Assembly (NCBI GenBank): GCA_973895155.1
Contig: OZ316898.1
Location: 20,595,292 to 20,659,291, forward strand
From: Marsupella aquatica
Lineage: Eukaryota; Plantae; Marchantiophyta
DNA: 64,000 bases
Direction: 5' to 3'
Shown: piece after piece, positions 1 to 64,000 of the stretch
Numbering within the stretch: the stretch's first letter is position 1
How the letters are laid out: every line of letters begins with the position of its first letter
Translations under genes and position numbers: made by a program
The notes under the pieces: model-generated
Database searches by the model: none
Seen by the model: only the letters and a program-made list of their open reading frames with translations
Told to the model about the DNA's origin: nothing

Positions 1-73
1 TTTCTGCTCAAAACTCAATTCTGTTTAATAATAAACAACAGAGAACTTAACAATATAAACCATGCTCATACCT

Positions 74-2904
74 ATACCATGGTTCCACCAGCTCTTCATT
101 CTCTAGTATGTAATGATGCATAGCTATCATATCATTCCACTCCAAGGTGATCTATTTTCCAGCTCCTTCCAAGACAATGCCTGCAACACCAGGATTCTCC
201 TCCAAGTCCCATGTTCTCATTCCTGTCCCCTTAACATCGATCATGTATTCAGAAAGGAATCCTAAAGATTCATCTAGAAGGTAGCCTTCAGCCATAGAAG
301 CCTCTGGACGTGCCTTGTTTCGAACATAACCCTTCAAGGTCTTTAGATATCTTTCTATTGGGTACATCCATCTAATGTTCACTGGACCACAGATGTCTAG
401 TTCCTGAACCAGATGAATCAACAGATGGGTCATGACATCAAAGAAGCTTGGTGGGAAATGAATTTCCATAAGGCAGAGTGTGAATGCAACATCCATCATC
501 ACAGAGTCGTACTGTGAGGGATCCCAAACCTTGGCACAGATGGTACGCCACACATTGCTCACTCTGGCTATGGCCAACCGAACACCTTCATCAAGTAATC
601 CCATTGTTGCCAATGGAAGGATTTGTTGCATGAGGTGATGGAAATCGTGAGATTTCAGCCCTGATAACTTCTTCTTAACTGTGACACATTTAGCCAAAGA
701 ACTGCTGAAACCAGTGGGCCCTTTAAAGGTCAACAATACCTCTAAGAACTTAGTCTTCTCTGTCTTACTGAGGCAGTATGGGGCTGGCGGCATGATCTTT
801 GAATCTTTTTTTGGATCTGGATTTGGAACCAGCCACAGGTGTTCCCGCACGTCCATGACTTTCATGTCTTCTCGAACAGAAGGAGTATCCTTTGTCCCCA
901 AAATAGTGTGCACGATGTTGTGTGCAAGATTCTTCTCACAGTGCATGGGATCCAAACAATGGTTGATGAGAAGTTTCTGCATTGGACGCACAGTTCAGTA
1001 CAAACTAAGTTAGAATAAGAAATGTTACTCCTTGCTACTTAACATTAATACACACTGAGGGATTCAGTATGGGAAACCAGATACTTACACTCCAGTACGG
1101 CAGCTTGTATAATCCAGTAACCCTCTTCACTCCATTCTTCTTTACTGGAGAGTTTTCATCATCCAGCGCATTCCCTGGTTTCTTCTCCACATATTTAGCG
1201 GCCTTTTCTCCCCAACGTTTCCTATCAGAGCTGGACACTCTACACGGTGCATCTCGTGCCTCTACCTCACCATTAAAGTATTTTGCCACTTCCTCTTTGC
1301 AAAAATAGTGCCTCTATGGTAACCAGCGACGATGGCCAGCAAACAGTAACTTGCCCAACTGTTTTGAACCATGTGCCACACAATTTGGCCCACAAACCAC
1401 ACATCCTTTGTACCCTGCATGTTGTTGGCCAGAGACTAATCCATATGCAGGATAATCATTGATTGTCCACAATACTGAAGCCCTTAGCTTGAACTCTTGC
1501 TGCAATCCTAGCCTTGGTAGAACATCAAAACAATCTACTCCTTCTGACCATAATGTCTCAAGATCATCCACAAGTGGAGCCATGTATACATCAAATTGTT
1601 CCTCGCTTACAGACACAGGACCTGGAATTAGAAGAGCCAGCATGACAAAGAACTTCTTTGTGGAAAGCCAAGGAGGGATATTATAATTCAACAGCAGGAT
1701 TGGCCATGTAGACCAGGCAGTAGAATTATTCCCAAATGGATTTACCCCATCAAGTGCCAATCCCATTCGCACATTCCTTGGCTCAACAGCAAAAGCAGGG
1801 TCGATCTCTGTGTCCACATGTTTCCATGCCTTTGAATCTGCTGGATGTCGGACCATGTTGTCCTTGCTCTTGTTCTCATGATGCCAAGTCATTAGCTTAG
1901 ATGTACCCTTAGTGGCATACAATCTCTTCAATCGAGGGATTATAGGGAAATATCTCAAGACCTTCACAGGTTGTAAAGAATTCCCCACTAACTTCATCTT
2001 TGGCTGATTACACTTGGAACAATTGTCCAACTCTGCAGTCTCAATTCTAAATAACATACATCCATTCTCACAGACTGGGATTCTCTCATAGTCTAAACCC
2101 AATTTTCTCAGTAATTGTTTTGCAGCATATAGGTTTTTAGGGAGAGTGTGCTCTGTTGGCATTCCATGCTCAGTCAACAAAGACAGCATGGCATTCACTC
2201 CCGTGTTCAAGAACCTATTGTTGTGACAGATGTTTAAAAACAACAACATGAAGGAAACTATGTCTGTCTTACTGCCTGGAAATAAGGGTTTCATGGCTTC
2301 TTCTAAAGACCCTTGCAGAGGGACAGGATTTATAGGATGCCCTGCTGTAGCTGTGTCCTCAGCCCTGGTCTCAGCAAAGGGTGGATCTGCCTCATTCTCA
2401 TCATTTTGAAACATTGAATCTATATCAAAAGGAGGATCATTATCCACATATTCGTCAGACTCTTCAGAAGCTCTTGCCAATGTCTCCTGAAGTAAAACTC
2501 TGACCTGCTCTTCAACATCTATTGATGGCTGGCCTGAGTGGAATGCCTCTCGAGACATTCCTGCCCTCAGTGCCTCTGTACCAGAGTTACGGATGTAATT
2601 GGATCTCTACTCCTCATCAGAAGAGTCTTTACCCTCTCCTACCCACACTCGACAGGCAGGGTAGCGGCCATATTTAAGAATGTTGTCGACTGGTCTTTCG
2701 AGTAGTCTTAACAATCCCTTTGCATTCCATGCAAGAGCAATACATTCTATGATCAGCACTACCAGAGCAAGCTGTCTGTTCCCGAGCCCATAAGTTATCA
2801 TCACGACGTTGTATTCGACATGGATGGGAAAGAGGTAAACTTCTCAGGTTGTCTGCCTCTATTGTATGTGCAGTGTTATGTGACCCAGCCTGGCTAGAAG
2901 CCAT
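74..2904 (-). pseudogene. TnpD-like CACTA transposase (Transposase_21 + DUF4218 regions), disrupted
   Basis: ORFs 1314..2558 (RNVRMGLALDGVNPF, STWPILLLNYNIPPW, WTINDYPAYG) and 152..991 (DPMHCEKN, GLKSHDFH, FPPSFFDVMTHL, RWMYPIERY). Intron about 979-1089. In-frame stops at 2607, 1314 and 152, and a frameshift near 2690. Confidence 0.9.
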
Positions 2905-3919
2905 GATTGTAGCACTACCTAATCAAAAACACAGTTGCACATCTTTCTTCTATGAGATCTTGCAGAGCTCTAGACAACTCCAAAACCCTTCCATACCATC
3001 TTCTAGAGCGTCATGTGAAGCAAACATGTGCACAAGTGAAGAATAGACATACATTTGAGGTACAGTACTCCAACTGAGGTAAAGGCAGCTCCCACTTTAG
3101 CCTTCATTGCCAATAGAATAGTACATGCATGCCAACAACAGGTAAACAGATGACATATTAGCAACTTGATCAGAAATTATTTACTTGGGTACGTTACCTA
3201 ATCTCATTTCATATTGTAAGTGGCAATGGGTATTTGAAGGAGACTTGAATTGTACAAATCAAAATGTCATCAGTTTACAAGACCAAAGAAAGGCCTACCT
3301 GAACCAGATTTAGGCCAAGGGTGTTCACAGTAGTCAGCAATCTCAGACCCTTCAAAACAGTGAGTACAATAAGAAACATTAATCATAATGTCCATCAATC
3401 CCCTCCTTCATTCTTTGACTTTTGAATACATTTGTTGAAAGTCCTCTTCAAATATATAGGCAATTTTTATTTGGGCAGGTACTAGAATAGATTCCACATC
3501 ACAACATTTCATCATCCCCACACAAACCAGGATACATATGGACAAGGGCCTGAAAGGGTTTCATGTAATCTACATAATTAAACATATAGTGTTTCTGTGC
3601 AGTAGTAAGAATGAAATACAGTCACTCAGTCTTCAAAATTATCAAAAAGGAGAAAGTTCTAAGACCCGGGTTGAAGGAGTTGTTAAGGGTGTTGACCCGG
3701 GTTTAGAAAGGCAGTACTACAAAACTTGAGAGACATTACGTGAAGTTTGCCTTGTTATGCCCAAATCCCTCAGTCAAAGGGACAACAAGAATTTTAAGAC
3801 CTTGGGTGGATTTTAGGTCTTGCCTCTTAAGGTCAATGTGCTGTTTTTTAGTTCTTTTGTTATGTATCTCCATTCAGGCTCTTCATATGTTTGCCATTGA
3901 CAAAACAGTCATCATACAA

Positions 3920-4671
3920 TCAGAATTGATACTGGTCTTTCTCCACTAAGTGCTGCTCTACTCTAGGGCAAACAGTCTCAACCCCTGGTCCCAAGATTGG
4001 CTCATCATGGTGGAACATTATACAGGCACACCTCCTTTGCAGTCTAATGTGTCCATCCCGCCTATATATATCCCCAGGGCGCACTCGACATTTTGGGCAA
4101 AAATCCTCACAACTATGGATATAGGCAGAGTAGCAGATCTACTATGGTTGTACCACTCCATTATCGACTGCCACAATACAAAAACCTATGGGCAAGGGTG
4201 GAGCATCCAGAGTAATGGGCCGACTATACGTGTCTCTGTGTACAGGCAAAAACTCCCATTGCACAGCAGAACTGGCAGGGACCAACCTCATTCCACTCAG
4301 CTTCAGGCGTAGCCTCTCCTCGGGGGTTTCACTTCCACAAAAATGGCATATCACGTGCGACGAAGGATAGGGTCATTTTATTGGTTCTAAGGGAAGACTT
4401 AAGAATTTTTGTAGAAGAACAATAGGGTTTTTTAAATTCAATTTTGAGACTTATAAGAACATTAGGGTCTTTTTAATCCAATTTTTAGAATATTCCAAGA
4501 ATATTCCAACTTTATAGGGGTTAAAAAATAATAAAAAATTCTTACATTTTAGGGGGTCCGAGGCCTAAAAACGTCGCAGGCGATGGGGAGGTCCCCATAT
4601 AGTGAGACCCCCGAGAGCCTCTCAGCTTTGCCTTCAAGGTCAGCTCCCAATCTGCTGCGCATCCTTGGCAT
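3920..4671 (-). pseudogene. Orphan Cys/His-rich cargo ORF inside CACTA-1, interrupted by a MITE
   Basis: Removing 4319-4615 plus one TSD joins MPRMRSRLGADLEGKAE to RLRLKLSGMRLVP in frame. After two adjacent TAG stops (about 4139-4144) it continues ICYSAYIHSCEDFCPKCRVRPG...RRCACIMFHHDEP...QYQF*. A splice acceptor (TTACAG) lies just upstream of the ATG. Confidence 0.45.
4319..4615. mobile_element. Non-autonomous TIR element (MITE) with 8-bp TSD
   Basis: Termini CTCGGGGGTTTCACT...AGTGAGACCCCCGAG, with an inner inverted TGCGACG motif. Perfect TSD AGCCTCTC at 4311-4318 and 4616-4623. AT-rich interior. Confidence 0.85.
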
Positions 4672-4896
4672 TACTGTAACAAATACAAGAAGCAATAATT
4701 TATCCAACCCAAACACTCAATGAAATTCATGCAACAATTTAAGATTCAACTATTTCATACAATCAGATAGTTTAGTCCATTTGAGTTTAGTCCATTAGAC
4801 AGTGTAGTCCACTTCATACTATAATCAAACAATTTAGTCCACTTCATGAATACTTAATACTATGTCGTGTTGTCTACACAACTGAAGGCTTATGAT

Positions 4897-5598
4897 CTAT
4901 TTGAAATCATGAGGTGGCACATCAGAACCCTCTGGAATGACATGGCGATTGCAGTACTACACCACACGCCATGGACCAATATCCCAAGTTTCTCTACCCT
5001 TAACCCCTCTCTTCAGGTGTTTGTCTGCCTCTGGTCCTTCATCTTTGCACCACGCACGAGGGCACCTACGACACTGGATAAATTCCCAGATGCCATCCCG
5101 ATACTCCTTGCACACATCACAATAATGCCTTGGGCATATCAGAGCAGCGGGATGTGCATCTGAGTTCTCTGCATAAGTTATCAGAGGCAACTCGTTCGCC
5201 CTCAATATAGTCCGCAGACAACCCACATGGTAAAAGGAATAGCAATCGTCCTGTGCACACTGAATCACAAGGGGCTCATCTGTAGTGGGTTTCACGGTTC
5301 GGCCAAGTGACCCACAAGCAAAGCAACAAGCTCGGTTCTGCTGACAGAGGTCACAGAGCCACTCCTTGTCCCAATCATGCCCTCTAGAAATGGCAATGCG
5401 TGTGCACTCAGGCCCATGGCCATCAGGCTCCTCAACATCCTGCCCATCAACTAAGTAATGAAAATGTCGACTGCAAGGCCCATCGCAGAACAAAACAGTA
5501 CCTCCCTCATCACATTCAAAACAACAGGGGGGATCCATGCGAAGGTGCTCCTTATGGGCAAACTTGGGATCCAACCAGGCAGCAGCAGCCCGTGCCAT
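4897..5598 (-). pseudogene. EDM2/NSD-type tandem PHD-finger module carried by CACTA-1
   Basis: CFECDEGGTVLFCDGPCSRHFH...WLCDLCQQNRACCFACGSLG...QCAQDDCYSFYHVGCL...ICPRHYCDVC...IQCRRCPRAWC matches the EDM2-like PHD array pattern. Homology-like sequence (YCNRH) continues past a TAG at 4957-4959. Confidence 0.75.
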
Positions 5599-8500
5599 GC
5601 TGAAGAAAATAAAATCTGCACAATTGCCTTCAACATCACTCCAAAGTCCATTCAAAAACCAAGAGACAAACACAAAGAAGGTAAGTGAAGTGTACTTACT
5701 CACACAGCAGTTGAGCCAGCCCCAGTCGCACCTCCAACCAGCACAGACCTGTGGTTACCACACTCATCAGTCTCCCCAATATTTATTCCCCAATTGCCCC
5801 AATATTTATTCTCAGTCTAGCCAAACCAGCCTGCAGGCCTACACCAGCTATTAAGTTTTCTCTAACGTCCCAGCTGACAAAACAGCTCAGCCTCTGTTGC
5901 ACTTAAACTAGAACAGAACATACATCTGAAAACATTCTGATCATCACCTCCAAACCTTCCGCTTTAACAAACAAATCACAGCCGTCCGTATGTAGCTCTC
6001 AATCAATAAACATACAAACCCTGAGAGACACACCCTATCAAATTACTTTAGGAGAAGTAAATATACTCTACAACTGAATTCTAGGTTTGACATGATTGTA
6101 TGAATTTTAATGGGTATCCTGTTCAGGAGATCATTAGTTGAAGTGTTCTAAGCAGCTCCAATTCTCAAATACGCACCTAAGGCCTTAGTAGAATTAATAA
6201 TTACAGGCTTGTTGCAAAAACTATAAGGCCAGACAGGAATACCTTAAGGGTGAAAGGTTTGCGGACAATCTGTAGAGAGCAGATTGCCTACAATCAAATT
6301 GAGACGCCCATAAACCCTGCACAACCACCACACAACAATTGCACATTGCTGACAGGAAATCACATGAAAGAATGCAGTATAACCAGAAGGGAAGAAGTAT
6401 AATGCTTCTAAAATTAACGGACTTTGAAGAGCATAGCAGACCTCAGACATGATTTGCCGTTTGGTTCAGACAAAAATTAATGAGACAAGAGAGACAACAA
6501 GGTACCCGAACCTTGCAGCAGGAAGGGGAAAAAGGGACGCAATGGAGGAAAGAGGAGAAGATGGGCTTTCAGAAGAGAAAACACGACCGAGCAGGGTGAG
6601 ACAAGCAAGACTTCGTCAAAGGACAGAACGCTGGAGTATGAAATCCATGATTACTCTGTTTTTAGATATATTATATTTTCAGAAGAATAAGGAAGCAAGG
6701 CCCAGTGGATCCACACTGTCTTAAAGGTACTAGCGGGCAATATACAAACATCCAATCCCAAGCCAACAGATATAACATTTCTTGGCCAGCATAGACAGGA
6801 AGCTCGAGAGGAGCACAAAGCAAGCCGCACAGGGTGAGAGAGAGGCATGAACACAAAAACCTATACAGACCAGAACGAAAGCTCCCTTCAAGCTGGGACT
6901 CTACTCTTGGTTGATCGATGTTGCTGATACTAGCTAGTGCACTTTACTGAACTGAAAAAAACATTGACAGCATCGGGCAGTGTAAGTGAAAATGAAAGCA
7001 TTAAGAAGCAACAGTAGTCTCAGGGATTGAGGTGGGGTTTTAGGTAGCTTTGGCGCAGAAAAAAGTAAGGAGGGAATGCTAGGCATTTCCTAAGACCAGT
7101 AGCCCAATCAAGGTGATCAGAGCAATAAGTAAAATACAAACGGGGATGCAAAGCAAATGGCAAAGGCATGACAAGAGAAAAGGGAATGGCCAAGGCATGA
7201 CCACACGCAGCTCAAAGCCAAAGCAGAAATTCCAGAGCAAAGTCAAGAAGGACCAAAAATGATGTAGCGGTACACACCAGATCACCCCAGATCACCCCAG
7301 ATGCCTTCTACTTTTCCAGTTCCGCTGATGCAGACCCTAATGTCGAGCCCTCGCGCCTGCACACTTGATACCCCTGATCAATTTCATATATACCATCACA
7401 AACGAGTACAGTATGCAATGTTCAAGAAGATGTTGCATCTACAACCCAGGTCGAGACCATTTTCAAGGAGCGCAGACGATAGCGCATGTTGATTCGACAG
7501 ATAAGGGAGCAACATTGAAAGAAAAGCAAGCTGCATATTGAAGACTTAACATTGAAAGCTACCGTGGGAATACTCACAAATCAGCTGCCAGCGGCCTCCA
7601 GTGCAATGCCTCCCACCACCTCCACGTTCTCCTTCAAAGCCACGCTAAGGTCGACGCTACACACTACACTCACAGGAGAGAGATCAATCAAGGCAAAAAT
7701 GCAAATCCGCAACCTTAGAGTACACTGTATGGAGAAAAAGAGCAATAGGGGAAGAAAAGCAAGGGAAGCAGACACAAAAGCATTAAGCAAAAGACAAACG
7801 GGGATGCCAAGCAGAAAGCATGATAGGAGAGAAGCGAATGGTTGAGGCATGACAAGACGCAGCTCAAAGCCAAAACAAAGAAGGCATACATACCTTCAAC
7901 CGGAAACTCTCTTTAAGCTCAAACACACAGAAGCTGCAGCAACTCACAGCTTCCCCTAGCGCTCGATCACACCAACTCACAGCAATCTGTAGTTGCTCGC
8001 AGCAGTTTGCAGCAAGTCCCTAAACTCCCAGCAGCTTGCAGCTCCCACCAACACCTCTCAGCGGCTCCCAGCGAGTCCAACAGCGCACCAGGAAATCTCC
8101 TGAGGAATGCAGGTCCGAGCTCGAGCTCGATCGTCAACAACTTACAGTGAAGCAAGGAACTTCCTTCACAGTCCTAAGGTGCAACTCGCAACTCTATTCT
8201 TGCTGCTTCGATCACAAAAGGTCCTTTCAGGTGAGCGCCCCTCCTTCCTGGTCGCCGTTGCACTGATTGCTGGTAGCTAGAGTTCCCTTCCACAATGACG
8301 GGAGTGTGCGTGTGCTTGAGGTGATCAGCGATGGTGGGTGGTACATAAGGGCAGCAGTAGGGAGTTCCCCCAAGAGTTACGAGCCTTTCAGAAATCACGA
8401 TGGCGGCAGCAAGTAGGAACGTAGGAGCTCGGTCCTAGGGCAGCTTCCCACTGCCCACAATAACAAAGTGCGACCCTCCTCCTCCACCCTAAACCGTAGT

Positions 8501-9374
8501 CCCAAGTTGCAGCTGAACTCCACAGCATCCGATTAGAAGGCCAGACTAAACTCCCGAGTTGATGAGTGAGTAAGTGCACTCTGCGTCGCGACGATAAACC
8601 CTTCGACAAACTGCGCAAAGGAGCAGGAAAACCTCAACATTCGATAAGCTCTTCGCAAAGTTCTTTGTGAAACAGGGAATCCAATGAGCCGGGTGCTTCC
8701 AGCAGTTCCCGCCAGTGACAAAGGCAAGGGCCGGGGATTGAGGGGATGACATGTGGACGATGGAGATTGCATCCAACTGCGACTATGAACGGGAAACTTC
8801 AACGGTCCAAGTGAAGGGGTTACTAGGGCCTTATTCCCCCCATAAAGGACTTAATTAAGTTTGTGATGTCATTAGGGAGTGGAAAAGGACTTTGCACCAC
8901 CCATAACTATTTTTCTCCCCCAAAAGTGCAAAAATTACTAACACACCCTCTAGAGAAAAACAATTCCAAGAAGCCCCTTTGGGCAATCCATCAGCCATAA
9001 AGCATCTCAAATAATTGAAATGTGTGGGTAAGTTAACAGGAGGAGTTAATTGGCAGCCTAAATGATATTTGGCGGTACCTTAACGGAGTTCTGGGCGTAA
9101 TTTAGCAAAAGACATAATCTGCAATTTGGGCCCCTTTTTTCTTAACTGAAATGATGGAAACTTGGTACGGAGCAGTACAATAAATCATCTAAATGAGAAC
9201 TTACTCCAGAATATCTAACATAGATATAGTCAAGTGTGTTTGGTATACTAAGGGACCAAAAGCTATCGTGACTCTTTTGCCCTCATGACATATATGCAAT
9301 GGTATGACCCCCATAAAGTGAAGTCTGCCCATATAATGACTCCAACATGGAAACAAAGTAACATAGACTAGATT

Positions 9375-11230
9375 AGGGTCCAGGGTTGAAGTGTACCCTA
9401 TCCCGCACCATGTGGAGTGGGTAGCATCCCTAATGGCGGGCTACAATCATAAATATTGCCAATCACCCCCAGGAGGCCCCAAAGAGTCATATTGTCCATG
9501 GCATGCATGACTGCAATAGTGACATCATGAATGACTTATTTTTGTGTCATTTGAATGAATGACATCTCCCGGCACTCCCTAAATGACAAAAACCTTTAGT
9601 CACGCATAGTAATGACTCAAGATCCCTTACAAATGACCAAATGGGAGTGGTTTGCACTCCTTTGGACAAATGACTCCAAAGTCATACAACTTGGGAGTGT
9701 TTTGCCCAAAGTTGGGTGATACCCTTCCATGATGCAAAATGTGTGCTTTAAAAAGTGTTGTGGAGGCCAAGTGGCATAACTAGTGGCTCAGGGTGTACAA
9801 GTACCCCATCCCGCACCATGTGGAGTGGGTAGCATCCCTAATGGCCGGCTAAGATCACGTATATTGCGAATAAGCCCCCAAAGGCCCCAAGGAGTCATAT
9901 TGTCCATGGCATGCTTGACTGCCACATTGACATCATCAATGACTCATATTTGTGTCATTTGCTTAAATGACACCCCTCGGCACTCCACAAATGACAAAAA
10001 CCTTCAATCACATGCACAAATGACTCAAGATCCCTTACAAATGACCAAATGGGAGTGGTTTGCACTCCTTTGGACAAATGACTCCAAAGTCATACAACTT
10101 GGGAGTGTTTTGCCCAAAGTTGGGTGATGCCCTTCCATGATGCAAAATGTGTGCTTTAAAAAGTGTTGTGGAGGCCAAGTGGCATAACTAGTGGCTTAGG
10201 GTGTACAAGTACCCCATCCCGCACCATGTGGAGTGGGTAGCATCCCTAATGGCCGACTACGATCACGTATATTGTGAATAAGCCCCCAAAGGCCCCCAGG
10301 AGTCATATTGTCCATGGCATGCTTGACTGCCGCATTGACATCATCAATGACTCATATTTGTGTCATTTGCTTAAATGACACCCCTCAGCACTCCACAAAT
10401 GACAAAAACCTTTAGTCAAGTGCACAAATGACTCTATATCCCTTGCAAATGACAAAATGCGAGTGGTTTGCACCCCTTTGGGCAAATGACTCCAAAGTCA
10501 TACAACTTGGGAGTGTTTTGCCCAAAGTTGGGCCATGCCCTTCCAAGGTGAAAAAGTTGGGTCATAAAAACTAATGCGAGGCCAAATTGAGATAACTAGT
10601 GGCCCAGAGTTTAGGTGTACCCTACCCCGCACCATGTGGAGTGGGTAGCATCCCTAATGCTGGGCTACAATCATGGATATAGCCAATTGACCCCCGGAGG
10701 CCCCAAAGAGTCATATTGTCCATGGCATGCATGACTGCAACAGTGACATCATGAATGACCCATTTTTGTGTCATTTACATGAATGATGTCTCCCAGCACT
10801 TCCTAAATGACACAAACCCTTAGTCACGTGCACAAATGACTCTAGATCCCTTGCCAATGACTCACAATAGTGGTTTGCACCCCTTTGGGCAAATGACTCC
10901 AAAGTCATACAACTTGGGAGTGTTTTGCCCAAAGTTGGGTGATGCCCTTCCATGATGCAAAAGGTGTGTTTTAAAAAGTGTTGTGGAGGCCAAATGGCAT
11001 AACCAGTGGCCCAGGTTTGTCAAGTACCCTATCCCGCACCATGTGAAGTGGGTATCATCCTTAATGGCCGGCCCCTATCACCAATGGGGTCAATCAGCCA
11101 CCAAAGGGTCTTAAGAGTCATATTCTGCATGGCATACATGACCACAACATTGACATCCCAAATGACATTTGCATAAATGACATCTAGCGGCACTTGTCAA
11201 ATGACTAGAAAGTTGAGTGAGAGCAAAAAT
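9375..11230. repeat. About 408-bp tandem subterminal repeat of CACTA-1 (about 4.5 copies)
   Basis: The anchor CCCGCACCATGTG recurs at 9402, 9810, 10218, 10626 and 11033. Units are rich in ATGAC. Confidence 0.92.
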
Positions 11231-12065
11231 GATTGGGAATCCTTTGCAAATAACATGAATAATATATTGGAAAAAATGACATGAGCAAATATAGGCATGT
11301 AGTATCTAAATTCTAAACCTTAAACCCTAGACCTATGCCCGAGAGTGTTATTTGGCAACCTTGCATGCCCCCATATATACTCCAACATGTGAAATGTGAA
11401 TACAGCTTAAGGAATGTAAACACTTCAGGAGTCCTTGGCATATATAGGAAAGATGTAATAAATGGGTGCAAGTATATATAAATATACATACTTATTAGAG
11501 ATTATCAAGCCTTTAAGTTGTACATCAATTTAATGATGAGACTCACAACAAAAGAAGGCTTGTTAGGTCTCTAAATGTATTTCAAATCTAATATGTGAGT
11601 GCCACTAGTCTTTATATATACTACCATACGTTTTGGATGACTAATCATACCCTAAACCCTAAAACATATACTAAACCATAAACCTCAAAATAGTCATATG
11701 TTGTTTATCATGTCATTTATCACTTTTGGTTTAAATGACTACTAACATTTTTAAACACTGATATTTGCATATTTGATTTATTAGTCATTAGTCACCGTCG
11801 TCTGAAATGACTTCCCATATGTGAAACACTGATATGACAGAGTTTTTGTTAATTGTGTCATTCACAAAGACTGTCCAAAATGACTACAACTCATGATTGC
11901 TGTCATTATAGCAGTCAAAGTCATTTGGCTCATTGGTTTAAATGACACTATTACAAGTATTAGTCATTTTTTGCACCCCGTCATTTTGGACAGTCATTTC
12001 AATGTCATTTATGTCATGTCATTTACATATTTTGTCATTTGAGCACATAAGTCATATGTGTCATA

Positions 12066-12094
12066 GTCATAAAAGGCCCCATTTTCTACTAGTG
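12066..12094 (-). repeat. CACTA-1 terminal inverted repeat
   Basis: Reverse complement begins CACTAGTAGAAAATG. It resembles the CACTA-2 end CACTAGAAGGAAATG at 51299. Confidence 0.85.
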
Positions 12095-13935
12095 GATCAT
12101 GGGGGTACGAGCTTAACTCCTCACCTTGGATATAATGTAAAATGTCGCCCAAAGATGCAGCCAGCTTCCTGCGGCACGGCTCCAAAACTAAAGCCTAGAA
12201 AGGAATTTCAATCCAAACCGGAAGAAGGGTGTACGATTCACTTTTGATATCAAAAGAAGGATCCCACAGAAAGGTGAAAACAAACTTTCAATCCAGGAAC
12301 CAAGGAGCTTTAGCAAGAGCCAAGTTGCGGTGAGCAGGGTCCTTGAAGACAATCATGTAGAAGTTTTTCCCACAAACTTAACTTGAGAGATTGGCCATTT
12401 CAAATCCACAACAAAGGTCTTGTTCACCCAAAATTTAAATGTCGGAAGCAGAGGCGGGCAATCGGTGAAGTAGCACATCATTGTGCGGTTGAAAAGTTCT
12501 TTCACAATCTCGATCAGCCGCTTCCTCTAGGGACCACTCGATGGTGGTATGCAGTTTAGAAGGCCAGTCTTGAACCTACAAGTCCGCAATTTGCCTCAGA
12601 ATGGGGATACAGGCTTCGGCTTCTTCAGCACAATGATTCGCCTGAGAGCGGCTCAAGGGTGGGGCACTCGAAGCACCAGGATCAGCAATTCCAGGTGGGC
12701 GAGTGAATTGACCAGCTCCAACACTGGTGCGCACCTCATTGGCAATCCTCCTGTCACCAATGTCATCCTGAAAAAGATTCTCATAAGGATTCATCAGTCT
12801 TTCCTCCAGAACCTCCATTGGCACATGTTCTCAACTATGGGAGTCCCACCGTGAGAAGCCATCCGCCTCAGTGCCGGATGAATGAAGCCCATACCAACTT
12901 TGTAATTGATTGACCGGGGCGCAAATCCCAGGAGTGCTAGTAGGAACAGCATAGGAAGGACCGCCAGGGCCCGAACCAACATCCTGATCAGAGAAATTTG
13001 CACCAGAGTTGATTCCTCGAGGTGAAGAAGGCCTAACAGCCAAAGGTACAAGCGGGGAAGAGGAGGACGAGTTAGCCTAGTGGCCAGCCCCCCCTCAGTG
13101 TCTCGCAAAGACTGTGTATCTCTCATTGCCCACCCATCATGTAAGTAAGCTGGGCCAAAATCAAGTGCTCCTCGACCAGTCATGTGAGTGCCAAATCCCG
13201 AACCACCTCTCCGATTAGAATTCATCCCAGATCAACACCGGGTCGAAGGTAGAGGCGTCTAACAACAAACGCAAAGTGGAAAAGGAACGAGAGTAAAATT
13301 ATTAAGAAAGTATCGCATTCAGCAGCCCATAGCAGGGACCAAAATAACTCATTGCTAAAAGTAATACACAGGAAGAAGAAGAGGGGTCCCACTTCAAGTC
13401 TCCAATTGTTCGCAGCGTGAAAAGCGTCTCTCCAAAGAGGCAAAACACAAACCAGGAGCCGGGAGCATGTTCAACTTCAGTGCACAGACACACATCCAAA
13501 GGTTTGCATAAATCTCATCCGTTGACGGGAGGGAGCAGGGTAAAATGCCAATGAGTAACCAAGAGATTAAGATGCAGTGTAAAGTAGTATCGGTATCCAG
13601 AAGGAGCCTAAATCAGTAAGTAAACTGGCACCGAATTGATGATAACGCTGTAATCCAAAACTCTACAAGAGGATTAAGAAGTCATCAAGCCCTAATGCAC
13701 TTAACGCAGACCATGATCATCATTTAGATAACCAAAAGATGCTTTGATCAAATCAGCGCACAAAGTAAAACATCTTCCGGAGGGAAGCAACAGTGATCAG
13801 CATCCAAGCAACGCCAATGACAGGTCAAAACGAGCCAGAGAAACTAAAAAAATCTAAAAAACCCTAAAACGCAGAGCTCCGCCAGGTCTCACAGTCCATT
13901 AGGTCTCACAGTCCTCAAATCGCCCCTCAAAAACC
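12095..13935 (-). mobile_element. 5' part of an L1-type LINE (5' UTR + degraded ORF1, DUF4283-like), cut by CACTA-1
   Basis: Minus-strand translation GKNFYMIVFKDPAHRNLALAKAPWFLD*KFVFTFLWDPSFDIKSESYTLLPVWIEIPF*...LAASLGDILHY is typical of plant L1 ORF1. It contains multiple stops. The 5' boundary is approximate. Confidence 0.7.
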
Positions 13936-14352
13936 AGTTCTCACATCACTTGGCAGGACTCCTTTCACCATGACAAGCTTAAACTGTCCAGCCCAACTTA
14001 TATTCTCACATTGCAAAGGTTCATCATCTAAGCAATGAGGACAAAAACAACAAAGTTCTCTGACTTGAAGGAGAGTTGATAGGCGGTTACTAAATCCATC
14101 AAAGCAGTGTAAGGATCGGGAACCTGGGATAGGATCACAATCCCATTTCTTCTTGCGATTGATAGCTCTCATTGGAATCTCCCAAAACAGACGTCAAACA
14201 AGTTGGACGTCTCCATACTCCTTTTCTTGGCCCATAGCAAATTTGTCCTTGCAGAACAAAACCACATCATGGGCATTCTCCAATCGATGTCCATGGATTC
14301 CCTTCAGCTGTTCTCTCTCAATCCCTTGCTTTATGTGGCCTCCAAGGGCATC
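13927..14352 (-). pseudogene. Fragment of a Sola2-like DDD transposase C-terminal region
   Basis: DALGGHIKQGIEREQL...LENAHDVVLFC...*RLFWEIP...IPGSRSLHCF...RELCCFCPHC resembles the region after the last catalytic Asp and the Cys cluster of Sola2-like transposases. The assignment is by motif recall only. Confidence 0.5.
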
Positions 14353-14524
14353 CTAAAAGCACACACCATAGTACTCATCTCAGGAAATGAAACTTGGATG
14401 ATGAATGTATATAGAACAACAAATTTACTATAGGGAACTTCAGCTTAAAACATAATCTGGAATGAGCGGATGTACATGTGAAGTAATATTGCAACTTACA
14501 GCGACACCTTTTCCGTGCCCTGAA

Positions 14525-14777
14525 CTTGGGGGGGTCAGTATATAAAGGGTCATACATCACGTGCGACGGTTTGGGTCATTTATGACCCCCCTAAGTATTC
14601 ACTTTCTAGAAAGTTGTACGGCACCAATCATGTGATGACATGTATGCATTTTGCAATTAAACAACCCTATATTTCCATAGAAGACTTAATAAGTCTTCCG
14701 CCAAAACCATTTAAATGGCCTTATACTTCGTCGCACATGATATGCCACTTCCATGGGAGTGACCCCCCCCCCCCGAG
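14525..14777. mobile_element. Second, inverted member of the CTCGGGGG-TIR MITE family
   Basis: The right end (reverse complement CTCG(G)nTCACTCCCATGGAAGTGGCATATCATGTGCGACGAAGTATA) matches the left end of 4319-4615. The left end matches the other end of that element. No TSD is visible. Confidence 0.7.
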
Positions 14778-15009
14778 ATTGCATGTGATCCAGAAAAGCC
14801 TGCTTCTTCACGAAGTGTTGACATGAGTCATCCGTCATGATTTTGCAAAGAAAACCTTCAGACCCTAATGTTCTTTTGTGGGATGGATTTTTAGCTCGCA
14901 TCCAATGTTTGTTCATCTTGGCTATTGGGAACTTCTCCCATTCTGACTCTGGTGGAACAGGAGGCTTCCCCTTCCTAGGCCCTACGGCACATTGCCGAGA
15001 TGGCGCCAT
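14778..15009 (-). pseudogene. Truncated ORF with a C2H2-like zinc-finger start
   Basis: MAPSRQ...FLCKIMTDDSCQHFVKKQAFLDHMQ is cut off exactly at the MITE end at 14777. Confidence 0.3.
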
Positions 15010-17932
15010 CCCCTGCATGACAGTACCAAAGCAACGCTGAGTAGAACATAAACTGTGAATCTGAAGCAAGAGTTGGGAGCGACATTGAAACAATCCATTT
15101 AATTGGTAACACCAGAGACAAAGTACTCGTCTGACATGCAGCAGCGATCATCTGAATGAGTTGCTTACTTGAGCAGGATGTCCGAGTGAGTTGTCGGACT
15201 TGAGTTTCAAAATTGGTCGAAGGCGAAATGTGATAGAACCTAAACAATGGTCGTGTGCAAGCGCAGCGTGCTTGAGTGGTCTTGCAGGGTTTGACAGCAG
15301 TCGACTGTCGAGACGGGGCAGGGGAGGGTAGCGTTGGCAGGGTTGGGGAGTCGGTTCGCGCTCCTGCCCGAATTCAAAACGGACAGACGATGGACGGAAA
15401 TGCAGTTTAGGCAGTCGAAGGAGAAATGGTAGAACATAAACCTAGGTCGCGTTCTACCATTTTGTGACGGGCAGCGTACGGGGTGCCGCTAAACTTGGAG
15501 CGCATTAACGCGGTGTTGATTTAATCTAGTAAGGGTGTTTCTTGTTGTGCCTCTCACATCACCCAACATTATAAACAACAACACTATCTTCACTTTGGAT
15601 CTGATGAAGAACCTTGATGGCTCTTCCTTTCATAAACATTCTCTCTGTCTTTAGTTTCTGGTCTTGATCCTGTAGAGCATCTACGTGCAAGTTTTACTGT
15701 TCCTGGTCACTTCTGCATATCCACACGCCCTGGCATGTTGTCCTGACTGTACATCTTGTGGTTGTTTTTGACACACTTGTCTTGAACAACACTCTGGCTG
15801 CTTCAACAACATTCCCGTGGCTCACATGACACAAGCACAGCAGGTGACTATTTCTGAATTTTCTTTACCCCGTGTATTGCTCCATTTGTTAGGCTAGCCC
15901 CTAAACCCATTCCCCCATTATGGGGTGGATGAGCAGGAGTCCGGAGCTTTTCCGGAGAAGTCCTCCTAAATAAGTTTAAGGTCTGAAGTAACTTAGCGGG
16001 AATGGGTATACCCACACAATCTACCTTAAAGATCTCCTTGCCACCCAATCTATGTACCCTACTAGTTTATAAAGTCAACATAATGTAATCATTTGAGGAT
16101 TAAAACTAAAATTTAACTTTCAAGGCAGTGTAAGTATAGTTAATAATGGATTATTACAGTCAAGACAAAAAAAACATACTTTAGTATGAGCTTCCCTTCA
16201 AACAGTCACAATTTCCTACATAAAGCACTCCCAACATCCCATATACTCATTGAGTAGACAGTATAATTAAACGTGATTGTATACTAAAGAACATACCATA
16301 TTTTAAAGAGTTTTAAGTATCTGTGTCATCTTATTAGTTCACCATACTGGGTGACCTATATTTATCAAGCAAATTGTGGTGAGATCTATGTTAAAAAAAT
16401 AGCATTTAAAACTCTATATATCACAATCCCACAAACATGAGACACAATAAATGGAGAGGAAAAGGGGAAGTTTAGGGTTTGGGAAACAAGGGAAAACCAA
16501 GGAAGACCAAAGACCCCAAAATCCCGAGTGTCAACCAAAGTCTCCCACAATCAATGTTTAGCAACCAAAGGACAACTGCTGGAGGTCCACAATCCATAGG
16601 AAATTAATGGATTCCTTGACCCACATTGCTCCTTGGTGCATTATAATTTTTTAAAACAGCATATTAAGCTAGTACATCCACAAAGAGGGCCACAAAGAAG
16701 GATTATATATGTGTTATTAAGAAGACTGTCACCAGAAACTCCATGGTAATTAATTGGTTACAACTACATCTGCAATTGGGCATGGAATTAAACAGATGTT
16801 TCCTCCACTACTACTAAGCTGCAATGGACACAATCTCACAATCTTGAACTTACTATTGTTCCATTTTGCCCCGGCTGAGAAAGCCTCTAAAAGTTGTGTG
16901 AAATTAGGTGACATCGCTCAGTTCTAACTGCATCCAATTTGAATATTGCCAATGACTTGTGCTTGCAAGAGAGTTAGGGCTGACCTTAGACACCTGATTG
17001 CGAGCAACCTTTTGCCACAGCATCAAGAGGATATATATGTTTCAGATGCAGCACTAGTCACCCTGTGGCAGGGTGCTTGACGTGTGCCAGCATTGATGTC
17101 ATTCTTCACTTGTTGGTTTGGTGCTCATCGGGGTGCTCATGCTGTCAATGCTTTCTTGGGTCTTCAAGATGCGTTACAATTAGTCAGACCCTTTGCTTTT
17201 GCGCCTGCAATCAAAATTGATAGATTGAGCTTAACATAAGAATGGCAACAATTAATGGCTTTGTGAAAAAAATTTGTTTGAATCTATAAGATTGCATGAC
17301 AGCATTAAATGTTTGCACCAATTACTTCTTTGGGGTTCAACATTATTTTGTGGAGCCTGATTCTTGTTGCATACTTGTTTAGCTAGGATGCTTTGGAGTG
17401 CGTCTACTGTCAGCTTTTCCAATTAATTTGGCTTGGGAGGACAATGCTTTGTACGTCCTTCGTTTTAATTTGCAACCTCTCTAGCTGGGACAGTGTCACG
17501 TGTCAACGGTTTTTGACAAAGCTTGACTTTGTCATCATCTGGCTTTGTTTTCCTCTTTTGTTTTCCCTTCATGAGTTTTTCACCCAGTTCTGATCGAGAA
17601 TTGTTACAAACTCACAATCTGACCATCGAAGTACACTAACTAAAGGCCCCAAGGTCTGCATTGATTTGAGCCTTAGCTAGTTTGCAAGTGGGCAGAACAT
17701 AGACCTTTTGCATCATTTTTTGTCCATGCCCTCCTGACATGCGAGGTACAGAAGGTGATAGCCACGTCTTGGGAGACATTCATTGTTCCAAAACGGGACA
17801 ATCCTGTACTTGTCAAGGAGCTGAATTTCAATGGCATTGTACGAGGCACGCGTACTACACTTCAAAAATAGACATTCAAAGGAAATTATGCACCTGAGTT
17901 ATTTACTTGATGGCAATCTGCACCTTCAGTTG

Positions 17933-18106
17933 TGTCGTGACATATAGTATCGTAACCATAGTGCATCAAAAATATATAAGTCACCGGCAATGCATATGTG
18001 CAAGCTGCTAGCACCAACATGCATAGAAAAAGTCCCATCACATTTACAAGTGTCAAGAAAAAGTAAATGAGGTGGTATGTACATAGTGGAAGTGTAAACC
18101 TCTATA
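17933..18106 (-). mobile_element. Solo LTR related to the methyltransferase-bearing Gypsy element
   Basis: Colinear, diverged match to 37975-38149 (TGTCGTGACATATAGTATCGTA...AAGTCACCGGCAATGCATATGTGCAAG...TGAGGTGGTATGTAC...GTGTAAACCTCT). No adjacent PBS, PPT or clear TSD. Confidence 0.8.
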
Positions 18107-21100
18107 TATATAAGAGGCGTAAGAGAAATAAGTGTACCAAAAACATTTCTTGCAAAAAATGACTTGCATGGGAAGGAAGTCACAAATTTCAGTTACGTTA
18201 ATTTACCAATGATCATGTCTTTTGGAGGTAAACTCCCCTGTTTTTCATTTTCAACTTCTCTTGAACTCTGTTGCCCATTACCTCTTGAACTCTGTTGCCC
18301 TCTATGGACCCTTCTAAATCCTCTTTCATTGGCCCGTGGTAAATCCTCCACAAAGGACTGCATGCAAGTCTACAACTGGTGAGTCCTTAGTTAATTGGAC
18401 AATTGTATGACTTTGGGTATGACTCTAGGAATAGCAACATCCTCTGTTGCAAATGTGAAAAATAATGTCATTGGTTCCAGCCATTCAACCTTGAATGCAG
18501 GTCCCCTTTTGTGCTCCTCATTCACAAGTTGGTAGAGCATCTGGTCTGGTGAAACGATTGAGGATGGTTTTACTTACTACCGGCAAAGAGTTTGGCCATA
18601 AGGCCAGCAAATTTTGGGCAAATTTGGCTGGGAAATGGAACACCTATTGCTTACCCCATCAAATTGCTCGTAGACAGCAGGAGAAGATCAAGGAGAAGAT
18701 GTGCACTATCATGTCACATTGTGTACATTGGATTTTCCCGCCATTTCAGCACAATTTTGAATGCATACCTAGCCGCAACCTATATCTTAGATCATAGAGT
18801 GTAGAGCACTAGCATATGAGTTTGAGATAATCAGTACATTGAAGGGCTGATCTGGCCAATGGAATTGTTTGCGGTAGTTTTGAGACGGGTTTTTGCAACG
18901 GGGTCAATCCCGCCCGGGGTGGTGTGGGCCCCAGTATATAATAGGGCGTCTCAAAGATAGCCAGTTGCATTCCCGATGGACACCCAGTACTTCCGTGACG
19001 CAGGTCACCCGAATCAGGTGGTCGGCCCACCGAGTTCATCACCACAAATTTCTTACCGGGTTTTCAATGATGCGGACTTACACTATGTCCATCACATACG
19101 CTCGCACGTACGGACTGACTTAATTTAGGTTCAAGACAAGGTTCAACCCCTGTTTTTGTAGCACCCAATTTTGGGTCCCGGTGTTCATTTTCGGGAAGCA
19201 ATCTGAGGCATCCGGGTGACTGGAAGGAGCCCAAAAAACTCTAGGGTTGAGACGCCCTAATACCCGCCCTAATATTGAACAATATATGGGCACAGTGCGG
19301 CGGGTGGCGGACGGGTGGTTGGTCGCAGGGCCAGGGGCATCAACTGAAGGCGACCGGGACATTTTTTGCCTGGTGTCTAAAACCTGAGGCGCAACATGGC
19401 GACAAAACTGCCCAAAGGGTTCCCTGCCCATATTAGTACAGTCATTAGGAATATTGATTTGCCTGGAGATTACTTTTAGTGCTTAGTTGACTCTTCAAGA
19501 CTTAGTCATAAAGCTTTATGACTGAGTCTTTATGACTGAGTCCTGAGGCATGGGCCAGGGTGGTGGGACACAGGAAAGTCATATTAAAAATGTATAATGG
19601 AAGTACAATATCAGGAAAAATGCATGCAGCACTTGTGTGTAGCAAATTGGTGGGCTGCCCTTTCAAACAGATAATTATCTCCTCCTAACGAATCTACGTC
19701 AATGAGACAAGGTGTCCCTTATAGATCGATCGCCTTTGCTTTTTCTGATACAAATGCAGACGGACTGGGATTACTAGAAGGGGCCGGGTTAAATTTGAGG
19801 TGAACGAAGTCCTGGTTAATGGTGAAGACATTTAGCTGGTTAGTCTGGCTGCCTCGGTGAAAGTACATTTGTTTCGAGCCTGAAGTTTTTCATTATAAAA
19901 CCTACACTGGGTCCACTGTATCAGCTGGCTTTCTACCCTATTCTAAGGAGATGACGTCCTCTCGATCACTCGAGTGACTTGGTGCTGTTTGATATGCAGT
20001 CTAGATGTCGGTTTACGCCTCCTGCAAGGAAGGAGCAATTCAAGATAAAAATTTAAAAAACCCCAAACTTGCTTTGATAAGATTTGTAGCCATCAGGTAT
20101 GAAGAGTTGCGTTACTTGTAAGCTAGGTAGAGGTAGAAGTGCTGGCAGCATGTGACCTTAGGATTATCGGGTAGGTGACGCTCCACAACTGCGTGTCTCC
20201 CTATAGTTAATTTGGAAGATAGTGGTTGGATTTAGTGTAGTAAATTATAGCCCGGTGATCTTCCTCCAATTCAGGCTCTTTCAGCCTCTACTTATACGGC
20301 CTTCAGTGGCGTTCTCAACACACAGTTCTAGTTAGACATTGTTTCGAACAGAAAGGTCCAATACGAGTAAGAAAGGTCCAATACGAGTAGTATTCGACGC
20401 GATACTGAGAATTGTGTCTCTAATACATCTAGAGCCGGGTCGGATCTTAGGACCCGTTCTAGACAGCACCTAATTGATGATGTCAACTGACTCATGATCA
20501 ACCTCTCGATGAACACTCTGGGCAGCGACGACTAGACTCACGCGCGGCTGCGATATTTCACGATTTTCTTTTTATCCCGTTTTTTATTAATGCCCTATCA
20601 ATCAGGTGCTCGCTCAAGAAGTGCCCACTCAGCAAATTTAAGACTACAGGAGCCTTCGCATGTCGAGCGATCACGTACCATCAGCGGGACCATCAGTAGC
20701 TTCCTCATTCCGAAACAACATAACGTGCCCTAGCTACACGCAACCCGGCAACCAGACCTTTAATAACAATAAGTTAAGTAGAATCGACCTTAAATGTCAC
20801 CCAAGGGAACACGTATATACTCGGCGCGAGCAGTTACTCAATCGTTCGAACGTGGTTACGATCGGTACATCACATGTCTACACATAAGTGTCGACTCAGA
20901 ATTAGACCAAACATGACAAAAGATCGATCCGCACGTAGAATTTGGTACATCTTATGCAACTTGTTTTTGAACTTCGGGCTCGAAATTTTGCCATACGTTC
21001 TTAACTCCTTTTCACTGTAGAAGTTTAGTTGTGCATCATGTCGTCAATAAGTTTTCGGGTAGCGGGGACTAATTGCAAAACGTCGTCGATCTAAGCTTTC

Positions 21101-21348
21101 GACCAATGTACAAGTGTGCAAGAAGTTCAGCGTGCGATGGGATGCGGGTACCTCGATCGTTCAAGCTTGTACGTACGTGCACGACTCTAACGTCACAAGA
21201 AGTCGGACTACCATTTTCCTGGGATCGCAAAGCGCGTTAGGACAATTGATGATTATTATTCGATATCTGGGAATTCCTTCAAGCCCACGGTATTTAAAGT
21301 GCAGAGCTCTTGATTTTGACCTTCGATAAATTGGACTAGGGTGCCATC

Positions 21349-23187
21349 ATGGGAGTGAACTTGGATCCAGCCACGCACATGGTGACGAACATGAAAAAAG
21401 ATCGAAGGGCCTGCCGTGTAGCCACAGTACTCGTGTTCTTTGTGGTGATCGTTTGCTTCTCCTTCGACCTTACTAGTGTCAATTTCCAACGACTACGCTC
21501 CAGTGACTTCGGTGAGCTTAACTCAACGACTCCGCATGGACAGGATGAATCGTCAAAAGGAGTGCGAAATGGCGTGCGGCCTGACTTCTCATTAAAGCAG
21601 CCCAAAGTCCCGCCCAAAGTTGAAGAGCTTTTGGACAAACTGAGAGAAAAGTCTCGACTTGCTGCTGACGGAAATGACTACAGTCTCAAAGCTGCCGAGA
21701 GAAAGGCTTGGCACGAGCAAAATTCTTGCCAGAGCCGCTCAGAGCTGCCTGCAATCTATGCTACGAGGAAACACGTCAGAGATATCTCGAGCAACCCAAT
21801 GTGGGACCAGGTCTTTGATGAGTACACCAACCTCCACCGCATATGCATGAAGAGAGTGGGGAATGTATCAGAGCACTTCCGCAACAAATCTCAAGTCACC
21901 GTGCCTGGCTGCAAGTTTGTACTCGCAGAAGGGGAGTTTGGATTGGGGAACAAGTTTATGGTCACAGTTTCAGCAATTCTCTACGCCGTCGTCACGCAAA
22001 GAGTGCTTCTGGTGCCCTCGTCGATGACCTTTCAGGCAATCCTTTGTGAGCCATTCGTGGGTTCGTCCTGGCTTCTTGATGTTGGCACCTTTCCTATGCC
22101 TCAGGGTGAAAACAGCACATGGGAAAAGAGCCCCGTCTTCGAGCAGAACTTGGATCATAGGTTGAAAGCGCTCACAGAAACTGAGGGTCAGGGAACGGGG
22201 AATTACTCGGATGAACTTCAGGTGGACGGAACGTTGCCTCCCGTGGTGGATGCCGTCGTAATAGCTGCAGACTTCCCATGGCTGCCTGAAAAGTGGTTCT
22301 ACTGCAGCACGGAGCAGAAATTTCTTGCGGAAGTTCCTTGGATTTACTTTTCCGGGTGCATATACACCGTACCTGAGCTGTTCGGCAGTGCTCCATTCGG
22401 CTCCACCCTGCAGGCCTTGTTTCCAGACAGAATCGTGAGCACCCGGCTCCTGAGATCCGCGTTCCTCCCAAGCGACAGCGTGTGGAGTCGGTTCAAGCAC
22501 CTCAACCACTTGTACTTCCAGGATGTCAATCTCCGAGTTGGAATTCAGGTCCGGTTCTTCGCCGACCGCCATAAAACCATGAGTGGGGTGATGAATGACC
22601 GTATTCTAGATTGCGCCTTAACAAACGGCATCCTCCCCAACATCAATGAAACTGGAGCTGAACGCCCCAGCAGCCCTAAGTTCCTATCACCTCCAATTAC
22701 CAGAGTCTTCATCGCCTCGTTGCACTCGGAATTGCAAAGCCACTTGAGCGAGTTCTACCTCCGGAGTCCTACTCTGAATGGGGAGGCCGTGGGACTGGTC
22801 CAAATCACCACCCGTCGACAGCAGGCGAGCGGGACAGAAGAAGATCGAGAGGCGTTGGTGGAGATGCTTCTCCTCAGTGTCTCGGACAGATTGCTGGTAA
22901 CTCCGACCTCCACTTTCGGAGGGATGGGGCAAGCTTATGGAGGTCTCACTCCCTGGTTCATCCGAGTCACCAGCGACGATGGGCCCTCCTGTGAGCGAGG
23001 GCAAACGATTGATCCTTGCGAGCAGACAGCTGCCCTCGGGTACGAGTGTCCCAAGGATCCTCCCAGCCCTCCTCAATGGCACGGTGTCGTGGGGGATTGT
23101 CTGAAGATCGATCTGGGTGAACGGATCTCCTGCGGAATTCAAATACTGGATCATCATCTTGAGAGCGTAGAAGCCCAAGAACTGTAG
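21349..23187 (+). CDS. GT37 family fucosyltransferase (xyloglucan/galactoside 2-alpha-L-fucosyltransferase-like), type II Golgi membrane protein, intronless
   Basis: 612-aa ORF with an N-terminal TM segment (VATVLVFFVVIVCFSF). Motifs: GLGNKF, RVLLV, CEPFVGSSWL, RVGIQVR, ALVEMLLLSVSDRLLVTPTSTFGGMGQAYGGLTPW. Confidence 0.93.
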   Translation: MGVNLDPATHMVTNMKKDRRACRVATVLVFFVVIVCFSFDLTSVNFQRLRSSDFGELNSTTPHGQDESSKGVRNGVRPDFSLKQPKVPPKVEELLDKLREKSRLAADGNDYSLKAAERKAWHEQNSCQSRSELPAIYATRKHVRDISSNPMWDQVFDEYTNLHRICMKRVGNVSEHFRNKSQVTVPGCKFVLAEGEFGLGNKFMVTVSAILYAVVTQRVLLVPSSMTFQAILCEPFVGSSWLLDVGTFPMPQGENSTWEKSPVFEQNLDHRLKALTETEGQGTGNYSDELQVDGTLPPVVDAVVIAADFPWLPEKWFYCSTEQKFLAEVPWIYFSGCIYTVPELFGSAPFGSTLQALFPDRIVSTRLLRSAFLPSDSVWSRFKHLNHLYFQDVNLRVGIQVRFFADRHKTMSGVMNDRILDCALTNGILPNINETGAERPSSPKFLSPPITRVFIASLHSELQSHLSEFYLRSPTLNGEAVGLVQITTRRQQASGTEEDREALVEMLLLSVSDRLLVTPTSTFGGMGQAYGGLTPWFIRVTSDDGPSCERGQTIDPCEQTAALGYECPKDPPSPPQWHGVVGDCLKIDLGERISCGIQILDHHLESVEAQEL

Positions 23188-23469
23188 CACTTACTGAACA
23201 TGATCAGACATAATTGTCCTTGTTGTTGTCGTGAGAAGCGAACGGATCAAGCTTTTGTTCCAATTCTGGCTTATTATATTTCTTTGCTCGATTTTTGGTG
23301 CTTTTTACGAGTATCGACGTAAGGTGGATTGCTTGAAGAGTTGCTGCGACGCGCAATCGCAAGAATTCTAGTGGATTCATGAATTCATGAACTTCCGAAG
23401 TGATCGGTTCGCAACACACTGTTCGCAAAAAAAATTAAAAGAACATGTTGTGATTAGCTCAATGTTTGT

Positions 23470-24090
23470 GCATTGTCCATAAGATCTGGAAGGGAGAAAA
23501 AGATATTAAAGATAATAAAAATATTTTGAGGTGAGAAAAGATATCAAGGGAAAAAAAAAATGTAAAGAGAGAAAAAACATATCTAGGTGATAAAAAGTGG
23601 TAGAGGGGGGAAAAATATTTTGAGGTGACAAAAAGATGTCCAGATGAAACAAAGATTTTGAGGTGAGAAAAAAATGTTGAAGAAAGAAACATATGTCAAG
23701 GATTGATTGAGGCGAGAAAGATAGGGGAAATGATGTTAAGGCAAAAAAAGATGTTCAAGCCAAAAAAAAGATGTCAAAGGAGGGCCAAGACATTGAGGCA
23801 AGAAAAGATGTCAAGGCTAGGTGAAGCAAGAAAATTTAGGCTTTGCAAGGTAGACTTAGAGGCAGGTTATGTGTCATTGGAGCCATATAGTTAGGTTATG
23901 TGTCATTGCAGCCATATAGTTGTTGCAGCCATGTCAAGGCAAGACAAAAAGTTGAGGCAAGTTTAGAGTTACAATGAGGCAAAGATGTTGGGATGAGGCA
24001 AAGATGTTAGGGAGGTTTTATTTTATTTTGGGAAAAGATGTTGTTATTGTTGTGAAAGCTACATTGTTGAGGAGAGCAAAGATGTGGGAG
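23470..24090. repeat. Degenerate purine-rich minisatellite (AAGATGTTGAGG-like units)
   Basis: Recurrent AAAGAT(G/A)T..AGG motifs with strong A/G skew. Confidence 0.55.
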
Positions 24091-24383
24091 AGTAAGAGGG
24101 AGTGCAAGAGAGGTGATGGCCCCCTAGGGGCTTTGCAGGGTCAAGGTGTGGTCACACAATGTTATTGGGAGGGGAACATTTTAATTCCCTTGCCACTCCA
24201 TTCCTCCCCCTTTTCTTACCTCTGGCACCATTAAATAAACAGAAAAGATGGAAAATTAAATAAAGAGAAGGAAAAAAAAGGGACTGTAAAGCAAAATTCA
24301 ACCATATTTTATGATAGTCTATCTAAAATAGTCTATCATTGGACTCAGTTGGATGAGCACAACTAATCTTTACGGAACCCACT

Positions 24384-25743
24384 AGAGGTCCCTTCCAAAA
24401 TTCCTGGCACCACAGCGTGCCACGTCAACAACAACCGCAACAAACAAGACTCGTTGGTTTTGTGAATCAAATTATAGTTTTCATTCGTGTTTTTGTCAAT
24501 TTGGGTGTAAATTTTGGGACGCCGTGCCATAAAAAGAAAAGTAAAAACATTGGAAATGCAAAGAACAAGACGGTTAAAACTGTCACTATGTAACCGTATA
24601 GTTACATTTCCAATTTTAAAACTTAAATTCAAAGATCTATAAAAAATATCTTTCATATAATAAATAATGACTAATAACTAACTTCATAACTTCCTTGTTA
24701 AACCGCAACTCCCGATATGTAAGGACCTCTCGTATTGTACGGCCATTAGTGCTGGGAAGAGCACATAGAAACCTATCGGGGAGGAGGAATGGCTGGAATC
24801 TTGAAAGTTCATCAAATTTTATACTCAAAAATATTTACTCATTCTCAAAACAAAAAATACCTAGTCGTAGATCTCATTGAGATCTTTCTTTTGCACCCTA
24901 GATCGCCTTCTAACATGGATGAATAAGATTTCTAGAGGCATTACAAAATGGACGGCAAAGATTGTAAAATCAACAAAATCAACGGCTAGGAAGGCTTGGA
25001 TTTGTTTAATTTTTCATTTGAAAAATATAACCCATTTGAAAAACTGACAGAACCCATCCATAGATCTATTTGAGATCTTTCTTATGAGCCATAGATTGGC
25101 CATTATGATGGACGGACGAGATTTCCGGAGATAAGAAATGGAGACGGCTCAGATCTACTCTTCCCCCTGATTTTATTAGCCAAGGGGTCCACGAACTAAT
25201 TTTTTCATATGTTAGCTGCTGATATATATTTGTGTTAGTCCTAGCAAGGCCAAGTGGAAGGGGGGGTTGGGGGGCAAGGGGAACCGAGACCTTTGCCAGG
25301 CACGTGTGATTGTACAACGTACCTAGTAAGAATCTCTAACAAAGTGCTCATAGGCATGGCTCGAAGCATCAGCTTTACAGAAGAGAAGCAACACAACATA
25401 GTTTGGAGATTGTTTACAGACCACATGAGAGGTCCCCTCCAAAATTCCTGACACCAGAGCGTGCCACATTGATCAACAACAATTGCAACAAACAAAACTC
25501 ATTAGTTTTGTGAATCAAACTTACAGTTTTCATTCATGTTTGTGTCAATTTGGGTGTATTTTGGGACGCCATGCCATAAAAAGAAATGTAAAAAAGTAGA
25601 AATGCAAAGATCAAGACGGGTAAAACTATCACTATGTAACCGTTTTAGTTACGTATCCAATTTTAAAAATTAATTCAAAGATTGAAAAACAAATTCATAT
25701 AATAAGCAATGACTAATAACTAACTTCATAACTTCGTTGATAA
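24384..25743. repeat. Diverged direct repeat pair of about 315 bp (24384-24700 and 25428-25743)
   Basis: Both copies run GAGGTCCC.TCCAAAATTCCTG...TTTGTGAATCAAA...TCACTATGTAACCG...ATGACTAATAACTAACTTCATAACTTC. Confidence 0.8.
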
Positions 25744-27132
25744 AGGGTAATTGGCACCTTGAGTAAGATTCCGGCCTATTACAAATAAGGCAAACTGCTA
25801 GCTATGGTCCAAACTTGAACTCAATGAACTGATCAAATCCGTGGCAAGTCCATTTGAAATCAGGTCAATGTCTGATCAAATGAATTGTATCAAATGGGCT
25901 TGCCACTGTTGCATATAGCACAAAGGCCTGATTTTGACAACTGCTTGTGATAACCACACTATCGACTTCGGCCTGCAAAGCAAAAAGTGGCGGTTGAAGG
26001 AATGCCAAACTGCTCAGGCCATCGTTGAATGGGTCCACAACAATTTTGTGAGAAAATGTAATCGAAACAATGCAAAGTGTAAAATCTGTCCTACTTGTCC
26101 AACACAACATGACTACCAACTTCCCTTCCTAATCAGACTTCTCTATTCTTTACGCTTAAGCTTTGCCCTTCTCCATTTGGTGAATAGTTGCGTCAAGGTC
26201 ATGAGACTATTAACCTCATAATTCTAAACTTGTCAAAGTTAGACTGCAGTGAAATCTCCATAATTTCCAATTATTTGAAAGTACATTGACGAATCTTCTA
26301 CAAATTAACAGGACTCGGCAACTAGAAAGCTTAGGGTTAGTTGTTGAGAAAAGCAGTCTTCTTAATTGATCTTGAGAAAGTAGTTTTCTCAACTCAAATT
26401 GAGTGTCCATGGCACTTTAGTGATCAAATATAGTGTCATCCAATGCCCAATCAACTAACTAAAAAAAATTGTGCCTTGTGTTTATTAATGTTCTAAAATT
26501 AGCTAAAATATCTCATATATCTTAAGTGTCTTAATGCATGCTAGCAGAGCATTATGAACCATATTAGCCTCTCAAAACTCAAGCTAAAAAGCCCTCATTT
26601 TAATGTCATTATGAAGACTATTGCAAAATCACATTTGGATGAGGTAATTTAAATCCTATATTTTCACTAAAATTTGTAAAACTATCTCAGCATAATAAGG
26701 TGTGTTACCAGATCATTTTGGACCATAATAGACTCACACAGCTTGAGCTAAGCTAATATTACATACATTATTTTTACTCAAACAAGGCCTAAAAAATGTA
26801 GCCAGGGGGTCAGGAACTAATTTATCATTTGTATTGAGGTCAGGCTTTCCATAAGAGCAGAAGCACAACATGGTTTGCAGATTACCTATCCTTTTTGGAT
26901 TTTGCTCTGGCCCTGATTTGGTGTTGTGACATCTTGATAATTCAGGTTTGAGAGGACAAGTTCTTAAATCACATCGTGATGCGATCTAAGAAATTATTCG
27001 ACTGGAGGTTTCCACATTTTTTAGAAATCTTTACGACCCTTGATTTTCTGACACGCACTATCTGCACTTTGTAGCCTTCGATTATCATTTTCAGTTATTG
27101 GTCTGGTAATCTCTTGTTGTCCAGTCCATAGG

Positions 27133-28325
27133 TGTGGGAAACGTGTTCTCTCCATAAGGCTGGGTTTATGGAAAGTCTCGATGGGGACCTATGGGAAACG
27201 TGTGCTCTCCATAAGGCTGGGTTTATGGAAAGTCTCCATGGGGCTGAAATCTTCAGGGTCTCGAATTGAGTCTCATGGGCGCTCTATTTCGATTCTTTGC
27301 ACTCACTGTTCACACGGACGACATAAATCGCGTCAGAAATGATTACAAGGCAAAATGCATATCGTCATGACTTTTCACCTTTAGGCAAATTGGTTCACAA
27401 GACGACTTCAGAATTCCATTCACTTGAGCAAGGGCTTCCATTTGTCATCACTCATACGCATTAACAATGCATAATTCCCCATCCTAAGCGTCAGGGTGAA
27501 TAAACTCACAGTCCACCGGCCAGAGAAGACACTGTGGACCATCATTTCGTAGAAATCGATGAAGCAAAGTGATGGTCAAAACCAAATCCATGAATTGTTG
27601 TGCACAATCTTGATTGAACATGTACACAGGAGCAAACACTACCTTGTATACAAAATTGTGCTGGAAATCTCAATCTACTACGTCAAGCTGAAGTGCCATC
27701 CCCTGTGCCAAATGGGAAACCAAATCTTTCTGGCCAAGCCGAGGGCAGGATGCAAACGTACGCCATGAGGAAATCTAGATGCGTAGCAAAATTTCAATGG
27801 ACCATTTGGGAAGGGATTGCTAGACGGACCCGGGTGAAGGAGATGAACGACCGGTGGTAAAGAACCTGGACGCTTTTTACAAAACACTTTGCTATAGAAC
27901 TAATGGCAAGACTTCCGTGTCCACGCACAGGGTCTTCGTTGTGGTGGGAAGGATAAACGGGACGAGCACAACTCATCTTTGTCCATAAGAGTGAAAGAAA
28001 ATCAAACCGAACGAACTCATTACGCCCAAAAGTTCATGACCTCGTTTACGATCCCCGGACGAAAATAAAACCGAACAAACTCACACTGCTCAAAAGTTCA
28101 CGACCTCGTTTACGATCACCAAAAAGAATTGAGTTCTGATATATACACAATCCATACCCAATTGGGGCAAGGGACAGACACTAACAGATGGCAAACATTA
28201 TTGTGATGGAATGATGAATGGATGAATGGTTGAAAGCTAACGTAAAATCTTATTGTAAAGGAATGATGAATGGATGAATGCTAACGTAAAATCTTATTGT
28301 AAAGGAATGGTGAATGGATGAATTC
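27133..28325. repeat. Cluster of short local tandem duplications
   Basis: About 55 bp x2 at about 27135-27243 (GGGAAACGTG...TCCATAAGGCTGGGTTTATGGAAAGTCTC). About 63 bp x2 at about 28003-28118. About 40-50 bp x2.5 at about 28208-28322. Confidence 0.7.
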
Positions 28326-29373
28326 TAGCTTAAAATATAGGCAACCTTTCAAGCTGGAATAATAATTTAAAATAACTGCACAGGGGATGGTGTGCCCCCA
28401 CACATTGTTCAGTTCTGGTGACTTGCAACCTTGGGACTGCCTCTAGTTGGTCGTTGATCACTCAGCTCCACTCCTTGAATATCACTGGTCGTGGGAGTCG
28501 TTTTGACACTGCACCCAATTCACAAAGCTAGTCAGTATCCATGTCGGCAACCTGAAAACGTCATGGAACCGAACAATACATCATCATACATAGGATGCAC
28601 TGCAAGGGACAAACAACTGAGAGAATATGCGTAGAAATGCCAAATTCCATCCAGTGTATGGGAGCGACAGCTAAAGATGTCAACAAGACAATAGCGAGGA
28701 TTACGGTGGAAGCAAATGACCCAAAGCGCACGGTTCATCACTAAATCGGCAAAGCATTGCAATACACTACTGATAAAAGTAGTAATCAGAGGTGAGGGTG
28801 CCACAACCAAGAATTCCAACATATTCCACTCCAGTTGATGGAAGCAAACAAGCATCAAAACGATAATCATGGTGAGGAAACAATCAACAGGTGTGGGACT
28901 CCAAGCACTAGCTGCGGATGCTAACATCCACGAGACAGGAGACGATGGAGAAACCTGGTAAACATGGAGGTATAATTCTCCATAATATATCTTTCTTTGC
29001 CTTCAGGCTCAAATTACAGTCGTGAAGTAAAACCCTGGCTACAATGATTTCTCGGGTATATCTTATATACAAGGGCTCCACTGAGAAGAAACTTGGAGCT
29101 CGCATACTACTGCGCCTGCTAGATTTGGGCGGGTCGATGCCGATGGAGAGCCTTGAATGCCCACCGGGGAGTTTTAAAACTGCCCATAGATGTCCATTAC
29201 TATGTTTGAAAAGCAATGCCTTGGGATCACGGCTTGCTATACTTCCAATTACGCATGATATTTAAGAAGCTCAAGTTTCCATACTCCATCCTTTTCAACG
29301 CTCAAGCAGCATGTGTGCACACACTAAACCCAACTGGGCATCAATGCTAAAGCAGATCCACTGTGTAGATCAT

Positions 29374-32300
29374 TTACTTGAAATAGGCTTCAATTTCCTC
29401 CAATGTTCGTCCCCGAGTCTCAGGAACAAGTAGTGCGACAAATAATACCGTAAGGCCACATTCAGCCGAGAACAACCAGAATGATCCTGCACAAGCGCCA
29501 AGCAACAAAACTGATTAACATGAACTGGGCTGAAGAGCTTCGACGTTACACACCCCAGCATTGCTTTCAATACCCCACCACGCAGAGGAATAAAGTTAAA
29601 TCTCTCGTAGTTTAATTACGAACTCCAAGAGCCCAGTTCCAGAAGGGCTTCATTAGGCATCTCCCAGATGGTACACTAGGCCATTGAGAACGCAGGCGCC
29701 ACGCACCGTCAATTCGGAACCAGCGAGGCCGCGAAGGGTGGGCTAGAGAACTACCATGCCAAGGCAAGGATAGGATAGGACTACAGTTCTGCCTTCACTG
29801 TGACAAGAAGAACATCATGCAGGATGGGTAAACTTATTCGTACCTGCAGAGCTCCACAGCAAAAGGAAGTTGAAACCCATGGTCACTCCCCAAGAACTAG
29901 ACCAGTTCACCAGTGTCGCTAGACTCCCAGCGATACCCCTCACATTTGCGGGAAATACCTGCATGCGAAATAAGCATTTAGAATCCTGTGCCCGGCCAAT
30001 CTATGCTCCTGATGGAAAAGGTCATAAGACGAACATTTGACCTCTAAACACGACTTGCAATACAGCACAGTGAGAGTCAGAGTACATGATGCAAGGAAGA
30101 AAGACGGATGCGAGAGAAGCTAACGCACCTCTGACATTAGGATCCATGGAATAGCTCCCATCCCAAGCGAAAAAGATATGAGGTACACCTGCCATAGAAA
30201 ACAAAACTTTATTGACTGCAGCAATGAAAAATACCAAGAAAAGAAAATCCATGAGTGCTTCTCAGGCAGATCTTGATAGGAGTTAAAACATCTCTAGGTA
30301 AGAACCGCGAAGATTCAAACAGTAGAAGATATCCCAGATATTAAGCAACTCACCAGCAAACTCGTCAGAGACAGCATGCTGATAAAAGTGTCCATGCCAG
30401 ATGGATAGTGCAATGCATCCTGCAACCAAGAAAATTACTTGAGATCGGTGATAGGGCACTTCGTCATACCGGTCTTCAAAATGAGTGCCTCAAAAGAGAA
30501 AACGCTGGATATGAAAGTGGAAACGAAAGAACCATGACTGCCAGCTGTAAACGCAAAAGTGCCTACAAAAAATACCTTCGCATAGAAGGAAAAGCCCACA
30601 AGGAACGAAGTGATGGCCATTCCTCCAGCAGAGATCTGCACAGTGTTACATAAGATTATACATGAGCTAACCTGTACAACATTCACACACGGGAATGACA
30701 TCTAGATCACTGATTGTCTTTTTGAAAAACCAGCGGCAATTTCAGCATTTTAAGTCAGGCTTGCTGATTTTCAGTCCCGCTTCCACGCGATGGACAAATC
30801 CCGCCAGAATTTTGCCGATGGTACGAGAATGAAGCGATAACGAAAACTAATTTAGTCGCTTCATTCTCACAACCGTTATTTACACAGCTCAGTCAAGGCA
30901 CGGCACTTTCCGGGATGGTCACCAGTTTTTTTACCATCAGCAGAAGGCGTCTTCCTGCCTTGTCCATCAAGCCAGCTGCAACGCCTGTCATTATGACCTG
31001 TCAAGAGCCAAGATATTGCGCAATCAGCAAGATCTAATTTCCAAAAACCTAATGCCATCAACATCACAGCAATAAAAAGAGGATCGCAAGGGAAAGGAAA
31101 AACACCTATTTGAGTATAATAGTATGAAAAATGTCTATGATGATGTTTGGACAAATATATATAATCCACATTATAGAGTAAATAGTTTCTTCCATCGATT
31201 GGATTTCTGCTTTTGCGGACAACCCATCCATGAAATTTCTAAGACCAGTATTTGGCGCCAAGGCTGAAACCGATTGCTTATAGCAGGCCATGCAATAATT
31301 TCCGTTTGACCTTTAGACAGGAAGACAACGAGTACGCAGCATCATGAACAAGAGCTCTGGACAAACCTGAATTAAACCCAGACCAAATGCACCAATGTTC
31401 GGGTTTGTCAATCCTGCAGAGAAACGAAACACAGTCCATCAATTTCGGCAGAGAAATCACCGGGCACAACCTTCTTACCCTTATTCAAAGACTAAAACTT
31501 AACCTCTGCGTCACGAACAAGACGGAAATCCAAGAAAGCAAATAAATCAGTGGTTCGTTACCTGCAGACTGGAGAATGGCGCTTGAATAGAACATGATAG
31601 CATTGATCCCAGAAAACTGTTGCAGAACTTGAAGACCGACCCCAATCTGGGAACAAATGAAAACCACGTTTCATTTTAGAGGAATCAAATTTGGCAAGTT
31701 GGACCAAATTGTTAAATTTCACCAGTAATCTAAGATGTCTCAATAGACTTATGTCAAACAGCAGTAATAGCGAAATGTGGATAGAGCACTTGGTATAAAA
31801 GGTGGAATAGTAAAAAGCGGAAGGTGATGGAATTGAATATGACGTACCAAAAGTGGGCGGAAGACTCTTCGTTCACCTAAGTCGGAAAATTTAGGTGCTG
31901 GCTGCAACTTTGCCTCCTCAACAGCAGACTGAAGCATAATAATTGCGGAATTACAAACGGAGGTAAAAGTCAATTTACATGAACAGAACTACTAACGGTT
32001 TAAGCACGTCGATATTACATCATTTTCTAGGTTCGCTGAGTTCTTCGTGGGGTCAAAGATTCATTCGCGTCGAGTGCCATCAGATCTTAAGATTAAATCA
32101 AGTGAAAACTTCAAAGATCCAGTATTCAGAGAGCCATTCTATGGGACTGCACAATTTTGTTAGAATACATTTATCGAAGCAATCAGGAGGAGATCTTTGC
32201 TACCTTAATATCGTACAGCTCGCCAGATATATCATAGTCTTTTCCTCGAAGCGACTGTAGAGCGGATACTAGTTCATCGTCATGCCCACCAACGTTCGCC

Positions 32301-34828
32301 TGGGTGACAAGAGAAACCGTGGCTGTCAGCATACGAAATCATCCCTACAGTAATCAAGACAGTGCAGAAGAACAATTATCCAAGATAGTTGGATTTTGGT
32401 GAGATATATTTGGTAACCAGATCCACCCACCATCGACGAACATAATGATCAAAACGATTTTCGACATTTGAACATGGAATATGGCACATACCAGCCAGCG
32501 AGGAGATTCTGGAATGAAAACGAGTCCAATCATCAGGAAGGAGCAGGGAATAACTCCTGCACATGGTGGGAATTGTTTTTTTGGGTTAGTTCAAATGAGA
32601 CGTCGGATGTTGAATTAAGGGTCCAATGATTTGAAAGTATACCGAACAGCATCTGGACACTGTTACATTCTTCTTTCTTCACCAATCCAACTAACAAGAA
32701 AATTACTGTAGAGAAACTACTATTCAAACCAGGTTGGCGAATGGAATATCTCTTCGTGAAACATATCCATCTAGTAACCAACATGATGAATTTCGACGTA
32801 ACGTAAACTTCGTAGATGACACAAACGGGAAAGAAGCACACTGATTAATTCGATCCTGCCTACAAAGTCTCCAAAAATTGGGCCCTTTACCTGCTGCAGC
32901 AAGCATGCGCCAGTCAAGAAACAATCCTCCAAAATAGGCCAGCACAATACCAATGGTCACAGCAAGCTGCACAAACAACAGAGTGTCACGACTCGATTTC
33001 CATGTAGTACTGCCTCCAAACTCGAAGAGTGAGAAACGCCTCGAAGGTTCTCTCCATACAACAAGCCTCACGGCCAGGAAGGTGCAACAGCTCACCTGAT
33101 TCACCGTTCCGAGGGTTCCGCGTAATTGCTTTGGCGCAATCTCGGCAATGTAGACGGGGACCTGGGAAAATGAGAACACCGTTGAAACAACAAACAAATC
33201 AGAAAAACATATACAAAAACAACCTACCTCTCCAAGAAAGCAGAAGTCTGTCATCTCAGATTTTAAAACATGAGCTTTTAAAGACATGCAAGATTTGCCC
33301 AACTAAAACTTACCGCAAAAGAGATTATACCAACTCCAACGCCAACCAAGAATCTGGAGACGTAGAGGCCATGTGCACTCTGCACCGAAAAGGCAGCCAG
33401 GTGTCAGATAAATGTCAAATTTAGAGAAAAAAGATGGCAACATCAAAACATACGATTGTTTCTAAACTATGGAATGAACCAAGTGTTTTGTCAAGTCGAG
33501 TCAGCTTAGAAGCCATTCCACGAGATCACATTGAAAGTCTCCTTCCTACTACTTGTCAGGTTAGAAAGTGGAGACCTGACAGAATGCAGTCAGCACCCAG
33601 CCAATGATGTGAGGGATTGACGCAATAATCAAAGCCTGTATCAACACATCAACAGTTCCGGGACGATACATATCAGGTTTGACACACTCGTTGCAAAACT
33701 CTGTTAGACAACTAAGACAAATAAGCACAGTAACATTCAGCGTCTTCCTCGGAAATACTGCACGGTGCTTGAATTCTTTGCGGACAAAGGGTTCTTACCC
33801 CTTTACGTCCCGCGTAATCAGCGACCTTTCCGCTTAACACGGCGCCAAGCATTGCTCCCAAATTCACCAATGAACCAAAGAAGGAAAACTGGCACGACAC
33901 GGAACGGAAACTCAAATGCGTCAGAAGCAATCTCAAACGACGAAGTCCCATGGAAAGAACAGGCTGACGAACCCAAACGAGACGTAATCGTCAAACTGCA
34001 TACCTGAGATAACGTGAGGTTCAGGGACTTAATTACACTGTCCTGAATTGGTGACGAATATCCAAGCTGCACAACACCATCAATGACGGCCAAATCACGA
34101 TCCAGGTTAGGGGACATTACTAAATGACTCACACCAGCAACATGCAAATGGAAATGTAAACCGACCGGCTGTAGAAAGGCTACTCTGATTTGTTGGGCTT
34201 TGTACACCTTTCAGCTGTTATTGCAGGCCACAAAGACCCATTCTCCCCCCAGAGAACAACTTTGACAATTCGGCCAAAAGTTACTGTTGGATCATAACAT
34301 GTGCATTAACATCCGGATCGTCACTCATAGCCGATCTACTACGGCTGCCGCCGGCCGGATGCGGTCATCGGCTGTGGGTTACCTCACTAATAGAAGTAAG
34401 CAACCACTCAGTGCAACAAGGACACTCTTCCCAATCGAAATGATTTGACAATCCAGCTACGGGTTCGCTTCCTTAGATCCAGGAAGCAAAGCGACTAGAA
34501 TTTGGAATGAGCATAACAAGGATAGACTCCATCAGATCTGTTGTCCGGCAAATCGGCTCATTATTCTAGATTGCAGAAACGGCAGAAGTAAACAGAGACC
34601 GACTCCACCGGATCCACAGGTTTGACTTTTCAATTGCACAGTCCATTTCAGTCTAAGGGGAAAACTCACCGAGAAGCCAAAAGAGACAGGACCAAGAGCC
34701 ACCAAGGCCGTGCACAGAATGGCGAATCCATTAGACCCATTCTTCCCTTTCTTCTTGTGAGTACCCAAGAGCGGCTGCTTCGATTTTTGATCCGCCTTGA
34801 CGCTGCTCCCCTCGCCCCCAGTTCCCAT
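29374..34828 (-). CDS. ERD6-like MFS sugar transporter, 18 coding exons
   Basis: GT-AG exons: 34670-34828, 34004-34066, 33799-33888, 33576-33635, 33314-33379, 33096-33161, 32891-32966, 32492-32556, 32204-32299, 31848-31928, 31562-31646, 31367-31413, 30935-30997, 30576-30635, 30354-30419, 30129-30188, 29844-29958, 29374-29486. Motifs: [67 protein letters not shown]-terminal dileucine-like QPLL. Confidence 0.92.
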
Positions 34829-37800
34829 GTTTCTTCTCACCGTCTCGTCCTGAGCAGCATCCAAGAACACAATGCTCAGTTTCTTCTTCTCCTCCTCTTC
34901 TCCTCGTTTCTCTATAGTCACCTCTTCTCTCCTGAACCCGAACCACGCCTGCTGACGCGCAAATTCCAACTGAAGATTTATATTGAGATAATAATCCGCT
35001 TGGAGAATTGGACTTACAGAGCGCACAATCCTTTCAATTGCTCAGGTCAGCACGTCTTCCTTCTGATGGAAGCAGCTCTCCCAAAGCGTGTTCCAAGTAC
35101 TCACGCACGGTCTTCCCTCCCGGCAGGGCGACAGAAGGCCGGGCCGGCAACGAAGAGAGAAGTGAAGAGAAGCGAAGGAGGTTGCGTCCCTCTTAACTTA
35201 ATCACTCCACCTCAGCAGTGAATACCAACCCAGAGATCGCATATAATTCCTCTGTAGTTCCCGAAAGCCAGACCTTCCTCTAAAATAGTGTTGCATTACC
35301 CCCTTCCGGTCTCCCAGAGACAGAGCGGAAGGAAAACGGGAGCAAAGGCGGTGCAGGGGCAACCGAGTCAGCGAGCTTATCTCCCAGCTCAGTCACAGTA
35401 TTATTCACCTCGTCCTTCCCAGGAATCCCAGCACGAAATAGGTAGTAATCTTCCGTCCTAACAGTTAAGCCCCCGCCCTCTCCTCCTTGTGAGGATGCGA
35501 AGCCAAATTGTTCCGAAACACAATGCTAAATACAATAACAGACCAAGCCTGTAGAAGTGGAAACAGAACAACCTTTATAGCTCCCGAGATTTCACCTCCT
35601 GTCCTTGAGAGTGCGTAGTGGAGACCGCTCGAGAGCCAAAACCTTTCACCTCCTCTCCTGGAGAATAGTGGGGAATGCTCAAAAGAGCCAAACACTGTCC
35701 TGGAGACTGCTCAAGTGCCACAAACGCAGGGTGTCAGTCAATATAGTGAGGGACCCAGACAGATCCCAGACCTGATGTCTGGGTCCGATTTGATCTGATG
35801 ACTTTTTCTGCTCTGGGCCGGGGCACGGCACTGTTGGGATCCGGAAGAAGCTTTTGCTGAGTTGTGCGGTGTTGCTGTTCCTGCTGTGGCCCAATTGACT
35901 CTAAACCTCTAATCAACTTCCTGTTTAGTTTGTTCGTCGTTATGGGCGCTTCTACTGTCGCTCCTCCGTGACTATGGTGTGATGATGTGACGATACTCTA
36001 CTCTACTCGATCCACGGAAGCAGTTGGTTTGTGCTGCATATAAGATTTTTTATTCGACGGCGGTGGTCGAGCGAGGCGTCCAGTTGCCTTGCCCACGGTC
36101 CATTCCAGGCCTCTACCATCGCCAGCGGGGCAGGAGAAGGACAACTATTCTCTTCCGTTCAATCTCGGCCCTCCTTTCCCTCCCACCATGCGGTCCCTCG
36201 TCGGACATGCAGCCTGGACCGTAGCATGTCTTCAAGCCGTGTCCGCTTCTTACACAAACGTGGAACTGTGTCTCCCTGTGCAGCAGTACAGTACTGAGAC
36301 GAAGTATCAATCTCACATCGGTGTGCCCCTCCGCTACTCGGCAAAAGCGCAAAAGTTGAGGCAGCTCTACTTTTCTGGTCTGAGGTTGCAGAATGTTGTT
36401 AATAATTTCAAGCGTGTACAGTACGCGCTCATCATCCTGGCGGTGGGCAAGAGGTTCGATGAAGATCTCTCCCATTTTGCGTGCGTCACCAACAACAACC
36501 ACCACTGCTGTGCTGTGGGCAACTGAGCGTCTGAGCGAGCTCGCAAACCTGAGCAGGCTAGGAGCAGAACGGAGGAGCGGAGGAGAGTGATTCACATCTA
36601 CATTGGGCGCCTAGGAGTGCATAAATTAATGCAAATTTTAATACGGCTGGACCTTGGTGGATGCCAGATTGCGCAAAAGCTTGACCGGCAAGAAAAAAAT
36701 TGAAGGACCGTGGTAGAGAATTACAGATCGTCCAATGGGGACCTCGATGCGGAACCAATGAGCTTGGAAACGTTGCCATGGCTTACGACAGGGTATGCTA
36801 AGGGCGGCTTTACAAGCGCTAGGGGGCACACATTTTTGACTAGTCACCCATTCCAAACGTGAGGTCCAGATTCAAAATGTGTCACGTCTCTCGAGAAAAT
36901 AAATGCAAGATTCGTGACGAGAAATGGACCAAGGGTCCATTGCTTTGACCGCAAGGCTGGTCTTAAGAGGTGGATTAAGGAAATGATCACAAAGCACGGC
37001 CACATCAAGAGAAAAAAGGGTAATGGGTTTGCCACTGTGCCCCAAGTTTGTGAGGGAAGTCTGTTTGGTTCCCACAATTCGGTGGTTGAGATTTCATCTC
37101 AGACACAGAAAAAATATCAGCCTCTGATTTCTTGTAGAGCCCCCCAAATTGTGGCTTCCATGCTCAAAATTCTAGACAAGAGCCTGAATGCCCAAGCTTT
37201 GCTCATAGATGGTGAGTTGTGTTTGTTGCTAGTTCCATGCCCAACTCTAGCCATGCCCCCATAGTCATTGCTTTGAGGATTCATCTAGACCATAGACCTT
37301 TATTCTAGCTTTGGATCACACTTTGTTGGATAAATGGGTCTTTTGCTTCCATCCTGGAAAATACAGGCACTAACCTAAAACACTATCATGTAGAGGTTGC
37401 CCAATTGTGCCAATAATCCTGGGAAACTACCTCGACAAAGTGTCATGTAGGAGTTGCCAGATTGTGCCAATTATCCTGACCTCGCTGGAGAATGGGAGTT
37501 AATGCCCACTTCATGAGCCACAATGGGCAACAAACAATTCTGATCCTGCTTGAAATCTTAAAATGGACCAAGGATGGTGAGATGTCCAACAGTCGCTCAC
37601 AATGAACACGATGGCTAGTGGCAAGGGGGTGAGAACAAATGCCAGAATATTCCTGGTACCAACCCGGTTACCAATTGAGCTTGCAAAAAACAGGATTACA
37701 AAAATTATTCAGGTGTGTTACTCATGTGCACCATGGCTATCCTCAACATTGACATTGGTAGAGCATAAGTTTTCATCTTAGACACCTTAATATCTATCTC

Positions 37801-37974
37801 CAAGAAGTCCTACCTGGAGAGGCTAGTGGTAATCATAGAAAAGCTGCCAAATTGAAAGTTGTAGTGCAAATGAGTCCATGTCTAAAATCTTTCAGGTGGT
37901 CTCCCTTTTAGCACCTGCGCATACCACAACCACACATTAGACACTTCAGAAATTATAAAGCCACTACCTACCAC

Positions 37975-38149
37975 TGTCGTGACATATAGTATCGTAGTCA
38001 TAGTGTATCGAAAACATACAAGTCACCGGCAATGCATATGTGCAAGTTGCTAGCAACCAACATCCTGAGAAAAAGTCCAATCACATTCACAAGTGCCAAG
38101 AAAAAGCAACTGAGGTGGTATGTACGTAGTGGAGGTGTAAACCTCTGTA
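37975..38149 (-). repeat. 3' LTR (about 175 bp) of the Gypsy element
   Basis: Follows the PPT and matches the solo copy at 17933-18106. Ends in CA on the minus strand and appears to start with TA. Confidence 0.7.
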
Positions 38150-38190
38150 TCCCCCCCCAGACCACAACCAAAAGGAGGGCTGAAGAAAAT

Positions 38191-39531
38191 TCAGGTAGCA
38201 CGTGGAGCACAGGAAGGGCAAAACCATAACCCTTCTGGCACCTGGGTAAGTTCAGGCCGAAGGCAGAAAAGATGGTACCCTCCATTGCAATTGTCACACA
38301 GCAGCATCTGGTCAGCATCATCAATTCGCAAACACACTTTGCAAGGGTAGTCCACAGGTGGAATCCAAGTAGAAGTCACAATGGTGGGATCCAGGTTAGG
38401 CAGATGACAAGGGGTGCAATTCTTGGCATTGTCAGCAATTGTGCGCCCATCTGCCCCTTGTAACTCTAGCACTCCAGACGGTCGAATAGCTTTGACCCTG
38501 AGAATAGTGCGACTGGTAGAGGTGTCCAGGGTGTCGTTAGCTTGCCGCTGCAAGTACACAAAATCTCCCACTTCAAACTTCTTGACCTTGGGCTGAAAAG
38601 TGCCCCCTCGTGTGTGTGCATAACGTAGTGTGTCCCTGTGCTGGGCAATGGCCAAATTCTCCATGGCCATGGGCATAACCCTCCTGAATAGGGCAGCCCT
38701 CTCAGAGATCACATCAGACCAAGTCACAGCTGAATCCAAGTCCACCACCTGAAGTATGTGAGAAGCAATAGCAGAAGGTGGAATTGGGTGACGACCAAAC
38801 AACAAGAAGTAGGGAGAAAAGTTAGACAGTGATGCATGTCTAGACATCCTATACCCCATGGCAATGTAGGGTAAGGCCAGGTCCCAATCCTCCTTGTTTT
38901 TGGTGAGGCAGATCTTCCAAAGGCCCTTCTTGCATGTCTGAACCATGCGCTCTGCCAAGCCATCTGCCTGTGGGTGATCTCATGATGTCCGGCGATGATC
39001 AATGAGAGCCTGATCAAGCAGCTCCTGGAACTCTCCTCTAAACTCTGAGCCCTGGTCAGTGAGACATTCTGCACAAGCTCCAAAGCGGCTTAGAACTTGT
39101 TGTAGGAATGCCTGGCTGGTGCTACGGGAGGTCTTATCCGGCAATGCCACAAGTTCTATCCACTTGGAGAAATGCTCTATCATGATCATGATGTAGAGAT
39201 TACCCCGAGATGTGAGGGGTAATTCTCCAGCCAAATCACATGACCAACGATAAAACATGCCCTGAATAGGGAGTGGATGAAGTGTGGGTTGCCGAGATGT
39301 GAAAGAAGTCCTTACCCTATCACACTGCTCACACCGGGCAATAACATCTCGAACCTGGCCATGCATGCCTCTCCAATGATAATGGGGGACCAAGAGGCTA
39401 TAAGTCCTCTTAACACCAAAATGACCAAGCTCAGAATGTACCTTACGGATAAGGCCAACCCTCTCATGAATGGGTGGAACCACCACTTCCCTGTCTGGCA
39501 AGCAGCGGACAAGATGATCTCCCTTCCACAA
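38191..39531 (-). pseudogene. Gypsy integrase (HHCC + DDE) with C-terminal PHD finger
   Basis: HSELGHFG...CEQC, WSCDLAG, TDQGSEF, HPQADGLAERMVQ, FEVGDFVYL, then CKVCLRIDDADQMLLCDNCNGGYHLFCLRPELTQVPEGLWFCPSC (C4HC3). In-frame TGA at 38980. Confidence 0.92.
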
Positions 39532-39564
39532 GTAGCGCTTGGACCTTTGCTGAATTTGGTCTCT

Positions 39565-41180
39565 CTAGGCAGCAGTAACATGGGTGGGGTACTCCCCATC
39601 CTGCAGAAATCTCAGAGTGTCGCTGTCCTCCCATATGTTCACCACAGGTTGGTCAACGATGTAGCATGGTAGCAAAGCAAGATAGGTAGATGCATGAAAT
39701 GTAGGCAGGATGGAAACCTGGTCAAAATCCTGCCGTGCATCTGAGGGATCATCAGAGGCAATCAAAGGGCTGCGGGACATAGTGTCAGCATTTTGATGTG
39801 TCACACCAGGCCTATGAATTACCTCAAAATCATACTCCTGGAGTATGAGTGCCCAACGAGCAAGCTTGCAAGTAAGCTTGTCGTTGGTCATCAACCACTT
39901 CAAGGGCTGGTGGTCGGTGTAGAGAACAAACCTGGTCCCATAGAGGTAGGGCCTATAATGTATGACAGCCCACACAACAGCAAGGCATTCACCCTCATAA
40001 GAAGAATAATGACTCTCTGCCTGATTGTTGCTCCTGGATGCATAGGCAATGACGTACTCTTTACCTTCCTCATCATGCTGGCCCATAATGGCACCAATCC
40101 CAAGGGCACTCCAATCCGAGCTCCAATCTGTGTGTAGCACAAAGACCTTGCTGAAATTAGGTCTTCTCAGCACCGGGTATTCTGAGAGCTTTTCCTTCAA
40201 AGTGGCAAATGCTGCCTCAGCATCTGTACTCCATGTCCAAGTCACATTCTTTTTCAACAAAGCATACAATGGGTGTGCAATGGTACTGAAATCTTTGATG
40301 TAGATCCGGTAGTAATTGCACAACCCAATAAAACTCCTCAAAGTGTGAACATCGGTAGGAGTGGGCATTTCCAAGATGGATACCACCTTGGCCCAGTGAG
40401 CCATGGTTCCATTTGGAAGAATGCGATGCCCAAGATATACTACTGATCTGACAGCAAATTCACACTTCTTGGGGTGTATCTTTAGGTTCACCTTCTTAAG
40501 CCTCATGAATAGCTCCTCAAGGTCAAGTAGATGCTGGTCAAATCCTTTGTTGTGGACCAACACATCATCAATGTAGCATTTCAGAAACTCAGCACCTTGA
40601 AGAACCTGGTCCATGACTCTTTGAAAGAATATGGGCGCATTCTTCAAGCCAAATGGCATCACCAACCACTCCCATAGTTGGTTACTACCATGGAAAGCTG
40701 TTTTCTTGCGGTCCTTTGCAAGCAGCAAAATCTGGTTGAAGCCTTGCCTTAGATCCACAAGAGTGAAGATGTCTGAGTCTCCAATGCTGTCAAATAGCTC
40801 CTCTGGCCGCGGCATGGGGTACCTATCCTGGGGTGTGACCAGGTTCAATGGCCTGTAGTCCCCACACATGCGCTTCTCTGTCCACAATCCACTGGAATCC
40901 TTCTTTGCTGGCATCACTGTAGCTGCCGCAAAATCTGATGTAGATGGCTGAATAAGACCAGCTTCATAAAGCTTTTGGCACCTATCATCCACCAGCTACC
41001 ACTCATGCTTACTCAAACGGTGTCTCCGCCTGAAGATAGGTGTTTCATCAGCCAACTCAATGGAGAACTGCATAGTCTTGCACTTACCCAAGTCCTTCAT
41101 AGAGAAAGCAAACACATTCTCATGCTTGAGGAGCAAATTCAGCAGCTGGTCCTTCTGTCTTTTACTCAGGTGGTTGCCCA
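39565..41180 (-). pseudogene. Gypsy reverse transcriptase + RNase H
   Basis: RMCGDYRPLN, DLRQGFNQI, MPFGLKNAP, YIDD, LRSFIGLCNYYR, HTDWS, YSSYEGECLAVVWA, TDHQPL. In-frame stops at 40996 and 39565. Confidence 0.95.
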
Positions 41181-41539
41181 TGATAAATGTGTAGTTGGCA
41201 ACACTAGGAATAGGACCTGATGTACTCATGCTTGAAGAGCCAGAAGTGCCAGCCTCTCCATTGTCCAAGCTGCTAGCATGCTGCTGATAAGGTGATGAGG
41301 CCTCTCCAAGGCCTGTTGTACCTGCTGATCCGAAGTGGTCCACACCATGAAACTCAGAAATAATGTCAGCCGCATTACAAGGGACCTCCTCCCCCCAACA
41401 CTTGGACTGAAGTGGTGAGTGTTGGACAGAGGTAAGTGCACCTGGTCTGGATGCCATGCAGTGGCACTGTGGAGTGGTAGGACTGGAGCTCCTAATGCTG
41501 GAGGAATGTACATCTGAAAAAGGATGCAAGTGACCAGAA

Positions 41540-42480
41540 GCCAAGTGAGAGCATTGAGATCCATTACCCTGCCAAGTAAAGCATTCCTGGCTAGCCTGGT
41601 GATTTTGGTGTGACCTGTAGTACCGGGTTGGAAGCCCATAGCTCGTTCTCTCTCCTCAGGACTAGGTTCATCCCATGTACCGGTAGAATGTCGATAAACC
41701 AGACCAGGATCATCACCCTGAAAAGCATGTGCACCTGGAAAGGACACAAATGTAGGCCAAGCAGCACGGGGTTGTCCAATGGTATTGGCTGGATTCTAAG
41801 GTGCTGGCTCTTGCCGTGTAACTGGTTGGCAAGAACTGTCAAGATCCAAAATCTGGTCCACTATGAGGTTAGTGTCCCTGGATGTGTGGTGAAGAGCTAA
41901 CTCCAACAAGGAAGGTGGTGCAAGGTTAGTCCAAAAGTTACGAAGACGATGTGCATAAGAACCACAATGCACTGCATCAATGAGAAGGGGTGGTCCCAAG
42001 TAGTGTTGGACCACACTGAAATCCTCTTTGACCTATGGACGCTGGTCAAACTGAGATGGAGTATTCTCAATGATATAACCAACAACAGGATAAAGGGATT
42101 GAGTCCAGGTGAGAATCTGAACCAATGCTGTGAAAAGGCCAGAACGAGAATCATGCAGCCCAGCACCGTGACCAGCAGCTGAAAACCCTTGGCATTCCCA
42201 ACCAGCTATGATCAAATCAAGGGAGCCAAGAAGGGTTAAGTGCCGATGCTGGACAAGCTAGATATCAGGAGAAAAGAAAGAAAATGCAGACTTCCATGCA
42301 CTGTGTGGAAACTGCTGGGGAAATCGCTCTGAAAATTCCAGCAGACGAGATTCAGCCACTTGCCTTGCACCTGGATCAATATCCACATAGATGTACTGCT
42401 TCACCACCATGCCAGACTGTAGGAGAGCTTCCAGGCCTGTAGAAATGCCACCAAAAAGCTCAAGCAATGTAAGGCCATCT
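41540..42480 (-). pseudogene. C5 cytosine DNA methyltransferase domain (DNMT3/DRM-like) embedded in the Gypsy pol
   Basis: One reading frame across TAG stops at 42258, 42033 and 41796. Motif I LELFGGI, II VDID, IV IAGWECQGFS, V DSRSGLF, VI IIENT, VIII IDA...AHRLRNFWTNL, IX ERERAMGFQPGTT, X RNALLGRVM. Confidence 0.88.
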
Positions 42481-42759
42481 GAAGGAGGAGTCCATGTAAC
42501 TGGTGCGCTCAAGATTGGGGCTATTGGTTGTCCATTATGCTGCCCAAGGTCCTCAAATTTGTGCAATGCAGCCACCAAAGGTCCATGGGCTGCTTGGAGC
42601 CGTTGTACCACCTCTGGTTGATGATCCACGTTGCTGGAAAGTGCTGCTATACGTGCAACAGCATGTGCAGTAGCCACCTCATCATCATCCTCCTCAATCC
42701 AATCTTGCAATGGGTGGTTGACATAGGTAGCTGCACGTGCACTACTTTCAACACACAGT

Positions 42760-43717
42760 GGTGAGCCATAGGTGTATGGACACCATGCAAATCAAGTGGA
42801 ATGTAGCCCAAGTGTGAGCCATCTGTATGCCAATCAACTCTGTAGTATGCATGCTCGTGCCAGTTGTCAATGGTAAAAACCGGTGGGAACAAAGCCTCCT
42901 GGCCAATGAGCACATCATACGTAGTGGCATTGGTAACCAAACATCTAACTGGGAAATGCAGTTCCTGATCTGTACCTCCATTAAAAGTGAGAGTGAGTAA
43001 AGTAGAACTCTCACCCAGCACATCCTCCACAGTGCCACTAGCAGTCCGAATGTGCCACCTGGATTGCTGTAAATGATCAGTCAGCAGTCCCATCTTCTTG
43101 GCAAATTGAATGCCCAAGATTACTGGTTGAGCGTCTGTGTCTAGCATGACCACTGGAGGAGTGTGACCCTCCAACTTGACTACTGAATTCCTGTTGTCAA
43201 CAATGGCAATGGTGGTGGAAACTAAAGTCCTGTCACTAGGCACCACTTTTGGCAAATGATGAGGTACCTTGTGAAGGGAGTTAGTGTCCACGGTCTTCCC
43301 ACTCAACAGCATAGCCAGGAAAGATGGAGCAGCATGACCAGAATCAAGTGTAGCTCTGGTCACCCAATCTGCAGCAATACTGTCATCTCTACCACTGGAA
43401 ATCGGTACTGGGATGGCCAAACCAGTGGAAGCATGCAATGGAGAAGAAGAAGGTCCAGTATTTACATGAGATTGGACCTCCAAAACCGGTGTCACAGGGG
43501 CTGATGAAGAATGCAGTGAGCCCTCTAGCGCTCTGATGACAGCTCTAGCATCCAGTTGTAAATCATGGCAACTGAAAAGTGGAGTGGTAAGAATCCTTTG
43601 TGCCATACCGGAGGTGAAATGCTCAAGCAGCTCAGGAAAAACAACTCCCTGTGAAATGTCAGCAGCACCTGGTGGTGGAATGGATGTAGCTGTAGCTCCC
43701 TCCCCCCTCGCCAACAA
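42760..43717 (-). pseudogene. Gypsy aspartic protease region
   Basis: VMLDTDAQPVILG (DTG mutated to DTD), IRTASG flap, YDVLIGQEAL. Frameshift to the methyltransferase frame near 42750. Confidence 0.8.
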
Positions 43718-43995
43718 GGTGCGCTCTTCAGCAAGTGTGAGTGGCTAAAAAGATTGGGGCATGACAGCCCGAGCTCCCCTGGCTCTAGTCATAGGACCAG
43801 CAGCAAGACCATCAGCTTGTACAATGCGGCGTGTGGGAGCAATACGGGAGGTAGCACTGGCCTGCTGGTAAGCAAAATAGGAAGGGCATAATGAATCTGA
43901 AAATTCTGCTGTAAGGCCAGGTTGTGTAGTAGAGGACAACACACACTCACCCATATGAGCATCAAATGGCAAGCCATAGAAAGAGCGGGGTATGG

Positions 43996-44434
43996 TGTTG
44001 GGTATTTACTCTTACGTCTAGGTTAGGTATGACGTGGTTGGTACAACTACGTGGTTAGGTACAACTACGTGATTAGGTACAACTATGTGGTTAGGTACAA
44101 CTACGTGATTAGGTACAACTATGTGGTTAGGTACAACTACGTGATTAGGTACAACTATGTGGTTAGGTACAACTAAGTTGCACACTATATCATAAGAGGC
44201 ATGTGTGCTTGGAGAGGTAGAACCAAGGCTCATTGTTATGGAGCCACTTGAGAGATAGGGAGAGCTTACACTGTGGAGACTCGGTATAGCCGACGGGCTT
44301 AGAGTTCAGTAAAGCTCTCTTGTGTGTTCCCGTGGACGTAGCCTCAAGGAGGTGAACCACGTATCTCTTGTGTCGACTATTGTGCGTTGGATGGTTCATG
44401 GGCTTGCCGTTGCGATCGTCGTCTATGCTCAACA
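43996..44434 (+). repeat. Copia 5' LTR with 18-bp tandem array
   Basis: TGTTGGG...CTCAACA. GTACAACTA(C/T)GTG(G/A)TTAG repeats at about 44041-44175. A TATA-like TATATCATA follows. Confidence 0.95.
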
Positions 44435-44436
44435 AT

Positions 44437-44448
44437 TGGTATCAGAGC
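44437..44448 (+). other. Primer-binding site (tRNA-iMet)
   Basis: TGGTATCAGAGC lies 2 nt after the 5' LTR. Confidence 0.93.
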
Positions 44449-45589
44449 ATGCTTGGGAGGTGACGTGTGTTCGTGACGGGATTTCATGACGGTTTTTCCA
44501 GCGTTGAGTGTTGGTGGATTTTCCAGAGTTCCATCGCATGGAACTTGGAGTTTATGGGCTCAACGGATAGATCAGGGCAAGAGCTTTCTAACGGTGTGAA
44601 GAAATCGTTGAACGGAGCTCGTGGTGCATAGAGATCTAAGTTTTCGTCGTTCTGGATTTTGTGAAGAAAGTTGGCAATCGACTCGGAGGGAGAAGCATCA
44701 AGTGTTTTGACTCAACGGAGAGATTGAGGCAAGACGATTGTTTTTGAGTCCGGGATTGGCTCTTTGATGCAAAGAGGAAGGCTAAGCAAAATCAATTACC
44801 TTGTTGGACTTGGTGACGGCACCAAGTGCAATTGATCAACATTCGTTGTTGACAAGGTACCATTTTTTTCTCTTTGAAAAACTGATTCGAAATTGGCTAT
44901 GGCAATTGAGAGAAATCTGTCATCTTTACCAATTTTTTTCTCTCTCGTTCTTTCCTCGTTTTGGGTGCTTCTTATATCGATCTTCATCGCCTCGGAGTCT
45001 AGTTTCCAAATCTGAAATCGGATCTTGATTTCGTCAAAACCCGAGTGAGATATCTTGCGTTTGGTGTCGAGGGGTACATTCTGCCGTGTGTATTTTCTGC
45101 GCGCGCGACCAGATTTCGACGACGAAGGGTGGTAGGGGGTTTTGGGGGTTCGAGGACACATGTCAGCCCCTCGATTGTTCTTCCAAAATTCCCACAGGGC
45201 CTGTACAAGGGTCATAGAATATTCCAAAAAAACCAGAGAGCTATTTTTTGATCGTCCGACAAAGATTTCATCCGCCGAACGGTAACTTTTTTGGTTATTT
45301 TTCGGCGAGGTCGTAGCCATTGAAGTTGGCAATGCAGCGCACCAATCACATCGCAATTCCGACAATGGGTTGTACTTGGTATTTCGGTTATTCCCTGAGG
45401 TGGTCAAAACGGGGGAGTTTCCCAAGGTTTTACCCACCTCGACCGAAATTTGAATAACTTTTCCGTCAAATTTCGATTTTGATTTTGGTTTTCAGTATTG
45501 GACTCCTAGCTTTGTGGGCTACGCGGCGATGTTGAGTTTCGAGTTTTTTGAGAAGTTGTGAAAAACAACATTTTTTGTGACTTTCTCAT

Positions 45590-46624
45590 ATGAGTGATTC
45601 GGAGGAGTTTTTCGAAGACGTGGAACTTGAAGCACGAGGATCACCGCGGAGGTTTCAGGGGCAGAGAGAGGAGCAGGAGGAAGAGCACGTGACACCGATA
45701 CCATCACCGGTGCGGCGTGTGGTGGAGGAAGCAGTACTACTACCGGAGCTCACGGTAAAGAAGAAGATGGGGACTTTCAAGCTTGGGGGACCCAAGTATG
45801 AAGTGACAAAGTATGATGGGCGCTCTGACTACTTGCTATGGGAGAAGTAGGTGAAGGGAGTGCTTTATGCGTCAGGGATGGGCCAACTGCTGAGCCCTCG
45901 TGAAGACGATGTTGATGAGAAACAATGGGACCGCATGCAGGAGCAGGGAGTGTGGTGTGTTACACTCTATCTCATGCCTCCCATCATCAAGCAGTTAGGT
46001 GCACATAAGGATTGCATGTCCTTGTTTGCGGAATTACAGAGCAAGTATCACCGCAAGGAGTTGTCGAACCGGCTCTACACTTCCTACAAACTGATGAGTT
46101 TCAGGATGAAGGAATCTGGTACGAAGTTGCAAGACCATGTGGATGCTTTCAACGACATGGTCGTTGACTTGGAAAACCTTGGGGAGACTTTGAATGATGA
46201 GACGAAGGCTCTGCAGCTTCTTAGTTCATTGCCTCCATCTTACCAGTCCCTATCACGAGTGTTGTTGCATCGTGATAGGGATACCATTTCATACAATGAC
46301 GTGGTAAGTTCTCTGCTTAGTGATGATCTTCAGCAGAAGATGCACATCACGTCACAGCCTTCATCATCTGGTGCTGCCCTCAATGTCAACCGTGGGAGGA
46401 GTATGCAGCGACCAACTGGGGACCGTAGAACCCAGTTTAGATCTAAATCCAGATCTAAGTCCAAGGGTAAATCCCCTCAGAGGAGGCAGGTGACATGTTG
46501 GAAGTGCAACCAAGTTGGACACTTCAAGCGAGACTGTAAGGGAAAGGCAGCGGAAACTTCATCGGCAAATGTGGTTAGGGCTGATGGAGAAGCTGATTTA
46601 CTCAATGATGAGTATGTTTTATGA
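45590..46624 (+). pseudogene. Copia gag (UBN2-like + CCHC zinc knuckle) with one internal stop
   Basis: KYDGRSDYLLWEK*VKGVL, LLSSLPPSY, CWKCNQVGHFKRDC. TAG at 45848-45850 and TGA at 46622-46624. Confidence 0.88.
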
Positions 46625-49600
46625 AGCCGGAGGTATACCCTGTGCACGTCATCTAGGAGAGCAGATGATGTGTGGATTCTTGATTGTGCTTGCTCTTTTC
46701 ATATTTGTTACATTCGTGAGTTTTTCAGTTCTTACTCTGTTTCAAACGGTTCAGTTCTGATGGGAAATGATCACTCCTGTCAAATTGAGGGAATTGGGTC
46801 TGTGAAGATTCAAATGTTTGATGGCGCTGTGCGCACAGTGTCCGGAGTCAGGTATGTACCTGGCATGCGTAAGAATCTGATTTCACTCGGTGTGTTGGAT
46901 TCAAATGGTCATCAATGGAGCGTTATTGATGGTGAACTTCAAGTCAGGTCGGGAGAGACAGTGATTTTGAAGGGGAGTAGACAAAAGAATTTGTATGTGT
47001 TACAGGGCAATACTGTATGTGGAGAGGCCAATGTAACCAAGTCTCACGAGGAGATGACTCAACTGTGGCATTCACGGCTAGGCCACATGAGTGAGAAGGG
47101 TTTGGCTATCTTACGGAAGAATGGACTCATTTCTGATTTGCAATCTTGTAAATTAGAGTTTTGTGAGCATTGCATTCTTGGAAAGCAGCATCGTCGTGCT
47201 TTTGGTGTTGGAACTCATCGTTCCAAAGCGGTTCTTGAGTACATACATAGTGACGTGTGGGGTCCATCCCCGACTCCCTCACACTCTGGAAAGTTGTACT
47301 ATGTATCATTTATTGATGATTACTCAAGATTTGTGTGGATTTATTTCATGACGCATAAGTCTGATGTCTTGTCCATTTTTAAGAAGTGGAAGGCCCAGGT
47401 GGAGAATCAGACTGGAAACACGATCAAGTGTTTGGATACAAGGGTGAAGAGTCTGAGGTCAGACAACGGCGGGGAGTACACTTCAATGGAATTTGAAGAG
47501 TACTGTTCAGAACAGGGGATAACTCGCCATCTCACCACAGTTTATACTCCGCAGCAGAATGGTGTCGCTGAGAGGCTCAATCGGACACTGTTGGAGCGGT
47601 CACGGAGTATGTTGAGCCAATCAGGTTTACCACAAGAATTTTGGGCAGAAGCTGTCAATACCGCAGCTTATTTGGTAAATCTTTCTCCTTCTAGTGCTAT
47701 CAATTTCAAAACGCCGTTTGAGATGCGCTATAAGCGGCAAGCAGACTATCATGGCTTGGTAATTTTTGGAAGTGATGCATATGCTCTCACACCAAAGCAG
47801 AATAGGACCAAGTTGGATCCTACCTCCAGGAAATGTGTTTTTCTTGGGTACCAGAGTGGTGTGAAAGCCTATAGGCTATGGGATCCTATTGCCTGTAAGC
47901 TCGTTGTCAGTAGGGATGTTTCCTTCAATGAATCCAGATTATTGAAGGAGGGGGAGAATACTCAGGTCTCCCGTACTGACAAAGGAAAATCTCCTATCCC
48001 GGATCTCGTTGAGGGGGAGATTGGTTATGAGGTGCATGACCGGAGAGAAGGAGTTGCTCCAATTATGGAGCTGGTTCCTGTGCCAGAGGAACCAGAGGAG
48101 TTTGTTGATGCTGGTGAGCAACAAGTGGATGCTGTTGAGCTTCAAATTGTACCAGCACACACAGATCAACCGGAGTCATCGGCTAGAAGAACATCTGGTC
48201 GCACTGTACGCGCTCCATCAAGGTATGGACAGTGGGTTGATTCATCTCAACTGCAAGAGGATGATTTTACAGCTGATGATGAGGGTGATGCGTTAATTTT
48301 GGAAGAAGGAGAACCTTCTTCATTTCATGAGGCAAGTGCTTCAAAAGAGAAGCAGAAGTGGACTGCAGTAATGCAAACGGAGATGCAGTCACTAAAGGAC
48401 AACAAAACTTGGGAGCTTGTTAAGCTGCCTAAGGGTCAGCAAGTGGTGGACAGCAAGTGGATTTACAAGCTGAAGGATAATTCCATAGGAGGTGGATCGA
48501 AGGTCTACAAGGCTAGATTGGTAGCAAAGGGATTCACACAAGAGAAAGGTGTGGATTACAATGAGGTCTTCTCACCAGTTGCTAAGTACTCTACAATACA
48601 ACTATTGTGTGTACTTGTTGTAATGTTTGGTCTGCTCCTAGATCAGATGGATGTTGTCACAGCTTTCCTCTATGGCACATTGGAAGAGGTGATCTTCATG
48701 AGACAACCGCTAGGTTTTGTGAAGAGAGGACAGAAGGAATTGGTTTGCAGATTGCTGAAATCCTTGTATGGGTTGAAGCAGTCACCAAGACAGTGGAACA
48801 AGCGGTTTGACGATTGGATTCGGTCACAAGGTTTTCACAGAAGTGTATTTGACCCTTGTGTGTATTTGAAACCGGTGAAGAATGTTGTCTTTGGGTTCAT
48901 TGTTTTAGTACTTTATGTGGATGACATGCTAATTGCAGCCAAGGATAGGTCTGAGATTGTTAAGCTCAAGGCACTGCTTAGTGCAGAGTTTAAGATGAAG
49001 GACTTAGGGCCAGCTAAGAGGATTTTGGGTATGAAGATCACTAGGGACTTGGAGGCTGGCAAGCTATGGTTGACGCAGAGCAGTTATGCGAGGAAGGTAA
49101 TTGCAAGGTTCAACATGGAGAATAGCAAGCCAGTAAGTACCCCGTTGGCTCCACACTTCAAGTTATCATCAGCGTTCTGTCCTACGGATGACACAGAGAA
49201 GGGGTTGATGTCAAAGGTTCCATATGACAAGGCAGTGGGGAGTCTCATGTATTTGATGACTTGCACTAGACCTGATCTTGCCATGGCTATGGGCAAGGTG
49301 AGCAGGTACATGTCGAATCCAGGGAAGGTACACTGGGAAGCAGTGAAGTGGATTATCAGGTACTTGAAGGGTACCGTGGATCATGGTCTTTTATTTGATG
49401 CGAATGCAAAGAATGCTAGATCATTGATTGGCTATGTAGATTCTGACTATGGACAAGATTTGGACCGAAGGAGATCAACAATAGGATACGTGTTCACACT
49501 TGGCGGTGGATGCATAAGTTGGAGGTCTACTTTGCAGAAGTGTATTGCTCAGTCTACTACAGAAGCGGAGTATGTTGCAGCTGCGGAAGCAGCAAAGGAA

Positions 49601-49897
49601 GCGATTTGGTTGGATAGACTTATCACTGAAATGGGATTGCCACAGGGGAATGTGAAGCTCCATTGTGATAGTCAAAGTGCGCTCCACCTTGCTGTGAACC
49701 AGGTGATGGACAGCAAAGTGAAGCACATTGACGTCAGGTACTATTTTATCAGGCAGACTGTGTCTGATAATTTGTTTGAGCTAGTCAAGATTGATGGTAA
49801 ACTCAACCCGGCTGACGCATTTACCAAAATGATTCCTTTGGAGAGTTTCTCTAGACACCGTGACGTATTGCAGGTTTTGCAATTGCATCACAAGTAG
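46625..49897 (+). CDS. Copia pol (protease, integrase, RT, RNase H), open and in the same frame as gag
   Basis: WILDCACSFH, LWHSRLGH, HSDVWGP, RSDNGGEY, QQNGVAER, KARLVAKGF, LYVDDML, YVDSDY, STTEAEY, KHIDVRY. Confidence 0.95.
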   Translation, partial: SRRYTLCTSSRRADDVWILDCACSFHICYIREFFSSYSVSNGSVLMGNDHSCQIEGIGSVKIQMFDGAVRTVSGVRYVPGMRKNLISLGVLDSNGHQWSVIDGELQVRSGETVILKGSRQKNLYVLQGNTVCGEANVTKSHEEMTQLWHSRLGHMSEKGLAILRKNGLISDLQSCKLEFCEHCILGKQHRRAFGVGTHRSKAVLEYIHSDVWGPSPTPSHSGKLYYVSFIDDYSRFVWIYFMTHKSDVLSIFKKWKAQVENQTGNTIKCLDTRVKSLRSDNGGEYTSMEFEEYCSEQGITRHLTTVYTPQQNGVAERLNRTLLERSRSMLSQSGLPQEFWAEAVNTAAYLVNLSPSSAINFKTPFEMRYKRQADYHGLVIFGSDAYALTPKQNRTKLDPTSRKCVFLGYQSGVKAYRLWDPIACKLVVSRDVSFNESRLLKEGENTQVSRTDKGKSPIPDLVEGEIGYEVHDRREGVAPIMELVPVPEEPEEFVDAGEQQVDAVELQIVPAHTDQPESSARRTSGRTVRAPSRYGQWVDSSQLQEDDFTADDEGDALILEEGEPSSFHEASASKEKQKWTAVMQTEMQSLKDNKTWELVKLPKGQQVVDSKWIYKLKDNSIGGGSKVYKARLVAKGFTQEKGVDYNEVFSPVAKYSTIQLLCVLVVMFGLLLDQMDVVTAFLYGTLEEVIFMRQPLGFVKRGQKELVCRLLKSLYGLKQSPRQWNKRFDDWIRSQGFHRSVFDPCVYLKPVKNVVFGFIVLVLYVDDMLIAAKDRSEIVKLKALLSAEFKMKDLGPAKRILGMKITRDLEAGKLWLTQSSYARKVIARFNMENSKPVSTPLAPHFKLSSAFCPTDDTEKGLMSKVPYDKAVGSLMYLMTCTRPDLAMAMGKVSRYMSNPGKVHWEAVKWIIRYLKGTVDHGLLFDANAKNARSLIGYVDSDYGQDLDRRRSTIGYVFTLGGGCISWRSTLQKCIAQSTTEAEYVAAAEAAKEAIWLDRLITEMGLPQGNVKLHCDSQSALHLAVNQVMDSKVKHIDVRYYFIRQTVSDNLFELVKIDGKLNPADAFTKMIPLESFSRHRDVLQVLQLHHK

Positions 49898-50088
49898 AGT
49901 TTTCTTAAACATTCATTGTAATTACTGATATATGCTCTTCCTCATTCCTATGTATTAGGCTACGGCTTAGTTCTGGTTTGCTCTAGTTAGAGAGGGAAAC
50001 CGGTTTGGTTTCTGTCCAGAACTTCCCGCTGAGGGATCATATACATTGGCAGTATTACTCTCCCCTAGACCAGAGTCAAGGGGAAGAT

Positions 50089-50527
50089 TGTTGGGTATTT
50101 ACTCTTACGTCTAGGTTAGGTATGACGTGGTTGGTACAACTACGTGGTTAGGTACAACTACGTGATTAGGTACAACTATGTGGTTAGGTACAACTACGTG
50201 ATTAGGTACAACTATGTGGTTAGGTACAACTACGTGATTAGGTACAACTATGTGGTTAGGTACAACTAAGTTGCACACTATATCATAAGAGGCATGTGTG
50301 CTTGGAGAGGTAGAACCAAGGCTCATTGTTATGGAGCCACTTGAGAGATAGGGAGAGCTTACACTGTGGAGACTCGGTATAGCCGACGGGCTTAGAGTTC
50401 AGTAAAGCTCTCTTGTGTGTTCCCGTGGACGTAGCCTCAAGGAGGTGAACCACGTATCTCTTGTGTCGACTATTGTGCGTTGGATGGTTCATGGGCTTGC
50501 CGTTGCGATCGTCGTCTATGCTCAACA
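50089..50527 (+). repeat. Copia 3' LTR
   Basis: Matches the 5' LTR. Preceded by the PPT AGAGTCAAGGGGAAGA. Confidence 0.95.
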
Positions 50528-50532
50528 TATGG

Positions 50533-51298
50533 GTGCTGAACTGTCAGTGGTGCCTGGGCCAGGGATGGGTTGCACGTGACCAACCGGTTGAGAAGGACCA
50601 GCAGAGGCAGTGGACTTGCCTTTGATGTTGGCAAGTTGGGCACGTAATGACTCAACCTCATGAGTCAGAGACTGGAGTTGAGTTGCCTGTGCGTTGTGAG
50701 CCTCCTTCTGAGCTGGTGGCTTTTGTTGCTGCTTAGGCAATTTGTTGGCACTGGTTGCTTTGCCACTGGAAGGAGGAGCAACCGATGCAGTAGGAGCCCT
50801 CCTAGCTGGTGGGGGAGTGGAAACAGGAGCAGGATGAGTGGCTTGTTGTCATAGCTGCTTCCTCTCTGGGAATTTGGCAAAACAAACTGCCTCCAAGTGG
50901 CCCACTTTCCCACAAAAATCACAAGACAGGTCCTCAGCAACAATATCACATTCATTAGCCTTGTGATTAGGATTGCCACAGTAGTTGCAAGATGGCAGCA
51001 TGAAAGCAGCATGTGCTGGTTTGGTCTTGGAAGCATACTGTGGCACACGGGAAGGGGTGGCCATTGTAGGAGCAGCAGCCTGGTACCTGGATCGCGGTGG
51101 ACGCGCAATATTGGCCTCATAATGTGCATGGGCCAACTCAAGTTTCTCAGCAGTATCATAGACATTGAGCAGGGTGTAGTTGTCTCCAAACTCTGAGAAT
51201 ACTTGCTGCAACACTTGCGAATGGAGAGCTGGTGTGCCCTCCAATGCGCGAAGATAGCGATGAGCAGCTTCCAGGTCAGTGATGCTTTGGGTGTCCTC
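50533..51298 (-). pseudogene. Gypsy gag fragment with two CCHC zinc knuckles
   Basis: CNYCGNPNHKANEC and CDFCGKVGHLEAVC. Bounded by the Copia TSD on one side and the CACTA terminus on the other. Confidence 0.8.
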
Positions 51299-52245
51299 CA
51301 CTAGAAGGAAATGATGTTTTTATTACTGAAAAAATGACTAGCTTATGAGTGGTTTGGGACAATTTACAACTCATTCATTTGAGTTCACAAAGGCAAGTCG
51401 CTTTGGTATAGTAGTCCTTTTGGACATAGAGTTGTTTTTATCAACAACTGCAAATTGCAGGTTGTTTATGACACCGTCCATTGGGAGACTGACGGTCTTA
51501 AATAACTCAAAATCTTAGTTGAATTGTGTTTCGTTAAAAAGAACTGATGGTCTTAAATAACTTAAAATCAGAGTTGAATTGTGTTATGACTCATCAAATA
51601 AGGAAACGACATGTGTCTAAAGCCATCAAATAGCATTTAGACACGTGGAAGGTCTGAGCCACACAAACCAAATTACAAGTGGACACGTGTCTCCTTTATA
51701 TCATCCCAGCAGCCAACAGGTGACACTTTGATAGCTTAATTCCTAGTAGGGTACACGTGGAGATAATTGTAGTTATTTAGGACATGTTTATAATGACTAC
51801 TATCGGAGTGATTTTGTTGATGTCTTATATTACCAATATTTGAGTCTTTTCTGCTCAGTCATTTATGACTTCATGGAAGTTATTTAGTTAGTCCTTTGTG
51901 TCATTTCATAATTGGACCAATTCTCCCAATTGGTCCTATTTCCAATCATCCTGACAAATTGTCTAGCTAGAAAGACATGTCTTAGAAATCAACTGCAAGA
52001 GGATATATACATTGCAAATATACACAAAAAGCCATTGAATGAATATAAAATTCTGCATAGAGACTGTAGACTTCATTTCACCTCCAATGTACAGGTGATC
52101 GACTGTTCAGAATCACAGTAAAGTATTTCCTGGATGAACTAATCACAAAACAAGTCTATTGGCCAACTCAGCTTGTGCATCAAAACTACTCGAGCTTGAA
52201 CCAAAGAGCTCAAGTCACTACATTCTATCAAAAAACAACTCCTTG

Positions 52246-55200
52246 CTACTTCCTCATCAACTTCTGGTACCACAAGAAATGTTTGTCGCCCACATCCTTC
52301 AGAAATTTGACCTGAGAGTTTGGATGCTCTTTCTCAAGTAGAGGTGCATCCTGTTCAAACACCTCATTTGCAATCACGATCAAATGTCCTGGTGGAATTT
52401 CATTGCCATTGTAAAAATCTTGCCCCCAGACTCCCTGCACTGTTGCAAGAGCAACAACCCGAGAGTCCACTGGGGACTTCAATTTCACCACGTCCCCAAT
52501 CTTGAACTGCCAGCAGTAAATCAATATATTACGGCTAATTTAATGAGAGACCATATTTTTAATCTGTGGTGCCAATGAACCCTTGGCTTGCAACAATACT
52601 GATGCGCGCCATTTCAAGGGATGTAATCACTGCTAAGTGAATCATGCATAATGCAGGATAGTGAACAGATGCAAAATGATAGTAATTAATTTAGAAAAGG
52701 AGAAATCTATGAAGATTGTCACCTTCAACACAGTTGGTGAAGACGCTGACTTCAGAACATCCGTACTTAGAGGTCTTGAAGGGGTTGGGTGTTCTGAGAT
52801 TGTTTCATTGCCCTCTTCAAGAGCCTGCATGATTCCCACCTTTGGCATCTGATCAAGTGAAAAATTAGACAAACTTAGACTGAGAGCATAGAGTCAGGTG
52901 TGCATATATATTGGACTGAAAAAAATTCTACATACTGTGCATATTCCACTCGAACATCCACCATCCACGTACAAGACATAGAGCTAATTTGTAAGAACAC
53001 AAGCCTGAGAAAACTTTGAATGTACACAATTCCTGAGCCCCTGCGCTAAGCACCTTGTCACAAAGTTTGCATCTATACTATGAGATAGTTGAGTGCAGCA
53101 CACAAACCTTACCTTTCCTTTAGGTTTTCGGCCCTTGCCTGTCTTAGGAGTTAGTTGAGGTGAACTGGAGATAAGGACCTTTCTGGGATCATCTAAGACC
53201 TCCTGCTTTACAGTCACAGAGTGACTATACTCCGCATCGTCCATCAGGTCTTTCTGCTCCGCACCTTCCTCACCGACATGGACATATATTATTCAATTTT
53301 TCAGATGATCGAAATGCTTTTACAAATCATTTGCATTACAATGATTTTACAAAATTAAGCTCTTAATTTTCGATCACCCAGAGCAAATGGTCATGACCTA
53401 GCTTAGAGTACAAATTAGACAGACATACCCTCTTTGGACAGATCCACAAAATTCAACTTCATTGCAGAACTCTTTGGTGCTGAAGTGCCCGATGCAGCCT
53501 TAATTGTGGAAGTGGGTAGGCTTGACGTACCAAGTGCTCCAGGTCCACCACCCCCCTCTTGGGAAGCTTCAATATTGATACCTACCCCTCCTACATGAGA
53601 TGTCTCCTTCTGATGCAAAACACTCATATGTTGCTGGTAATTTCCCAAGCTCTCTGCAATTGTCTTAGCCACCAGTGCCAACCCAGCAGCTAAAGTAGTA
53701 TTGATAGAACTGGTTATTTTCTCACAAATCACTTCATCATTTCGCTCAACTACAAGGTTGGATACAGGTGTCTGGAAAACCACAGTGAGTAAAAAAATTA
53801 GCCATATACAGCCACTTTGTGTCCTCTTAAAATATTACCCGAGACAGGTGTACTTACAATATGGAAAGGAAGAGAAAGAAACTCACGATTGAGTTCCTCC
53901 CTAGCTGGTGAGCAGGTGTACCAAGGATGGACTTAGTACTTGCCAAGGATGGGCTTACATCTGACCTCCAACCCAAACCATTTGCTTTGTCATCAAAAGG
54001 ATTAGGTCGAAGGTCTGATAGACCTGGGCTATGACCTCTCTGCCTCTTCTGAAAAAGGCAGGAACAACTATCAGCACAATAATGCAATCAAACATTTATC
54101 AGCACACTCAGAGAATGTATGGCACAAACTGAAAGATGATCATGTCATAAGGGTTAGCACACTCACATAAATTGCCTCCCTCCCACGATAGCCACCTCGT
54201 CCAACTTTAGATGGATTCTTCACTTCTGCTCTCGCTCTAGTCATTTTCTGAATGTTGGTTAGTCCTTCTGGGGACAACCACCACTCACAAAGTGTTTTCC
54301 ATTGCTCAGGCTTGACATTTTCAGGAGGCTTCTTGTCCAAGCGCTTCCCAATCGCTTGAAAATGCTTGTGAAGTTTTGCACGTTGAGCCTTCATTATTTT
54401 TGACAAGTGGGACCTGAACTTCTTCTCAGACAAAGTCCCCCTACATACTGCCAATTAGTAGCCATCACATCATACAAATGGATAATAATGTCCTTGTCTT
54501 GCTTAGCAATGTTACACACGGAAGGGTCGAGTCTGCCAACACAAGCTGCACGAAGGTCGTCTGCCCAACGTCCCCGGAACTGGTCACTTGCATCAATATC
54601 GTCATTCCAAATCTGCACACGAGACATCATTGTCGATTGTGATTGATTCAAACTAACCGATGCTGTCAGTAGGATAAAGGTCGGGGCTGTTTCCAACTTC
54701 TATTTAAAAATTGGCAAGCATCCTATTTTGATCCTATGTTGATCTGCTAGAAGAGTTTGAATTAAAGTTGGCATGATACCTGAATACTTGCTTTCATCAT
54801 GCCCATTTTACTTCGCTCAGCTGTGTGATCCACCCAATGTTTCTTTGCAGCTCGAGACATCTGCCGCATAATTGACTGTTGGGACGGTCCACTTGCACTG
54901 GCCATCATAGCACTTCCCTGAGGGATAGGGGTCACTACAATATCAAAGATTTACATCTTAGTTCAGACTTAGAATTTGCCACCAATATACTTGAACCCTG
55001 ACTTGAACTTGGCATTAAGCCTTGCAACGTACATTGACAAGTAATTAACAGCCATGGTCATCCCATCATATTTTACATTCAATCACAATCATAGGCTGTG
55101 TCATATTCAAATTCATACATAGCTAATGTAAAGAAGCTAGTATAGGTGGAAACTTACGCAAGCTGACAACTCCCGTGACGGGATCTTTATAATACTTAGC

Positions 55201-55646
55201 AGAGGTGTGTGAGACAGCCTGAAACAATATACAGTCAACAATCAGTACATTTACTAAATATCTTCAATATTCTTATAAGTTGCGGACATATTTCATATAT
55301 TAGTAAGATATAGCACCATAATTGGTGTCCTTCACAGCACAGCAAAAAAATGAAAAATTAATTAGACACGTACCCCTGCGCGTTGTTTGTCCCCAATGGT
55401 TATCTCGTCGTCACAATTCCCCCAGTCGGCGCCTCCCTCATTCTCAGAGTCACTGTAAGGTGTACCTTCTGACCGCTCACTGCCCTCAATATCTGAGCCG
55501 TTGTCTGCCATAGTTGGTATGTTCATCGCTTGCTGCCTTGCACTCTTCCTTGTTGGTAGAGAAGGTACCTGCAATTGCGCTGGTTTCTTTCTATAAACAC
55601 GTTTTGTTTTGCTTCTTCCCACACCTTCTGAACTGCCTTTCATCAA
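52246..55646 (-). CDS. TnpA-like (Ptta/En/Spm) multi-exon gene of CACTA-2; frameshift near 54440
   Basis: Exonic ORFs include KKPPENVKPEQWKTLCEWWLSPE...NPSKVGRGGY and a C-terminal VVALATVQG...EIPPGHLIV...DAPLL...FLW domain. Exon boundaries are not fully resolved. Confidence 0.65.
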
Positions 55647-56010
55647 CCCAAACTAATGTTAATTAATGTCATTCATGCAAATTTTCAAAGGCCACATTAT
55701 TTAACAATGCCAATAGCAATTCCCAGGCCACTGGACGCATTCAAATTCTACTCTAATGTTAATCATATAAAGATTGACATAAGGTGGACTACCAAAGTTG
55801 GGAGGGACTATATATTCAAGACCTGTTCAAATCTGCCGCAGATTTTCCAATCACAGCTGCAATGAAGGCGTTGTTTGCTTTTATGTTCCTCAATCTCTCC
55901 AACTCATAGGCCGTGAGTTCAGCATTTGACTCTTCTGGGGACTCATCAGCCGAATCCAAGACCGAATCACTTGAGTTCTGCATCCACACACTACCAACAT
56001 AGCCACACGG

Positions 56011-59000
56011 TTACTCTTCCTCAGAATCTTCCTCATCTTCCCAAACATCATCCTGTATTATCTCTTCAACTGATTCATCTGTCACCCTTGCAACTGTTTG
56101 CTGAGCGACTAAGCTCTCTCCTTCCTCCAATGGCACAGCTCGGTTAGCAGCTGCAACAAGCTCCGCTTCAACTACCTCGTGATGGTCTACAAGATCATTG
56201 TATTCAACATCATAGATACCCTCAACAACTCTACGAGACCTTCCCTCCTTATGAAGGACATGCCTCCATGAGGTTCTAGCCTCGTTAGGATAGAAGAAAA
56301 CTTGCTCAACTTGACCAGGCAAGACATAGTCTAACTTCTCGGCTGCAGGATAAGGCATGTTAAAGTTGGCCAGCCAGAGACCAGTTTCATCATGTTTCAT
56401 AGATGGACCAGTATTGTCTGGTCCCCACTTTGACCGGACCCATTTTGCCTTGAGGATAATGGCTGGTTCTAAACGCAATAGTGGTCCATAGTCAAGTTTA
56501 AGAATCTGGGTGAGAACCCCAACGTAGGTTTGCTTAGCCAAAGCAACTCCTGACTGATCCCTTCTCTGCTCGTGGAAAGTGGTGGCCAACCCACTGTCAA
56601 ATGTAGCGTACCCTTGACAATCTGTGTCCCTAAGATGGGATAGCTCACGCCAACTACCATCCCTTCCTTTACAGCGCATTACCCTGTAATGATTTCCATA
56701 AGCCTTCATTGAAGTATACGTCAAACCATGTTGGCTTGGGGGAAAGGAAATAGCCGTCAACAACAACTTGTTTTCATCATCATCAAGGTTAGCTTCGGAA
56801 ATCTCATTCCTAAACCAAACCCCAAAGGGAATTCCCTCCAATTCTTGAGGATAAGTTGCTGCTCTACGCCTGTGTGGAGGCCGTGTCTGGTTATTTTGTT
56901 GGACAAAAGCTTCCCTCTGTCTTCTTCTCTCTTCCTCTGCATTCTCATAGAGCCTGCAAACCAATCCAAAAACGTACAATATCAACCACTAATTACAATA
57001 TCTGAATAATTATCAGCAAGTTACAAAGTGTGTCATAAATAATAGTTGCACAAGTAACAATTTACCTCAACCATGGTGTTACCAACAAATTATTCTGTAG
57101 GTAGTATGTATGAGCAGCATCTCGATCTACCACAGTCAGAGTGACTTTGCATGAGGCCCCTTCCAACACCACCCCTTTAACTCCTTCCTCCTCTTCAGCA
57201 TCCCAAACACGCCTCCTTGTAGATTGGCAGTCTACCATATACTCTGTCACAAATCCTAAAGCCTCTTCGAGAATGTATCCTTCTGCCATTGATGCCTCTG
57301 GTCGTGCCTTGTTCCGTACAAAACCCTTCAGATTCTTGAGGTATCGCTCAACTGGATACATCCATCTTTGTGATACAGGCCCACAAATGTCCAACTCTTC
57401 CACTATATGCACCATGAGATGAGTCATAACATCAAAAAAGGACGAAGGGAAATGCATTTCCAAAGCACAGAGTGTTTGTGCTACATCTTTCATCAACGCA
57501 TCCTTTGTTGTAGGGTCCCAAACTTTACAGCAAATCTTACGCCAAACTCTGCACACACTCACAATGGCCAATCGGGGTCCCTTGTCCATCAAATTCCTCA
57601 ATGCCAATGGAAGGATCTGCTGCATTAGGCAATGATAATCGTGAGATTTCATACCTGCCAGCTTATTGCTAGGCCGCACACACTTAGCTAATGAGCTGCC
57701 AAAGTCTGTGGGAACTTTCAAACACTTCAAGGTTCCCAGAAATTGTGTGAGCTCTGATTTGCTCATGACATATGGTGCCTTGGGTTTCACAAAGTGATCT
57801 TTTTTCTGGTTTGGATGAGGCTTCATCCACAATTGCTCATGAACACCTTCAGCTTGCATATCATTCCGGACAGCAGCAGTGTCCTTCTTCCCAGAAGTTG
57901 TGTGGATAAGATTATGCGCAATGTTTTTCTCCGTGTGCATTGGATCAAGGACATGATTGATCAGAAGTTTCTGCGCGCCAGATATAATAGAACATGAGTA
58001 ACAAGTTATAAACATGAGAGCAAAGTCTTGACCAGTCATTTCTTGTGGCCAAATAGATTCATCTACCTTCGAAATGCATAGGCGACGGATACAAAGAAAA
58101 ATAAACTGACTCTGGCCATTGTGGCTCCCCTGCCATAATAAAAAAACAACGATTGGTAGTGGGCTCTTCCCAAAATTTTCCCGTCCCAATAGCAGTGGCC
58201 AGAGTCGACTAATTTAGAATACAATTTAGAATACTAATGAAGAAACAGTTCTGTTAGTAACAAAATTGTAGGGTTTTGAGCAAACTCTATGGGTTTTTAA
58301 AGTTATCTTAGTCTTTCCAAGGAAGTGAAGTGGACAGGTAGCGATAGCAGATTGAGGCAACATGACCCGTAAGATAAGCGACTCTACATCGTGGTTCCTG
58401 GCCTTGGACGGCACCACAAGAAATAGAAAGGGCACTATGATGACCAGGAAAGGAGGAACCATACGACAGGCCCTTACTGCTTATCAGAATGAATTAGATT
58501 TTAATTTAGATTCTAAAGTTTTGCAGGCAGCCCTTCAAACGGTTGTAGGTAGCATCGAGAACTACTACAAAGCATTATTAATCATATCTCGCTAGTTCAA
58601 ACATTAATTTACGCATACTACAATCTTAAAACAAAACAATATATTCTAATCGTTTGATTCATTCATTTGCACATGCCTACACAAAAACAAATACTAAAAA
58701 CCCAAAAAGTACCAGGTCATCAAAGCAGGGGTAAGAGACCCTTGGAGAACTAACTGAAGAGCCGACTAGGCAAAGACCCAATTCTACAGATGCCTGTCCT
58801 CGCAGCCCCCACAATCAATCCAAGAGCCAGACTGCCTGCCAGCTAAGAGATTGCCAAACATCTATGCGACTTAGCACATTACACACTGTAATTAAACACT
58901 GTGGGCCTGTTCCCTCACAAAGACCAAGAATGTGCTCGAGCAAAACTGATGAATAGCTGTTCAATTCAAACTTCCACACGAAAGAGTCTTGTAGATAACT

Positions 59001-60858
59001 AGTTTAAATAAGAGAGATAAGAAAAGGTAAAGTGATAACTCACAGTCCAATATGGCAGCACGGCAAGACCCTGTTTCCTCTTGACTCCATGGAGCTTTGA
59101 TGGGCAGTGCTTGCTTCCTTGCTTGGCCCCTTCTTTTTTCAGAAACTCTTCAACTTCAGCAGCATAAGCCAGCTTTAGCTCGCATGTCATCCTGGGGGGA
59201 GGGCCTCGTGACTCTATCTTTCCATCAAACTTTGCAGCATAGTCAGGAGTACGATACTTGTGATTGGCCTCCAGCCATCTACGGCTTCCAGGGAACACAT
59301 TTTTTGATAGAGACTGGGACCTTCTACAAGTGACATTGGGTCCACACACTACACAACCATGGTATCCTTTGGTCACTTGACCAGAAATGAGGCCCAAAGC
59401 TGGATAGTCATTCACTGTCCATAATAGAATGGCCCTCAGTGTAAACCACTTTTGTTTACCCGACCTATCTAGTGCATCAAAGCACTTGACTCCTTTCCAG
59501 AGCTCTGAAAGCTCTTCTATTAGTGGGGCCATGTAGATATCTATGTTACGATCAGTTACAGATTCAGGTCCAGGAATCAGTAAAGACAGCATAATAAAAA
59601 ACTTCTTAGTAGACAACCAGGGAGGTAAATTGTAATTTAATAACATTACGGGCCATGTGGAATGCTTTAGATTGTTCTCACCAAACGGGTTTACACCATC
59701 CAAGGCTAATCCAAGATGAACATTCCGTGGCTCACTCTCAAAAGTATCATCTATATTAGCTTCAATTTCTGCCCAAGCCCTTGAATCTGCTACGTGACGG
59801 ACCTTTCCATCCTTGCTCTTATTGTCTGCATGCCAGGTCATGAGCTCCGAAATGGCTTTACATCTATACATGCGTCTCAGTCTTGGTATGAGGGGAAAGT
59901 GACGGAGAACTTTGACTGCCTGCTTTGACTGCCCAACCTGCTTGTACCTAGGTTTTTTGCAGGTTGGACAGTGATCGCACTCTAATAAATCCTTTCTGAA
60001 CAAAACACACCCATCCTCACAAGCATGGATTTTGACATAATCTAATCCAAGATGACCAATGAGCTTCTTACATGCGTACAGATTCTTAGGAAGCAAATGC
60101 TTTGATGGCATAGTGTGTTTTGCCATCAAGGAAAGAAGCTCATCAACACCTGAGTTAGTAAACCCGTTGTTATGGCAGGTGTTCAGAAAGGTCAATACAA
60201 AGGACAGCTGGGAAGTATTGCACCCCTCATATAGAGGCGCACATGCCTCTGTAAAGGCATTCATCATTCTTTCTTCTGACTCTTGATCCCAACACTCCTC
60301 TCGACTAGTCTGCTCCTGAGGTGTGGAAGTTGTGGACTCCAAGAGCTCATCCATATTAAACATCTCTTCCCCACTTCTCTCTGGATTTTCCCTCGAAGGA
60401 CTTTCATCTACAGGATCACTTGGATGGTTTTCCACTGGCAATGCCAAATCCTCCAACAACCGGGGAATTTCCATATCACAGGTTACATCAATGACAGACC
60501 CTCCTATAGCTCCAGTATCTATATTGCTACCCTCTGATGGAGGATTGACCTCGCATAAGTGTTCATTCCACTCCTCATCTGATGTGTCACATTCATCTCC
60601 CCACCAATGTCGCTGAGATGGATGTCGGGAGTACAGTAACAGGTGCTTCTTGACTGTGTGAACACTCACACGGTTACCCCTACAGTTGCAAATGGTGCAA
60701 GGGCACTTTATCTTCCCTATACTTGCAGACCTACAAGCAGCAAGTTGTCGACGCCATAATTTGTCATCCCTAATATGCAACTGAAGATCACTCCTTCGGA
60801 AGTCTCTGAATAGCCGAGACTGTCCAAAGCCTACACGATTGGCACTCATCTTTGCCAA
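56011..60858 (-). CDS. TnpD-like CACTA transposase, spliced, apparently intact
   Basis: Exons about 59044-60849 (CPCTIC, RNVHLGLALDGVNPF, WTVNDYPALG), about 57066-57970 (DPMHTEKN, MKSHDYH, RWMYPVERY) and about 56011-56953 (DUF4216-like YVLPGQVEQVFF). Confidence 0.88.
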
Positions 60859-62589
60859 TAAACTTAAAAGACTCTCACCTTACCGGACCACAATGACATG
60901 CAGTACAACACACCTCAAAGTTGAATCAGCGCGACGAAGCTACTGAATTTTTGCTTCAATTTGATCACGTAAGTGGGACTGCACATTGCCAAGCTCAAAT
61001 TTGAACATAGTGTTTCATTCCCTCTCATCATTTTCGCTGTATATGGAGAGTAGCACGTACTCACGATTATATTCATTGTCACATTCTCACTTCATGCTAA
61101 CCTTCTCGTGTAACTGGCAGTGATTGAACCACTTCTAGGAGATGATACAGAATTTAAATCCATGGCATCACATGCAATAAAAAGAAACCAAAGGCGTTGA
61201 TACCTACTGAGTCGAGGAGAATCTTGAAGTCTTCAAACCAAGGAGCTTGCATCGTAAACCCCTCACACCTTCAAGGTCACGGACAGACAGCATGAAATGA
61301 CATCCATCAGCCATGGTCCAAAGCAGTACTACTCCATCTAACTCTGCTTCGAGTCCAGGATGACAGACTTACACGCGAATAGACCACAACAAGAAGTTAA
61401 AGAAACTTGACACGCATTGACCAGGCGCGACAACAGAAGTTAACAGGGTTGCGATTGCGAGGGCGGTGAAGTTAACAGGGTTGCGACTAAAAACCTGAGC
61501 AATGAATAAGTTGTTGCTCCTGCAGTCTTGCTGCAAGTCACTGATTCGTCTGCTGACTCTACTTCAGCACCACAACAATTCAAATAGATGGCAACCTCGA
61601 TTTCCTTTCTTGCTGAGGTCCTGGAAATCACCGAGTTTACAACTTCCAAAGCGGGCGGTATGATCACCTTGTCTGTCCCACTCCAAACTTCGATTCTATC
61701 ATGCAAATCCGTCCAACATTTGAAGAATGAGTTCACCAACGATTAAGCCAAGACGTGAGGCGGTTCAGGGTGAGACTTGCGACGGGCACTGCAGATCAAA
61801 CTAAGAATGCGAGAATGAGCCTAAGGCAAAGAGTCGAGAAACCGAAACCAACATGATGCGAACAAATGTAAAGACTCTGTGCCGCGCGGAGCCGGGCGGG
61901 AGTAGGGATCTTTCTGCAGAGTGGGACCCGCCCTCCCAATAAATCAACTTCTCATTTAATTACCATTGACATTACCCTAAGACAACAATATTAGTGGAGG
62001 TCCTTCACTCTTACCTCAAATTCATAATAAATTCCCTCTATATCCTAAGATATTTATTCACTAGAAAGTGAACCCCTACTCCTTAAGTAGTCCCCTACAA
62101 AGTCTACAACTAAACTCCACTCTCAAAATTAACCCTTTGAGTGTTTTACATAACTCATTTCCAAAGCTTCTTCCAAAGTCAAAAGGGCCATCTATCATGT
62201 AATAATTTGATGTCAATTAACCATACCCATACCCATTTTGGCCAAACTACTGGCAACATCTTAGCTAGAAAAGTGTGACAAAGCTAACACTCTTTTGTTG
62301 GATATTATAGCCAGATTCAAAAATGGAAAGTATAGGGTGAAGATGGTACAATATTAAATGCACTACCTTTCTGGCCGGTCAGACGATAGTCCAAATTGAC
62401 CTGTGGATCAAGTATGTTAGAACGCAAGCTACCTCTCTTTTCGTCCACCCCTTTTTGTAAAGTGCCCCGGTCTTAAGAAAGGGTCAGATAGATTAAAATA
62501 ATTAGTATTGACTAGGTACTGAATTTTAGCCTGGCCTGGGGATTCTGAAATTTACGGTCAAACACCATTCAGCACCCACCAGTCTCAAA

Positions 62590-64000
62590 CCACTTGGGTG
62601 ATTCAGTGGTTTTATAAAACACGGCTCGCACCACTGCAATGAGAGTGGTATAAGCAGTGCTTTAATTCTTGTCATCTCAAAGCACCTGATTATGAGTGGA
62701 TTCTGAGTGGGTTCTTCAAGTTGCAAAGACCCAAGCTAAGAGGGCTGGCACATTGTATTTATAATTTTAGAACATGGGGTGCCAATGGTAGGCTCATGAT
62801 TTTTGGTTGTAGCCTTCCTCATTCCTCCAACTTAGCTCCATCACATTGCTCCTGAAGGACAGCTCTAACACAATGGCCTCCCAGTTTGAGCAAAACCACC
62901 CACCCCATCACACAAGAAATCAAAAGGTGCTAAGTTTTGGGGCACATAGAAGTTGAGCAACTCCTTCCACCACCTTTAGCAACATCACTCCAAGAGTTTG
63001 TGGAATTGGAGAAATAGAGTTAGTGGGTGACCCTACCATGTACCACTGGTGAAACCACTCAGACCTCTTAGTGGTTTTATAAAACATGGCTCGCACCACT
63101 GCAATGAGAGTGGTATAAAGCAGTGCTTTAATTCTTGTCATCTCAAAGCACCTGATTATGAGTGGATTCTGAGTGGGTTCTTCAAGTTGCAAAGACCCAA
63201 GCTAAGAGGGCTGGCACATTGTATTTATAATTTTAGAACATGGGGTGCCAATGGTAGGCTCATGATTTTTGGTTGTAGCCTTCCTCATTCCTCCAACTTA
63301 GCTCCATCACATTGCTCCTGAAGGACAGCTCTAACACAATGGCCTCCCAGTTTGAGCAAAACCACCCACCCCATCACACAAGAAATCAAAAGGTGCTAAG
63401 TTTTGGGGCACATAGAAGTTGAGCAACTCCTTCCACCACCTTTAGCAACATCACTCCAAGAGTTTGTGGAATTGGAGAAATAGAGTTAGTGGGTGACCCT
63501 ACCATGTACCACTGGTGAAACCACTCAGACCTCTTAGTGGTTTTATAAAACATGGCTCGCACCACTGCAATGAGAGTGGTATAAAGCAGTGCTTTAATTC
63601 TTGTCATCTCAAAGCACCTGATTATGAGTGGATTCTGAGTGGGTTCTTCAAGTTGCAAAGACCCAAGCTAAGAGGGCTGGCACATTGTATTTATAATTTT
63701 AGAACATGGGGTGCCAATGGTAGGCTCATGATTTTTGGTTGTAGCCTTCCTCATTCCTCCAACTTAGCTCCATCACATTGCTCCTGAAGGACAGCTCTAA
63801 CACAATGGCCTCCCAGTTTGAGCAAAACCACCCACCCCATCACACAAGAAATCAAAAGGTGCTAAGTTTTGGGGCACATAGAAGTTGAGCAACTCCTTCC
63901 ACCACCTTTAGCAACATCACTCCAAGAGTTTGTGGAATTGGAGAAATAGAGTTAGTGGGTGACCCTACCATGTACCACTGGTGAAACCACTCAGACCTCT
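62590..64000. repeat. 466-bp tandem repeat (about 3 copies, running off the window), probably CACTA-2 subterminal array
   Basis: Identical ORF-track hits are offset by 466 bp (62920/63386 and 63049/63515). The later copies are near-identical. Confidence 0.93.

What the first reader, a model, noticed from the sequence alone, without database searches (positions are those of the whole stretch)
41540..42480. LTR retrotransposon carrying its own DNMT3-like cytosine methyltransferase inside pol
Seen: the conserved C5-MTase motifs (I LFGGI, IV GWECQGFS with the catalytic Cys, VI ENT, VIII HRLRNFWTNL, IX-X ERAMGF..G.T/LLG) occur in canonical order. They lie in one frame, between the aspartic protease and RT of a Ty3/Gypsy element. 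Known: motif VIII-X wording resembles DNMT3/DRM catalytic domains, and DNMT-carrying retrotransposons have been reported in dinoflagellates and the charophyte Klebsormidium. They are not part of the standard land-plant Gypsy domain set. Inference: the enzyme would be released by the protease into particles and could methylate cDNA or integration sites, giving self-marking, mimicry or evasion of host silencing. Motif IV has EC in place of the usual PC.
Basis: partly seen in the sequence, partly recalled or inferred. Interest (0 to 1): 0.95.

Follow-up and report, generated by a model that had tools for sequence, protein, structure and literature searches.

The report
Dead Gypsy retrotransposon carrying DNMT3 methyltransferase
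This is a broken copy of a plant jumping gene whose polyprotein includes its own DNMT3-type DNA-methylating enzyme and a histone-reading PHD finger. This kind of element was described in an alga in 2018; here it appears in a land-plant genome, with intact relatives in the model liverwort Marchantia.

Summary
On the minus strand, 42647-41496 encodes a complete, non-permuted C5-cytosine methyltransferase domain. Motifs I, IV, VI, VIII, IX and X lie in order in one frame. The domain sits between the aspartic protease and the RT of a Ty3/Gypsy-type element whose integrase ends in a PHD finger.

- **DNMT3-type.** A family profile hits DNMT3A/3C/3B first (E 4e-26), with DRM far behind. A confident model of the closest intact relative superposes on DNMT3A/B (TM about 0.8).
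- **Not a one-off capture.** The same PR-DNMT-RT order occurs in intact polyproteins of Marchantia, Closterium and many environmental contigs. Marchantia copies show dN/dS 0.16 on the DNMT, as on RT.
- **This copy is dead.** It has three in-frame TAGs in the DNMT, three more stops in pol, two frame changes, a substituted protease active site, CpG o/e 0.25 and a nested, very young Copia.
- **'EC' for 'PC' in motif IV** is a family-wide variant, not decay.

The kind is known (KnitGypsy-Dnmt3 of Klebsormidium, 2018). This scan has already reported the family many times on other DNA of this genome.

New here: chlorophyte relatives carry the DNMT elsewhere (RT-RH-DNMT-INT-PHD). What the enzyme does for the element remains untested.

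The parts
50849..51301 (-). gag remnant with CCHC zinc knuckle (CX2CX4HX4C at 50948-50989). It is separated from the rest of the element by the nested Copia.
   Evidence: Pfam zf-CCHC E 2.4e-4. tblastn of P0167 residues 181-353 onto 51304-50864 and of P0188 residues 371-450 onto 50989-50729. Motif coordinates.
43996..50527 (+). Nested Copia retrotransposon that splits the Gypsy element between gag and PR. It is not part of the DNMT element. Both LTRs are 439 bp (43996-44434 and 50089-50527).
   Evidence: The LTRs are identical (0 mismatches). The target-site duplication TATGG lies at 43991-43995 and 50528-50532. The primer-binding site TGGTATCAGAGC lies at 44437-44448. The 1075-aa pol ORF 46670-49897 carries RVT_2, rve and gag_pre-integrs.
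42647..43717 (-). Aspartic protease ORF. The active-site motif reads D-T-D (43127-43144) where eight relatives have D-[TS]-G.
   Evidence: Pfam gag-asp_proteas E 7e-5 and Asp_protease_2 E 5e-4, both below gathering score. tblastn of P0188 residues 643-823 onto 43237-42683, E 5e-22. Alignment with eight relatives.
42683..42760 (-). Frame change between the PR frame and the DNMT frame.
   Evidence: The frames are shown. Most other copies in public runs differ in length by 2 letters at 42734/42735 (table 4), so the change is private to this copy or to a minority.
41496..42647 (-). DNMT3-type C5-cytosine methyltransferase domain, motifs I-X in canonical order in one frame. It is interrupted by three in-frame TAG codons (42260-42258, 42035-42033, 41798-41796).
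   Evidence: Profile against PDB. Fold of the closest intact relative.
41226..41496 (-). Linker between DNMT and RT, containing the second frame change. No stop codon lies in either frame here, so this lineage has no stop between DNMT and RT.
   Evidence: Other copies differ in length by 1 letter at 41390 (nearly all depth in run X6, about a fifth in X1, table 4). For contrast, TAG-CAA stops are found in L006, L004 and L009.
39565..41211 (-). Reverse transcriptase (YIDD at 40564-40575) and RNase H. In-frame stops at 40998-40996 (TAG) and 39567-39565 (TAG).
   Evidence: Pfam RVT_1 E 4e-28 and RT_RNaseH E 1e-34. Stops. tblastn of P0188 residues 1336-2349 onto 41211-38194, 53% identity.
38980..39531 (-). 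Integrase zinc-binding (H2C2) and catalytic core domains. In-frame TGA at 38982-38980.
   Evidence: Pfam Integrase_H2C2 E 1.4e-14 and rve E 8e-14. Stop.
38191..38958 (-). Integrase C-terminal region ending in a PHD finger (38209-38343). The natural stop TGA is at 38193-38191.
   Evidence: Pfam PHD E 2.8e-12. Best PDB sequence matches are WSTF (2.5e-15), CHD4, KDM5 PHD1, ATXR5, BAZ2A/B, PHF21A, UHRF1 and AIRE.
37975..38150 (-). 3' untranslated segment just after the stop. A second copy, 89% identical, lies at 17933-18107. The true 3' end of the element was not found.

Best explanation
The stretch is the methyltransferase domain of a dead copy of a 'Gypsy-DNMT3-PHD' retrotransposon.

**Shown**
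- The element lies on the minus strand in the order gag(CCHC) - [nested Copia] - aspartic protease - DNMT3-type C5-MTase - RT - RNase H - integrase - PHD finger.
- The same order is found uninterrupted in relatives (a single 2358-aa ORF, P0188). In Marchantia it appears as ORF1 gag-PR-DNMT, then one in-frame TAG, then ORF2 RT-RH-INT-PHD.
- The DNMT domain is inherited with the element. The DNMT and RT trees give the same deep split.
- The DNMT is under purifying selection as strong as on RT.
- This copy is inactivated by six premature stops, two frame changes, a protease active-site substitution and the Copia insertion. Its CpG depletion fits long-term methylation.

**Inferred for the active family (not shown)**
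- The polyprotein is cut by its own protease. This places many DNMT molecules, made with or next to Gag, in the particle.
- There, or at integration, the DNMT methylates the new cDNA or its insertion site, so that a new copy enters the genome already marked. My odds are about 40%. A role on host DNA or a self-limiting role gets about 30%, and another or non-catalytic role about 30%.
- The PHD finger on the integrase probably steers integration to nucleosomes with unmethylated H3K4 (about 50%). This would be analogous to the chromodomain of chromoviruses.
For: - **Domain order and homology:**
- **DNMT3 type:** phmmer of Marchantia P0167 gives DNMT3A/B/C as its first 25 PDB hits. The profile A1 gives DNMT3A 3.9e-26, DNMT3C 1.4e-25, DNMT3B 6e-24, DRM 1e-14, M.HhaI 1e-10, and no DNMT1 or CMT below 1e-3. 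The AlphaFold2 model of the closest intact relative has pLDDT 89 and pTM 0.89. Every row of the Foldseek list shown (ranks 1-50) is DNMT3A/B/C, E 1.6e-18, with TM 0.80-0.84 against the catalytic-domain chains.
- **Family-wide:** 447 proteins at E<1e-3. Named members come from Marchantia polymorpha (at least 10), Sphagnum jensenii and Closterium. Thousands of contigs at 85-100% identity occur in four public runs.
- **Selection:** dN/dS on the DNMT is 0.16-0.17, against RT 0.08-0.20 and PR 0.14-0.22, among three Marchantia copies. This matches Ka/Ks<0.2 reported for Klebsormidium (PMC5890265).
- **Catalytic residues:** the catalytic Cys, the following Gln, the ENV Glu-Asn and the motif VIII Arg are invariant in 18 domains. 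The window keeps 29 of 30 invariant columns.
- **Decay of this copy:**. CpG o/e is 0.25, against 0.65 in the Copia and 0.76 in a nearby gene, and 0.71-0.75 in three intact relatives.
- **Breaks are not family-wide:** most other copies differ from this one at the third DNMT stop and at the PR-to-DNMT frame change; at the DNMT-to-RT frame change nearly all depth differs in run X6 but about a fifth in X1.
- **PHD type:**. By established knowledge, most of the best-matching solved PHD fingers read the unmodified H3 tail. The H3K4me3 reader TAF3 comes last.
Against: - No RNA run holds the element, so expression of the family in this organism is not shown.
- No methylation data were available, and enzyme activity is untested.
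- About a third of family members, this lineage included, have Glu instead of the near-universal Pro before the catalytic Cys. This could lower or change activity.
- No LTRs or terminal repeats could be found for this copy, so its ends are unknown.
- The CpG depletion could partly be a lineage trait, because one intact relative (L009) has CpG o/e 0.31.
- No Klebsormidium sequence was retrieved, so kinship with KnitGypsy-Dnmt3 rests on shared architecture and on the paper's description.
Confidence: 0.88

Rival explanations
1. One-off event: a host DNMT3 gene or pseudogene fragment was captured by, or inserted into, this single Gypsy copy, so the DNMT is not part of the element's normal gene set.
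For: This copy is heavily damaged and already holds one nested insertion, the Copia. Frame changes flank the DNMT on both sides.
Against: - The same PR-DNMT-RT order is collinear with intact single ORFs (P0188, P0192) and with Marchantia ORF1/ORF2.
- Most other copies in public runs lack the PR-side frame change; the RT-side one is absent from nearly all depth in X6 but only about a fifth in X1.
- The DNMT and RT trees are concordant.
- dN/dS on the DNMT is 0.16.
- There are no introns and no duplication at the domain borders.
Confidence: 0.02
2. The family's DNMT domain is kept for a non-catalytic or altered role, for example DNA or SAM binding, targeting like DNMT3L, or RNA methylation. The reason would be that the Pro of the catalytic 'PC' dipeptide is replaced by Glu in this lineage.
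For: ECQ occurs in 69 and PCQ in 111 of 214 family members. ECQ is found in long intact ORFs of both architectures. De Mendoza et al. found that one retrotransposon DNMT (SymbioLINE) did not methylate DNA in yeast and suggested RNA as a substrate.
Against: - The catalytic Cys, the motif VI Glu-Asn, the motif VIII Arg and the motif IX/X residues are invariant.
- All ten motifs and the DNMT3 fold are complete.
- DNMT3L-like proteins have lost these residues.
- Marchantia members keep PCQ.
Confidence: 0.15
3. The enzyme acts mainly on host chromatin rather than on the element's own cDNA. It could imitate gene-body methylation or silence neighbouring DNA. Or it may be kept because it lowers the element's own activity and so spares the host.
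For: Both ideas are raised in PMC5890265. The PHD finger shows that the element interacts with chromatin. In Marchantia the DNMT is on the Gag side of the stop, so it is made in excess over RT and IN.
Against: There is no direct evidence either way. Fusion to Gag-PR favours packaging into particles, where the cDNA is the nearest substrate. This is inference.
Confidence: 0.3
4. The Marchantia 'genes' and their relatives are domesticated host genes derived from a retrotransposon, and the window holds a pseudogene of such a host gene.
For: They are annotated as ordinary protein-coding genes (Mp_4g09160, Mp_8g17980; UniRef calls one a DNA (cytosine-5-)-methyltransferase).
Against: - Each is followed in frame by an RT-RH-INT-PHD ORF and flanked by A ... 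B-A-B repeats.
- They are multi-copy and occur at different loci.
- The window copy has gag, PR, RT, RH and INT around the domain.
Confidence: 0.03

Closest known systems
KnitGypsy-Dnmt3 of Klebsormidium nitens (de Mendoza et al. 2018, Nat Commun 9:1341, PMC5890265)
   Same: - Gypsy-type pol with a non-rearranged DNMT3-type domain inside the polyprotein.
- No introns, conserved catalytic residues, and Ka/Ks below 0.2 (0.16-0.17 here in Marchantia copies).
- Repeats arranged like those of a DIRS element (A-coding-B-A-B). I found this arrangement in three Marchantia relatives.
   Different: - The host here is a land-plant-type genome.
- This copy is dead and no terminal repeats are detectable for it.
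- The paper's text does not give the domain order or mention a PHD finger.
- No Klebsormidium sequence came up in my searches, so direct kinship is untested.
Chlorophyte Gypsy elements with RT-RH-DNMT-INT-PHD (Haematococcus lacustris, Scenedesmus sp. PABB004, Chromochloris zofingiensis, Chlamydomonas eustigma; database proteins, found in no paper I could search)
   Same: - DNMT domain 38-43% identical, with the same special motifs (GW[PE]CQ, ERERAMG).
- Same RT, RNase H and integrase families, and the same C-terminal PHD finger.
   Different: - The DNMT sits between RNase H and integrase, not between protease and RT.
- The two architectures are separated by one branch on both the DNMT tree (support 89) and the RT-RH tree (support 100).
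Catalytic domain of mammalian DNMT3A/3B/3C
   Same: Best sequence and fold match. Motif order is I-X, not permuted. The catalytic Cys, ENV and RxR are present.
   Different: - Only about 22% identity.
- No PWWP or ADD domains.
- A longer region between motifs VIII and IX.
- Glu for Pro before the catalytic Cys in this lineage.
- It is part of a retrotransposon polyprotein.
Plant DRM (domains rearranged methyltransferases)
   Same: DNMT3-related. It is the second-best group in the profile search (E 1e-14 to 4e-13).
   Different: DRM motifs are circularly permuted, and here they are in canonical order. The scores are 12 orders of magnitude weaker than for DNMT3A.
Chromoviruses (Ty3/Gypsy elements with a chromodomain at the integrase C-terminus)
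   Same: A histone-reader module is fused to the end of the integrase, probably to direct integration.
   Different: Chromoviruses carry no DNMT.
SymbioDIRS-Dnmt3 of dinoflagellates (PMC5890265)
   Same: A DNMT3-type domain inside a retrotransposon pol, with split direct repeats.
   Different: It is a DIRS element with a tyrosine recombinase, not a DDE integrase. The host kingdom and the acquisition event are different.

Membership tests
C5-cytosine DNA methyltransferase (Pfam PF00145) | Significant match to the family model | tested here: met
   The 60-aa motif IV-VI piece scores 25.2 bits against a gathering score of 22, E 1.3e-5. The other pieces are too short to score alone, but they align to intact family domains at E 9e-74.
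C5-cytosine DNA methyltransferase (Pfam PF00145) | Catalytic motifs I (FxGxG), IV (PC with catalytic Cys), VI (ENV), VIII (RxR), IX and X in order | tested here: met
   All are present in order in one frame. Motif IV has EC instead of PC and motif VI has ENT instead of ENV. Both are common family variants (ECQ 69 of 214, ENT 54 of 214).
C5-cytosine DNA methyltransferase (Pfam PF00145) | Open reading frame able to give an enzyme | tested here: not met
   Three in-frame TAG stops lie in the domain and frame changes lie on both sides. This copy is a pseudogene. Intact relatives exist.
DNMT3 subfamily | Closer to DNMT3 than to DNMT1, CMT, DNMT2, DRM or bacterial enzymes | tested here: met
   Profile A1 gives DNMT3A 3.9e-26, DNMT3C 1.4e-25, DNMT3B 6e-24, DRM 1e-14, M.HhaI 1e-10 and DNMT2 3e-8, with DNMT1 and CMT absent. 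Every row of the Foldseek list shown (ranks 1-50) is DNMT3A/B/C. No tree with cellular plant DNMT3 could be built.
DNMT3 subfamily | Non-permuted motif order (unlike DRM) | tested here: met
   The order is I, IV, VI, VIII, IX, X along the frame.
DNMT3 subfamily | Companion reader domains of cellular DNMT3 (PWWP, ADD) | tested here: not met
   No PWWP or ADD domain appears in the window ORFs or in any family polyprotein scanned. A PHD finger sits on the integrase instead.
Ty3/Gypsy LTR retrotransposon | Domain order gag - PR - RT - RNase H - integrase | tested here: met
   Pfam hits in that order on the minus strand, with the extra DNMT between PR and RT and a PHD finger after the integrase.
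Ty3/Gypsy LTR retrotransposon | Two long terminal repeats in direct orientation with a target-site duplication | tested here: not met
   No repeat pair flanks this element. Marchantia relatives have A ... B-A-B split repeats rather than classical LTRs.
Ty3/Gypsy LTR retrotransposon | Primer-binding site and polypurine tract | not tested
   The ends of this copy could not be located.
Gypsy-DNMT3 retrotransposons (de Mendoza et al. 2018) | DNMT3-type domain inside the pol polyprotein of a Gypsy-type element, without introns | tested here: met
   Intact relatives carry it in one ORF.
Gypsy-DNMT3 retrotransposons (de Mendoza et al. 2018) | Purifying selection on the DNMT among copies (Ka/Ks < 0.2) | tested here: met
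   dN/dS is 0.16-0.17 in three pairwise comparisons of Marchantia copies. It was not testable among copies of the window's own genome.
Gypsy-DNMT3 retrotransposons (de Mendoza et al. 2018) | Sequence kinship with the Klebsormidium elements | not testable with these tools
   No Klebsormidium-named protein appeared in three homology searches. The paper's text and held supplements give no sequence or domain order.

The most novel reading that the evidence does not exclude
Gypsy elements that pair a DNMT3-type writer with a PHD reader on the integrase form one ancient lineage of the green plants. In that lineage the methyltransferase module changed its place in the polyprotein once. Chlorophytes have RT-RH-DNMT-INT-PHD. 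Streptophytes, including liverworts, peat moss and Closterium, have gag-PR-DNMT-RT-RH-INT-PHD, where the DNMT is made with Gag. The lineage is intact in the model liverwort Marchantia, which would make the long-open question of what a transposon-encoded DNMT does directly testable by genetics.
Probability: 0.45. Interest if true: 0.65.

Novelty: new member of a known kind. Interest (0 to 1): 0.45.

Why it matters
Cytosine methylation is the main way plants silence transposons, so a transposon that carries its own de novo methyltransferase is a paradox. Since 2018 the case has rested on one alga and on dinoflagellates, none of them easy to manipulate.

The family turns out to be abundant in a land-plant genome. 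It is intact, multi-copy and under purifying selection in Marchantia polymorpha, which can be transformed and has methylome resources. That makes the function of the enzyme experimentally approachable: self-marking of cDNA, mimicry or self-restraint.

Two further observations give a handle on how such modules are assembled: the chlorophyte form with the DNMT at another position, and the constant PHD finger on the integrase.

The locus in this window is itself only a decayed relic. The scan has already met the family many times in this genome.

Tried and rejected
- **LTR search.** The repeat finder and blastn (word sizes 7-16) between the 3' side (35000-38300) and the 5' side (50535-56100), and within the element, found no terminal repeats. 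The element's ends remain unknown.
- **Organism identity.** Run names are coded. The Atlas says only Streptophyta for the neighbouring fucosyltransferase gene. The first Atlas search with the DNMT piece gave only generic DNA_methylase clusters.
- **Expression.** No RNA run holds the stretch, so expression could not be examined.
- **Hosts of environmental contigs.** Most relatives come from metagenomes without taxon.
- **Klebsormidium sequences and cellular plant DNMT3.** None was returned by the three homology searches, which are word-filtered and length-limited. The DNMT tree therefore could not be rooted, and single versus double capture could not be decided.
- **Literature.** Searches for bryophyte or chlorophyte Gypsy-DNMT3 found only PMC5890265 and a 2026 preprint that mentions 'streptophytes (Gypsy-DNMT3)'. 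One search was uninformative.
- **Programmed frameshifts.** I considered that the two frame changes might be programmed -1 frameshifts. I rejected this because relatives are in one frame, most other copies differ in length exactly at the PR-side change, and other copies (nearly all depth in X6, a minority in X1) do so at the RT-side change.
- **Natural leaky stop.** I considered that the TAG at 40998 might be the natural leaky stop. I rejected this because it lies inside conserved RT-proximal sequence where P0188 has a sense codon. The Marchantia-type stop lies further upstream.
- **Handling of breaks.** Proteins were never read through stops by reference. Pieces were searched apart, and X was put at breaks only inside scripts.
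Full report
**1. What is in the sequence**

All features lie on the minus strand. Their coordinates are given in the observation check.

The frame is broken by three TAG codons, at 42260-42258, 42035-42033 and 41798-41796.

Support for the domain:
- Pfam's DNA_methylase model passes its curated threshold on the 60-aa motif IV-VI piece alone (E 1.3e-5).
- M.HhaI is the best solved match of that piece, with GWECQGFS aligned on GFPCQAFS.
- The other pieces are too short to score alone. Intact relatives laid on the window by tblastn cover the whole domain (42647-41496) at E 9e-74 and 8e-72.
- The window keeps 29 of the 30 columns that are invariant in 18 family domains.

**2. The surrounding element**

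Pfam and tblastn give this order on the minus strand:
- gag with a CCHC knuckle (50849-51301)
- aspartic protease (ORF 42647-43717)
- the methyltransferase
- RT with YIDD and RNase H (39565-41211)
- integrase H2C2 and core (38980-39531)
- a C-terminal PHD finger (38209-38343, E 2.8e-12)

A Copia element lies between gag and the protease (43996-50527). Its 439-bp LTRs are identical, it has a TATGG target-site duplication and a tRNA-Met-type primer-binding site, and its ORFs are open. It entered the Gypsy copy recently.

No repeat pair flanks the Gypsy element. Only a 176-bp piece just after its stop codon (37975-38150) recurs, at 17933-18107.

**3. State of this copy**

The damage beyond the three stops in the methyltransferase:
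- Pol has three more premature stops, at 40998, 39567 and 38982.
- The protease, methyltransferase and pol parts lie in three different frames.
- The protease active site reads D-T-D where eight relatives have D-[TS]-G.
- CpG observed/expected is 0.25 with an excess of TpG+CpA (1.49). This compares with 0.65 in the nested Copia and 0.76 in the nearby fucosyltransferase gene, and with 0.71-0.75 in three intact relatives. One intact relative has 0.31.

Contigs of four public runs were laid on 38191-43990:
- Thousands of pieces are 85-100% alike, so the family is highly repeated in the source organisms.
- Differences are mostly transitions.
- Most other copies have another letter in the third stop codon (41797). 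They differ in length by two letters at 42734/42735, exactly at the first frame change. At 41390, the second frame change, other copies differ in length by one letter: nearly all depth in run X6, but about a fifth in X1.

At least one of the stops and the first frame change are therefore particular to this copy or to a minority. Together with single-ORF relatives such as P0188, the data point to a family form with protease, methyltransferase and RT in one frame. I only observed these differences.

**4. It is a family feature, not a one-off**

A full HMMER search with the 150-aa N-terminal piece found 447 proteins. Mapping the window's own domain pieces on all retrieved proteins shows the same PR-DNMT-RT order in:
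- uninterrupted polyproteins (P0188, 2358 aa; P0192, 2374 aa);
- many ORF1 proteins gag-PR-DNMT, among them at least ten annotated Marchantia polymorpha proteins (Mp_4g09160, Mp_8g17980, MARPO_0063s0090 and others);
- a Closterium protein, and a Sphagnum jensenii fragment in which the protease and motif IX-X pieces matched in that order.

In the Marchantia chromosome-4 locus (L006):
- ORF1 (gag-PR-DNMT) and ORF2 (RT-RH-INT-PHD) are in the same frame and are separated by a single TAG.
- Two environmental elements (L004, L009) have the same arrangement. In all three the stop is followed by CAA.
- The window's lineage has no stop there, like P0188.

Three Marchantia copies (L006, L010, L012) are flanked by A ... 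B-A-B split repeats. This is the arrangement that de Mendoza et al. describe for KnitGypsy-Dnmt3.

Nei-Gojobori dN/dS among these copies:

| Domain | dN/dS |
|---|---|
| DNMT | 0.16-0.17 |
| RT | 0.08-0.20 |
| Protease | 0.14-0.22 |
| Integrase | 0.16-0.35 |

The methyltransferase is as constrained as the core enzymes.

**5. Which methyltransferase**

- The Marchantia protein hits only DNMT3A/3B/3C among its first 25 solved relatives.
- A profile of 18 family domains gives DNMT3A 3.9e-26, DNMT3C 1.4e-25, DNMT3B 6e-24, DRM 1e-14 to 4e-13, M.HhaI 1e-10 and DNMT2 3e-8. Nothing comes up for DNMT1 or chromomethylases.
- An AlphaFold2 model of the closest intact relative's domain is confident (pLDDT 89, pTM 0.89). 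Every row of the Foldseek list shown (ranks 1-50) is DNMT3A/B/C, with TM 0.80-0.84 against the catalytic-domain chains.
- The motif order is canonical, unlike DRM.
- There is no PWWP or ADD domain.
- Glu in place of the Pro of the 'PC' dipeptide is not decay. Among 214 family members, 111 have PCQ and 69 have ECQ, including long open ORFs. ENT occurs in 54, against 104 for ENV.

**6. A second architecture**

Most long database relatives carry the methyltransferase between RNase H and integrase: RT-RH-DNMT-INT-PHD.
- All named ones are chlorophytes: Haematococcus lacustris, Scenedesmus sp., Chromochloris zofingiensis, Chlamydomonas eustigma, Monoraphidium neglectum and Cymbomonas.
- All named PR-DNMT-RT members are streptophytes.
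- On quick maximum-likelihood trees the two architectures are separated by a single branch, for the DNMT domain (SH-aLRT 89) and for RT-RNase H (100). On the RT-RNase H tree the window groups with P0188/P0208.
- DNMT domains of the two types are 38-43% identical to each other, against about 22% to animal DNMT3. Both types have the integrase PHD finger.

This fits one old DNMT-bearing lineage in which the module moved. Without cellular plant DNMT3 as outgroup, two captures cannot be excluded. The searches list only the best hits, so exceptions may exist.

**7. How it probably works**

Shown: the domain order, the conservation of catalytic residues, the purifying selection and the co-inheritance with RT.

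Inferred:
- The element's protease frees the methyltransferase from the polyprotein.
- In the Marchantia type the enzyme is on the Gag side of the stop, so it should be made in Gag-like amounts and packaged.
- The nearest substrate is then the newly made cDNA, so a new copy may be integrated already methylated. This is the idea put forward for DIRS elements in PMC5890265.
- My odds are about 40% for that reading, about 30% for action on host DNA or self-restraint, and about 30% for something else, including an altered activity of the ECQ form.

The PHD finger is most like WSTF, CHD4, KDM5 PHD1, ATXR5, BAZ2A/B, PHF21A, UHRF1 and AIRE. The H3K4me3 reader TAF3 comes last. From established knowledge most of these read the unmodified H3 tail. 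I therefore infer, at about 50%, that it tethers integration to H3K4-unmethylated chromatin, as chromodomains do for chromoviruses.

None of this applies to the window's copy, which is inert.

**8. Comparison with what is known, and novelty**

- The kind was described by de Mendoza et al. 2018 for Klebsormidium nitens. Later papers of the same group speak of 'streptophytes (Gypsy-DNMT3)'.
- I found no paper describing it in bryophytes or chlorophytes. The library does not hold everything.
- Earlier notes of this scan report the same family many times elsewhere in this genome. They note its presence in Marchantia and Sphagnum, the PHD finger, split repeats and the leaky stop. I re-tested those points on my own data and they hold, with one limit: the stop is absent in the window's lineage.
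- The chlorophyte architecture had not been noted in the scan.

The finding is a new member of a known kind. The locus itself is a relic. The family is of moderate interest because Marchantia makes it testable.

Noticed in passing
window 43996-50527: Copia retrotransposon nested in the Gypsy copy. It has identical 439-bp LTRs, a TATGG target-site duplication, a tRNA-Met-type primer-binding site, a 257-aa gag ORF and a 1075-aa pol ORF. It is a very recent insertion.
   Followed up: partly
L002, L008 and proteins P0237, P0243, P0242, P0259, P0264, P0309, P0311: Chlorophyte green algae (Haematococcus, Scenedesmus, Chromochloris, Chlamydomonas eustigma, Monoraphidium, Cymbomonas) hold related elements with the DNMT between RNase H and integrase (RT-RH-DNMT-INT-PHD). 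I found no paper describing these.
   Followed up: partly
L006 6826-17657; L010 3007-15662; L012 5289-16599 (Marchantia polymorpha): Marchantia copies are bounded by split direct repeats A ... B-A-B (A about 250-300 bp, B about 113 bp) instead of classical LTRs. They hold about 1-kb tandem duplications, in the 5' region in L010 and near the 3' end in L012.
   Followed up: partly
L010 and L011 7211-15258: Two Marchantia loci with different flanking genes hold an 8048-bp stretch of the element that is 100% identical. The shared stretch includes an in-frame stop in ORF1. This points to recent spread of a defective copy, possibly in trans, or to gene conversion.
   Followed up: no
L005 (period 8262 bp) and L007 (period about 8400 bp), ENA ERZ25067493: Long-read metagenome contigs flagged '_c' hold 2.2 head-to-tail units of an intact element (polyprotein plus about 1.2 kb). 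This means either tandem arrays or circular forms. It would fit the split-repeat, DIRS-like replication style.
   Followed up: no
L006 13835, L004 6000, L009 5408: In two-ORF members the single in-frame stop between DNMT and RT is TAG followed by CAA (then CAA, TCA or CCA), a context resembling known read-through signals. The window's lineage and P0188 have no stop there.
   Followed up: partly
protein P0269: A 455-aa protein that is 49% identical to the transposon DNMT of P0086 (a PR-DNMT fragment) is filed in NCBI as 'DNA cytosine methyltransferase' of a Candidatus Obscuribacterales MAG. It is probably a eukaryotic transposon fragment binned into a bacterial genome.
   Followed up: no
window 152-2558 and 56011-60858 (minus strand): Two CACTA/En-Spm-type transposase gene sets (Transposase_21 plus DUF4218). 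They are about 73% identical over 400 bp to each other.
   Followed up: no
window 21349-23187 (+): Open 612-aa ORF for a xyloglucan fucosyltransferase (PF03254, E 5e-56), with CpG o/e 0.76. It is a probable host gene and shows that the genome is a streptophyte.
   Followed up: partly
window 9374-11166 and 62605-64000: Two tandem arrays: units of 408 bp (80-98% alike, at least 4 units) and of 466 bp (99.6-100% alike, at least 3 units, running off the window's end).
   Followed up: no
window 4957-5703 (minus strand): A 248-aa ORF with NSD-like PHD fingers (PF22908, E 4e-9). It is unrelated in position to the Gypsy element, and I did not determine whether it is a host gene or a transposon.
   Followed up: no
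runs X7-X10: Air metagenomes hold 14-17% of the sampled words of the element. This would fit airborne spores or fragments of the source plant or a close relative.
   Followed up: no
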